From the NCBI RefSeq assembly GCF_964204865.1, contig NC_135251.1, forward strand, positions 10,292,001 through 10,356,000: a stretch of 64,000 bases of DNA. Direction: 5' to 3'. Made by a program: the position numbers and the translations under genes. Shown here piece after piece: positions 1 to 64,000 of the stretch (position 1 is the first letter of the stretch; each line of letters starts with the position of its first letter). The notes under the pieces were generated by a model. It was given only the letters and a program-made list of their open reading frames with translations. It was not told the origin of the DNA and made no database searches. This DNA comes from Styela clava (Eukaryota).

Positions 1-164
1 GTATTAATAAAGCAAAAAAAAAGCAAACCCAGTTTGCTGGTAAAGGTTGGAATAAAAAACTACTTGTTTCAAATTAATTTGACATTTAATAAGAATACAT
101 TACACCAGTCGTGCGTGAGCTGACAATATGATTCCGCCGCGTGATTCTGGCGCAGTATCAAGCC

Positions 165-580
165 ATAATTGTAAGTCGACCAGTAATGTAGTGCAATTTG
201 TATTTTTGATCCTTGTCGTATAAAAAAAATTGAATTAAAAGAAGAATTGAAATAAAAAAAACTAAAATTTTCAATGACCTATAGGTAAATTATTTCTGTG
301 CGTTATAATACTTTAAGTGCCAATAATTTTTTTAATCATACAAATAAATTTTGCTCAAAAAATATAATTTGTTATTACCAAGTCGGCAAGCAATATAATT
401 CATTTTGTATTTTTCAATTCTTGTCGATTTGAAACGTCGGTACTAACTAAAATTCTCAGTGCCTCATATGTAAATTATTTCTGTTCGTTATATTACTCTG
501 AGTGCAAACAATTTTTTTAGTCATATCAATAAATTTTCGTCAAAAAGAATAAATTGTAGTTATCAAGTCTGTCAATGTAG
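165..580. repeat. Diverged ~200-bp tandem duplication
   Basis: gtaaattatttctgt.cgttata.tact.t.agtgc.aa.aattttttt..tcata..aataaatttt occurs at ~285 and ~470. Confidence 0.7.
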
Positions 581-582
581 AG

Positions 583-1120
583 CAGAGGCGTGCAACATAC
601 GGCCCGCGGGCCACAGCACGGCCCGCGGTACCTATTTACGTGGCCCGCCACTGACTTCATATCCTAATAATTCAAAAACTTCTTCTGAATTGTAACGGCA
701 TCATTGGCATTTTTGACTACGGTGTAAGTCTATAAGACTTCATCACACTGCGATTCAATTTCGTCAACAGTACCGGTATTGTGACAAACCCCCCATTGCT
801 GCAGCATATTTTGCATTGTATGAAAACTGCCTTGTTCTGGCAGTGGTACGTGATCTTACTTTATGGCTGCAGGTTATTATGCGAAAAAGCTTAACAAAGT
901 TCAAATGTCTACCAAATGTCTAAGAAAAGGAAATATGAATATGAAAGGCGCAAGATATCAGATATCTCAGTAATCACCTACCTAATTAATAAATTGATTG
1001 TACGTGCTCTTCCATTTAATAAATTATTCATAAAAATAATGAGTTTTTCGATGGTCTGGCCCCCGGTATCACTATAATTGTAGTTTGTTGCCCATTGCGC
1101 TAAACAATTGCACGTCCCTG
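583..1120 (+). mobile_element. hAT-type non-autonomous element
   Basis: TIRs cagaggcgtgcaa / ttgcacgtccctg; 8-bp TSD atgtagag/atgtggag; internal MSKKRKYEYERRK resembles a hAT transposase N-terminus. Confidence 0.7.
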
Positions 1121-1939
1121 ATGTGGAGCATTTCGATTTCTGTCGATTTTTAACCGGGCCTTGACTAATACCACAACTACAGTACCACAATCGCTTGATG
1201 AGTAATATCGAAATATACTATGATAGATGTTCAGTGTAGGAAGTGCTGACGAAAGCTCATATTATAGTAACAATATATCGATAGAAGCATCATTCATTCT
1301 TGCTTTTCGTCGTGGCGCTGTGTCATGTCCGTCGAGGCTGTTTCGTTATATATTGATTCATTATTGAGTAATATTATATCACAACCAGATCAGTAAGTTT
1401 ATCATGTTCTATTCAATATATAAAAACTTTCTAAAAGGTTATGGTGTGATTAGCTAGTATGCTGTCCTCATTCTACATTCAAAGGTCTTCGACCATCGTA
1501 AGGTATAGTAGTCAGTGTTTTTCTCCCTAAGGCTGAGGCAAAAGATATCGCATTTATGTTAAGGCATGTTATGCAAAGTTTGTCAAACGTGAGTGGAAAA
1601 AATTTGGACCATTTAAAATGTGAGGCGGAGAAACACAATATTAAGAAAAATGGAATAAGGCAGCGCTAGGACTAATACTAGGCAGTACTAATTTGTTCAA
1701 GTCCATACGATGAATACAACCAGAAAATTGGTCTGAATGATGAAGTTTGTTAACGGTTGCTAAAATTTTGTTGTCACGTCCTCGTTGATATTTTGCTCAT
1801 TAGTCAATATTAGGGAAGTAATCAAGGAAGTCGATGCTCGATGATTAATACATTCACATATTATAATAGCTATTAACGCAAGGGTAACGTACACACCAAA
1901 GAAAGTCTACTGATTTTGTGGAAGTTATCGGTGGTAAGC

Positions 1940-4900
1940 ATGTACATGATGATGGCAAAAATTACATTGGTATTGACTACATTATTTCTTCTAATCAGCC
2001 AAAAAGGTAAGAAAAAATTTTTTTTCTCGTAATATCAGTTGATAAAGATATTCGAAAAATATAACAAAAAAGTTTAAAATACTTCAGAACTTAATTTGCG
2101 TGATAGAATTCAAAAGAAAATTGTAAATATAACCAGGCTCATGTTTAATATTTAGTATCAACGGAATGGGACCTTACTAAGTTGTTCGTCCCTCGTTTCC
2201 ACCAAAAGGGTTATTGGTTGTTCAATTAGAATCTAATATTGAGATTAATCGCTAGTTCGCGGGTATAAGGTGCATTTTTACCATTCAGGATTGATTTGAA
2301 ATGTAAAAATGTTACTTATCAATCGTTGTCAATTGGCATCTCAGTCTTTATGATACCAATTTCTTGAGTGGTTAAAGATTGTATTTTTCGTCAGAAGGTC
2401 ATGAGTTATTTCAAATATTTGAACATCGCTCTCTTTTTAGTAAATTGCTAGTGCTTTGAGCAAACTTTTATATAATTTCAAATTATAGTTATGTGATTAA
2501 TATTATATATGATGGAGGGATTCATGGGGTCGAGCGAACCCGTTCTTGGAATAACGTGATATCAGCGAACCTGATGTAATTTTTCAGAGCTTGTAAGCCT
2601 GGAAAGGTTTTTTTTTTAAATGAAAAAATTTGTTGTTAGTGAGTTCGACACAAAATATAACCTATTTGTACGTCAATAACAGGCAGCTTTACAGGCGGAC
2701 AAAATATCTGCTCAGAAAATGGAACATCAGTTGTGATTAATGACACTCTAGGAACAATACATGTCCCGAGCATATATGTACCTGAGAACGATCAAACAAA
2801 TAAAGCTTGTTATTGGCGGTTTGAGCCGGTTAATAAAACCTATGGTGTTGAGCTATCAGTGGATATAGACGACGGTCAAGGGGAAGTTAAAATAGATCTC
2901 ATAGGTGAGAGCTTATTTTAGAATAAGAACACGTACAGACAGGACCAAATAATGTTTTAGTTTTACTATTCTGCTGTACTATGCACACTTCTACTATTCT
3001 ATGCAAGTTACATCGAGATTTTCTAAGTAGGTAAAAAATTTGAAGATTCAAAAGTGATTATTTTAAAATAATGAAAGTGTGCTACTAATTACCCAATCGT
3101 GAATTCGCAGTTACGAATTTTGTGAGAATAATTAGCTTATTGGACTTATACTGTTAATGTAATACGGTTCACTTAAATGCCTGTCTTCTACACTTCTCCC
3201 ACCATTTTGTCCATTGCGGATGAGTTTCCAATCTGTCTATGGCTGTTAGATAACCGATTAGATAACCAGATATCCGAGGCTTGCAGACAGATTGGATGTG
3301 ATTTTCCACATAATAAAGCCCTATTATCGACTGAAATATTTATTTACTATTGTTCCATCTATTCACTACTTTAAACAGATCAAGAAATTAGAGAAACTGC
3401 ATGTGCAGAAGATGGCTATTGCTCAGAGTACTACGAATACAAAGACAAACAATATCATGGTATCTGCTTTAGAGAATGGTCATGGCTTATTTGGCGGTAC
3501 TGGACGCGCGAATACTGTTTAGTAGATGGAACGTCGAAAAAGTCGAGATGTATCCCATGTGAGGGTAGTGGTAAGTTATTGATTATATCAGCGGTTCCCA
3601 ATCTTTTTAAAAATCATCCTAATTTGGCCTATTTTGGAACTCTTTGTTCCTCTGACACAGTGGTTCTCAACCTGTTACAGACCGCGTACCACTTTACTGT
3701 TTTTTTACTATGGCCGCGTACCACCGACAAAGCCCCTTTTTTGGAGTGAGAAAAAGACACCAGAAACGTGCTATGGGAGTATTTTATAATGTGGCACTAC
3801 ATCCCTTGTGGCGTAACATGCAAAACGGACAAAAACATGCCCATATCGCTTCATTTAAGGTGGGCAATAGCGGGCGAGGGCGATCTCTAAAGTCAAGGAC
3901 TGGTAGCGCACCAGCGCTATAGACGTTTCCCCGACCATTAACCCCGGAAAAATTATCCCTATACTTTACTATTGCAAACTTTATACTTATTCTGAGAGTG
4001 TTTTGATGTGTTGGCGCATATAAACCGGTTTACGTGTTTGAAACCATCATTTGTATTGAAATTAATCAACCATGTGCCGTTTGCAGGTACTGATATATAT
4101 AGCTAAGTTTAGCCTTGTTTATCGCAGCATTTGCGAGATTCATTTTTAATTACTGCAACTAAATTAAAGCTCCGCGGAAGACATAATGACAACTAAGTTA
4201 ATGAATTCACAATTCTTTTTTTGAAACACAACTGAAAACTGACAATATCACCCAAAACTACAAAACCGAGGCAATGTTTGCAACCATGCTTGAATATCTG
4301 TTTGGGCGACAAAAGTGTCTGAGCGGCTGGTTGCAAAAATTGCAATTGTTCCCTGTTGCGTCATTATTGACTTATTGCTGATTGGTTATAGTTACGAAAA
4401 TAAACAAAGAAACTGAAGCTTGGGAAAACATCCATAAACGCTCAGCGAATACATACAGCAGGGAAGATAAAACGTTGCCGGCATATTTTAGCCAACTGAA
4501 AGGCTAATTGCAACTTGCAATAGTTCAAATCTGCTCGCGTACCACTTGAAAAGCTCCCGCGTACCACATGTTGCTCTAACACTATAAAATTATGCTTCCG
4601 ATATTTGTTCAATCTTATATAGATCCTAAGCTAGTGTTTTTTAAGCTCCAATACCTTTTGTAGAATGTAACACACACATATTAGTAATACCAAAGAACAA
4701 AGGAATATTAGTGATACAAATGCAAATACAGGGCAAAATTTCTCCCCGAGCACATCGAAAATCACCACCGGCTCGAATTCTCCCTGGTGTAGGAAAGTTG
4801 GAGAATATCGTTGAATTTCACGAGTGAGAATGCAACATTCTATTTGTAAATTTTCAAAGACTAATTTCATTTTATGTTGCTTGCAGGTTCAACGAATCTC

Positions 4901-7058
4901 AAACACGGAAAAAAGTATTGCTATAACAATTGTGGAGCAGAGTTTGAATCAAGTGAAAATTGTGATGAGGAACTAAAACAAAGAAATGTTGATGCGTTTA
5001 TTATGTACAGCAACACCAATTTGGAAAATTCATTTAATATAACGTACAATATAATACCGTGTGCGAAAAGCGACTCAGTTATATCCACAGGTGATTTTTC
5101 AGCCTTCTTCCCAAACCTAAAACAGTCTGAATTTCTTTTTGGGAAATTTTTTCAAAATATTTTAAGATATCTAAGTTTTGTTGTTGAAAATATCCATTTT
5201 CTGGACCGGATGTTAACCTTTGACGAAACCCTGACAAAGGGAGTCACATAGTAGAAAAGGTTATTAATCCTTTGGAATAGCGTGACGAATTAGTTCTAGT
5301 GCGTTGAGTTGAATTACTATTTATCTATGAATGACACTGAATTCATGATAAAATGATAATTAGTAAGAAAGAGTAATTTGGTTGAAAATCAGTGAAGTTG
5401 TTGAATAATTTTTTCAACGATAACTCATAGTTATCACTTGATTAGCATGTATGGTAAGTATCAATAATGGGTATTTTTTTATTCCAGTAGTGTAATTAGC
5501 CTACATAGAGTTTTACTAGTTTTTTTCATCTTTGAGTGATAATTATAACAACATTTAATTATGTCTTAAAACATTTAAACAAATTCAGCGTTGATGTAGT
5601 TTGAGCTTCCGTCGCTTGTATAGTACACCTTGATTTAAATACAGTAACCCTGAGTAATAAGCAAAGGAAAGTATAAGTGCTGCGGTACGCGTTCGAAAAG
5701 CGAAATTATTTATCATATATCTACAAGCTATTCTTACACACATTGTAACTCATGTCGTTTCCTAATTTAAGCTACAACGGCCGCGAAAACTACCATTGAC
5801 ACAACGATAACACAAGAGACTGCGGTTCATGAAAATATAACCTCGTTGACTCAACAAACAATTTCAGAGCATTCAACAGAAACGAAGAGTTCACAGGAAG
5901 GTGAACAAATTTGAATACTACCTCCATTATTCTATCACTGCTGTCATGGCAAGTTATTTGGAATAATTCTCCCAATATTTTCGGTACATGAATGTCTACC
6001 AACAGCGCCAGTATTAAATTTCACGATAAAATTTCTTACATTTATAAAATTTTACTCAACTATTATTTATTCAGAAAATTAAAAATTCTTGTAAAATCTT
6101 TACAAAATCTTTGTTACCTAATTTTATGAGCTTCACTAGATTTTAGCATATTTTTTGTATATCAATATATTTTTATTCTTGATAGCGACTACGCCACCTA
6201 CCGGGACCGCAGCAGACATGGACGCCGGAAAGCAAACAGGGAATAAAACACTAACCATCGTCTTACCAATCATTGGGGCAATACTGATTATATTGCTCAT
6301 CATAGTGGCAGTTATTGTGATTAAACGGTGAGCATTTTTTTCTGTAATTAAAATATCGAATTTAAATTTTGGGATTGGTGATGGACCCACCCCCGCACCG
6401 ACTATTAATTGAGCGATAGAAAAGTTCTAATTGACATGTATTTCAGTATTATTTGCAACCCATGCAACCGTTCGACCACTGACATACCATACATAGTATG
6501 TGTACCAGGTTAGGGTTCAGGTTACTTCCCCAGTATGTTCTAAATATATTAGCGCGTTTTGATTTCCAATATTGCTAAAATTTAAACCGAAAATGATTTC
6601 ATTCGATGTTGGATTCAGTATTGAATTTTGTTTATATATACCTGATGTGCTTTAAGTTTCCTGTACTTTCCTGGCCTCGAAAATAAAATACCGTGTTTGA
6701 ATTGCGATGACGTTTTTGACCTAAGCATTACTCAGTGACGAGTATACAGGCACAAAACGGTGACTCATCCTTTTTCACGTAAATTCATGAGCTATGCCTG
6801 ATGTTATTTCAATAGTTTTTCCTCCTAGGAGGTAGAACATACTCTTTACTTTCATAATAACTTTTTAATTTATGTCACAGAAGGAGACATCTGAATGCAT
6901 TATCGAGTGCAAAGACGACGGTTAACAACGCGTATGAACAAACTAATTTCGATCAAGCAGAAACAAGTCCAGAAATGGTTGATAATATATTGTACGATTC
7001 ACTACAACAACAGAATGAAAAAATAGAAGTTGAAAATGAATTGTATGGAAGTGCGTGA
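1940..7058 (+). CDS. Type I membrane receptor (377 aa, 7 coding exons): signal peptide, CUB-like domain interrupted by a Cys-rich FN2-like module, Thr-rich stalk, TM helix, tail with ITIM/NxxY motifs
   Basis: Exons 1940-2006 (MYMMMAKITLVLTTLFLLISQK, signal peptide-like), 2683-2904 (C..GTIHVPS..CYWRF, CUB N-half), 3379-3570 (six Cys), 4887-5090 (GKKYC..FNITY, CUB C-half), 5772-5900 (Thr-rich), 6186-6327 (TM: LTIVLPIIGAILIILLIIVAVIVI), 6881-7058 (tail, TGA). All introns are GT-AG with phases 1,1,1,1,1,2, giving a continuous 1134-nt ORF. Domain names come from by-eye motif recognition. Confidence 0.85.
3658..4575. mobile_element. hAT-like non-autonomous element in intron 3 of the receptor gene
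   Basis: Begins cagtggttctcaacc; repeated cgcgtaccac motifs near both ends; right end degenerate. Confidence 0.45.
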
Positions 7059-7857
7059 TCACTCCAACTCGAGGACATAAAAATTTATATTGAAGATTTG
7101 ATGTTTTACGAGTGTCGGCATTAAGGGCAATATTTAGCAAACTGAATGAAAAGATGATCATGAATGAAACAAGAAAAACTGCCTGTCTGTCAAAATAATT
7201 TATTTATCCTGACCAAGGACATATTATGTATTCTGATTTGCTTGTTCACTTTGACCACTTGTCCCGCAATATATAACTACCTAGAACATGAGTGACAAGG
7301 CAAGTGGAGCAATGTGGAGTGTAATCATTTGGACCAGAGGTGTGCAACCTATAATACAGAAGAGTCAAATACAATAATAACATAGGCATTCTAGTAGTTG
7401 CAAGCACAAAAATATTGTTGAGTAATCTTATGACATGCTCTGTTCGTTTTTCACAAGCTAGATTTTTCGGGATTATAACGTCCGTCATAGGCATAGATAA
7501 TGAATAAGACTCAAAGTAATTGAAATTACTCGTAGTACCAGTTTAAAGTGAATAAAAACTAGTTTCGCGGGCCGCACACCATTCAAAATTGGCACTTCTA
7601 CGCGGGCCACACAGTTTTTCCTCACGGGCTGCAGGCTGCAGGTTGCACACCCCTGATTTAGACCTTCATGGCATTGTCTATTAGACAAATTTTAAACTGA
7701 ATAATAACCGTAATCATGAAAATCTATATATGCTAAAATTAATGAGCATTAATGGGTTACCATATTATCACATTCGCTAGCAGGAAATGGAGTTTGGAAT
7801 TTTTTTATCCAACCTCCAACCACAATTTTATTGCACTTGTTGGAACTACGAAACCAC

Positions 7858-8326
7858 CAGTGCCGGATTTACCATGATGTAGAGTAGACTGAAGCCTATG
7901 AGTCTCAAGCCTTAGGGGTCTCGACATTCAATTTTGAACTTCATTCAATTTGAGTAGTTTCTAAATCGTAAAGGCTTGTTCCAGAATAAAACCGGTTTGA
8001 ATTATAAAACTGATATTTGTTTGATGTTTTAATCAGATTAATAATTCTTTTTCCTCACTATTTACCGTTTTTCAGATCAAATCCTCAAATACCGTCGTAC
8101 AAATGAATTTGAAAAACTCCACTTCCTTAGTCCTAAAAAATAAAATATGTTAATGATTATTTCAAAAATGGAATAAAAATTTTATTTATCAGTTTTTATT
8201 TATTTAACAAAAATTAGGCCAATTTGATTTAAGAACTCATAATGAGGTCATAATGTATGTAAATAACGTCAAAATGGACCTCACAAATGGCACGGCTTAG
8301 GCCTCTCATCGTCTAAATCCCGCCTG
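7858..8326. mobile_element. hAT-type MITE
   Basis: Termini cagtgccggattt / aaatcccgcctg flanked by a perfect 8-bp TSD gaaaccac. Confidence 0.75.
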
Positions 8327-9145
8327 GAAACCACCATTTATTGAGAAAAGGAATTTTTACTTGGACTTACCTAAAAAATTTGAAGCATTCTCTCGGGATG
8401 GGGTGAAAAACGATTTAATTTTTTGGTTTTAACAATTTGGAGGAAATCTATAACATTGGTTGGCACTGTTGCAGTAATATTCACATTAATTTGACTGTTT
8501 CATTTTTTGAGAAACGCTTTTTATGCAAGTATTGTACCGAGTATATGCATGGTGGTTACTGGCAATTTCGAAGCTTTTCATGTGTATATGCCAAAAAGTT
8601 GACGTTGTATTGTTACCGCCTTCAAACGAGAGTGAGAAAATTGTTTTTTTCTATTAGTTCGAATTTAGATTTAAATATATTTGAATTAAAAAAAAACAGG
8701 CCATGGGTAGTTGGTTTGTAAACAAGAAATGCCGCCATGCGAAAGACTATCTAATTTCCAACATACTTGTGATTATTTGATATGTAATCTACTTTAATTA
8801 TTTTGATTCTAGAAAAGCTTCCTTTCGTCTCCACAAAAAAATATTCTCATGTTATTACAAATGCACCATATGCATTTTTTATTGTGATTCCACTTTTTAT
8901 TGTTTTTTTAATGTTCAAAAAAATTGATGATTGAGGTAAAGTGGTAAAGTTTGATTCTATGCAAGTGTTGAATTGTCAACACGATGTCAACTGACTTTTG
9001 CTTCCTTTGGCAAAACAAATTTACTCGAGGAAAAGTATTAGAAAATTTTTTTTTTTGTGCTTTTTTTATTTGATGGGTCTAACATTAAATATTTAATAAA
9101 TCCGAATCATTTTTTGTTTCGTTTTGTGTATCTGTCACTGAAATG

Positions 9146-9365
9146 AAGGTACTCTCGTAGTGTTTGTACCAGGATAGGGTTAGGCCATAATTTTTTTCCG
9201 ATTTTCTCTTATTTTAAATATGTTACGAGTTCGGAGAATGTCTGTGTTAGCCAAGTGAATATATCCCCTGCCTATAGGTTTCAATCCCTTTACGCTACTC
9301 AATGTAAAGTAGACGAACAGAATTACTTATCTCCATATTGGTACACGGTACACTTCTAGAGCACC
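9146..9365 (+). mobile_element. ~215-bp TTAGGG-bearing MITE
   Basis: Matches copies at 13439-13680 (-), 15643-15857 and 21314-21528; TIR ggtactc..gtacca / tggtacac..gagcacc; flanked by gaaatg repeats. Confidence 0.7.
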
Positions 9366-12300
9366 GAAATGGAATTGATGAAAAGGCATTTATTTCACAT
9401 CTTTTTTTCTGAAGTGTATAAAAATAAATTATTCATAATGTCATATTTAGACATTCGCGGCTTATATCAATGTAAATATCATGTTTTCATGAAAGCAAAA
9501 CCGGGTTTGAAAATCCCCCGAGAGGAAATAAAATGCTCAACGAATACTATTATTTCAATAGTACCCTATATATTTGGCTGTTTACGTTATTCGATCTTTT
9601 TGCTATAAGCATTTACTTTCATGTCGTGCGGAGCGATTTTCACTTAAACTTTGAACGAAAAAGCCACACTTGTTAAAGTGTACAATAACCTTTTTTTGAA
9701 GTGAAATATATAGCCTATTACTCCGCAAAACTATATACTCTAAAGGTGGATCAAATGTGTATGGCAAATTTACATTGACAATTTTGCATTTGAAATTTCA
9801 AAATGTGTAATACTCTGATATGATATCAATTTATGTGCTTTTCAGTTTATCAGATGTAATTCGTAATAAATTTATCGTTTTTTTTATTTTGGTATTTCAC
9901 AATGTTGCACCCAGCATGATGCCTACACTATTATTATGCTACTCACAATTACTCAATAAAAATTCAGAAAATATAGTTAGATAACATATCGATAAAATAT
10001 TAAATGGTGATGAACATATGCAAACTAGTCATTTTATAGTAAATCTGAATGCAGCAGGTTCTGGGAAATTAGGTATTTAGACTCTTTGTCTATTGGCATA
10101 TATAGGGTAGGTGAACATCATCATCTAAATTTATGTGAAAACAAGGAAATGACTGCTTCGACTAATATTCATTCTATCTGCTGACTTATAATATTAAAAT
10201 ACCTTTGGACATGAAACAACTTTTCCGGTATATTGAATTGTGGTGTTGTTTGTTCGTTCCCGTCTATTTTAGGACAAGCCAACAAGTTATTAATTTAATC
10301 GAAAATTTCTTATTCACTTCCCCCATGTGTTTTAATGAATTTTCTTGTTGGACACAGCTCGGGAATGTACTAACATATTAAACTGAAATTGTATCGGGGC
10401 TTACGTACACTGTTGTTTCGCGAATTAACATGTTTCCATTTTCCATCAAAATAGAATTAGAGATGAGTTTGTCGTTTAGTTATATTTGGCGCTATTTGCT
10501 GGATGGATGTTGGAATAACTCCTTTTTCGAGTATTGGGAATTTCTTGAAAATGTCAAAATTTTTCTAAAGTAAGCTCAAATTGGATTGCAGGAATCCGCC
10601 AGAGATTTCGAGACTAAAACTTTGCTAGATTTTGTGCACTGAAATTGAATCATGATATAATTACCTAATACGTAAGGAATTCATTCCTTTTGAAAACTTT
10701 GCGTAATACCAATATAGTATTCTTGTAGACTCAATCACAATTGAAAAAGCATCCATGCCACTCACTCACATGGCTTTTTAATAAGCCATTATTGCTTGTC
10801 TTATCTCTTCCATATTTATATATATACCCTACGAGATCACATAAAAAATTAAATGGTACTATTACACTTTTATCATATCAAAAACATCAAATTTTAGCGC
10901 TGCAAGCGTTTAAAATGCTCAGTAAACTAATCGCTCTTTTGGGTTTCTGTAGAATATTTTGACTATTTTATCGTCATTGTAAGCTCCGATTACGACTTCA
11001 CAGACTTGATTCTATAACGCTCACTTTTTAAACCTTGCCACGTCTCTCAAGTTTTCAGATAAATAGAGTAAATATAAATCGCACAACTTACCTCAAAATT
11101 GTTTTACATTACCGTAAACTCTTAATAGTGTGCTTGTTACTATTGATTTTTCCTATCAAGAATCGATGCTTTTAAAAATAGGTAAATGTTTCATGTATTT
11201 AAGTATGACAGTATTTATATATTTTATCCGTTACGGAAAGTTCATTATTGTAGATAGTTTTTTTTTATTACTAACTGGCCAATTACATAGTCTGTTCATA
11301 GCGGTTTGCTATGTACTGTCATAATAGATCCAGTTAGTTACCTTTTTAGGTATGTATGATAATAAAATCTGAAATTTAGATATGCTTTACTCCAGAAAGT
11401 AGAAAAAAATTGCCATTTCATTGCTCATTTTTGATCGTTTGAAAATCCCTAAATTTGCAAAATGTACTTTTATGTATTGGGTAATTTTGCTGGTTTTTGT
11501 TAGCATCGTAACACCGTACTAATAAAACGAGTGTTATTGATTGAAAGCTGACACCTAAAATCTGGCTTACCCACCGCAATTGATAATGCGACAACGATTG
11601 AATAAATTAAAATTAGCAGTCCCCGCAGCCTGGTAGAAGGAAGAGTAGCACATGGAGGATTGCTGAATTACAAATAGTGTCCTTTATAGATGACAGAGAT
11701 TTATGTATAGTACATGGTTTAAAAGTTCCATATTAGATGCTGCTGGTTTGAAGAAGTCTAACTTCGGTCAGGCACAACGTTACAAAAATACATGTTGATC
11801 AAATCTTTTGTGCTTGATTAAATAGAATAGTCGTCTTTATTTTTTGCTACAGCATCCGTGCATTATTCGCATACGGATCCAATAGCGCAAAGGCAAGAGC
11901 AAGAAAAGATGGTAGTTAGTCTTGTGTAAACCCAAGTGATAGTTACTTTGAATTAGACGAAGAGAGTTATGTATAACAAAATGAGTTTTGTGAGAGATCA
12001 ACGAAGGTTATCATTTTGACAATCCAAATTAAAAAGTCGTATTCGTTTCATTTAATAGATCTAAGATCCGAAGTTTTTAACGAAACAAAGTCTGGTCATT
12101 GCATTAGCAAAGCAAAAGAGTAGCACAGCGTTATAAAATTGTTAGAGGTAAACATTTTAGAGTTGTCCCCAATGATATCAATCATACGTCGAGAACACTA
12201 CGGCATGCAAGCTAAACCATTCAACTGATTGATATAATCACTTAATTATTGATGTTTACCTCATAACGTATCAGTTCTTTTCTTTTCGTTTTTTGATGTT

Positions 12301-13438
12301 TCTCTAAGCAGTACGAAGTCTATTTTTACTACAGTACCTCCAAAGCTTAATCACCGTATATTAGAATAAAATTGTTTAACACAACGGGATTGTCAAAATT
12401 ATTATATATTTATATATTTTTGTAAAAAATATTATTTATTTTAAAGTTATAAATTATTTGATTTGAATAAAATAGCACTGTTTTTAAAAAAAAATTGCCT
12501 CAAGACGGTTACAATGTGATTTTCCTCATGAAACAATATTAACTGAATATATCGTGCAAGAGAATAAATAATTCGTACAGTAAAAACCAAACAGGGTCTT
12601 CGCATCATTTTCAGAAAATGCAGATGGGCGTAGTTTAGTATATAGGCCTATATGGCTGGTTTCAAACTGTGACAGGTGGCTATGTCTTACTCGCAATTGA
12701 GTTAAACATTGTTATAAAGATCATAGGTGCCGACTGAATTTTAGTTTATAATTTTCACTATAAGCTTGGCATAAACATTAAATTAATAGTAATTTACGCT
12801 AATGACCAAACATATTTCTTGTCACAATTTTGATTAAATCTTAAGTGGGAAATATATCATATCAAGTATATACAAATACAATTTAAAACATAGTTCATTG
12901 GATCAAACCTCAAATTCAAGGCTTCACTACACGGACAATACTATTTAGAATTCCCCCGTGGTGTAACATTGATAAGCGGTAATTTTTATATGAGATGAGT
13001 TCGTATTGAATTACTTCAAAAAGCTAGGTAATATAAATACGTTTAATGCAAAAACAAATTTTTGAAAACCATGAAAGACAATTTAAAATTCAAACGAAAA
13101 TTTCGATACCCGTGAAACGTTCTTTGGGAATTCCTGACACAACAAATTCTACGCATAAATGTTACGAGCGTCAAATTGTATGTTTCACGGGAATCTGAGG
13201 ATCAAAGTGATACAATTGAAGGTTCTATTTTAGTACGCCGAACCTTCTAAATATTCTGTAAGTTTTCCGCCTTTAAAGATAGATTATAAAATTAATCAGG
13301 AAGTCAAACAGGAAGTAAGTCAGTAGGTTAACAGATGCATTTTGTATTATTCAGCACAATTGAATGAAAAAGTTGTTGACAATGTCAAAATTTGACATCC
13401 ACATCCATTTAATGGATCAATGAACACTTTTGCAAAAT

Positions 13439-13680
13439 GGCGCTTCAGAAGTGTATGTACCAATATGGAGGTAACTAATTTTTTTCGCCTACTCTATAAC
13501 TTGGTATAACCAAGTGGTATACAGGAACTGAAACCTATGGGCAGGGTATATTCATTTGGCTAACACATACAGAAACCGAACTCGTAATAGAACTAAAATA
13601 TTCTCAGCTAAGGAAAGCTTAAGGAAAATGGAAAAAATCATGGCTTAACCCTAAAATGGTGCATATACTACGGGAGTACT
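13439..13680 (-). mobile_element. ~215-bp TTAGGG-bearing MITE, inverted copy
   Basis: Reverse complement of 9146-9365 and 21314-21528. Confidence 0.7.
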
Positions 13681-15642
13681 CTTTTAGTAACAATTAAAAT
13701 GGTGCTAGCGTCTTTTTTCTTCGCAAAAGTGATTCAACTAATGAACGCTTGTAATACTTACCTCTTTCAGCTGTGTTTGAAGGAATATTTCACCCATATT
13801 GTGAACCAATTTATATTCATTCATTAAATGTTGCTGGAAATAAGACCGTTAATTAAACAACCAAAAGCAGCGCGTGTCACAAGCAGCAACATTGTTAGAC
13901 GGATATTCACGTATGAACTGGAATGTAATCTACCTTATCAGGTTTGCATTTCATACAATTGATGAACAACGAGATTTACTTGTGAGGAGTATTAAGCATT
14001 TCCAATCAATAGTTTACAATCCAATCAATAGACAACAAAATTGTCTTAATTTTTGAAGTGTTTTTGTCTTGAAATATCAAAAAGAAAAAATATTAACCTG
14101 ATGATTAAGATTAAAAACCTTGAATTATTAGAAATTGTTTAAAGCCGTTTTGTTACGTAATTTATACGTCACAATTAAATATTTATTCGGGATAAACTGT
14201 AAAGCTAATTCACAACAATTTTTTGATAATGATTCGTAAACAAAGTTAAGCCACGTTGGCGCGATAATGTATTGATCAACAAGTATCAATATCAGCAGTA
14301 CCCTACTTAGCAAAAATAATATTTAAATTTGAAAAATCGATACGATTTAAGTAGGAGACATAAAAGAGGCAAAATGGCTACAGTGATATAGTGTTTGTTC
14401 ACAGGCTTATTTGATAGTAATGCATGCACACAACTGACTGGTACTAAGCAAAAGACCCAGTTTAGTCAATGTTTTGAATGTCTATGCCACCTGTTCCTAA
14501 CCGATGGGCATGTACCACTGCTGGGCCACAGAGACATATTTGGGTGGGCAACAACCTATCAAAAATTTCTATGGTTATTGAAAGATTTAGTTTCATTTAT
14601 AGTATAGGTTCCATGCAAATAAATAATTAGAGTGACTTTTAATTTGTATTCAATGCCTCGATGAAGTTCTTGTGTGGAAGTAGAAATGTCGGAATATTAC
14701 ACCGTTTTGCCAACACCAGTCCGGCTTTATATATTCTCAACATGAATATACCTGTTGACAATGATATACGTTGTACATTAGTTGCACTTTATTGTTCACT
14801 TACTCGTTGTGCATCGCCGAATCTCCTTCCTAGAGGAAACGCACCTCAATTAAAAACAATAGTCAATCAATTATCCGAAAGTGGTTCCCTTAAATAGTAT
14901 CGATCGATTGTAACGCGCGTTAAGATGCTCGTTTGATTAACTAAAGTTAATCTGTTAAAGATTAAATCAGGATTACAATTAACAAAAAGACGTTTGTCGC
15001 AAGAGGTTTAATAAAAGTTAATATTGATTCTGACTTTACGAAAAGCTGTTGATCTTGTTTACAATGAAAAATGCGGAAAGTAAGGCAGTCGTTTTTATGG
15101 TAAATGCAATGATGCAAAAAATTTCAACGCGTTATTTTTGGCCTAAACGTTAAAGTTTTTACACAATTTTTAAAAGATCAATTCAAGATATTGTTATAAC
15201 TGTAGATCCGTCGATAGAATATAAAAAATTGTAGAAATTTAGTATTACTTTCAAAATGGAAACTGTAATCATTTATAGTATATTTTTTATTCAATGGAAC
15301 ACTCGTATGCTAGGAAGTTGTATTTTGATTGTCCAAATTTTTAGTATATCTAGTATATTAAATATAAATAACGAAAGACTCGTATTTTAGCAAGTTGTCT
15401 TCAGTTCTTCAAATTTAAATACAAAAACTACCAGGAAGTGTTTCTTGCCTATTCTTACCGAAATCGAAAAATAGTGCTGGTTGTGATGAATTGGCCTTGG
15501 CTGTTCTTTCGCGATTCGATCGATGAAGTAAAACCAATATTGTCGGCCATATTAATAACTAAGACATTAAATATTTAGAATTACCTATCTATGCAAATAG
15601 TTAATATATTGCAGAGTTGAGTATTTAGTTTATAGAAAAATC

Positions 15643-15857
15643 GGTACTCCCGTAGTATATGTACCAGGTTAGGTTCAGGCCATAGTTTGGTTACGATTTT
15701 TCGTAAGCTTTCCGGTTGAACTGAGAATATTTTAGTTCTATTACAAGATCGGGGACTGTCTGTGTTAGCCAAGTGAATATACCCCCTGCCCATAGATTTC
15801 AGTACCTTTATACGACTTGATGTAAAGTAAGTGAACAAAATTAGTTATCTCCATACT
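15643..15857 (+). mobile_element. TTAGGG-bearing MITE, right end degenerate
   Basis: Shares ggtactcccgtagta..accaggttagg and gttagccaagtgaatata..cccctgcc with the other copies. Confidence 0.7.
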
Positions 15858-17415
15858 GTTTTATATGCTTCGAAATAGCCGAACAATCAAGGTCTTCATA
15901 ATATATGAGAGATAAACAAAATATTGTAGATCAATGTATAACTATCTTGAGTTGGGAAAATTGTTGAATTTTAATTCTTAACATTTTAAGACGAGGACGC
16001 TCAGAGAACGTTCATACCTAGTAGCATTGAAATCGAAAAATAAGTGAGTGTTTGTGCTATGTTCATCATAATGAATATGTAACATTTCCAGTTATTTCGC
16101 CTCCATTGATTTAGTAACCCCAATATTATTGGCCATAATAATAACCACGACCATTTTAATTATTTTGAATTAACCGGCAATACAAATAGGTAATATATTA
16201 CCAATGTTACCAAAGTCAAATTTTTGATTTCCCAATAGCAGTAAAGGTCAACCTCTATGAGCCACGAATAAAAAGCTTGGGAACCACTGGTCCATACTCC
16301 ATACAAACCTTTTTGCTATTGTATGCGTTAACGGATTATGAAACGAACAGTAACCTTTCAAATGATATTGATTATCACTTAATGGAATTGCAGTTTTCTT
16401 ATAACTTTTCAATGTGGCCTAATGATACAATACGTCCCTTGTGTGCTGCACAATATTGAGCCGACTCGTAGGAGGTTCACGATTTTATTAGCTTGATAGT
16501 GAATGACAGAATAAAATACAACAAACTGATACTTGGCAACCATTTGGCGTTGTTGGAACTTTTAGGTGGGGGGACAGAAATAGGAAAAATATTATGGTAA
16601 ATTATCTATTATTCTCGGTGTATCCTTTTGTATGAATGAAATAATTGTAATATGTACCAAGTATGCTTATAATGGAGTTATATTGAAGTAGTTTCACAAG
16701 TGGGAACCAGAGACAGGAATTTTTTAGTTCTCTTTGGAAATAATTGGGTAGAATGCAATTAAATAATTGACTTTCACGCACAGTGGTACACAGAGGAAGC
16801 AAATAAATTTCTATTCTTTCTCCAGGTATCTTGTTATTCTCATAGTATCTTGTTGTACAAACTTTGAAAATAAATAAATAGGGGTCATCAATTATGCTTA
16901 TAATTGATTAAAGTTAGAAGTAAAAATAATTGGTAATTGTCTCATTGAGTCATTTCATATAGACTTGATATTTAAATACTGTAGTTTGGCTTCATCATGT
17001 TTATATTCATGCCTTGAGCAAGAACAAATATGCTAGTACAAATAGAAAATCCATCTAGAAATATTTATTTGTATTTTATTGTAGCGGAACTATATAAGAA
17101 AAAAGTATTTTTATTTTATGAAGCATTTAATTGTTAGCAATATATATATCGAATAATTATTTGATTTGAATAATACGAATAATTGCCAGATACGGATTCT
17201 CGAAGTATAAAGTAGACAAGGAGAAATGACCTGCAGTTTTATACACATTCTCCAAATACTTCCCTTATCCGTATATTTGATTTGACTTACATTTATTTAG
17301 CACAAAATCGAAATCTTCTTTTTGCTCAAATAACAAACTAATTCTTAATCAAAACGCCTTTATTACAATCTTTTTTAAAGTAAATAGATACTATTATAAA
17401 CTCTATCTATCATTA

Positions 17416-20400
17416 ATGTATCTAAGTTCATTTGCGGGAGACAAAATATGCATCGAGGCAAACAAACTTTGGAAAAAACCTCAAGAAAAAAAGATAACGA
17501 ACATAAACCAACGAGAAGCGCAACACGTGCTTCCGAAGAGCGACGGCCGTGATATGACAAACGGGATAGACAAAGAAACTATATCGGATATATGTAAAGA
17601 ACGGTATTTTAGCCACAATCCAGATGCCATAATATCCAAAAATATTAACAAACATGATAGAACTTTACAAACAATAAAAGTCGAACTCGTTCCAATCGAA
17701 ATGTTCCATAAAATGTGTATTACAAAATCAAGTGAATCCTGTCCATCTGCCACAAGTAGTTTTGCAAATGAACGGAATTGTGAAAAGAGACAAAGTTGTA
17801 GCGAGAAAGGAAAATCAAACCCGAAGAGAATGGAATCGACAGGACAATGGGTTAAAAGCCAAACTGATTTTAATAATAATAATAACAAACATATTGATAA
17901 ATATATTTGGAGGCTGCCAAAGGAGAGAACCAGTGACGCCCAAGACAACCAACTTCCAAAAATAATAAAAGAACTATGTACCAAAAACTTTCCCTCTGAT
18001 TCTCAGGGCACTTACCTACACACACATAACAGAGTTGATGTGGTCCATAGGTCATTGCCAACACGTAACGAAATGCTATATAAACAGTCTCGCAAGTATT
18101 ACGCTGAAAGAACAAGATATATATCTTCTTTGCAACCTCGTGAAATAAATAGGTTTCGAGTCTTGGACAGACAACCCATTCACAATAAATATCCACTTAA
18201 CACTGTCTCTCAGTGCAGAGTAAACATTAATTCAAAACCAAAATTATTGAACGAATGTCGTAAGGATTATATTCAACAACCAATGAATCGAAGGATATAC
18301 GAAATTTCAAATGGACATCAACGACGAGCTATAAAAGCAAGATCAGCTTCTCCGGTAAGACTGAAGCGGTCAAATACATCAACAAAGTCTTTGTTCGATC
18401 CTTGGGTAACTCTTGGAATTTGTTTTTGTTTGGACAACGATTCTGATGATTCCGATAGCGAGGACGAAGAAACGGAAAATGCGCAAACGTCAAGAGCGAA
18501 GGGAACACAAAAGGCTCGAGACACTTCAAGCGATGACGACGGTAGGCAGAAAAACATGTAGCTAGCTTAGCATCGTGCTAAGCGTTAGGAATACGCTCGC
18601 CACCGCATCTCTAATTACCCTGCGTGGGGTTCGCAGTTTCGAATCCCATGCGGGGGCGGTTATGTGCGAGAGGATTGATGGACTCCTCGCCGCCGTAGGG
18701 TGGTTTACGTAACCGCTGGTCGGTTACGGCTTCCTCCACCATCAAGCCCATGCTTCCGAAAACAAATAACTGGCTGACTAATCCCATAACCGACCTGGAC
18801 TGGTGAACAGACGAGAGGCCGTGGTTCGCCATATTATCCCGGGATAAATATGTAAATCCTAATAGAGCTATAATAACAACCCTCGATTTTTTATAAGTTC
18901 CTGTTTGCCATTTCTCCGCTCTGACTTTGACATGCAGCCATGCCTATGACTTGCAACAGGAACAAGAATTGCTCCAGAATTTATGTTTTCCGTCTGTAAA
19001 ACGATAAATAATGATAGCTAATAATAACGCTAGTAATGATGGAATTAAATGAATATTTAGGTATATAATAGCAATGAAATAAGAATATTTTATCAACTAT
19101 TCTCTGTGAAACCAATATGCTATGTTTTCATATGAAGAACACGCGTTTCAATTCAATATAAACATGAGTGCATAAATTTTTCAATTATTACATAAGTCAG
19201 AGAATAGATAAATTTAATTTCTTCATTGTCGTAAGCAGTAGCCGTTTTATATTTATCTCACTATCTCTTGAAGCAAAATTCGAAAGTGTTGTCTCAAGAA
19301 CCTAATTATGAATAATTCCTTATAAATCTGACTTTCAGGTGGCAGCGACACAGACCTAGACGACGATATATCAGAGACAGACAGCAAACTGGGCGACAGT
19401 GTCGCTTCAACGCCAAGTGCTCAAAACGGCAGTGATGGCGGAGATGATTCTGATTCGGGTTCGGAAGAGTTTGACGGAGAAAGCTTTGCTAGGTTTGGGC
19501 TACTCACATCTAATTGCATTAGCACGCGTTAAAGCACAAAATTTTCTTACAGAACAGCTGAGCGAGACGGAGTTTTTACTGACAATCGACTTTTTTCCAA
19601 TGTTTAGTATATCATTTGCATTGGAGAAAACATTTAAAACTCATCTTTTGTTATGCCATGCGTAATTCTAAAAAGCAATTAATTAAAAACGCTGACTGAA
19701 AAATCACAAATTTGCTTTCAAGTTATAAATCGCGAAACCAAACCGCGAAACCGTTGAATCAAACCAAACCCGGAGATATCGGTATGGACGGTACGAAAAA
19801 TACTCTGTTTTAGACTTCGTGTCCATATCTGTGAGCTCTTGATTATACGACTCTCACGGCCTTTGTTTCGAACAAGTAGCATTGCAGGCAGTCTTTAATA
19901 TATATTTAGGGATTCAATAAAATCGTTGAGAAAACGGGAATTTTTCCAAAACATCCTGGGTGAATTAGCGGGAAAGAGATTTGATTACGAAATGTGAAAT
20001 CTGCAATGCCAACTCTTAAGATTCAATCGCTAAGACGCATAGCCTGGACATGCCCTCCATAAATTCTTACGCCTTCTCAGTACCATTTTTTGCTATTCTG
20101 CTATTCTTAAACGATTTACTGAAAACATTACTTTTCCTGGCTTGCTATGAATAATCTTTTCATCTAATGAGCGAATCGAGTTATATGAAACAGAGATTCT
20201 TTAAGAAATTGTTAGATATAAGTGGCCGCTATTATCTAACATTGTTCGGGGCAAATAAGACGATTAAGCGTCATATTAGGCTCTTGGCCTCATATTACGC
20301 TCTTGGCCCGTGTCATGATTTGTTCATTCTACGTTCTGCAGTTCAGCCTACGAGGAGGAGGTGATGGAAATAGAAGACACAATGCAAGGAATTGGAGGAT

Positions 20401-21746
20401 TCTATGACGATGACAACGATGATGATGGAGGAGATCGTGGAATCGGGGATGAACTGGGAAATGAGAGTCATGGAGATTCTGAGGATTTTTATTACGAAGG
20501 TTTGGGAGTCAAGACTTTACAATGCGAGACACTTTAAATACGTCGATCAAACCGCTATTATCATTATTGTGAACAAATATGAGAATATATGAGTATATAT
20601 AAATGATGATAAATAAACTTTGAAAATGAAATCTAAATGTGATTAAAAAGTGGAAACTTACTATGCTGGTCGGTTGATTCGCCAAAGCCATACTCACGGA
20701 CAACAACAGTAATACGAAGCTAAAGTGCCCGATCTTCTAACATACAATTAGAACTTGGAAAGTCCGATCGCGAAAACCAGCGCTTGCTCATAGCGGCTTT
20801 GGTTGTCCAGCAAGACCATGTCCAAACTTGTTTTCCCGCATTTGTGTACGTTCGATTTTTACTGATTGGAAGAAATTAACCTGACTAGGTTTGATAGAAA
20901 TTGGGAAGCAAAATGTCTACGAAATATCCCACCGCTAGATGGGGCCTTCCGGGTACAAAATTATTCTCTGAAATTTCCAATTTTGTTAATTCATAGGTTA
21001 GAACCTTGGGTGTCTCTGCTTGATAACCAGTTTTGGCCTAGTGGCTTCCCCAGTAATTCTGTTCAATTCTTTTTTATTTGTGTACGATTCGTTTTTTCAA
21101 CTGGTTGGGAAAAAATATACTTGGCTTGACTTATGTGAAACGTGTCAGTGTAATCGATGAAACTTGGATTCGTTACAACAAGAACAAGTTTCGTAATTTG
21201 CTTGCACATGATTGATAGTAAGCACTATTTCTCATTGACCAATTGTTGTTAAATATCTGCCCAATACTCATCTCCAGATGATAAAATTTAGATGACGATT
21301 GTAATAAAAATCCGGATACTCCCATAGTGTGTGTACCAGGTTAGGGTTAGGCCACAATTTTATTTCGATTTCCTTATTATAGTTCTATTGCGAGTTCGGG
21401 GACTGTCTGTGTTAGCCAAGTGAATATATCGCCTGCCCATAGGCTTCTGTTCATTCACATAACTTGATGTAAAGTAGGCGAACAAAATTAATTACCTCCA
21501 TATTGGTACACACACACCTGGAGTGCCCAAATCCGTGCATCTCATGGTCTGCTTTCTTCTCTTACATGTATCACTATTGTATATAATATGCCATATTATA
21601 GATAAGTTAAATCAACCTGAATATGGAATATTAATATTCTTTTAGATTCCGATGAAACGACAGCTCTTTATTACGGTTTAGACGATGTGGACACGATTGC
21701 TGAAGAAGACCAGTTCGATTTATATGAAATATATAACTACTTTTAA
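17416..21746 (+). CDS. Uncharacterised low-complexity protein (~512 aa): basic N-terminal region and very acidic Asp/Glu/Gly/Tyr-rich C-terminal region
   Basis: The 381-aa ORF has a phase-1 donor at 18541 (G|gtaggc). It joins in frame to exons 19339-19492, 20342-20499 and 21646-21746 (ends ...DLYEIYNYF-TAA), all GT-AG, 1539 nt in total. AATAAA lies ~40 nt after the stop. The true 5' end is uncertain. Confidence 0.7.
18559..18860 (+). mobile_element. tRNA-derived SINE (intron 1 of the acidic-tail gene)
   Basis: A-box-like tagcttagc..gctaagcg and B-box gtttcgaatccc; GC-rich body; degenerate second copy at ~22150-22275. Confidence 0.6.
21314..21528 (+). mobile_element. ~215-bp TTAGGG-bearing MITE with 6-bp TSD
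   Basis: Same family; internal ggttagggttagg; flanked by aaatcc on both sides. Confidence 0.75.
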
Positions 21747-21869
21747 ACATTTCTAATCGAATGTAAAATGAATTGATGTCATGTTGTAATAAATCCTAAT
21801 TTTGTAATATTGTGTACATTTTTGATTTATATATTTCCCCAATTTCTATTTTTCAGCACCCTGGGGACA

Positions 21870-22093
21870 GGGAAAATTTACGTTTTCTTTAAAGCCAAGT
21901 ACTTGTGCAAGAAAAATACGGTGTACTCTTACTCAGAAAAATATATAAAAAAAAATACAGAAATCAGTTTCAGTAGTACTGGTCATTCGAATCGTTTCGA
22001 AACGGGAAAAATTTACGTTTTCTTTAGAGCCAAGCACTTGTGCAAGAAAAATACGGTGTACTCTTACTCAGAAAAATATATAAAAAAAATACA
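21870..22093. repeat. Near-perfect ~90-bp direct duplication
   Basis: 21870-21959 and 22004-22093 both read gg(g)aaaatttacgttttcttta.agccaag.acttgtgcaagaaaaatacggtgtactcttactcagaaaaatatataaaaaaaa. Confidence 0.85.
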
Positions 22094-22854
22094 AAAATCA
22101 TGCAAAATGTTTGGAATAAATAAGCAGTTTTTGATTACTCCGAATTTCTCAGGTTCGAATGGAATCCACGCCGCATTAGGGTGGTTCAAATCAATCGCTG
22201 GTGCGTTACGGCTTATTCCACCATCAAGTCCATTAAATTGAAACAAATTACCAGTGGCATGACGAGTGGCCTGCACAACTCAAATGAACGAAAGGTCCGC
22301 AACCTAAAAAACAATTGTTCATGAGCCGCAAGTTATCATAATTGCCGTTATAACTTTTATTTTCGTAATATAGCGTGTAAACAGTGTTATTCGACACAAC
22401 CAGCTTCAATGAGATATGTTGCATGGCTGTAACGGTAGCATATCACCGTGTAGCTATCTTGGTCACTATGGTAACACACCGTCGCAAAAAGTCAGCCATT
22501 ACGCCCTGCAGTTGCATTATCGATACTTCCATTGCAACGGCCGGTTTCACAAATAAGTATGCTCGCCAAGTCTCTAAAACCCTCAAAATATTCATTCTGT
22601 GTGCTGTAAGCTGCGATACTCTCATGAAACACGTAAAAAAACTTAATTTCATAACAGAAATTCATGGATTAAACATAAAATATTAAATAACGAAAATGCG
22701 TCCTACCTTGACGGAAATCAAACCAAGAAGATAAAACGGCGTGTAAAAACACGGTCACTCGAGCAGAGGTGCTCGGAATCAAACATGAATAGCCAATTCT
22801 GACTCATTGGGCAATATATCAGTCAAAGCCATGACTCTGACTCTACAAAGTTCT

Positions 22855-22955
22855 GGGACCTCCTGGAGTATGCGCACCTGAACTTGAACTCAGGTTGTGT
22901 ACCAGATCAGGGTTCAGGTTGTGCGACATCTTGGTGCGTATACTTCAGGAGTACC
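22855..22955. mobile_element. ~100-bp palindromic MITE related to the TTAGGG family
   Basis: Inverted termini ctcctggagtatgcgcacc / ggtgcgtatacttcaggag; flanking direct repeat aagttct. Confidence 0.7.
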
Positions 22956-24812
22956 AAGTTCTGTATACGCCACCAAAACAACGTTTAAATTCCATCTCCT
23001 ATAACTTTCTCAATTAAACAGTAATATTCCTAATTACTCTCATCACGAGTTCAAGTGGAGATAAGCTAAGGATCAGGCGTCACAGTTAATTCCCAGATAT
23101 CAGGTGAACAAGCTTAATGACATGTGTGTTGTAGATTACCAGTGATGAAACCCTATTTTCAGTCCCGTTGCTAAACAAGCTAACACATGTTTATTCTGTA
23201 GTTTTTTGGGTTTTTTTTGGTGGTGGGTTTCATGCAGTAGTGCAGTATTCCGAACCTTTTTCCAAGTGACAGGAAATATTTAAAATATCTAAAATCCAAG
23301 GATATACTGAAATACTGGACGGTATGTAATGCATCCCTTACATGGTCACAAAATTAATTAACTAATACAAAAAAAATGTTGTTACATAAAATTTATTTCC
23401 CCAAAATTTAACTCAACGAAAAAGCTGCGCTTATTTGCCATAAACGAGTTTTGAAATCGTGGTGTCGCTAACTTAATAAAGTAACTATAGTAGTAACTAT
23501 AGTAACTATAAATTCCTGTTAAAAAAACAAGCGTCCCAATGAAATTTTCAGGCGGCCCATTTTTGGGTTTCGACCCATGGGATGGGAAAAACTGCAGTAA
23601 TGCGAACCGTTCTCAAAATGTGGCGATAATCAGCGAACCCGTTCTTGGTTTTATTTTAGACGCCAGACGACCGCAGAGAATAATTAACGTCCACCGCAGC
23701 TGAGGACTGGCGTTATACTAGCCGGTTATAAATTAGATATATGTAAAACGTGTAATTCTAATGTAGTTTGCGTAGTGACATATATAAAGTTTCTGAAATC
23801 AGCAAAATCCATTGTTACTGAGGTCAAAATAAAAGTGAAGCTGTTTTTAACGATTTGAATCCCTAATCACTGGTTTAATTGCTATCTGTCAAAATCCTTC
23901 TAAGAACAAAAATTTATTTCATATCTTATCGCTCATCAAGCTCTTTAGACTTGGTCACGCGCACCTTCACTGATTCAAAGCATGCAATGCGTTTTGGGAA
24001 AAGATAAATTATTTTCGTATGGATTTACCACACGGTATCTCCGAACTGTATATGCAGCCACTGTTATGCATGGGGGGAATGTTCTTGGAAAAATCGGAAC
24101 CTTTCAAACCAGACATCGCATATCCAATCTATTACACAGTGGTTTGCCGCTACGCCTGTTTTGTACCGATTCTTGCAACCCACACATCTAACTGAGATAT
24201 CGTGACTTGAGCGATGAATTCACGGCGCATTGAACAAGATATTGATTTGGATATTGTTGTGACATAAATCTCGGTTCTTGGTGATGAAAACAGCATCGGC
24301 GATGCGTTATACATGAGCGTCAGATTTATCAAAAACTCTGAAGAGACCCTTATATAATTATCAGTGTTCAAGGAAGTATGATCTTGACCTGTAAAGAGCC
24401 CTGTCTCAGTCTACGTGTGGAAATGCCTAATGTGAAAAAAATATCAAAAATAATCATGTTTTCGAGAATATGACACCGCAACCTTCGCGACTTCGCCTGA
24501 CCACCAGATCGCGAACGCGTAACCACCACAAGGTGCGAATTTTGAATTAATTTTAATGACGTCATCGCTCATAAGGAACAAATTCCTTAAAGCCAACAAT
24601 AATTTTTAAAATAAGTGATAGCCTTCTAGCAAAAATAAAAGCTTCGGTCCAGTAGATGATATTCATGTTCACATCGCGCCCAACAAAGACCTAATTATTA
24701 TTACTAAGTGGAACTTGTGCATCACCAAATAAATATTTGGCAACTTACACTATCTATAATCCAATCAAAAGGTTATTTCGTTGAATTGTATTGACATATT
24801 ATATATTCAAAT

Positions 24813-25937
24813 CTAACAGTTAAACAAACATTTAAAAATTAATTTCCAATCCTTTAACATAAAAAATATAGCAAAATTATTCACAAATGCGTTCAGTTCA
24901 AAGACCATTCCATAAACGTAGTTTTCTATTAAGAGATCTGGATCATCAGGATGATTTTTGAAAAATATGAAAAAGATGCAAATAAAAATATCTGATGCAA
25001 CGCAAATTGTAGACAAAATCGCAGCTTTCTTGAGTACTGAAATAATTGATCTCGGCGGTTTCAGACTTTGTTTGCGTTGCTGTTGTATAGTCCCGTGTTC
25101 ACTTGTCGGGCGCGCGATTATGTCCTCCGATGATGAAGAACTTCTGCGGATTTCCACTATGTTTTCCACTGTTCTTGTTTGAAATATTGTTGCAATATTT
25201 TCTTTGACTTGTGGGCATGATCTCTGCTTTAACATCTGTCGCCAAAGAGGGAATATAAACAGAAATAGAAGGATTCCTTGACTTGCTGACGATATGATAA
25301 TTTGTACTGCATATATCACTCCAAGTAATGAATTTTTGCTCGCGTCTTCAACGCACTTGCCATTTATAGACACTGTCTTTGTTAATGTATACACTGTACA
25401 TAAACTGTATACATTGCTGATTACAATTAAAGACAAACACACAAAGCTTAATTTGTGAAAACAATTTGGAACTAGCCTTTGCATGTTAGGTTTTGAGTAG
25501 AGCATGTATTGTCGAAACCACAAGGTGAAATAACAGATAAAAATATTGATGACGTATAATGACGCATTTGTAAAAATCATGGCGGAACATACGAAGTCAT
25601 TTGTCGTCACAAACATCGTAAGCAACATGGATTGCATTGTTCCACATCTCATCACAGTTAAAAACATTGTACAAAATATCAGAACGTAAAACACTAATGT
25701 TTTTCGTCGCTTTCCGCGGAAGAAATTTCTTTTATTTAAACCATACTTTATCATGGCAATGAAAGCTATGAATGTGAGAACAAACACACACACATAAATT
25801 GATTGACATATAATCCACTGTGCGGTTTTATAAGGATGAATTTTGTGTTCGCTTGAATTTGATGCATGCTGATAATGATCAGAACTGTTCATAAGCGTCG
25901 CAGTATTTCCATCTCTTTGAATGACAATTGAATTCAT
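24813..25937 (-). CDS. Orphan 7TM GPCR-like protein (374 aa), uninterrupted ORF
   Basis: Seven hydrophobic segments; N-terminal NxS/T sites; Cys at the top of TM3 (DFVC) and in ECL2 (NGKCV); YFTLWFRQYMLYS at the TM3 end; C-terminal NNFAIFFMLKDWK shared with three paralogs. Confidence 0.85.
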   Translation of the reverse strand: MNSIVIQRDGNTATLMNSSDHYQHASNSSEHKIHPYKTAQWIICQSIYVCVFVLTFIAFIAMIKYGLNKRNFFRGKRRKTLVFYVLIFCTMFLTVMRCGTMQSMLLTMFVTTNDFVCSAMIFTNASLYVINIFICYFTLWFRQYMLYSKPNMQRLVPNCFHKLSFVCLSLIVISNVYSLCTVYTLTKTVSINGKCVEDASKNSLLGVIYAVQIIISSASQGILLFLFIFPLWRQMLKQRSCPQVKENIATIFQTRTVENIVEIRRSSSSSEDIIARPTSEHGTIQQQRKQSLKPPRSIISVLKKAAILSTICVASDIFICIFFIFFKNHPDDPDLLIENYVYGMVFELNAFVNNFAIFFMLKDWKLIFKCLFNC

Positions 25938-28900
25938 TGTTTAACTCTATTTTTTCACACTGTTAATATTTCACAAAAATGAAAAACAAAATCATTATAT
26001 TGAACTTTGAAAAGCAATCCAACGCATTTACCATAACAAAACACAAATTATCCAAATTCGGTGCAATATAAACTTAAAAATACCGATACAATAGAAATAA
26101 TATTGCACAAAGTGCTGATCTGAATTAAATAAAAGAAGACTTTTTTTAGAGTTACCGACAAGATTCCTAATAAATCTTGAAATAAAAAAACATCGAAATA
26201 AATTCAACCAAATTTCTGTGGAGTAAATAAAAATCGTATACGTATGAAAAATCGTATCGCATGCATGTTATGACCATCACAACGGCAATCTGAAACCTTA
26301 GTCACATATAAAATATTGTAGAACTTTATAAATAAATAGACATACTGCTGAACAGAATTTGAATATACAGTGAAAAGTTAGAACTTCTGATTATATGATC
26401 ATATAAACTGTTTATCCTTCCCTATAGCACCTATTGAATACATTTGTACTGAAGCAACATGAAATGGAAGAATTTAAGAGGTTTCATCACTTTAAGGTCG
26501 CTGTAACCTTATTTACCCTCTGTCTCTAAAAACTCAGCTTACTAAACCTTTTTCTTTTTAAAAATATCACCTAGGATACAATTGTAGCACCTTGTGCTTT
26601 TATTATAACAATCTACAATATAATAGGTATAGTAAAAAATCAAGATTACTCAGTGTACGAGCGAGCAAAGAAATGCAGCTCAAAATCAGTTGCCACAGTC
26701 ATATATGTGAACAGAGTTTACGTTTTTGCTGTATTTTTTTCCGATTTTTATCTAACTATTTCTCATGAATATATGTTGCTTATTTATTTATTTATCTTTT
26801 TAAAAAAAATTGGCTCAAGTATCCATTTTCAGCTTCGTTCATATAAACTGCATATGTTTAAAACTCACAAATTGCACAAAATAACTTCAAATGGAAGACA
26901 AAATTCAAACAACTTTGCTACGCTTTGTAACATAATTGGTTTATTTTACGACAATCTTATAATTTGGGCCATTTTCGCAGATTTGGATAAACAATTTTGC
27001 CTGGGGGCAGGTATAATTTTCTAGTATTCCAAGCAATTTACGTTTATTTATTTCCTCAACGCACTATCAATTTTAAATCCCACTCTGAGCCGTTGATTGA
27101 AAAGTAGCAATCAACAAAGTATCGTGAAAATGAGTTATTTCTATATTAAATTAGGCAATTTCGAATTCGCTTCATGAGTTCGCTGTAAAATATTTGAAAA
27201 TTAAAAAAATATATTCCTTGGCTGAATAAACAACCTCATCAATCACACTCTATTGCATAAATAGAAAATATAACTTGCAGTCCACCTCCACACATAAGTA
27301 TTGCTGTAAAATATTTGGATATAAAACAAAGAGCGAAATAAATAAATTTGATGACGTCATCGCATACAAAAAAAGAATTTCATAGAGGTCACAGAAATAA
27401 ATAATTAAAAGTAATGGCCTTCTAGCAAAAATACACTCTTTACAAATGAATTGGTCCACAAGTTAATATAAAAAGCGATGTTTTTTTCACAACAAGAAGA
27501 ATAAGTAAAGAAATACTAACATGATGATCAGCAACAACAAAATAACAAAAATATCCATAGGTTCATTTCATTTTTTAAAAATTTTCTCCGATGCATATTT
27601 ATTCAAGCAACTTTATCAACAGAATCCTATTGCACAAAGTCGTCAAAATTAAAACAACAGCCACCCAGCACTGAATCTATGTCCATTTCATAGCAAAAAT
27701 GTTGGACAGTAAAATCATCTACGCTGAAATACTTTTACTTCCCATTTGAATGGAATTTTCTTGCAGTTCTTGGGTTCCAGGGCTGAGTACACGAACGCAA
27801 TTTGAACTTACAGCAGATACGAAAGTCTGTAAATAATGATGAATAACTTGCAACAACAAAAAGAGATAAATGTATCGAAAAATAACAGCAACTTTTCTTT
27901 CTGGAAAAAGCGTTGGCCCATCGTGACTATTGTGTCTAATTCAAAACATTCTGGCATCGAAATTACGAAATTGCACCTTGGTATAGCTCAATTAGTTTAC
28001 TACAATTCTAGCGTGATGCGTTTCTAATGCGAATTTAATCGCATTCGTCATTCTTGTATGAATTTCAAACACTTGTTTGCACACCCGTTTGAATAATAGA
28101 TGATGATGAAGTTACTTCTCCTAAAGTCTTTAAAGTCAATTCAAGCAGAATTACAAATAAATTATTGTTGCTTCAACTTTCGTAGATGTTTGAGTAGTTT
28201 CCACATCTGCATTATGAAAGAATTAGAAATAAAATATATTTAGGATGTTTATTATTATTATTATAGATGAGTGTTCATGCCTCTATTTTTGTGTTCAATC
28301 ACAGATAAATTTCATATACGATTTAGTCTCAAATCTCGAAAAATGTAACCGTGTTTATAAAAATGAATATATAACTGAAATTTTAACCTGAATAAGCGAA
28401 ATTAATTGACCACGTATTGAAATGTAAACACGTCAAAGAAAGAAAGAATTACGGTATTTCTAACATGGAAAGCCTCCTCAAGGAAATGGAAGAGAAATGA
28501 AATAGAATTAAATCATGCCACTCGGCAAGTGGCGCGTGACCCTCGCGGATATATAATTTTATTTTAAAACAAAAAGTCAATCGACGACAGAGACGGCCAA
28601 ACCATCACTCATGCTCTTCAGATACTTAAAAGTAGGGGTTATCATCCTATACTAGAGGAATGCCACGAATTAAAAATACGCCGGGAACATTTATATGAAT
28701 TTCGAAAAAAATCTCATCCTGTTGGTCAATGCTGTTTCTGTTTCAACATTCGTAGGTGAGCTCATCCTGTAGAAGTGCCACCTTTTAAATACCACAAGAC
28801 CGAAAACTTTCTACCGGACCGGTCGCTTACGTTACCGTGGCGGATAGCGCTCTGGATCATCCCCGACAGTATCTACCATTACCGATACCAGCTCCGTGGT

Positions 28901-29551
28901 GCGTCGAACCAGTGCAATATTCCTCCTTTAATAAAGAAGTTCAAATTGGAAAAAAATGCAAGATTCATCAAAAGCTGTTTTTGCGAAGCCGATGTACAAT
29001 TAAAAAAAACTTTGATGGGGGCGGGTGGGGTAATGGGTTAAGAAGAGGAAAAAGAGAAAGGGGGACGGTAAACTAGTTGATATGGCATTCGTGGATTTAG
29101 GAATACACAAAAAACAAAAATTTGAAAACGCAATTCCGATGAAAACATTATTTCCTTCTAGTTATTTATGTACACGAATCCGTGCTGTAACTGTGAACAT
29201 TTTCTGTCAACATTTTTGACACAGTCAGGATCAATGTCAGTCAGTACTCAAGAGTTTTACAAGTGCATTCCGTCCGCTCCCTTTTCTTATTTCAATATTT
29301 TCAAGAATAAAGCAATTTAAAATCTGAAATAAGGGCAATCCGATTGTTAATGCGACGATTTTTAATTAGGAATGTAACATCGCACAAATGATCTTTCACG
29401 CCACCTCGTATTGCCACACACCAGCGAAACCTGTGTGAATTTTGGTCCCTTACTTAATACGAAATGAATTAAGAAACGATGCAATTGCAAATTCACATAT
29501 TCATATTGAATATTTTATTCACTTTTCTAAATTACAATAAAAATAATAAAA

Positions 29552-32500
29552 TCAACAATTTCCAAATAAAAAATACAATAATAAAATTATAACAACTGCT
29601 AAAATTGTCCAGGTCACGTACATTTCAAAATACATTTGTTTAAATAAAGGATGGTTCGCTTCTTGATCTTTTATCAGTCCACCATTTTTGTTGCAATGAG
29701 GAAATTCAATGTCTGGTATTGGCTTATCCAGAAATGAACACAATGGTTTCCATCCTTCTTTCAATCCAAGGACAAGTAGGCGATCTCGAGGGGCATTCTG
29801 GAATTATTAACATTTTAGTTGAAATTTTATATGCGTACAGGGCGCGACAGCTTGTAAATTGTTAATTTACAAGCTTAGAGCAAATTTAGTTCGAAATCGT
29901 TGAACAGTGGTTGAATCAGTGGTTCTCAATGTGGGGCGGGCCCCTTAAGGGAGGCGTAGACAATTTTTGAGGGGGCGCGAAGCTAATTAAAAATTAAAAA
30001 TATTCGTTAGATTTGATCTTGTCCGCCTTATTTTGGATATTTACATTCCAAAACTTTTTATCCTTTTCAATATTTACGTTCCATCCAGGTATTTTGAACA
30101 TGCATTTAGAATAAAACATAGTTTCGTCTTAATACTATCTGTTGTTTATACTATATAGCAGGGGTGGCCAACACGTCGATCGCGATCGACTGGCCGTTCG
30201 CCACGTCTCGAGCAGTCGATCGCGTCTGATGTTGAGTGTGTTTTATTGAAATACCCCCAAAAAATTGCCTCGAACCAGTTGTTTGTTTTGCAACAGGAAG
30301 AATACAGTACTTTACATACGCAAAATACAATATACACATGCAGTGCAAAGCATGTTATTACGTATAACAAATGCAATTTTTTCCGCTGCCAAGGATTAAA
30401 AATGAAGTGCCGAATATCGCGTGTCTAGACTGACAAACATTGACGATCCTACAACAACTTCCGCAGTATGCGAAATTTATTGTCTCACTCCAAGAGTAGT
30501 GTGATAAATTTTATGCGCAATAGCATCAAAATTCCCAATTTGTTCTAATTCTAATCAAGCGAAGAATCGCGTTTGGAGGAAATTGTAAACTAGATACTGG
30601 GCAGTCATGTAACATTCATGGTTTGGGAATATTTATTTTTCGCTGTTTAGATAATACTTGACGAGGTTTTTTCAAGAATTTTAATGACTAAAAATTAGGC
30701 ACGCTCTATATCTGAATTGTATGATTTAAATAAATCTTAAATAAATAATGAAACATTTACTCCGGGTACAATTTGAAAAATTCGAAAAAGGGGGCGCCCA
30801 AAAAGTTTGGGTTAAGTTTAGTCTGAATAATGACCGAAAATAACAAAAGCGACCGATAACTCTAAAATTAATCAAGAGAGGAGCTCCATAACAAAAATAC
30901 CTGGGCGCCGGTGGGCTCCGGACGATGTTCAAAGTTTCCCATTAGACTGTGTAGTGCGTATACTGATGTGTATCAGTTAAGTCGTTATTCATGAGAGTAT
31001 TGCCTCATATAGAATACAGGGGTACATTTCATTCCATTTTTAAAATTACTCGATTTTATATGAACATGGGCACGCGCTAACTGCTTTGAGAGTTTAATAA
31101 CGACTTTGAATAAATTTGCTCACAAATTTGACTGAAAGGGATCAATTGGTTAATTTCCCGATAATTTTCGAAATAAACTCACAGAATGATGATTTTAGAC
31201 GTATTTCAATTTGTAAAAGAACCTAAATACGACTCCATAACGATCAACTGCTACTTTTGGTGTAATTAAGCCAATATTAGGTTGTTCAAGTCTTGAAAAT
31301 TTTTTAAAATTGCAACGGGAATTCATGGATACCATATATTGTTTTGGCCATCACAAATGTATCAAATGAAGTAAAAATACTTAAACAATTACTGATTAAA
31401 AACGACAAACCTGGTAAAGATATATTGAGGACTGACTTCGTAACAAAATTGAAGTTGTGAAGGGATTTTACGCAACCCTGTATTTTGAATCAGAAAAGGA
31501 TAAAAGAAGATAAGAAAGATTCAACATATTTATTCGTTATACCTTTAATATATTCTTGTTGTGTTCTCTGTAAACTTTCTTTAAAACTTCATCTGGAATT
31601 CCTTCATAGGACTTTCGAAATGATTGAGGTGGAGCGTTAAAAAATGTGTAACCTTTATATATCAAAACAAAGGAGGAAATAAATCAAGAATGTGAAAAAA
31701 TAAGTATAAAAGAATCACTGTCAGGATTCAAAACCACTTTTAGGCAATGGCCAGTGTCCACAACTTTAAGTCGTTACAGTCTCGGTAGCTCTTGCCATAA
31801 GCGTGGGACCCAGGGGGGTGGGACTGGGAATGCTGATGTGCTATGGCATCTCCCAAAATTTTCAAATTTTTGATGCAACTTTGCGGCATTTGCAGTGAGA
31901 CGTAATTGTAACGCCTTTTCGAACACCAGTCTATATTATTCTTGGACGATTTACTGAAAACCAGACGTTTCCTGGCTTGCTATCAATAATCGTTTCATCA
32001 AATGAACCAACCGAGATAGATAAAAATGCGTGCTTATATAGCTTGGAGAACTTAGACAGCAAAGTAAGTCTGTAGAGAGATTCTTTAAGATATTGTTAGA
32101 TAACCGTGGCTGCTTTTATCCGGTTTTGTTCGGAGCAAAAAGCCCGAGTGATCGTCGTAATACGTCATTATACAGAAATGATTTGGGGCTCGCTACGCTC
32201 TTGGTTCTTGCCTCTTAGCTCTACAGTGGTCGTGAGGCTCAATATCGATTAGACATCAATCTCCAACACTTCTGATCCAGTGCGCGTCAACATATAAAAA
32301 TGTTTCATTTTGCATCGAGCACACTGGACTATCCTGCACAAAATGCTTTAATGCGAGGTATTTATCATATTAGCAATAAAAATGAGCAACATTCTTTTTA
32401 TGGTTTTCTGTTTGTAATCAGTCGGAACAAATACAAGCCACTGGTGCACGAGGGCCTTTTCATTTAATCTCTGAACCCTACACCTACTTCCGGCATTTTA

Positions 32501-35252
32501 AAAATGTCGTCGTTAGTTTCGAATTATTGAATTGAAAACGTGCCGTTTTGGTCAATCTTTATGGTATCATATGGCAACCCGATAGCTTAATTATGTAAAA
32601 ATTCTAGAGCACGTTACATGGAACATTTAAACTCCAACACACTTTCTGGCCTCAATCAACGTCAAAACGAGGATATCGGTCGGAGACCGAAGACTTATCG
32701 ATCGAAACTGCGGTTTCGATTCATGCCTCTATAGTGACACCGCGTGTCCCATCACTAATAAATTAATAACTCGCTAATTATACGACATAATTCATCCAAA
32801 ATCAATAGGCTTCTATTTCAAGATATGATGAATTCACATGCAAAATTTGGACAACCACGCGAGATATCGCGTGCATCTAACAGACAAACAGACAAACTGA
32901 CAAATATCTATTAATTATCGATCTAAAGATCGATAAGTAATAAAGGAAATTTAACTTATTTGTAAGTCCAGTATAACATGGCGTCGGAGATTTGAAATTT
33001 ATTCGTAATACCTCGCTTTCCAAGGACGTAGGTGGCAAAATTTAATGTTTTAATGTTAATCGAAATTGCATGAAACCACTATCTTTCAAGTTAAGAACAA
33101 AATAAACAATAGTCGAGATGAATTTCTCAATTTTCTTTTTCTGGAGCCATATTTTCTCAACGCAATTCAGACATAAAACTATTTTCTGCAGTGAGTTATT
33201 TATAAAACGTTTTTTTCATTGTTTGTGAACGCTCTGCAATCTGTCTGATTGATGTATTCTATGTTTCCAGTAATAAATTTATTGACAGGACCAATTACAA
33301 TAAAAACGTGGCATACAATTATATATCTTCCAAGTATTCGAAAATCGATTCGAAAAGAAATATTCGATTCGATTCTGAAACCATAAGGTATTCGAAAATG
33401 CCCAGCCCAAAGTAAGACACGTGGTAGTTTAAACGGACTTGTATAATTCGTACCTTCGAGGTGAAACATCTTAATGCATTTCCTTGCCGTTGGTGAAAAT
33501 AAAGCAAGAGGCATTGATAAGATTCCTGAGTTGCGTTCGTTCCAATGCTTATGCCAGCTCTTCAGCCATCCGTCTTCGTCTCTAGTCATAAATATAAGCT
33601 GAAAAGGAGGCGAATAGGGAACATGAAATAGGGTGTTTCAAAGCAGATTTTATATAGTACATCTATAACTAATATAATTCATTGTCTTTGTACGCCCCAA
33701 AGTAGGGGTTACCGAAATTGGGCACATGTACCCGCATAGGTACATTTCGACTTCGAAGCTTGCATTACGTAGAAGTATGAAAATTCCTTCTTTGAGCTCT
33801 AATATGCTTCACAATATTATTTATAACCTGATATATTTTCCTAAACTGTTTTTGAGGTTTCACTCTTCGGGTTATAAGCTTTTAAGCACCAAGAATAATC
33901 TTCAATGCAGACTTCTAACTGAATTTCTATACGATACAATTGCGCAGATCATGGTGGTATTATATGTATATGTGACATTGATACTGAGACTTTTTGGGCC
34001 TCTCCGTGAACGCAAATAAAAACAATGCTCCGTGCTTTCGCCGTACACGCGTGGTAGTAACGTGATCAGCGCACTTCAGTTGAACTTCAATTTGCCGAAG
34101 CCATTGATAAAATTTCATGTAGGATGCGTGGGAAGTCTCTCCTTTCTGACGCGCCCTCTATGGTAAACCAATCCGTGAAGCGAATTTTCGCAAGGAAACG
34201 AGTGGAGACGCTCGGTCGGCCCGCAAGGCTATGCAATATTAAATCAGATTTTTACTCGAGCAACGGTCGCAGTAAATTAACATATGGCGTTTACAATTAT
34301 ATTGATTTTTTATCCCATAAACAGCTACGTATTGCTGTTACCAAAATACACGATGAGCTTGAGTTTAAATTGGTGGTTTAAATGGTTTTTAGTAACACAG
34401 ATTTGAAGCATAAAGTATACTGTTAAAAAAAGACTAAACTAAAATTCAATTACGACTGGATTCCCGCTTAATATAGTATTATGACGCTAAAGATATGCTA
34501 TCAACAGATATTACCTTATATTGGGTGAATTAATTATACAAGTATTACAGAAGTAGTGCTGAAGTGGGCCTCGCGGTTTTTAAGGTAATTTTCTTACCGT
34601 TGTATAAAGTATTCACAATATAGAAAAAAACACACGGGACGAAACCTCGGGAAAGATTTCAAAACTTTAACTGAAGTTTTAAAATAAGACATAACAGTAC
34701 TGCACGGGCAACCTCATCTTTTGACATGGAATATAAGTTAGTTTGGGCCGATGGATCCATGCGCATATCACGGTCTTGACGAGACCAAACGTTACGGAAC
34801 TGAATGTGTATTAGTATACAGCCAGTCTTATGAATGACATAGATAGAAGTGCTGAATGCGAACAAGTATTATCCCGTACATTACAGGTCTTCAAATCCAA
34901 ACTAAAATGTCACGCAAATTGCGTGTAGCTATCATGACAAACCCAAACAAACAGCAAAATCAACCAAACCATGAGGCTGTTTTAATTTTAAGTGTCTCAC
35001 CTTTATCCCTGGGAATGCTTTAAGAAAATCTTCCCAGTACATATAAGCAGGTAGATCACTTGCCACATCCACACCAGCATACATATATCTTAGGTCATCG
35101 AGGCAACCTTTTCCAGTTGTATAATTCTTCCATACTTCGTAATGTTTCACATTAACAGACCAATAATCTGCAACCTTGTATCCTAGAAACTCCAGAGCTT
35201 TTTCAACTGATTTTGTCCCGGTTTTACAGAATCCAACAATCAAAATTTTCAT
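29552..35252 (-). CDS. Sulfotransferase-family protein (Sulfotransfer_4-like, 250 aa) with C-terminal TM anchor, 4 exons
   Basis: Exons 35252-35001 (MKILIVGFCKTGTKSV..DVASDLPAYMYWEDFLKAFP), 33598-33454 (LIFMTRDEDGWLKSW), 31652-31543 (YREHNKNIL), 29797-29552 (PRDRLLVL..EGWKPLCSFL..PDIEFPHCN, then a hydrophobic tail). GT-AG introns with phases 0,1,0; 753 nt. An in-frame upstream ATG at 35324 is an alternative start. Confidence 0.88.
30158..30775. mobile_element. hAT-like element in sulfotransferase intron 3
   Basis: Begins caggggtggccaa; ~30421-30775 is the reverse complement of ~36015-36383. Confidence 0.6.
32666..32940 (+). mobile_element. Helentron-associated (HINE/DINE-1-like) element
   Basis: 5' subterminal acttatcgatc (32693-32703) pairs with 3' gatcgataagt, which is also part of the hairpin ttatcgatc-taaa-gatcgataa; internal (cagacaaa)n microsatellite. 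Confidence 0.65.
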
Positions 35253-35422
35253 TCTTATTAAAACTGAATCAAGATGGGTCTTTCTCGGTATATTCCAACA
35301 CTCTGAATAATGTCTAACTAGCATTCGTATTCCAGTGTTCGTTCGGGCGTGAAAATAAACCCTTAGGGCTATTTATCGCCGGTCGATTTCCATTCAACCC
35401 GACTATTAGCACCCTGAATAGT

Positions 35423-35647
35423 AAGTACATCACACTGAGATTTAAAGAGGTTTTGATTGGGCTAGTTCGCGCTTGGCCATAGATATATAGATTGTTCTAT
35501 GATGGTTCATAGTTGGCCAAACAAGAGAGGTAAATTTCTCGTTTAAGTACATCACACTGAGATTTAAAGAGGTTTTGATTGGGCTAGTTCGCTCTTGGCC
35601 ATGGATATATAGATTGTGCTATGATGGCCAAACAAGAAAGGTAAATT
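35423..35647. repeat. ~120-bp tandem duplication upstream of the sulfotransferase gene
   Basis: aagtacatcacactgagatttaaagaggttttgattgggctagttcgc... occurs at ~35424 and ~35545. Confidence 0.85.
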
Positions 35648-35814
35648 TTTAGTTTGAGTTGAAATGGGGTTGGGGGGGTTTAACTTTTAGCTTCTCGATA
35701 GATCTTAATCGTTTATTTATAGAGATATTAAATTCAAAAACAAAATTATTGAAATGTGAGTGGTTTCCAACATGCTTATTCGCTAGGTTTGCACCACCCT
35801 GGAGTAGAGTATAC

Positions 35815-36383
35815 CAGGGGTGGCCAAACTGCTTCCGACCGCGATCGACTAAAATTTTCAAAATAGATCACGATCGACTGATCGATAACAAGGTCCTACA
35901 CAAAAACGAATGGACACTGAATGTGCAGATTACTGAACACACGCTTGAAAAAAAATCGCATCGACACAAAAATTGTATTTTATATGTTCCATTCAAGTTG
36001 TTGATTTGAATATTTAATTGTACCCGGAGTAAACGTTTCATTATTCATTTAAGATTTATTTAAATCATACAATTCAAATAAAGGGCGTGCCTAATTTTTA
36101 GTTGCAAGTGTTGAAAATTCTTCAAGAAACCTTGCCAAGTAATATCCAAACAGCGTAAAATAAATATTCTCAAACCATGAATGTTACATGACTGCTCAAA
36201 CTTCAGTATCCAATTTACAATTTCCTCCAAACGCGATTCTTCGCTTGCTCAGAATTAGAACGAATTGGGCATTTTGATGCCACAGCTACCATTGCGAATA
36301 AAATTTATTGCACTACTCTTGGGGTGAGACAATAATTTTTGCATACTGTGGAAGTTATTATAGGATCGTTTGTCAGTCTAGAC
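35815..36383. mobile_element. Oppositely oriented copy of the 30158-30775 element, cut off by another MITE end
   Basis: Begins caggggtggccaaa; ~350-bp inverted match to 30421-30775; followed immediately by cagtggttcccaacc at 36384. Confidence 0.6.
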
Positions 36384-36713
36384 CAGTGGTTCCCAACCTG
36401 GAGGTCGCGACCCCCTTTCTAGGGGGCCGCGAAGGTCAGTAATGAATATAATCCGGATTCCATGTATTAAGCTATTGGAAATAGTAATTTGAAAATCACC
36501 CGTCATCATAGGCTGTGACAACAAATGATTTCCATCAAAATGATGCTCCAAGCTGTCGCTAAAATATGGTTTAACTTAATCAAGTATGGATTTGGTTTAA
36601 AAAAGTTAGATTATGCTCTAGCGAAATTTTAATAATATTTGTATCACAGACTTGAAATTCTGGTATTTGGTAACTTATATTATTAAAACTAATGGAGGCC
36701 ATATATGTATACA

Positions 36714-37423
36714 GGGACCCTACTAAAAAGGTAGGTATCATAGGTATCACAGGTATCACTCCATAAAAAAATACCGGTAGGTATCAGTAATAAATGACTA
36801 AAAAGGTAGGTATCAGTAGTAGATGACTAAAAAGGTAGGTATCAGTAGTAAATAACTAAAAAGATAGGTATCAGTAGTAGATGACTAAAAAGGTAGGTAT
36901 CAGTAGTAAATGACTAAAAAGGTAGGTATCAGTAGTAAATGACTAAAAAGGTAGGTATCAGTAGTAGATGACTAAAAAGGTAGGTATCAGTAGTAAATAA
37001 CTAAAAAGGTAGGTATCAGTAGTAGATGACTAAAAAGGGGGCTCCCGAAGTATGCGAACCAAGATGGCGGACATCGGAATGTAATATGTGTACTAGGTTA
37101 GGGTTAGGCCATAATTTTAGGTATAAATACTACGGGAGGCCCTTGGCTAGTCTTCGAACTGATAATAGGACCAAAATAAGGAAAATTGGAAAAAAATTGT
37201 CGCCTAACCCTAACCTGTTACTGATACCTACCTTTTTAGTCATCTACTACTGATACCTACCTTTTTAGTCATTTACTACTGATACCTACCTTTTTAGTCA
37301 TTTACTACTGATACCTACCTTTTTAGTTATTTACTACTGATACCTACCTTTTTAGTCATTTACTACTGATACCTACCTTTTTAGTGAGTGATACCTATGA
37401 TACCTACCTTTTTAGTAGGGCCC
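36714..37423. mobile_element. Foldback-like element with arms of inverted 29-bp tandem repeats and a TTAGGG-bearing core
   Basis: Unit aaaaaggtaggtatcagtagtaaatgact (~9 copies left, ~6 inverted copies right); termini gggaccctactaaaaagg / cctttttagtagggccc; flanking direct repeat gtataca. Confidence 0.85.
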
Positions 37424-38956
37424 GTATACAGCAGTACATGAATCAACTTCACGACCCGCGACTAAACACGGCCTGATTATATAATCCTGAGCTAACAGAA
37501 AAAAACAAGATATCTACATTTCCCGACAAAGCTGATCGATCATGTTCATGTCGCACTGCAGATTGGTATTCAAAATAGCCACAGAGATCATTCTAAAATC
37601 AGGATTTATTGCTCAAATTCGACGATTATCGTCTTCACCTCAAAGCGAGAAACTAGATCAAGCTGCTTTACAAACTCAACTAAAAAATATTGAATCATAA
37701 TACTGTAATATAAATCTTTTCAACGTATAAAAAATAATTCAGCGCCCCTTGCGATGTAGAAAACTTATAAATGACTAATAGTAATCTGGGCTAATGTGCT
37801 GTGAAGCAGTTCAGTAACCTGACACGAAAGCAACGGAGTAAAAACTCGTGCAGCCGTGTGTGTTTATAACTCTCACTATACCACGATCGATACCGTAATA
37901 ACAAAGTAGGAAGAGGATTAACCCGTTGGTAGAGCAGCGTTAGATCATTACTTTAAATGTTCTTGGATTAAACGATAAAGTAACTGTCACAAAACCAGTT
38001 TCTGAATTTACTGTATAATATTCTCTGGACACGGAATAGTTCTTGTTCGTGATACACTTATTTATTACAGGATACAAAACTTACCGATAAACGCAATTGA
38101 TTAAACATAAAATAACACTTGATTCAACGTATTTTATAATAGCTTTTAGCGTGACACAATTTTTAATGTGAATTCAAAGCTGAAGGGGTAATCGGTTGAA
38201 TATTAATATTATGCCGCTCAGAATTTGGTGAACCATGTTAATATTCCGGGTTAAGATTTGTTTATTGGCAAATGAAAGGGAGTGACATTCCTGAAATTAG
38301 TCTTCGCGTTGCAAGGCTCATGTGTGAGATTATTTTGAAAGATTGTGAATAGTAATTAGAACGGAAGTATAAGATAAACGCAAAACAATGCATATCAAAA
38401 TAACATAAGGTTGTTTCAATATTTTATTTGATATTCATCGTTATTTGTAAGCCAATGATTCCTGAAGAATAAAATTAATAAGATGCGTTTAATAACGATT
38501 TATTTGTTAGAACAAACACCTTTTACCAAATTATGATATAAAAAATGTGACAGCCCAAATATTCAAGTTTTTTCTACTTATTATATAGCCATTGGGTATC
38601 ACTACAAGCCTCAAGAGAGTTAGAGGATTGCCTTTTACAATCCAATATCTCCATCGAACCTAAGTATTTTTAGCGCCAAGTTTTATTTGGTATAAATCAT
38701 GCGTTACGCTGTAACCAAATTTATTTGGCTATTTTGAGCATCGATTAGCTTTGTAGCAAATTGTCTACCAAGAAAGTGGATAGTTAGTGAATCGTACCAA
38801 AAAGAGGAAGGCACTTTACTTGAAAGTTGACCTATGAATATGAAATAATCAAGGATAAATAACAGCCATATAAGAACAGTACATAGCTAAACGTTTGTAG
38901 CAAACAACGATATACAAAATGCGCATAAAACACATGTATAATTACAGCTGTAATCC

Positions 38957-39250
38957 ATTTCACAACTTGTTCTTCATGTGCTCTGTTGTAGATATTTCCG
39001 AGATGTCCACCAATGTCTTCACACCTCTTTTTTGCTTCACCATACGTCATTAGATTAGATTTGAAAAATGTGAAGCATTTTCTCACGTATTTCAAATGGC
39101 AGAATCGTTCATCTGTTAATATGAGTGATCAATTAAATTGTATGTCCTGTTAAAAGTCTTATTCTAGTTTAAGTAAAAATCTTAGTAAAGAAGTAGTCGA
39201 CTTGGAGTCTTCATCTCATCCAAAGCATAAAAATTGACTTAGATACGAAA
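38957..39250 (-). pseudogene. Inverted, truncated copy of C-type lectin exon 3 with upstream intron flank
   Basis: 39112-38957 matches the first 156 nt of exon 43028-43245 with 9 substitutions. 39113-39250 resembles intron sequence ~42890-43027. Similarity ends abruptly after ...EQVVK. Confidence 0.85.
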
Positions 39251-40299
39251 CAGCAAAAAAGGTATTCACGCAGTATGTGTACCAGGTTAGGGTTATGCCA
39301 TATTTTGATTCCGATTTTCTATATTTCAGTTTTATTTCGAGTTTCATGTACACCATGCCAAGTCACAAATTCATGAAGATTTTTCACCCAGAAGGCGAGA
39401 TCAGAAATATTGTAAGTTATTGTACACGTGTACATATGGAATATCACGGAACCACAGTTTTGAAAAGCGTCCAACATTTTCAATTTCCAAAACAATTACC
39501 CCACTTGCAATATTACACAATAGGTCACAATTTTTTTTTGCAAATGCCAAAAGGCCATTTTCTAGTCGATATTAAATGTCGGTCAGTATGTTTCCACAAA
39601 GGTTATTTCGTGACACTTATTCATGTAATCTATAGCGTTACGTTTTCTAATTTTTGACTGATTGATTACGCTGGATAGTTAGTAGTAGAAATCACCTAAT
39701 GTATATGTAATTGAGCGCCATTTAGAAACTTTGATAAGGAATGAACTCATTTTACACATGAAGTACGTCATAGAGTCATTCATACATTGTCTACCTAAAA
39801 GTCGTAAACCAACATATCAAGATTTACGTTATCGATTGATTTTGACGAAGTGCAATTTCAGTTATGGAAAACATATATTTTAAAAGCGTAGTTCAATGGA
39901 AAACACTTCAAAACAGAACTCGCGTTGAAAAATAATTGTGACTACAAAAAAGTTACTGACAGAAACAAGTTTAGCACTATAATGGCCATAGTTGGAGCTT
40001 CAGAGTTCAGTTAAGGTCGGAAGAAACAGTTTATATCTATGCGGTAAATATGAAGAGTCTAGGACGCTTAATCGATGTTGAATTTGATGTCTGTTCTATC
40101 ATTATATTCCTTAACAATGTCGTAATGTGTGGCAAACAAAAAAAATTGTAGCAAATATAGAAAAGGAAGCACCCTATCACTGTTAGAAAAGTAAGCCAGT
40201 CCATGTCGAGTGCCCATTCCAGTTTATGATGTACAGTTTACTTTATTGCAATAAAACAAACCAGCAATAATTTTGAAGTAGCTGACGTTCGTTTAGGTT

Positions 40300-40672
40300 T
40301 TTTGGACAGAAAATGTACATATTGATCGTGTTGTTGTTTTTGTTTGTTTTTTCTTCTTGTTGTTATGAAAAATCTCCTGGACCAATCGCTTCAAATTTTC
40401 AGTGGTTGAAGATTATATTTTTCGCTGGAAAATACAATTATCTTTATTTATTTCAAAACTTTCCGTGGGCTCCTATGCATATCAAAATTTTGTGTGATGA
40501 CCAATTCAAAACTAATAAAAATCATTTGTAGCGGTTCTGCCTCCTCTCTCGCGCTACGCGAAAGTCGGAATTTTTTGACTGTGCGTATACAGTAGACTAA
40601 GTAAGGTGCTGTATAAGCTAAGCCTAGACTGATCCTTCGGTTAGGCTTTCGTGTCCATATATTTGATAATAC
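40300..40672 (-). mobile_element. Inverted copy of the 48961-49268 family just upstream of the lectin ATG
   Basis: Contains cgtgtccatatatttga, a (gtt)n tract and ctggaccaat..cttcaaattttca, all matching 48961-49268 in reverse complement. Confidence 0.55.
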
Positions 40673-40749
40673 TAATAGCTTCATCATTAAATATAATCAA
40701 TTCTCTTGGTAACCTAAATCTTCAGTGGAATTACAATTTAACAACCACA

Positions 40750-43700
40750 ATGCTTGGTAGGACATACAAGGTTTTTACACTTGTCAGTCTTTTACTTTTC
40801 ATTGAATTAACCTGGGCCGAAGAAAAACGTCTCATTTGCAAACCAGAATCGGATGAAGAACAGCAGCAGAGTGCCTCGATTGATATCAATGATGATTTGA
40901 TCAAAGCAATAAACTCACTTATTGATGTCAAAATGAAGGGTGGGTAGCTTTCACTAAAAAATATATTCGGTGTTTTAGTTAAATATAATGATTTTGGTCA
41001 CATATTTTAACAATTTTCCTCAAAGCAAGGTCACGAGTTCACACTTGTGAATGATTGAGTCACTTCCGCCCGAGTCAAGTTCAATATATATACAGAATTT
41101 ATATAGATTTGCGTAATGGATTACGCACAATACAGTCCAACTTAGTATTGGTTGACGTATACTTTTGAGCAGAGAACAGCTATTGATCAGCCTGTGGCCA
41201 ATAAGCACGCTAGAAAGCATGCATTCATAAGTCACGAACAAATAATTACAATAGACCCAGCACAACATTGAATAGTCAAGTTTTGAATCTACTAGGTGCG
41301 AACTATATTTTCATCAAATACAAAAATAATATTTATAATTTTGAGTCGATTGGAAAATTAATTGCCTTTCTCCTGAAGGCTGTCTCTATAATTATGGTAT
41401 AATGTTTTAAATATCAAATCAAAATTGGGATATTACCAACGTGTACATATTATCGGAATAAGCCTTAAGGTATAACAACCGAGGGTTCTCAATCCTTATT
41501 CTCTCATTTATTCCTATACAAATTTCAAATGAAAAATCAATTTCAATTTTTTATATTATTATTATTAAATGTATAATAACGCTTACACCTATATTTGATT
41601 GCGATTATACAGTGAATGCCCATATTATAGCCAATTTTCACTTCCAAGTGAAATTTACTCCAAGGGCGAGTAAATTTTATCCAAAATTTACCCCCAATAG
41701 AGAGCCCCTTGTATAAACATATCATAAAATATTGAATTCACCAATATCTTCTGAACGCATCGTTTTGTTAAATTTTATAACTTTTTGTTTGTTTGTTATA
41801 TTTACAGAAGTTGAAGATAAATTGTCACAGAGACTTTGGGAAAGATTTATGAATGAGACTGAATCTACGACTGCACCAGTGGAAGAAACAGTGGTTAAAG
41901 GTACTAAAATCGGATGTTAATTTTTTAACTTTAAATTTTTTAATTTAAAATTGGTGGTTCTAATGGTTGGTCTAATGGTTCTAATTGATGGTTCTAAGCG
42001 ATTTTTATACCCCTCACAAAAAGTCACATTGGGGCAAACGTCTATGCGTGCAAATGTTCGTGGGTGCGAATGTACATGGGTGCAAATGTCCGCGGGTGCA
42101 ATCTATATGCGGGTGGAAAAATCTATGGGTGGAAATGTCCGTGGGAGCAAATTTCGGTGGGTTCGAAAGTATGCAGGTGCAAATGTCGTTGGTGCAGTTT
42201 ATGGGTGCAAATGTACGTGAGTGCAAATGTGATGTCACCAATATCAAATGGATCCAACGATAACAGTATCTCTGAAAGGTTCCTGTCCGAGCTTTACATG
42301 GTTTCTATCACATAGTTTACACCTATCGAAATAATAGTTTGAACTGACCTCAAACTAAACGTGAATTTATTAAGTGAACGCTTCGTATCTTACTTTAAAG
42401 TTTTAAAACATTCAGGAAAAATATAATTTAAAAACTTTTGGCAAACTTTTATTGGAACCTATGTGTCATTTTTTGTCAATTGAGCTGGCAGATAAGAGTC
42501 TTTCGACTTCATTAAACTAGAAACTAAAGACTCGCCACACAACTGCTTCACGGCGCTGTTAGTACTCGAAGCTGCGCTAACATTTACCTATCAAAGAAAA
42601 GCATTTCAATATAAGACGTTAACGAAATCCATGATCTTAATATCTGCATTTCCAGTCCGCAGTCGTGTTAGAAATCAAAAACGGAAAAATATGTTAAGAA
42701 CAGACTAAATTATAATCACGAAGTACACCACAAGCATTTCCAATTCTTTTTTAATATTGTCAGCAATTTCATGAATAATGTGTCCTAAACAAACTATTAG
42801 CCCGAAAAAGTTTCTGTAGTAGCAACATCTCACATGAAGGCAGCTATACTGGAAGTAATGGGTCACCTAAATTGCGGACATTTTACTATTTCGTATCTAA
42901 GTCAACTTTTCATACATTCGATGAGATGAAGTCTCCGGGTCGACTGCTTCATTGCTCGGATTTTTACTTATATCAGAATAAGACTTTAAATAAGATATAC
43001 AATTTAATTAGGATTACATGTTAACAGATGAACGATTCTGTCATTTGAAATATGTGAGGAAATGCTTCACATTTTTCAAATCTAATCTAATGACGTATGG
43101 TGAAGCGAAGAAGAGATGCGAAGATATTGGTGGACATCTCGGAAATATCTACAACAAAGCACATGAAGAACAAGTTGTGAAATATATCAAGAAAAATGCT
43201 GCGACTCCTATTTTCTTCTTCATTGGAATGACTATCGATACGAAAGTAAGTATACCTCTAACTTCAAACAAGTGAACATATATCAGATCAGATCAGATTT
43301 GGCATTACTTAAATAATGCTACTCTCTGGAAATATCATTTGTTTGGATGGGATAGAAAACAGATCACAGAAACATTTTATGTTCCGATTGGTGTGTTTTC
43401 AAATCCTTATTAAGAAAAAAAATCGAGTCATTCCTTGGTAAAGGGAATATATTAGATGACGTAAAAAAACGAGAAATTCTAAAAAAAAGTCTACTACTTG
43501 AGTTTGACGTTTTTAATTTATTTGAGCTTATTTTTAAATTCTGTGAAGCAAGAATCGAAATCTTGAGTCGGAATTGAGAATCGGATTTGTAACAATAAGA
43601 GACATTCTAAAAATCGGTAACTGGTGGCAAAATATTCTTTGGATAAATTTTTCCAAAGTTCTTGAAGTCGAAAATGTTATATTTTGGCGTCAGAAGCTAA

Positions 43701-43840
43701 AGACGACTATACGGGGGAGTTGACTCTGTTGACCGTATGTTCGTATGGCTCTCTCCAGTCTATACCGAATAACATTGCGTATATTGTTGTATATTTGTAT
43801 TATAGTTGCAAAGCTTGTTTTTCTGGTTGACAAATATTAA

Positions 43841-43876
<36 letters not shown>

Positions 43877-44201
43877 GGTATGTTTGTCAACCCAAAATCG
43901 GCATTCGGAGTCAGTGTCAATTTCTTGAACCACTTGGAATTTGGTTTTACTTTTCTCTGAATTTACAGTAAGTCCCGGGCTGACTTATATGAATTAACTC
44001 ATATCTATTTTCTTCCAGAGCATGAATGTTTTCCTGTACAATCGTTCTCCAGCGCCATATGTTCATTGGTATCCTGACGGTGGATATCCCCTGAAAGAAC
44101 ACAGCATGTTGAGATACACTATTTTGCCTACTTTCTCGGGAATGTTTAACAATGTTGCAGAGAACATGGCGAGATCGAATGGTGTACTTTGTGAATTTTA
44201 A
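40750..44201 (+). CDS. Secreted atypical C-type lectin-like domain protein (227 aa), 4 exons
   Basis: Exons 40750-40939 (signal peptide MLGRTYKVFTLVSLLLFIELTWA), 41808-41900, 43028-43245 (CF..TYGEAKKRCEDIGGHLGNI..FFIGM), 44019-44201 (HWYPDGGYP..GMFN..GVLCEF-TAA). GT-AG introns with phases 1,1,0; 684 nt. Confidence 0.88.
42030..42238. repeat. Degenerate 15-bp tandem repeat (atgggtgcaaatgtc-like) at a transposon end
   Basis: About 13 degenerate units ending in gtcacc; the same unit and terminus occur in 59464-59668. Confidence 0.7.
43843..43875. repeat. (CT)n microsatellite in lectin intron 3
   Basis: About 16 consecutive CT/TC units. Confidence 0.9.
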
Positions 44202-46067
44202 AATATCATTTAGTTCAACACAAAAACAACTTCAAAAAATAATTTCTCTGTAAGATATCTCACGTGCAACTGAAGAATGTGGTTTTGTTTTAAAAATCAT
44301 GAAATATTATTTCAGCATTCGTTCAGTGAAAAGCGACAAAACTTCATATTACAAGTCAGTCAGTCAATCGATTATTTATTTGCCGTCACGAAAGACAAAT
44401 TCACAAAAGTTGCTGCAGAGGTCGCGAGGGACCTCGTTAGGTCTTCAAGCAGCAATACCTATAGCGCTGTTACTGGTTTGGTGTAAAAATAACTGCATAT
44501 GATACGACTATTAACTATGCGATAGTCTTGATGGTGATCATATTTTGACTATAACATGTAATTATAATATATAAATGAACATAAATTCACGCCAAACGCA
44601 ATTTTGCTAAAATACATAATAAAATAAATAAGATGGAGAGCAACGAAACTAGTGGCAGAAAAAAGAAGGTTATTATTTAAAACAGAAATCTAACAAGAGA
44701 GCAAATCGAACTAAATATCCGATGTATAATCCGCTAGCGGCTAGATAGATCCTGTTACTTACTATCTGGCCATTGAAAAGCTCAAATTAAAATGGCAAAT
44801 TGAGTCTCATCACTGCAGTAATTCACATAGATACCGTATAGACCAGGGGTGTGTAACTTGCGGCCCGAGGGTCATATGCGCCCACAAGAAAAAAAATGTG
44901 CTGCCGGCGGAAAAGTGCCAATTTTGAATGCTGTGTGGCCCGCAAAACGAGTTTTTAATTTAGCTTAATAGTAATGGTAGGTGCGAGTAATTTTAATCCA
45001 TTTGCGTTGAAAACCCTATATCTGAGTTCAATTTATATGCCTATGACGTTCAATGCCCTGACAGCTAACTTTAGCGAAGAGAACATCGAATGTCATAAGT
45101 GCAACGACTAAAAAGCCTGCGTTAAATAAAAGTGTGTGGCCCGTGGTTTCACCCCGGTGTTTGTATACGACCCTTCCGTAATAAAATCGCATACCCCTGG
45201 TATTGACCACAGCTAAGCCGTGAGCACGAACTTTGCGAGAGAAATTTCGAAAAATATAATATATATTAATAGCCTTTTAGCGAATTAAAATTGTTGAACA
45301 CTTTAAATCCAAAAACGCTTAATCCATTATGGGGTCAAAGAGATTGTTGCTCAACAATAAATGTCACCTCAACAACAACAACAAAAATTTGGCAATACAA
45401 TCCATTTGTCACTTCGTATCGTATTGATATGAGCTTTACCTCGCCCCGTGCATTTCCTATACACGAGTAAGCAAAATATGATTTTCCTATTCGTATTATT
45501 ATGCACGCTTTTCGCAGTCTTACTAAAATATTTGTTGATCAATTAATTTTACCGAAACTATCTAAATGTATGTTTGCTATAACGTATTTATCAATTTTGA
45601 CTTGAATTGAATTTGTTTATTATTATTGTATGTACTCTTATATTTAATACAGACTGCTTATTCAATTTGCCCTGAGTATACATGTGGTACTACTTCTGCA
45701 AAGCTCATGAATACTCCACATACACTTTACAAAAACATCACTTGTAAAATTAATCTACTCTCCAATTTGTGGCATTAGTCACCAGAAAAGGGCAAAAACG
45801 GTTTCCTAAAAGCTCTATAAAAATTCATTCGACAATGTGGCATATACATTTTATATTTACAATCAGCTTATTAAATTGTTTATTACCGGGTAATGAGGTA
45901 GCATAATTAATGTTGAAATAAAATTAAAAATTGAAAATTATCTAACTAAGAATGAAATTGAAAGTTACGGTTTGAAGTAATACAACATCACATGGAATTG
46001 TTGTCATCGATAATAGCATACGTTCATGGTTCTTTTTCAATACTGTCACATAGGTTTGGTAACATAC

Positions 46068-46428
46068 AATACATATACAACCAGGAGTATGCATATACAT
46101 CCTGAAGTATACATATACAGCCAGGAGTATACATATACCGCCAGAAGTATACATATACAGCCAGGAGTTTACATATACAGCAAACCAAATATGCATATAC
46201 AGTCATGAGTTTGGTTGGTAAAAAATATGAATACAATTCCAAAATATGCTCATACTGCACAGTCAACTCAGATTATGTTCATACACAGCCAATATATTTT
46301 AAACGGATGTTTGTTTATATTGATTTGAATGAATATGCATATGATATTGACTTTTGAATGAAACTTACTTCAATGGCTGTATATGTATATTTGCCTGGCT
46401 ATATATGTATATTTAGGCTATATGTACA
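46068..46428. repeat. 20-bp minisatellite (tacatatacagccaggagta) with inverted degenerate copies
   Basis: About 7 units at 46068-46204; reverse-complement units (ggctgtatatgtata) at 46375-46428. Confidence 0.7.
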
Positions 46429-46809
46429 TGGTGTTCGCAAAGTTTGGACACATAGGTTATAAAATATTTTTAGTAATAATTATAAATTATAATATAAATT
46501 GATGGTAATGTATTAAAGATAGTAATAATAATTAATAATATTATTAATTATAATTAAATATAAAAAATAATATTAGTTTTAATTACAGACTAAAAAATTC
46601 AATTATCCCATTTGTTCGGACTTTACGGACACACTGTATGCTGGCCCGCTAATACTGTCTAGTTCCAACAACTATGTGACAGATGCTTCATATTGTAAAC
46701 AAGAAAAGACTTGTTTATCGCACAATATTCCACTAACCTCATTCAAGTTTTTATAATCTTAACTCAAATATACAAAAAAAAAATATTTAGATGACTGGTG
46801 GATATAGAG

Positions 46810-48306
46810 CTACGACATACAAGAAGAAATGAAAATTTTTAAAATAGATTTCCAGTCCCTCAACATAAAGAAGATTGCAGAATTATTGACAATGGCGTTT
46901 ATCTCATTAACACTAGCAAAAACGTAATTACCAAAAATAATATTATTTGTTTCAGAATAATTCATCAAAATAGCAAACGCACCAGAACTTATAATATCAG
47001 TAATTATCGTAAAAGCTGCTAAAGCTGTGGATTTTTTCAAAACTTTAATGATTGGGTTTTGGTTTTTCTTGATAATTGTCTCGGTTTTGGATACGATATT
47101 AGAATCAGCTTCTTTTTCTGGATTTGGAGCTGTTGTTGTAACTTCGTTTGGCGCAGGAGGATTGTCAACCACAATCTCTTCTTTGCCAGAAATTAAATTG
47201 GGCTCAGCGTTAGTTACTTGTCGCAATTGAGGTTCATTGATGATTCCAACTGATTTACTCTGTCTCTCATGAGCTTCTTTGAATAGGAATTCATCGCCTG
47301 GCTTTGTTTCTTCGTTGACAGGACATTCATTAATAATTGAAACATCTGCAACTGTTAATCGTTTAGCAGATGGTGACGCACCGTGTAAGTTGGTGTTGAG
47401 ATTCCTTGGAGACGAATTAGCAACGTTGCTTGGACTTGCAATTTTTATATTTGTTGACTTATTTACAGAGTTATGTCCTTCAGATGAAAAAGATGTTTCA
47501 GCGATACCTTGCTTAGATGAGGAAGGTAAAAGTTTTTGTGTTTGTGAGTTTTCGTTGCTCAGCAATTTAGCTTTCTCTTGTCGCCTTCTTTGTTGAATAT
47601 GTTTAAACAAAGGAAACACAAATAAGAATAACAGCAATCCTTGACTTAAAATTGATATAATAACACCGAATGAAAATAGTCTGTTTAAGTCTTCATCGCT
47701 GTTTTTATCAAATACCTGAACGCACTCAAATCCGTTGAAAATCGTTTCTATGGAAGTTTCGAAAACACACGTGTAATAAACATTCTGTATAATAATTAAA
47801 CTAAGAGAAACATAACTCAAGCGACGCAACCATTTAGAGGTAAGTCTCTTCATATTTGGACGAGAGTATAGAACATATTGCCTGAGCCATAATGTTAGAT
47901 AGCTGGTAAACATATTCATTGAGTATAGCACTCCATTTATATTTGTTATGACGTAGCACAAGACGTCATCTGACTTAATAAACATACTAATAAGGTACGT
48001 CTGTAGTGTTCCAAGTCTTACTATTGTTTGAACAAATGCAGAGAACACCATAATGTATAAAATTGTGCGTTTATCCTGGCAATTGCATCTGAATTTTCGA
48101 TGACGTATCCCATATGACGTCATTGAAGAAAATACCAGCATAGTGATGAGAAAAACAAAAATGCACCAAACTTGACAAATTATCCATTCGGTATTTCCAA
48201 GTACTGTCTTTTTCCTTACGTGGTTCAATTCCACTGCTGTAGTAATAGTTACTGTATATTCCGATGTATTTTCAAAATTGCCGGAACCAGTTTCATAAAT
48301 ATCCAT
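46810..48306 (-). CDS. Orphan 7TM GPCR-like protein (498 aa) with long third intracellular loop
   Basis: Uninterrupted ORF; motifs WIICQ, YLTLWLRQYVLYSRPNMKRL, NGFECVQV, QGLLLFLFVFPL, NNSAIFFMLRDWK. Confidence 0.88.
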   Translation of the reverse strand: MDIYETGSGNFENTSEYTVTITTAVELNHVRKKTVLGNTEWIICQVWCIFVFLITMLVFSSMTSYGIRHRKFRCNCQDKRTILYIMVFSAFVQTIVRLGTLQTYLISMFIKSDDVLCYVITNINGVLYSMNMFTSYLTLWLRQYVLYSRPNMKRLTSKWLRRLSYVSLSLIIIQNVYYTCVFETSIETIFNGFECVQVFDKNSDEDLNRLFSFGVIISILSQGLLLFLFVFPLFKHIQQRRRQEKAKLLSNENSQTQKLLPSSSKQGIAETSFSSEGHNSVNKSTNIKIASPSNVANSSPRNLNTNLHGASPSAKRLTVADVSIINECPVNEETKPGDEFLFKEAHERQSKSVGIINEPQLRQVTNAEPNLISGKEEIVVDNPPAPNEVTTTAPNPEKEADSNIVSKTETIIKKNQNPIIKVLKKSTALAAFTIITDIISSGAFAILMNYSETNNIIFGNYVFASVNEINAIVNNSAIFFMLRDWKSILKIFISSCMS

Positions 48307-48960
48307 ACGTTTTAAAAAAAGCCATCAAACATATTTATAAAATAATTCTGAAAAAAAAACAATAATTAGTTATGAACTTTGTCTAAAAATACTGATGAAT
48401 ACAAACTGCTAACCGTAAATAATGTAAAAAAAAAGTGCAAATGAATTAGTTAAATCGTGCCTCGTTGCTCAGATTTTTATGTATTTTTTTTTCACTTGCT
48501 TTAATAATAGCTTAGCTATATTAATCATGGGTATACAATACACAGTGGCGAATCAGTCAGCGAATCCGTTCTTTATTAGGACGTTAGAATTGTAGCAAAT
48601 GGGTTAAGTAAACCACAGCTGACGTTTTATTTGGTGTTTCGAAATGTATGTATTAGGTTTCTGAAAAGCATATCATGTTAATGCAGCTTACGTAGTGGGA
48701 TACATATATTTTCTGAAATAAGGTAATCTACTGTTTCTGGATTCGATACTAAAGAGAAGTGGTTTTTTTAAATTTTGAATTTCATTCTAGTTATAAATTA
48801 TTTTCAAATAATTCAAAAACATAATGAATAAAAATAAAAACATATGTTTTCGAATTCATTCGTAATGGTATTTTGCTGTAAATTCGTTACTATTAATATA
48901 AATTACAAACTATTTTCAAATATCAAACGAAGTTTTTTTTTTAAATAAGAACAAAAAATA

Positions 48961-49268
48961 AACAAGAGAGCTATGCTCAAATATATGGACACGCAGCGGT
49001 CATATGCGTTCGCTGAACCTCCACATGGTGGCAAATTTTGATGACGCCATAGCACACAAAAAACGATTCCCATACAGCTCACCGGAATATTTGAAACAAA
49101 TAAAAGTAATAACCTTCTGGCAGAAACTTCAATCTTTAAGCGCTTGAAATTCCAAAGCAATTGGTCCAGTAATCAATGAGAGAAGCGATTTTTTCTGTGA
49201 CAAAGAACAACAAAAACAACAACAACATAATAACAAAACGATCCATATGCCCACTACGTGTCCAATTA
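48961..49268 (+). mobile_element. Second HINE/DINE-like family, apparently full length
   Basis: Subterminal IR tggacacg (48986) / cgtgtcca (49257); (aac)n tract near the 3' end; related fragments at ~24550-24650, ~27340-27545 and ~45250-45390. Confidence 0.55.
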
Positions 49269-49418
49269 CTACTTAACAAATATTCTAAGACTAAGTTAAG
49301 ATATACACGTTGTATTGTAGAATATGATATTTTCGAAGTTGTGTTTTGAAAAACATATTTTACTATGAATAAAACGTCAAAAAATCCTATCAAAAATTAA
49401 ACTGATTATGATTAGATT

Positions 49419-50909
49419 TCATCTACAAAAACAGTTTGACAACACAGTTTTCCAGTCTTTGAGTATAAAAAATATTGCGAAATTATTTACAAATGCATTA
49501 ATTTCGTTTATACAAGAATAAACATACGATCCAATATATTCTCTGTCAAACATCGCTACAAATACCGCAAAAACAGCTAACGTGCAGATATCACTTATAA
49601 CAGTTATTGTTGCCAGCACAGTAGATTTTTTCAAAACGTATATTATGGGGCTCGGTTTTACTGAATCCTGGTGTTTTATGGGATTGTTCCCGATAGATTT
49701 TGTTCGAGCCTTTTCTTCTACAGGAGCAATGGAACTTTCATAATTTTGAGGGTTGCTGACAATCTGAGGGTCATTTTCAGTTCGTTCGATTTCATGATCA
49801 TCTAGTTTCGTAACGGCTTCTGTGTGCTCCCACTTAGGTTTGACATTTTCATGTTCCTTGTCAATTTTCTGGTGGACTATCTCCAAAGACTGGCAAGGAT
49901 GTTTGATTGAATTTGCTGTTTTCTCATCGACTGAATATTCTCCTACAATGGAAACGTCTGCGACTGTAAGTCTCTTTGCTGATGGAGAGCAATTGATTTG
50001 TTTTTCACTTTTTAATTCTGCTTGTAAAGCTGATACAGTTGGCTTGTCTTCAACTATTTCATCTTTTGGTGCTGCAGTATTACAGACTTCCTGAGCTGAA
50101 AATGAAGATTCCGCTACACCAGATTCGTTCTTTGCTTGTGATGAAGGAAGGAGTTTAACAGTGTGAGAATCGTCAGCTGGTGGTAGTTTAACCCTACTTT
50201 GTCGTCTCCGATTTTGGACGTGTTTAAGAAGAGGAAATATAAATAAAAATAACAATAAAGCTTGACTTGCAATCCCTATGAAAACCGATATAGAAAACAT
50301 TGTATTTAAAGTTTTGTCCTCGCCATCTTCTAAAACCTGAACACATTCAACTCCATTAGAAACCATCTTTACAGTAGTAGCATAGACGTACATGTAATAT
50401 ATATTTTGAATTAAAATTAGCAATATGCAAACGTAACTTAAAAACCGAAGCCATTTAGGAGTTAATCGTTTCATGTTTGGACGAGAGTATAACAGATACT
50501 GTCGAAGCCATAATGTGACATAGACCATCATAATGTTGATTGAATAAAAAATTCCGTGAACAACGGTAGCGGCGTTACAAATACCATCATCAAGAGTCAT
50601 AAATACAGTGGACAGCATTACCTCAAAAGCACCAAGTCTAAGAAGGGTTTCAATGCCAGCTGAAAAAACCATCACATACAAAATCGAACTTTTATCTCTG
50701 CTGTTGCATTTTAGCTTCCTGTTACGTAATCCATATGACGTCATAGCACAAAACACTCCCATTGTGATGATGAAAATGATAATGCACACTGCTTGACAAA
50801 TAATCCATTGCATATTCATGTTTATTATCTTGGCGTTTTCTTCAATTAAACCGTGGTAGCTGGTCGAATTCGGGAGACTTTCTCTTTGTCCCGTTGATGG
50901 AATATCCAT
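49419..50909 (-). CDS. Orphan 7TM GPCR-like protein (496 aa), tandem paralog
   Basis: Uninterrupted ORF; motifs WIICQ, YVTLWLRQYLLYSRPNMKRL, NGVECVQV, NNFAIFFILKDWK. Confidence 0.88.
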   Translation of the reverse strand: MDIPSTGQRESLPNSTSYHGLIEENAKIINMNMQWIICQAVCIIIFIITMGVFCAMTSYGLRNRKLKCNSRDKSSILYVMVFSAGIETLLRLGAFEVMLSTVFMTLDDGICNAATVVHGIFYSINIMMVYVTLWLRQYLLYSRPNMKRLTPKWLRFLSYVCILLILIQNIYYMYVYATTVKMVSNGVECVQVLEDGEDKTLNTMFSISVFIGIASQALLLFLFIFPLLKHVQNRRRQSRVKLPPADDSHTVKLLPSSQAKNESGVAESSFSAQEVCNTAAPKDEIVEDKPTVSALQAELKSEKQINCSPSAKRLTVADVSIVGEYSVDEKTANSIKHPCQSLEIVHQKIDKEHENVKPKWEHTEAVTKLDDHEIERTENDPQIVSNPQNYESSIAPVEEKARTKSIGNNPIKHQDSVKPSPIIYVLKKSTVLATITVISDICTLAVFAVFVAMFDREYIGSYVYSCINEINAFVNNFAIFFILKDWKTVLSNCFCR

Positions 50910-51240
50910 GTTGATAAAGAAATTATATTATTCATTGACAATAAATTTCACTAAATACCTAATTTCTAAAAACCGGAAACAAAAATCATAGTCAATTTCG
51001 ATTTGAAATATTTGTACGTAACTGATATAGTGTCATAATTTATCAAAATTTCCTGACCTTGTATTGGAGGTATGCATTATATTTAACAAAAAAGAATGCT
51101 TAATTAATCAACAGTTAAATGATTTTAATGAGGATTCTCTGACTTATCACACATTATTTTGTGTATTGTGTAGCATAAAAACAACACTTCATAGAAAAGG
51201 GGTTATGTTTTTTACAAATAGAAAATGATTATTCAAAAAA

Positions 51241-51353
51241 GGGCGCTCCCGAAGTATGTGCACCAAGATGGCGCACAACCTGAATTTCTAACCTGGTACA
51301 ACTACTATGTTCAGGTTCTGCGCCATCTTGGTGCACATACTTCTGGAGGTTCC
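51241..51353. mobile_element. ~113-bp palindromic MITE between two GPCR genes
   Basis: gaagtatgtgcaccaagatggcgca ... tgcgccatcttggtgcacatacttc (25-bp perfect inverted repeat); A6 flanks. Confidence 0.75.
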
Positions 51354-51868
51354 AAAAAAGTTTACTGTAGGTACTGCTAGTCATCCGAATATTTTTGATT
51401 TGATTTTTCCCTGATTTATCATATATTATGTGGTGTAGTATTAAAATATTTCATGCTCTTCGATTGAAATAGTTCATTATAATCATTCTATATAGCAATT
51501 GACTATTCAAAAATTTTAACTGTAAAAGTTGCTCAACATTCATTTAATTTTGATTTGATCGATTAAATATATATTGAACAGCGCAGGATAAAGCATAAAA
51601 CCATAAAACATTCGGCGTTTTAATTGCCGGAGTGCACCATGCCCATTACAAAAAAAAACTATATTAATTCAAAAGGCTGCTGCAAGAATTGCATAACAAT
51701 TAATAATTTTTATTAATCCTTTTTTGATTTAATATATAGGATAGATATACTTCTAAATTTAAAGTAGCGGAGTACAACACGTTCAGTACAACAAATAACT
51801 TCAAAAAGTTAAGTAAGAATAATATAACAGTTAAGTGAAAGATTAACAATAAATTTAAACATTCTAAT

Positions 51869-53368
51869 CTAATTACGTTTTGTTGGCGGCCTTAAAATAA
51901 ATTTCCAATCTTTCAAAATAAAAAATATCGCAGAATTATTGATAAAAGCATTTACTTCATTTACACTAGCAAAAACATAAGTCTCAAAAATAATATTATT
52001 ACTTTCAGAAACGTTCATTAAAATTTCAAAAACCCCAAAAGTAAGAAAATCGGTAGTTATGGTGATTATAGCAAGTACAGTGGACTTCTTCAGCACCTGA
52101 AGTATAGGGCTGGGTCTTCTGGAATTGCGCCCTAAAACTTCTGTAATTGACTTGTCGGACATTGTTATTTTCTCTTCCTGAGTTTGTTGCTGTTCGTTTT
52201 GAATCACCTCATCTGAAGTAATAGTATCATCCACCTCTGCTACTTGAAGGGGAGTGGTTTCTGTAGTATCAGGTACTTTGAGAGTCCTGGTGTTGTCTGC
52301 GAGGTTCCATTCAGAAGATACTTGAATGTTTTCTGTTGACGATTGTGTTTGATTGACCTGATTCGCGAGGCTACTACCTTCACCGGTAGATGGGTATTGC
52401 ACCACATCTGCCACGACCAACCGTTTAGCCGTTGGAGAAATGTTCGCGAAGTTTTTAAGACGATTTCGTTTCAAGGTATCATATTCTGGAGTTCGATTTA
52501 CATCAACTAAAACTGAACAAGTTTGATCATTTTTCGACGACGAACACTTTTCATCCGACAAAGAAGATTCTGCTATTTCTGCCTTCCCTGGCGGTTCAAT
52601 AAATTTTTTCGCCGGTGAATTTTCTTCATGTAACGATGTATCTTTGTGTTGCTGCTTTTTGTTTTTAATGTGTTTACATAACGGAAATATAAACAAGAAT
52701 AGCAATAAACCTTGGCTTAATAAAGTCAAAAATAATTCGACCGAAAATAATATTTTTATTTTAACATCTTTATCGTCGTCATCAAAAACTTGTACACATT
52801 CAACTCCATTTGAGACTACTTTTATTGTCGTCCCAAACACGTAGATATAGTAAACGTTTTGAACAATAATCAAAACAAGACAAACATAACTCAAGCTTTT
52901 CATATGAGAAGGAATCAGACGCTTCATGTTTGGTTGCGAATAAAGTAAATGTTGACGAAGCCATAAAGTCAAGTAAACAGTTAATACATTTAACGCATAT
53001 ATAAATCCACTCCCATTTGTTATGACGTAACATATGACGTCATCAATCGTTATTAAAACTGTCAAAAGAGACACTTGTAATGTTCCCAATCGTAGTAAAG
53101 ATTGTATAACTGCTACATACACCAAAACGTATAAAATTGAACTTTTATCTCGCCGTCTGCTTTTGAATTTTTTATCAATTATTCCATAAAATGTCATTCC
53201 GAGAAATATATACACGGTGACAAATGACATGAAAATAACTAAGACTTGACAAGTAATCCATTGTGTGTTTTTGTAAGTCCTTGCAGCAATATACTCTTCA
53301 GAAGTCAAATTAACAGTTACGTGTTCAGTAGATTGATTATAAGATGTTGTGACATTATCCATGAACAT
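51869..53368 (-). CDS. Orphan 7TM GPCR-like protein (499 aa), tandem paralog
   Basis: Uninterrupted ORF; motifs WITCQ, YLTLWLRQHLLYSQPNMKRL, NGVECVQV, NNSAIFFILKDWK. Confidence 0.88.
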   Translation of the reverse strand: MFMDNVTTSYNQSTEHVTVNLTSEEYIAARTYKNTQWITCQVLVIFMSFVTVYIFLGMTFYGIIDKKFKSRRRDKSSILYVLVYVAVIQSLLRLGTLQVSLLTVLITIDDVICYVITNGSGFIYALNVLTVYLTLWLRQHLLYSQPNMKRLIPSHMKSLSYVCLVLIIVQNVYYIYVFGTTIKVVSNGVECVQVFDDDDKDVKIKILFSVELFLTLLSQGLLLFLFIFPLCKHIKNKKQQHKDTSLHEENSPAKKFIEPPGKAEIAESSLSDEKCSSSKNDQTCSVLVDVNRTPEYDTLKRNRLKNFANISPTAKRLVVADVVQYPSTGEGSSLANQVNQTQSSTENIQVSSEWNLADNTRTLKVPDTTETTPLQVAEVDDTITSDEVIQNEQQQTQEEKITMSDKSITEVLGRNSRRPSPILQVLKKSTVLAIITITTDFLTFGVFEILMNVSESNNIIFETYVFASVNEVNAFINNSAIFFILKDWKFILRPPTKRN

Positions 53369-53678
53369 GAAACTGCTATAAAAACTGAAATATGAAAAGA
53401 TATTCTTTGTCTATTCAATCCAAGAGTCTTATATAGTTGAAAAATGCTTGTCTGAAGAAGTTAGACCTAATTCAGCCCAAATATTATAGAAATACATTTG
53501 TGTTAGTGTGCAGCAAGACTCTTGAATTGAATAGAATAATCATCTTATCCTTGCTTCAGCATCCTTGCATTATACGAATACGGATCCACTTGCGCAAAGG
53601 CATACAGCAAAAAAAAGGTTGTTAACTCGTGTCAAACCAACAGACAGTAATATTCTAGTTATGTGCTTTTATATAATT

Positions 53679-53984
53679 TAGTGGTTCTCAAACTTCTAGA
53701 ATTTAGAATTTGTCAAGTCTCGCTTCCCACCTCAAAAATAACTAGCTAACAATAAGCTACAAATAACAGATAGTAAGGCGAAAGTATGTTTTATTCGAAA
53801 AACGTAAATAATGTGGATGTGACGTAAATTATTAAAACACTAAGAATAATGAAGATACAAGCACAACATCTACCTTAAAGAAATGTAAAGATTCAGAAAA
53901 AGTGGACAAGATCAAATCTAAGAAATATTTCACGCCCCCTCAAAAAATTGCCTTCTCTCCCCCCAATCCATTTACGAACCACTG
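53679..53984 (-). mobile_element. hAT-type MITE (same family as 61394-61691)
   Basis: Termini (t)agtggttctcaa / gaaccactg; 8-bp TSD atataatt; body is an inverted match to 61394-61691. Confidence 0.75.
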
Positions 53985-56900
53985 ATATAATTGTTGTTCT
54001 TGGTCCTTGATCAGATGCTTTGCATCCATGTCACATCTTACTTCTCTGTCTGATATAGTACTATCAATTTCTCTCAACTTTTGTCCACAAAGTTAGTCAT
54101 TATTATTCAAAGTCATGATTCGAAGAAAACATTGTCTGTCACATGCCATCACAGCTCAATTAGCGCTAAACGCTAATGTTGATTGGTTTATCGAAGACAC
54201 CTACGACGATAGCAATTACGCTTTATCAAATTGTTTTGTTATGGTTTCGATTCCATTTTGAGAAAATTACGTAAATAATAAATCAAAAACCCAATGTTTA
54301 GGTCTCCGTTTGAGGAGGCGTGCGAGTATGAGCTCAAAGTTTCACTTAATTTCAATTTTGCAAAAAAATTATAATAATTCGTATTTTCAAAGCAAATAAG
54401 TCTGAACTGATTTATGAAGTGCACTGAACCGCGAGTGATTTTACAGGCGACTGAACTTTACCCCAATGTACGTGAAAATTACTCCCGGAAGTAAAGCACC
54501 CATTTTTGAGAGCTCCTAAACGGTGGTTCACAATTTTTTAGGGCTCGTGGGACTCCTTCCGGATGCTTTAGCACCTTACCAAGCATCTTATTAACCTTAT
54601 CAAGCAATGATATTAGGAAGAACAAAGAGTTTTCCTGTCAAGGGAGAAGTAAAATCAGTTTCGTTTTCAGCATTGTGTCCCCAACTACTGCTCTGTGACG
54701 TGCCCCCGGTTTGGAACCGCTGTTTTAACCTATATCATAGAACGTAATTAGCTTCTAAAATCAATCAATATACCTTAAAAGCGGTGAAATGCTAGAATAT
54801 ATATATGTATGTATACAGTATACACAATAGGTTTTTATTATGTCGAAACCGACTTGTTACGCATGGCGAAGGATTTCAGAATCGCGCCGCGTTTATGGCA
54901 TAATAATAAGACAGTATAGAATAATTCACAAGAAATAACGTGCTTTTGTGGTAAGTACGATTCATGCGTTGGATATAAATTGTATTTACAAATCCCAAAG
55001 CACTAATTTTCTTACTAAAAAGGAAAATTGCAAAACTTCCATACCACAAATAATTCTGACTGTTATCAATTCCATTTTCAGCATTTTTCGCAATAAAGCG
55101 CCCTCACTCATGCAGAACTAATAGTTCCCTTAAAACCTTATTATCACTATTATTAATTTCACTTACAGCTTATAAAAGTATCTCTGTATTTTTATATTGC
55201 CTTCAATTCAACACCCTTACTCATGCAGACAGAACTTTTATAGCTGATTTAAAACCTGTTCATTCTGAATATTCCCTGTTATTGCTATATCTTATATTAA
55301 TCTCACTTTAAGTTTATAAAAATATCCCTTAACAATGCCGTCAATGAAACGCTCTCATGGTTTAATTTATAGGTTTAAATACAACAAATATATTTCAGGC
55401 AGCATTGGATTAAATATAAAATAGCCCGGAGGTGACCGCCAATATTGAGCGTGTAATTAAGTGAATAAATGGACGAAAACTTTGTCTCGCTTTAATTACA
55501 ATGTTATGAATTCAGTTTTCTTTTAAGTTACGTTGCTAGATTGTGAAGTTGGCCATGAGTTAGCATTTTGCGAAATCCCAGACTGAAAACGATTAAATTG
55601 TTGTTAGAAATTTCAGGAACAAATCGAACAAAAGTTGTTGTGACAGTAAGGTATCAGAAATTTGACTTTAATATATATATATCCCGAGTTTTGTTCGTTC
55701 CCAGCCGAAATGATTTAATCTATGATTTACTACTCATTTTCGAAATTACTGTCATTACTGATTTAATAAATATATACTAAATTTATAAAATACCTTGAAA
55801 ATTTTTTTTTTAGAAAAGACTCCACAGAGACTTGGGAAAGTACCCACGTAATGAAATGGCGTTTAAAACATACGCCTTAATTAATACCTAATTGTGGACG
55901 AGCTGTATCCTTTCCCAAACCCAGGAAGAAGGATTATTTGTTAACGAAATAGAATTGCGGAAACTGCCGTATTATAGGCCTTCTCTACATCAGAATGAAT
56001 ATGAAACCCTATCTTATTCAGTCTTATTGTAGCGACCAGCTCTCCAAGCTGATTTGGCAGACCGTCGTTATGTGACGAGAACGTCGATACGGGAAGAGTC
56101 GACTTGAAGATTATTAAACGATCAATATTTTTATTCATATTTAATAGTGCTTACAACTGACGTAGTTTTGTGCACCAGGATTGTGATATTTCTCGTTAGA
56201 GGTTCCGATGCTTCTTCCGGTTATGATGGAATATTCTTTGACAAAATATATATTTCTGGGATTTGTTAGTAAATTGATAATATTTACGGGGAAGATATTC
56301 AGTTCCTTGTAATGATTATTATGATCTTGGGACGTCATAGCGGTTACATTATATTATAAAGTGTTCGACCGTTTTCCAAGAATATACCGCGAAGTCCATT
56401 GTCGTGGCAACCAATTTTGTACAGATGATAGTTTTAAACAACAGTTGTCTGTTTGTAGTTTGGACAAGATTATTTCGTATCTTTGAGATAATTCGCAACA
56501 GTTGCCTCATAAATTGTCGTGCTAAATTGTCTCCACTGCAAAATGAGTTTATAAACTCATTTTTGTGTTGTATTTCATATAAAATAAAACAATTCTATTT
56601 CAATTTTGGCACCGATAATTACAGTTATATATCCCACCCTAATCATCCCAGTAACCAGCCTGCCCACCAAGTACTGCGCAAATTATTACTGATTAAGAAC
56701 GCCATCTTGAGGACACTTTATCAACCGAGTCCTGCATTTCATTACCAGCGTCACATAAATGTGAACTTGGGAAATTCTTAATCGTAATGTAGCAACAACA
56801 CACATTTGTCAAAATAATATATATCTATGTAATACTTGACGTGAATTTCCTGAGTAAAATACCGTCGGATAGAAGAAATCGCTTCTACCACCACCGGGAG

Positions 56901-59463
56901 TTTCACATAGTAAAGAGAAAATGTCACTGTTAGCACAAAAGATTATCGTCCGACAACTTTTTACTCTGATTAATGAGGCGGCGGTGAAAACGAAGTTGAA
57001 TTTGGATTTTTCAAGTGTTCACGGATCATTTGAGAAATATTTATTTCGTTTAGTTGAGGTTTTAGTGTAAACCCAACAAAAGTCAACAACGAGTTTATAA
57101 ATGCATTATTTTATTAGTTTGTTAAAGAAAGGTTAGAGTTTAAATTTGAAATACTACAATAAATTTAAAAACAATTTGGATTGTTTTTATAGTATAAGAT
57201 TATAAGTGTAGTTTTCAATTTTCAATTAGTATCATGATATTTATTAACTTGAGCAAGAGAGTTAGTTGGTAGTAGAAAAAATAAATTCATTGTAAATTAC
57301 TTCTCCCATCACAGCAATATACTATGTTAAACTGCAGGGAAAGTAATTTAAAACAAATTTATATTTCTTCTGAGAATATAAGTTTTTGTTTTAAAATTAC
57401 AAGCGATGGGTGTAATTTTACGATACGATTTAAGATACTAAGAACGATAATATTATTCTGTGTTTAGTGCAGATAGTATATCAAAATTTTATGACGATTT
57501 CCCTAGGCTTGCTTTCATTATGGACTATGTTACAATGGCAAACTTTTATTGATACACTTTTAGTTAATTCAAATGGGACGATATACCAACCCTTTTTAAA
57601 GTAGTATTGTACATATATGGATTTGTAGAAAGAAAAGCGAAGAAAATATTACGATTACGATGTTGATTTTCCAAAAAATGCAAATCTTATTGAGATTATT
57701 GAGATCATCATTAATTTAAAAACTTAATAAAGCATATATTTTTTATACTTCCGTTTTTAAAAAAGCAGCAATAACCGTCATGGATTACCATATATTGTAT
57801 CGAATGCAAGCAAGATCGTAGCTCTGTATTATTTACTAATACAATACTAAATGTAATAAACTATCTATCCCACGTTAGACGATGTACGTTGGCGATGTAG
57901 AAATAATCCCGACTAAACGTAAACAGAACCGAAATTTTAGTCGCGAATTAACAAAGATTTTCATATGAGTCAAATCACGGCGTTACCTCACGCATGGAAA
58001 ATCAAATATTTTCTTAATTACGACACGTCACTCAAGCAGACTCACGCGACTGGTGACGTAATGGTCCACTTGGAGGTCAAAACGACACGCTACAATGATT
58101 TTGTTTTTGAATCGATGACGCGTGAGCAACCTTTATCTGATTTTCGATTTCTGCTTTGTAGTATTTTCTAAAAATATCAAATTTGTTCGGTAAATCAGCC
58201 TAAATATCGACTCAGTTCAGCTCCAGGGAAACGCTCAATACGTCGCCAAATCATACTTTAATAACTCTTTCAACACCGTTCGTGCGCTGTCCATGCTGTT
58301 CTAACAGTAGTAATTGTTAAAAATCATTCAGTGAACAAAAGGTTAACATTCTGTTTGAATACTATATGAAACGTGGGTTAATTTTTAACCAGGTATTTCG
58401 TCCTTTTGCGTCGACATCGCGCACTGAACGCGACACATAACGGTATTTCAGACTAGTCGCAATAACGATTGCTCACAGGTTGAGGCTCTAGGTAGAACGT
58501 GCCGGTAGGCATAATTGCTACGATATCGCACTAAAACCAAAAAGAAGAGTAATACAACCAATACTATAAAGAGAGTGCTTTTGATAATAAAAATCATGTG
58601 AGTGGAAGTAGAATATGCTTTTGACTTGTTTATTGCTAGCAAGGTCGAGGTTGTTCTTTCAAAGTCGCATTGGTCAAAATTTTTGAATTATTCATAGTGC
58701 GAATTGAATTTTGATAATCGGGGTCGGAATTATTTAGGAGAAATTTAAAAGAGCATTAAGTTGACTTTCAACAAGAAATTGAAGGTTTGTTAGTTGAAGT
58801 TTATTGAGTGCGATGGGATGATTTTATACTTGCTGAGTCACCCTTAGATAGGCGACTGGTTATTCAGACATAAGGACCAAAATTAGGAAAACAGAACATT
58901 TGTCACACAGCTATTTCTTTTTACAAAGAATATTTTCTACAAAGTTTTGTAAAGATGTATGTCATATTACGCTCATAGGTGCTCGAAATGTCGTCCGTGC
59001 ACAACAGAGCAGTGGCTTAACCTAGACATCCAAGCTCGTGTAGCGTTACGAAGGTTAACTTGTGGAATATCGTTCCAACCTACACCTATACGCATTTATT
59101 CGTGATCTCATCTGACCTTAAAATTTTCTGCTTTTCTGGCAACCACCTGTACTTGTACGTACCAATCGACTAGTATCCGTGTTGTCTTCGCCGACCTTGA
59201 TGGTGCCTAGTGTACATAAAGAATAAAAATAAAATTCGCGATATACGTTATTCAAATAGCGATTAGGAAATAAATCCCCCAATTGTTTTTTAACTGATTC
59301 ACTCATCCATCTATGTTTACTTACTGTCTATATATATCAGTGGTTTTCGGCCGGGGTCTGCGAACATCATGGTTCCGGCAGTACAGTACAGGGGTTCCGC
59401 AAGTTTCCGTTCAAATCCGAGAGCCTTTATTTTTAGATGTGTATTCTTTATACATATTTAATA

Positions 59464-59668
59464 TGGTTCCATTACATTTGAACCCCCGTACATTTGAACC
59501 CATGACAATTGCACCTCTATGCTATTGCACCTATGGAATTTTTTTTGTTTCACGGATAGTTAAACCTATACTGACCCTAACCCATGGGTTTTAGCACCCG
59601 CATATAGATTGAACCCGTGGATATACGCATGGGTTCAAATGTACATGGGTTCAAATGTACGGTCACCA
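59464..59668. mobile_element. MITE with inverted 15-bp subterminal repeats and a ccctaaccc core
   Basis: tacatttgaaccc repeats on the left, gggttcaaatgta repeats on the right; inserted within a hAT-like MITE end starting at ~59338. Confidence 0.65.
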
Positions 59669-61393
59669 ATTAATATATATCAAACTTGCTATGCTTTAAT
59701 GAATATTCTGTTTTGCCAGTATTACCAGTTTATATAATTCAGACAATAAATGGCAATCAAACTATTGCAAAAAAGATTCCTCAATTAAATTTACATATGT
59801 CGTCAAATTTATATTAAAAATCATTGTTATCGTAGTCCGATTTTATGGTTGATTTTATTCAATACTTACATATTGTTTGCACATTTATCGGCACAAATCA
59901 GTATAGAAAATGTGTTTTTAAATATGGGAAATGCTGTACATGTGCAGCAATTATAGAACATGTTTTTTCAAATATGGGAAATGCTGAACATGTGCAGCCA
60001 ATTTATGCCCTGTCTGACATTTAGTTTATTTTTATGCCACAAAAATCAAAAATAAATACAGGCCATTGCTATAAAATTATAAGAAACAGTGAGAAATTTA
60101 AAGCAATCCCAAAAAGCATGTGATGGTGTTGTGGCTCCATATCAAGAAATCTGTTAATTTATTCGGTTACTCAAATTGGTCAAGTTTATTTCAATATTTA
60201 CAGAAGTTAACACTGTTCATGTCCAAGAAATATCACGTTGATCATAGAGGACACATTACAAAAGCTAGCGTATTCACTTTTACACGGCCTTTTAGAAATG
60301 GGCACCATTACTAATATTGAAACTGAGTTAATAGGCGTCATTGCGACTTCATATTAAGAATGCTGTTATTTTCTTGGTGTAATTTTCTGTTATTCAACAT
60401 AATGGTATTACTGGTTGGACGATTCATTTCAATATTTAAATAAACTATCCTTACTCTACCCCAGACATTCTATCATAGGAAGCACATCACTAATTCTAAT
60501 GGACCCATTGTGGCACAGCCATGTTAAAAAGATAGGGCATCCATGACGTCTTGCATTTTTTTTTTAATTTAAAAGGATATTTATCGATAACCCCGTATTG
60601 TTTTCGCCCTTAAATATGTATTAAATAAAGTAAAAATACTTGAACGATTACTGATTTAAAAACAACAGCAATTCATGGCAGCATCATGCGGGACAGATTG
60701 AATCACCCAATGGGCCGGATTTGGCCCGCGAACCGTAGTTGTCGTAGTGCCCATGTCAGGTCATTAGACAATTTAGTTATTTTCATAGAAATTACAACCA
60801 AAGGGAGGCAATGAGCACTGACAAAAACCTATGAATCAGTGTCCTTCCCTGCACCTGTCTTATGTTCGTTTGTGTTTGTCTTGATAACAGTGAAACATAT
60901 ATATACCACTCAAACATTGAGTAAAACAAATTGATGAAATAAGAATTGTATTGTAATGTTGAATTAAACAACGCTATCTAATATGCGTCTATTAATATCG
61001 GGAAAGGGTAAAAGATGATGTAATCATATTATGTCATTGGGATTGCTTGTTCTTGAAATAATATTTCTAGTAATTTGAAGTATGGCCTAGTACAAAATTG
61101 TAAAGATATTCAGATAATGTGAAAACATTGGGCTCTCACTTTGAAATACGTAATATGTATTTGAATATCAAGGTTTCCACACAAATTGAAAATATTTACT
61201 CGTGCGAAGATCGTTTATGTCAGAGATAACTTGGCCAATGCCTGGTTAAAATTATACCCAAAGCGAATTTCTTTATCTGAAATTGGAAATAATCTTGGAA
61301 GTTCAAAAAGCCTCAAAAACAGAACAGCTCTTATCATAATGGAATGCGTGTGACTCTCTTTTAAAAAGAGAATGTTTTGACTTCATATTAGAA

Positions 61394-61691
61394 CAATGGT
61401 TTTCAAACCGTGGGGCGCGCCCTAATGGGGGGTGCGTAGACAAGTTTTTGAGGGGGCGTGAAGCTAACTAAAAATAAAAACATTTGTTAGATTTGATCCT
61501 ACCCGTATTTCAAAACATCATTTATTTCATTATTTACGTTCCATTTTTTCAACGTGTTTTTTAAATAAAACATACTTTCGCCTTATTATTTATTATTTGT
61601 AGCTTATTGTTAGCTAGTTATTTTTGAGGTGGGGCCCGAGACTTGACAAAGTCTAAAAAAGGGAGTGGCATAAAAAGTTTGAGAACCACTG
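61394..61691 (+). mobile_element. hAT-type MITE
   Basis: TIRs caatggttttcaaac / gtttgagaaccactg; 8-bp TSD tattagaa; partial copies at ~29918-30145 and ~62495-62680. Confidence 0.8.
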
Positions 61692-64000
61692 TATTAGAAC
61701 AATGTTTGTAGGTTTGTAGATCCCCGCTGAAGAATTTTGGGATAGCTACTCGGACATTTATGTAATAAATGATTATTCTTTTTGTACATTTTAATTTCAA
61801 AATTACATGTGTTTTGTTACAATACATCAAAGATGAAATGCATATATAATTTTTATTTTTTACTAAGTCACGCAAGCAATGAAACGTATAAAATATATAA
61901 TATTCTTGAAAATATTTGTGTATGTTTTATAACCTATTATAAAACAGCAGTTCCTTAATATTGCGGTGTATCCATAATAATAAAACAGTAAATTCAACCG
62001 TAATTTTGGCATCAATATTCTTAATTTGAGTGATTTTGTATATAAATATATAAATATAGAGACCTTGTTTCATCTTAATGAGCTCTATTGGAGATTACAT
62101 TGGATTTCATTTTGATAGCTGATTGAACGCACTAGAAAAAATTAATTTGCAGCTTCATATCAAAATTGTATTCAGGGCTTTATAGTAGTAATTCCCATAA
62201 ACTATGGTGGTATCTACAGCAAATAATATTTAGCATATTTTGCAAAGCTCATAAAACATGTTAATATAAAAGCATATAAATATTTTTCCTGTTAGCTGTA
62301 AAACCTCACACAAATTCACGTCAGTAAATGTGAGGTCTATTATTACATAAAAATTTAAGATTGAATAAAATCGACGACATCCGTTTGGTTTGCTCCCACA
62401 GTCTTGCAAAGAGCTTATATGGATATAACATCACTGCAACGTTTCTTCTAATCCAGACGCTCGAAGCTAATATATAAGTAAATGTATTTGTTACATTTGA
62501 TCTCGTCGGCCTCATTTTGGATATTTACATTTCAAAACTTTTCATTTATTTCATTATTTACGTTCCATCCACGTATTTTCAACGTGCTTTTTGAATGAAA
62601 CATTCTTTAGCTGTACTATCTATCTTTGTACTGTTAGCTAGTTATTTTTGAGGTGGGCGCGAGACATGAAAATTCTAGAAAGGGAGCGCTGCTTGGACAG
62701 TTTTTTTCATTATTGGCATACAGATTGCCAACAGCAAAACGGTATAGATAGTTAATCTCGAGTAATTTTAAATGTGGATACCCATTTGGTTCCGGATTTT
62801 CACTTGTGAAGGTGAAGTTGCCATTGAGCGAAAATATCTTAAATATGTACAATTATACATTACAACTCAGGATTCTGTCAGTACTATATATGACAATTTT
62901 TTAAATATAGCTGAATTCAGTTTTAGTTATTGATCGTTTCAGTTTTGAGAGAGCACTGTCCCTCATGTGCAAAAGTTTGAAACGTGGAGACTAGGAAAGT
63001 CAATATAAACGCAAATATAATTTTCGTCAAATTATTTTAGTCTCGGGAGATGTTTATTTACACTTGAATATCTCGCTGAAATGAAGTCTGTAGTCTGGAC
63101 CCAGGCTATCAATGTCCCATTTACCAGTGAAATAGTATATTGCTTTCAACTTCACAACATTTTTATTTGAATATAAGTTTTCGGAGTTGCATTGTGCATT
63201 TAAATGAAAGTGTATATATACATTTTGGGTATTTTAGAAAACGTAGCTAAAATTATCAGAACACTCGTCTAGGGGCACAGCCAAGAATTTTCAAAGCGGG
63301 GGTTTCTGAAATTTCAAATTTCCAATTTTATCATATCAGCTAGCAGGCGGAGGCCAGAAAAATGAATTTTCAATAGTCTTAAGGGTCTAAAAAGCGTTTC
63401 AAACTATGAAAAATTGCTATATATGATACAGAAAAATACTTTTTATTTTCATTTTGAAAGGGGGTTCAGACACTCAATCCATATCTACGACGACACTCAA
63501 CTAAGCTTAAATTACTGCTCAGATATAGTGTAGCATTGCACTATCTTTCCGCAGAGAAAGTCGCCAGCCAATGAGCACCATACATCCACCCCTATCCATA
63601 CACCACCATTTTTGCTGTAAATGGTTTGATCTAAAATAATGTAGAACAATTCCACTCTCTATTTCAACATAGGCTTCAGTTTTATTTACATATGCATGAG
63701 ATTTCTTTCTTTCAAAATTTTCACAAGCATTAACTCATTATACTAATACCAATTAGCACTATATCCCTCCATATTATTAACCTAGTTATACACCAATTCA
63801 TACAATCGTTATTACTATATAATTCCGGTAGCTTTTCTGGGATTTCTTAATTACACTTTATCACTTGTTGAAATCTTTATCTAAAATGAAGATTGATTTG
63901 ACAACAGAAACTGAACTCGTGCGCAAATCTTTATTTACGATGGTTTGCTTCGCGAGAAAGCGGTTAACATCGTACGTGTTATGGTTGTTGTTAAAAATAC

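What the first reader, a model, noticed from the sequence alone, without database searches (positions are those of the whole stretch)
1940..7058. Hidden ITIM-bearing cell-surface receptor, a candidate invertebrate-chordate immune or recognition receptor
Seen: the ORF track shows only fragments, but seven exons splice into a 377-aa type I protein. Its ~59-aa tail has three tyrosines, each in NxxY context (NNAY, NILY, NELY), and ILYDSL (6987-7004) fits the ITIM consensus [ILVS]xYxx[LV]. Known: ITIMs recruit SHP-1/2 or SHIP, NxxY motifs bind PTB/FERM adaptors, and ITIM-bearing Fester co-receptors are described in the ascidian Botryllus. Inference: an inhibitory recognition receptor built on a non-Ig ectodomain. 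Homology to any described family is not established here.
Basis: partly seen in the sequence, partly recalled or inferred. Interest (0 to 1): 0.75.

Follow-up and report, generated by a model that had tools for sequence, protein, structure and literature searches.

The report
Polymorphic orphan sea-squirt surface receptor
This is a real, expressed Styela clava gene for a small single-pass surface glycoprotein with a fast-changing outer part and a conserved tyrosine-bearing tail, but its supposed inhibitory (ITIM) signal is a weak motif match that the only other known version of the protein lacks.

Summary
The seven exons, all six GT-AG junctions and the 377-aa product are confirmed by spliced contigs from three studies. 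The product is identical to RefSeq XP_077966387.1, "uncharacterized protein LOC120336240 [Styela clava]", so the gene is annotated, not hidden.

It encodes a type I membrane glycoprotein: signal peptide, 12-Cys ectodomain, Ser/Thr-rich stalk, transmembrane helix and a 59-aa tail with three NxxY tyrosines.

The ITIM reading is weak:
- The consensus appears in 9% of shuffled tails.
- The only other known form (459 aa, same LOC) reads ILYDSQ.
- The tandem upstream copy is a pseudogene that stops before the motif.
- The protein has no Ig or Sushi domain, so it is not a Botryllus FcoR relative.

What stands out instead:
- No homologue outside S. clava was found among billions of proteins.
- The ectodomain is far more variable (64% identity between the two forms) than the stalk, transmembrane helix and tail (85%; tail 95%).
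- A Kringle domain is present in one form and only a relic in this one.
- Exon 2 has a weak CUB-like signature, closest to the CUB-like tyrosine-tail receptor arrays that this scan already found elsewhere in this genome.

Function is untested.

The parts
1816..1939 (+). 5' UTR, minimum extent
   Evidence: The spliced contigs start at 1816 (X5), 1875 (X6) and 1891 (X1).
1940..2006 (+). Exon 1 coding part: start codon and signal peptide (MYMMMAKITLVLTTLFLLISQK)
   Evidence: Junction 2006/2683 is seen in X1, X5 and X6. Kyte-Doolittle mean is 1.95 at residues 1-19.
2683..2904 (+). Exon 2 (phase 1-1): N-terminal CUB-like half (C32...C65-Y-W), three N-glycosylation sequons; the most variable exon
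   Evidence: hhalign gives 80.8% probability, E 1.3e-5 against the S. clava CUB-like receptor exons and 20.8%, E 1.1e-3 against canonical CUBs. There is no Pfam hit. The X5 allele differs at 16 of 187 nt, with 10 nonsynonymous and 3 synonymous codons among the listed changes.
3379..3570 (+). Exon 3 (phase 1-1): six-Cys, Trp/Tyr-rich module of unknown fold
   Evidence: P0001 itself was the only hit among 1.84 billion representatives. Pfam gives nothing at E<=10. The fn2 and WSC models do not hit it.
4887..5090 (+). Exon 4 (phase 1-1): four-Cys segment ending ...SFNITYNIIPC
   Evidence: There is no signal against CUB. The C-terminal 36 aa are 58% identical to the upstream copy.
5188..5235 (+). 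Kringle relic inside intron 4, with an in-frame stop; it corresponds to P0002 residues 270-285
   Evidence: tblastn of P0002 gives 75% identity over 16 aa, with a stop. The RNA contigs join 5090 directly to 5772.
5772..5900 (+). Exon 5: Ser/Thr-rich stalk
   Evidence: Junctions are seen. The stalk is 37% Ser+Thr.
6186..6327 (+). Exon 6: end of the stalk plus the transmembrane helix (LTIVLPIIGAILIILLIIVAVIVI), followed by KRRRH
   Evidence: The Kyte-Doolittle maximum is 3.48 at residue 299.
6881..7058 (+). Exon 7: cytoplasmic tail and stop codon
   Evidence: It is 95% identical to the P0002 tail. The alignment of exon 7 plus flanks with the upstream pseudogene copy has 91% mean column identity.
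6924..6935 (+). NNAY (Y337)
   Evidence: It is kept in P0002 and in the upstream copy.
6987..7004 (+). ILYDSL (Y357): ITIM-consensus and YxxL match
   Evidence: P0002 reads ILYDSQ. Chance expectation is 9%.
7035..7046 (+). NELY (Y374), three residues before the C-terminus
   Evidence: It is kept in P0002.
7059..7288 (+). 3' UTR, minimum extent; polymorphic
   Evidence: X1 contig 4 covers 7029-7288 with 9 differences, and X5 contig 7 covers 7079-7255.

Best explanation
LOC120336240 of Styela clava is a transcribed, taxonomically restricted gene for a type I surface glycoprotein.

Shown:
- The outer part is a 12-Cys ectodomain.
- Its first exon is a very divergent CUB-like half, most like the CUB-like tyrosine-tail receptor arrays of the same genome.
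- A Cys-rich stretch of unknown fold follows (exons 3 and 4).
- Then come a mucin-like stalk, one transmembrane helix and a 59-aa tail with three conserved NxxY tyrosines.
- The locus evolves by birth and death. There is one intact copy without its Kringle, one tandem pseudogene, and a 459-aa form with a Kringle in the older annotation.
- The ectodomain varies far more between forms than the stalk, helix and tail.

Inferred mechanism: a variable ectodomain binds an extracellular ligand, and the conserved tail couples binding to the cell through tyrosine-dependent adaptors (phosphotyrosine/PTB-type) or tyrosine-based sorting. The ILYDSL ITIM match is one possible read-out, but it is dispensable, since one natural form lacks it.
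For: - Gene model and expression; spliced contigs from 3 studies; identity with the RefSeq protein.
- Topology.
- Orphan status: exon 3 found only the protein itself among 1.84 billion representatives. The full length, the ectodomain and the tail each found only P0001 and P0002 among 5.8 billion clusters. The PDB profile search found nothing relevant.
- CUB-like exon 2: hhalign 80.8%, E 1.3e-5 to the C6 family. That family matches canonical CUB at 97.5%, E 6e-12. The Atlas feature search of P0002 lists CUB proteins first at 0.86, which is a lead only.
- Variable outside, conserved inside: 149/232 identities (64%) against 128/151 (85%); tail 95%. The X5 contig differs at 16/187 and 11/203 nt in exons 2 and 4, against 4/129, 0/143 and 1/179 in exons 5-7. 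Exon 2 shows 10 nonsynonymous and 3 synonymous codons.
- All 12 non-Kringle Cys align between the two forms.
- Birth and death.
- The NxxY pattern is non-random, arising in 0.1% of shuffles.
Against: - The fold of exons 3-4 is unknown, and the C-terminal CUB half gave no signal.
- Pfam CUB is not reached.
- A nonsynonymous-to-synonymous ratio near 1, loss of the Kringle and a neighbouring pseudogene also fit relaxed constraint.
- P0002 may be a paralogue of another haplotype rather than an allele. Its DNA could not be fetched.
- Logan contigs can mix alleles.
- Tissue, ligand and phosphorylation are all untested.
- The runs called RNA are only guessed to be RNA, although their spliced contigs are absent from the DNA run.
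Confidence: 0.6

Rival explanations
1. One reading: an inhibitory receptor whose phosphorylated ILYDSL ITIM recruits SHP-1/2 or SHIP.
For: - ILYDSL fits [ILVS]xYxx[LV].
- No indel was listed in exon 7 for the three RNA-like runs, which differ there by 1, 1 and 4 letters.
- Botryllus, of the same family Styelidae, has ITIM-bearing FcoRs and expresses SHP-1 and SHIP homologues (passages of PMC12582321).
- In that paper some FcoR alleles also differ in having or lacking a canonical ITIM.
Against: - The consensus arises in 9% of shuffled tails.
- P0002 reads ILYDSQ.
- No intact paralogue carries the motif. The upstream copy stops at ...QAGTSP before it.
- There is no activating partner and no charged residue in the transmembrane helix.
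- The protein has no Ig or Sushi domain.
Confidence: 0.15
2. An endocytic or sorting receptor. YDSL would act as a YxxPhi AP-2 signal and the NxxY motifs as PTB-adaptor signals, so the protein internalises a ligand bound by its CUB-like, Cys-rich and Kringle ectodomain, much as Kremen does with its partners.
For: - YDSL and three NxxY motifs sit in a short tail.
- The P0002 form joins a Kringle (PF00051, E 2e-25) to the CUB-like part, the domain types that Kremen also uses (abstract of PMC5014086, seen in the listing).
- The roles of YxxPhi and NPxY/NxxY motifs are recalled textbook knowledge.
Against: - P0002 lacks the hydrophobic +3 residue (YDSQ).
- None of the NxxY motifs has the canonical Pro.
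- The WSC model does not hit the gene; 0 of 71 matches lie in it.
- The domain order differs from Kremen.
Confidence: 0.15
3. A decaying, functionally dispensable orphan gene. It is transcribed but under relaxed constraint, and the motifs are leftovers.
For: - The Kringle exon has been lost, leaving a relic with a stop.
- The tandem copy is a pseudogene.
- Exon 2 shows 10 nonsynonymous against 3 synonymous codons.
- A six-residue indel and many replacements separate the two forms.
- No orthologue was found.
Against: - The 377-codon frame is intact across seven exons, in this assembly and in contigs of three studies.
- All 12 Cys are conserved between forms only 64% identical.
- The tail is 95% conserved. 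The alignment of exon 7 plus flanks with the pseudogene has 91% mean column identity, against 79% for the wider span 6535-7267.
Confidence: 0.1

Closest known systems
Styela clava CUB-like tyrosine-tail receptor arrays
   Same: Both are type I proteins in which the exon after the signal peptide starts ...FTG...C..N(G/T)(T/S)S.VIN..G.I..P......C.W.F.P. hhalign gives 80.8% probability, E 1.3e-5. Both have a stalk, a transmembrane helix and a tyrosine-bearing tail, are confined to this species so far, and show tandem duplication with pseudogenes.
   Different: - Single-sequence similarity is not significant (E 0.3-0.6).
- Our gene sits alone on C2.
- It has a Cys-rich stretch (exons 3-4) after the CUB-like half and, in P0002, a Kringle.
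- Its tail is short (NxxY three times). The one C6 member examined has a long tail of repeated DGYxxVQ-type motifs.
Botryllus schlosseri fester co-receptors (FcoR)
   Same: Both are type I proteins of a styelid ascidian with tyrosine motifs (ITIM, YxxL-type cores). Polymorphism is concentrated in the ectodomain, and some alleles differ in having a canonical ITIM (passages of PMC12582321).
   Different: - FcoRs are Ig-superfamily proteins with Ig-like and Sushi domains and are paired with Fester-family genes. Our protein has no Ig or Sushi hit.
- No non-Styela relative was found.
- FcoR sequences were not at hand, so no direct alignment was made.
Kremen1/2 (Kringle-WSC-CUB single-pass receptors)
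   Same: The P0002 form combines a Kringle with a CUB-like element and a Cys-rich module in a single-pass protein with a short tail. The Kremen domain set comes from the abstract of PMC5014086 (listing).
   Different: - The order is reversed: CUB-like first, Kringle last.
- The WSC model does not match.
- The window's own form has lost the Kringle.
- There is no sequence homology outside the Kringle.
CDCP1 and DCBLD1/2 (vertebrate CUB-containing type I scaffold receptors with tyrosine-phosphorylated tails)
   Same: CUB-type ectodomain plus single transmembrane helix plus a tail with several tyrosines. These clusters are among the nearest by language-model features for P0002 (scores 0.79; a lead only). 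Their phosphotyrosine-scaffold function is recalled, not from a call.
   Different: There is no detectable sequence homology. The domain number and the tail motifs differ.

Membership tests
ITIM-bearing inhibitory receptor (functional class) | A cytoplasmic [ILVS]xYxx[ILV] motif | tested here: met
   ILYDSL is at residues 355-360. The consensus also arises in 9.0% of 200,000 tail shuffles.
ITIM-bearing inhibitory receptor (functional class) | The motif is conserved in alleles, paralogues and orthologues | tested here: not met
   P0002 reads ILYDSQ. The upstream copy stops before the motif. No orthologue is known.
ITIM-bearing inhibitory receptor (functional class) | Tyrosine phosphorylation and recruitment of SHP-1/2 or SHIP | not testable with these tools
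   This needs biochemistry.
Botryllus FcoR family | [quoted passage not shown] | tested here: not met
   Pfam scans of P0001 and P0002 show no Ig or Sushi domain. The definition comes from passages of PMC12582321.
Botryllus FcoR family | Encoded next to a cognate Fester-family gene | not tested
   No Fester sequence was at hand. The six larger ORFs elsewhere in the window that were scanned gave no Ig or Sushi hit.
CUB domain (PF00431) | Match to the family model over its cut-off | tested here: not met
   No CUB hit at E<=10 for the exon peptides or P0001, nor at E<=1 for P0002.
CUB domain (PF00431) | Profile-level similarity of the N-terminal half (G.I.SP.YP......C.W.I) | tested here: inconclusive
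   hhalign against 11 S. clava CUBs gives 20.8%, E 1.1e-3. Against the CUB-like receptor exons it gives 80.8%, E 1.3e-5, and those exons match CUB at 97.5%.
CUB domain (PF00431) | C-terminal half of the beta-sandwich | tested here: not met
   The exon 4 alignment against the CUB alignment gives probability 0.3%.
S. clava CUB-like tyrosine-tail receptor arrays | Homologous CUB-like exon | tested here: inconclusive
   hhalign gives 80.8% over 43 columns. The single-sequence search gives E 0.3-0.6.
S. clava CUB-like tyrosine-tail receptor arrays | Related tail, or location in the arrays | tested here: not met
   No similarity to the tail exon L077:3731-4225; only one member was examined. Our gene lies on C2, away from the C6 and C5 clusters.
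Kremen | Kringle + WSC + CUB ectodomain | tested here: not met
   A Kringle is present only in P0002, with a relic in the window. 0 of 71 WSC matches lie in the gene. The domain order differs.
   No hit at E<=10 for the exon 3 peptide. 0 of 35 fn2 matches in the genome lie in the gene. The fold was not testable.

The most novel reading that the evidence does not exclude
The locus is a polymorphic self/non-self or partner-recognition receptor of a solitary styelid. In this reading, haplotypes differ by about a third of their ectodomain residues, by presence or absence of a whole Kringle domain, and by having (ILYDSL) or lacking (ILYDSQ) an ITIM. Individuals would then carry inhibitory and non-inhibitory alleles of one receptor, a parallel on a CUB-like scaffold to the allele-switching FcoR3/4 of Botryllus.
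Probability: 0.08. Interest if true: 0.8.

Novelty: new variant of a known kind. Interest (0 to 1): 0.35.

Why it matters
Ascidians are the closest invertebrate relatives of vertebrates. Botryllus shows that they build NK-like recognition systems from germline receptors with tyrosine motifs. Styela clava appears to hold many lineage-specific CUB-like receptors with tyrosine tails, and this gene is an outlier of that theme: hypervariable outside, conserved inside, with domain loss between haplotypes. If the variation proves allelic and selected, the gene would be a compact model for how recognition receptors diversify on a non-Ig scaffold. If not, it is simply one more uncharacterised orphan membrane protein, already annotated in RefSeq.

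Tried and rejected
- **Pfam:** the exon-by-exon scan and the scan of P0001 gave only sub-threshold hits, most over the stalk and transmembrane helix.
- **PDB:** the profile search with the ectodomain alignment gave one irrelevant match, TIM12, at E 0.035.
- **FN2 and WSC for exon 3:** rejected at sequence level.
- **Second half of a split CUB in exon 4:** no signal.
- **Intact paralogues with other tails:** searches of the genome with exons 2, 3, 4 and 7, with P0002 and with the A3 profile found only the tandem upstream copy. Apart from that, there were only non-significant or Kringle-only matches.
- **Upstream copy as an activating or truncated partner:** rejected. It lacks exons 2-3, has a stop in its exon 5-like segment and a 1-nt deletion in exon 7.
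- **Retrocopy as the source of the spliced contigs:** rejected.
- **Rfam:** no match in the whole window.
- **Literature:** 0 papers hold LOC120336240. Two papers hold both 'Styela clava' and 'ITIM', both general reviews judged from the listing only. None of the 10 listed papers (of 30 that held at least two of the terms) contained 'Styela clava'.
- **Supplements:** the SI of PMC12582321 (FcoR sequences and motif figures) was not opened. It could bear on the FcoR comparison.


Full report
**What is there.** The window is AT-rich eukaryotic DNA (GC 0.32-0.37). Between 1940 and 7058 on the + strand, seven exons with canonical GT..AG borders add up to 1134 nt: 1940-2006, 2683-2904, 3379-3570, 4887-5090, 5772-5900, 6186-6327 and 6881-7058. 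That is 377 codons plus a stop, and exons 2-6 are all in phase 1.

**Search rule followed.** Each exon peptide was searched separately. The full-length protein was obtained only as a database record.

**Transcription.** One stretch of 5501 bases was laid against four runs.
- X1 (study P1) carries all 6 junctions in spliced contigs.
- X5 (P2) carries 5 of 6 as exact joints, in one 1504-nt contig spanning exons 1 to 7. Its exon 2/3 junction appears as a joint with 38 replaced letters, from a divergent allele.
- X6 (P3) carries 5 of 6 and has no coverage around 5900/6186.
- The DNA run X9 carries 0 of 6 and has contiguous contigs running through the introns.
- The three spliced runs are only guessed to be RNA. 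However, the assembly holds no second copy of exons 2 or 3, so the spliced contigs are not explained by a retrocopy.
- No contig skips exon 3 or includes extra sequence between exons 4 and 5.

**Identity.** The exon 3 peptide, searched against 1.84 billion representative proteins, found exactly one protein at E<=0.001. This is P0001, 377 aa, 100% identical over residues 98-160. P0001 is RefSeq XP_077966387.1, "uncharacterized protein LOC120336240 [Styela clava]", on a 31.3-Mb contig. Its sequence equals the exon translations. The gene is therefore annotated and uncharacterised, not hidden. The organism is the solitary ascidian Styela clava; that it belongs to the Styelidae, the family of Botryllus, is recalled. 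No paper in the library holds the LOC number.

**Anatomy.**
- Signal peptide (exon 1).
- An ectodomain with 12 cysteines and four N-glycosylation sequons (exons 2-4).
- A stalk with 37% Ser+Thr and two further sequons (exon 5 and the start of exon 6).
- A strongly hydrophobic helix (Kyte-Doolittle 3.48) followed by KRRRH.
- A 59-aa tail with Y337 (VNNAY), Y357 (DNILYDSL) and Y374 (ENELYGSA). The last two sit in similar contexts, V[DE]NxLY[DG]S.
The ITIM match is unremarkable; the NxxY regularity is not.

**Relatives.** Three searches were run against 5.8 billion clusters: the whole protein, the ectodomain (P0002 residues 20-225) and the tail (P0001 residues 316-377). Each returned only P0001 and one other protein, P0002. 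These searches need shared 5-residue words and a length window, so distant kin can be missed.

P0002 (459 aa, UniParc UPI0019396CA6) carries the same LOC number, which suggests an older model of the same locus (inference). Compared with P0001:
- 64% identical over residues 1-229 (149/232).
- An extra Kringle domain (PF00051, E 2.1e-25, residues 234-309) between the exon 4 and exon 5 equivalents.
- 85% identical over stalk, helix and tail (128/151); the tail alone is 95% identical.
- All 12 non-Kringle cysteines align.
- In the tail P0002 reads ILYDSQ. One Leu is missing, which breaks the ITIM and YxxL consensus. NNAY and NELY are kept.

**The locus.**
- Intron 4 of the window gene still holds a 16-residue Kringle relic with an in-frame stop (5188-5235). 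This haplotype has therefore lost the Kringle.
- A tandem copy lies upstream of the window, spanning G000:C2:10281875-10290321; its 3' end is 1.7 kb from the window start.
- That copy has an exon 1-like start (82% identity), the last 36 residues of exon 4 (58%), two intact-looking Kringle exons, and exon 6-like and exon 7-like segments.
- DNA-level alignment shows that exons 2 and 3 are missing and that an exon 5-like piece is duplicated behind exon 1.
- Its second exon 5-like segment has a TAA in frame.
- Exon 7 has a 1-nt deletion that makes the frame end at ...QAGTSP, before the ILYDSL codons.
- Its helix has no charged residue.
- I read it as a pseudogene, not as an activating partner. No protein for it appeared.
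- The A3 profile found nothing else in the genome: 4 matches, all at this locus.

**Variability.**
- In the X5 contig, exon 2 differs from the window at 16 of 187 nt and exon 4 at 11 of 203. Part of exon 3 was too different to be laid.
- Exons 5, 6 and 7 differ at only 4/129, 0/143 and 1/179 nt.
- Fourteen exon 2 differences were listed, falling in 13 codons: 10 nonsynonymous and 3 synonymous. says 24 more rows were not shown.
- Several variants seen in the runs are the P0002 state: S20G (X5, X9), L45Q and V72G (X5), and Q257E (X1, X5, X6). An in-frame AAG after 2866 (X1, X6, X9) lies where P0002 has an extra Lys.
- X1 and X6 otherwise match the window allele in exon 2.
- This is what a mosaic of divergent alleles looks like.

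**Fold of the ectodomain.**
- Pfam finds nothing real in the exon peptides, in P0001, or (apart from the Kringle) in P0002. The PDB profile search found nothing either.
- The weak genome matches of exon 2 (E 0.3-0.6) lie in exons that match the start of Pfam CUB below threshold (E 0.0025-0.01).
- Those exons belong to a family of at least 31 exons, mostly at C6:20.22-20.41 Mb.
- The profile comparisons were:

| Comparison | Probability | E-value |
|---|---|---|
| P0001/P0002 ectodomain (A3) vs 15 family exons (A6) | 80.8% | 1.3e-5, over 43 columns |
| Family exons (A6) vs 11 canonical S. clava CUBs (A4) | 97.5% | 6.4e-12 |
| P0001/P0002 ectodomain (A3) vs canonical CUBs (A4) | 20.8% | 1.1e-3 |
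| Exon 4 (A5) vs canonical CUBs (A4) | 0.3% | 0.23 |

- Many CUB exons of this genome end near model positions 50-68. A CUB half-exon is thus common here.
- The language-model feature search of P0002, with Kringle clusters left out, lists CUB proteins first (0.86, a lead only).
- The fn2 and WSC models do not hit the gene: 0 of 35 and 0 of 71 matches.
- Exon 2 is therefore probably a very divergent CUB-like half.

**Relation to earlier notes of this scan.**
My tests support the N-terminal half only weakly. They do not support FN2 or the C-terminal half at sequence level.
- Several followed-up notes describe arrays of about 22 to 45 CUB-like tyrosine-tail receptor genes in S. clava (s1-815900, s1-819782, s1-825756, s1-809842). 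The scan has thus met this general kind before, on other DNA of this genome.
- My own searches confirm such a family on C6 and link our exon 2 to it at moderate confidence.
- The tail of the one C6 member I examined is a long run of DGYxxVQ-type repeats with no likeness to ours.
- Our gene is alone on C2 and has extra modules. It is at most a distant outlier of that family.

Passages of PMC12582321 confirm the following for Botryllus FcoRs:
- They are type I proteins with ITIMs, hemITAMs and other tyrosine cores.
- Polymorphism in FcoR7 is concentrated in the ectodomain.
- FcoR3/4 alleles differ in having a canonical ITIM.
- They are Ig-superfamily proteins with Ig-like and Sushi domains, paired with Fester-family genes.

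Our protein has no such domains, so membership is excluded and only a functional analogy remains. The analogy rests on one motif that is expected by chance in 9% of such tails and that one natural form lacks.

**Verdict.** An inhibitory ITIM function is unproven and rather unlikely as the conserved core of the tail.

The best reading is a lineage-restricted, fast-evolving recognition-type glycoprotein whose conserved NxxY tyrosine tail couples it to adaptors or sorting machinery. The rivals are true ITIM signalling, endocytic sorting, and a decaying orphan gene.

The roles of CDCP1, DCBLD and the YxxPhi and NPxY motifs named as analogies are recalled, not from a call. The supplements of PMC12582321 were not consulted.

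Noticed in passing
G000:C2:10281875-10290321 (L015:7875 to L016:8321), upstream of the window; its 3' end is 1.7 kb from the window start: A tandem, rearranged copy of the gene. It has exon 1, a duplicated exon 5 piece, the end of exon 4, two intact-looking Kringle exons and exons 5-7. It lacks exons 2-3, has a stop in its exon 5-like segment and a 1-nt deletion in exon 7. Probably a pseudogene; its transcription was not checked.
   Followed up: partly
window 6491-6523 (intron 6): A roughly 32-base core has enormous depth: the 6400-6583 bin reaches about 16,000 in the DNA run against about 20 beside it, and 980-2400 in the RNA-like runs. In other copies it is flanked by sequences that look like inverted repeats of each other (loose ends). 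There is no Rfam match. It may be a very abundant small mobile element or a satellite core.
   Followed up: no
window 3640-4560 (intron 3): A high-copy repeat, with depth 1300-1950 in the DNA run against about 20 beside it. It is also present in the RNA-like runs.
   Followed up: no
window 46810-53368, minus strand: Three tandem intronless ORFs of 496-499 aa. The one scanned has no Pfam hit at E<=0.01.
   Followed up: no
window 34935-35324, minus strand: An exon-sized ORF with a sulfotransferase domain (PF17784, E 4.1e-16).
   Followed up: no
window 17416-18561 (+) and 24813-25937 (-): Two long intronless ORFs of 381 and 374 aa with no Pfam hit at E<=0.01.
   Followed up: no
G000:C6:3581469-3583007 and G000:C9:6676529-6680273: CUB exons lie next to Kringle exons at other loci of this genome. 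The CUB plus Kringle combination is therefore not unique to LOC120336240.
   Followed up: no
L077:3731-4225 (G000:C6:20296231-20296725): The tail exon of a C6 CUB-like receptor gene encodes about ten tyrosines in repeated DGYxxVQ-type motifs.
   Followed up: no
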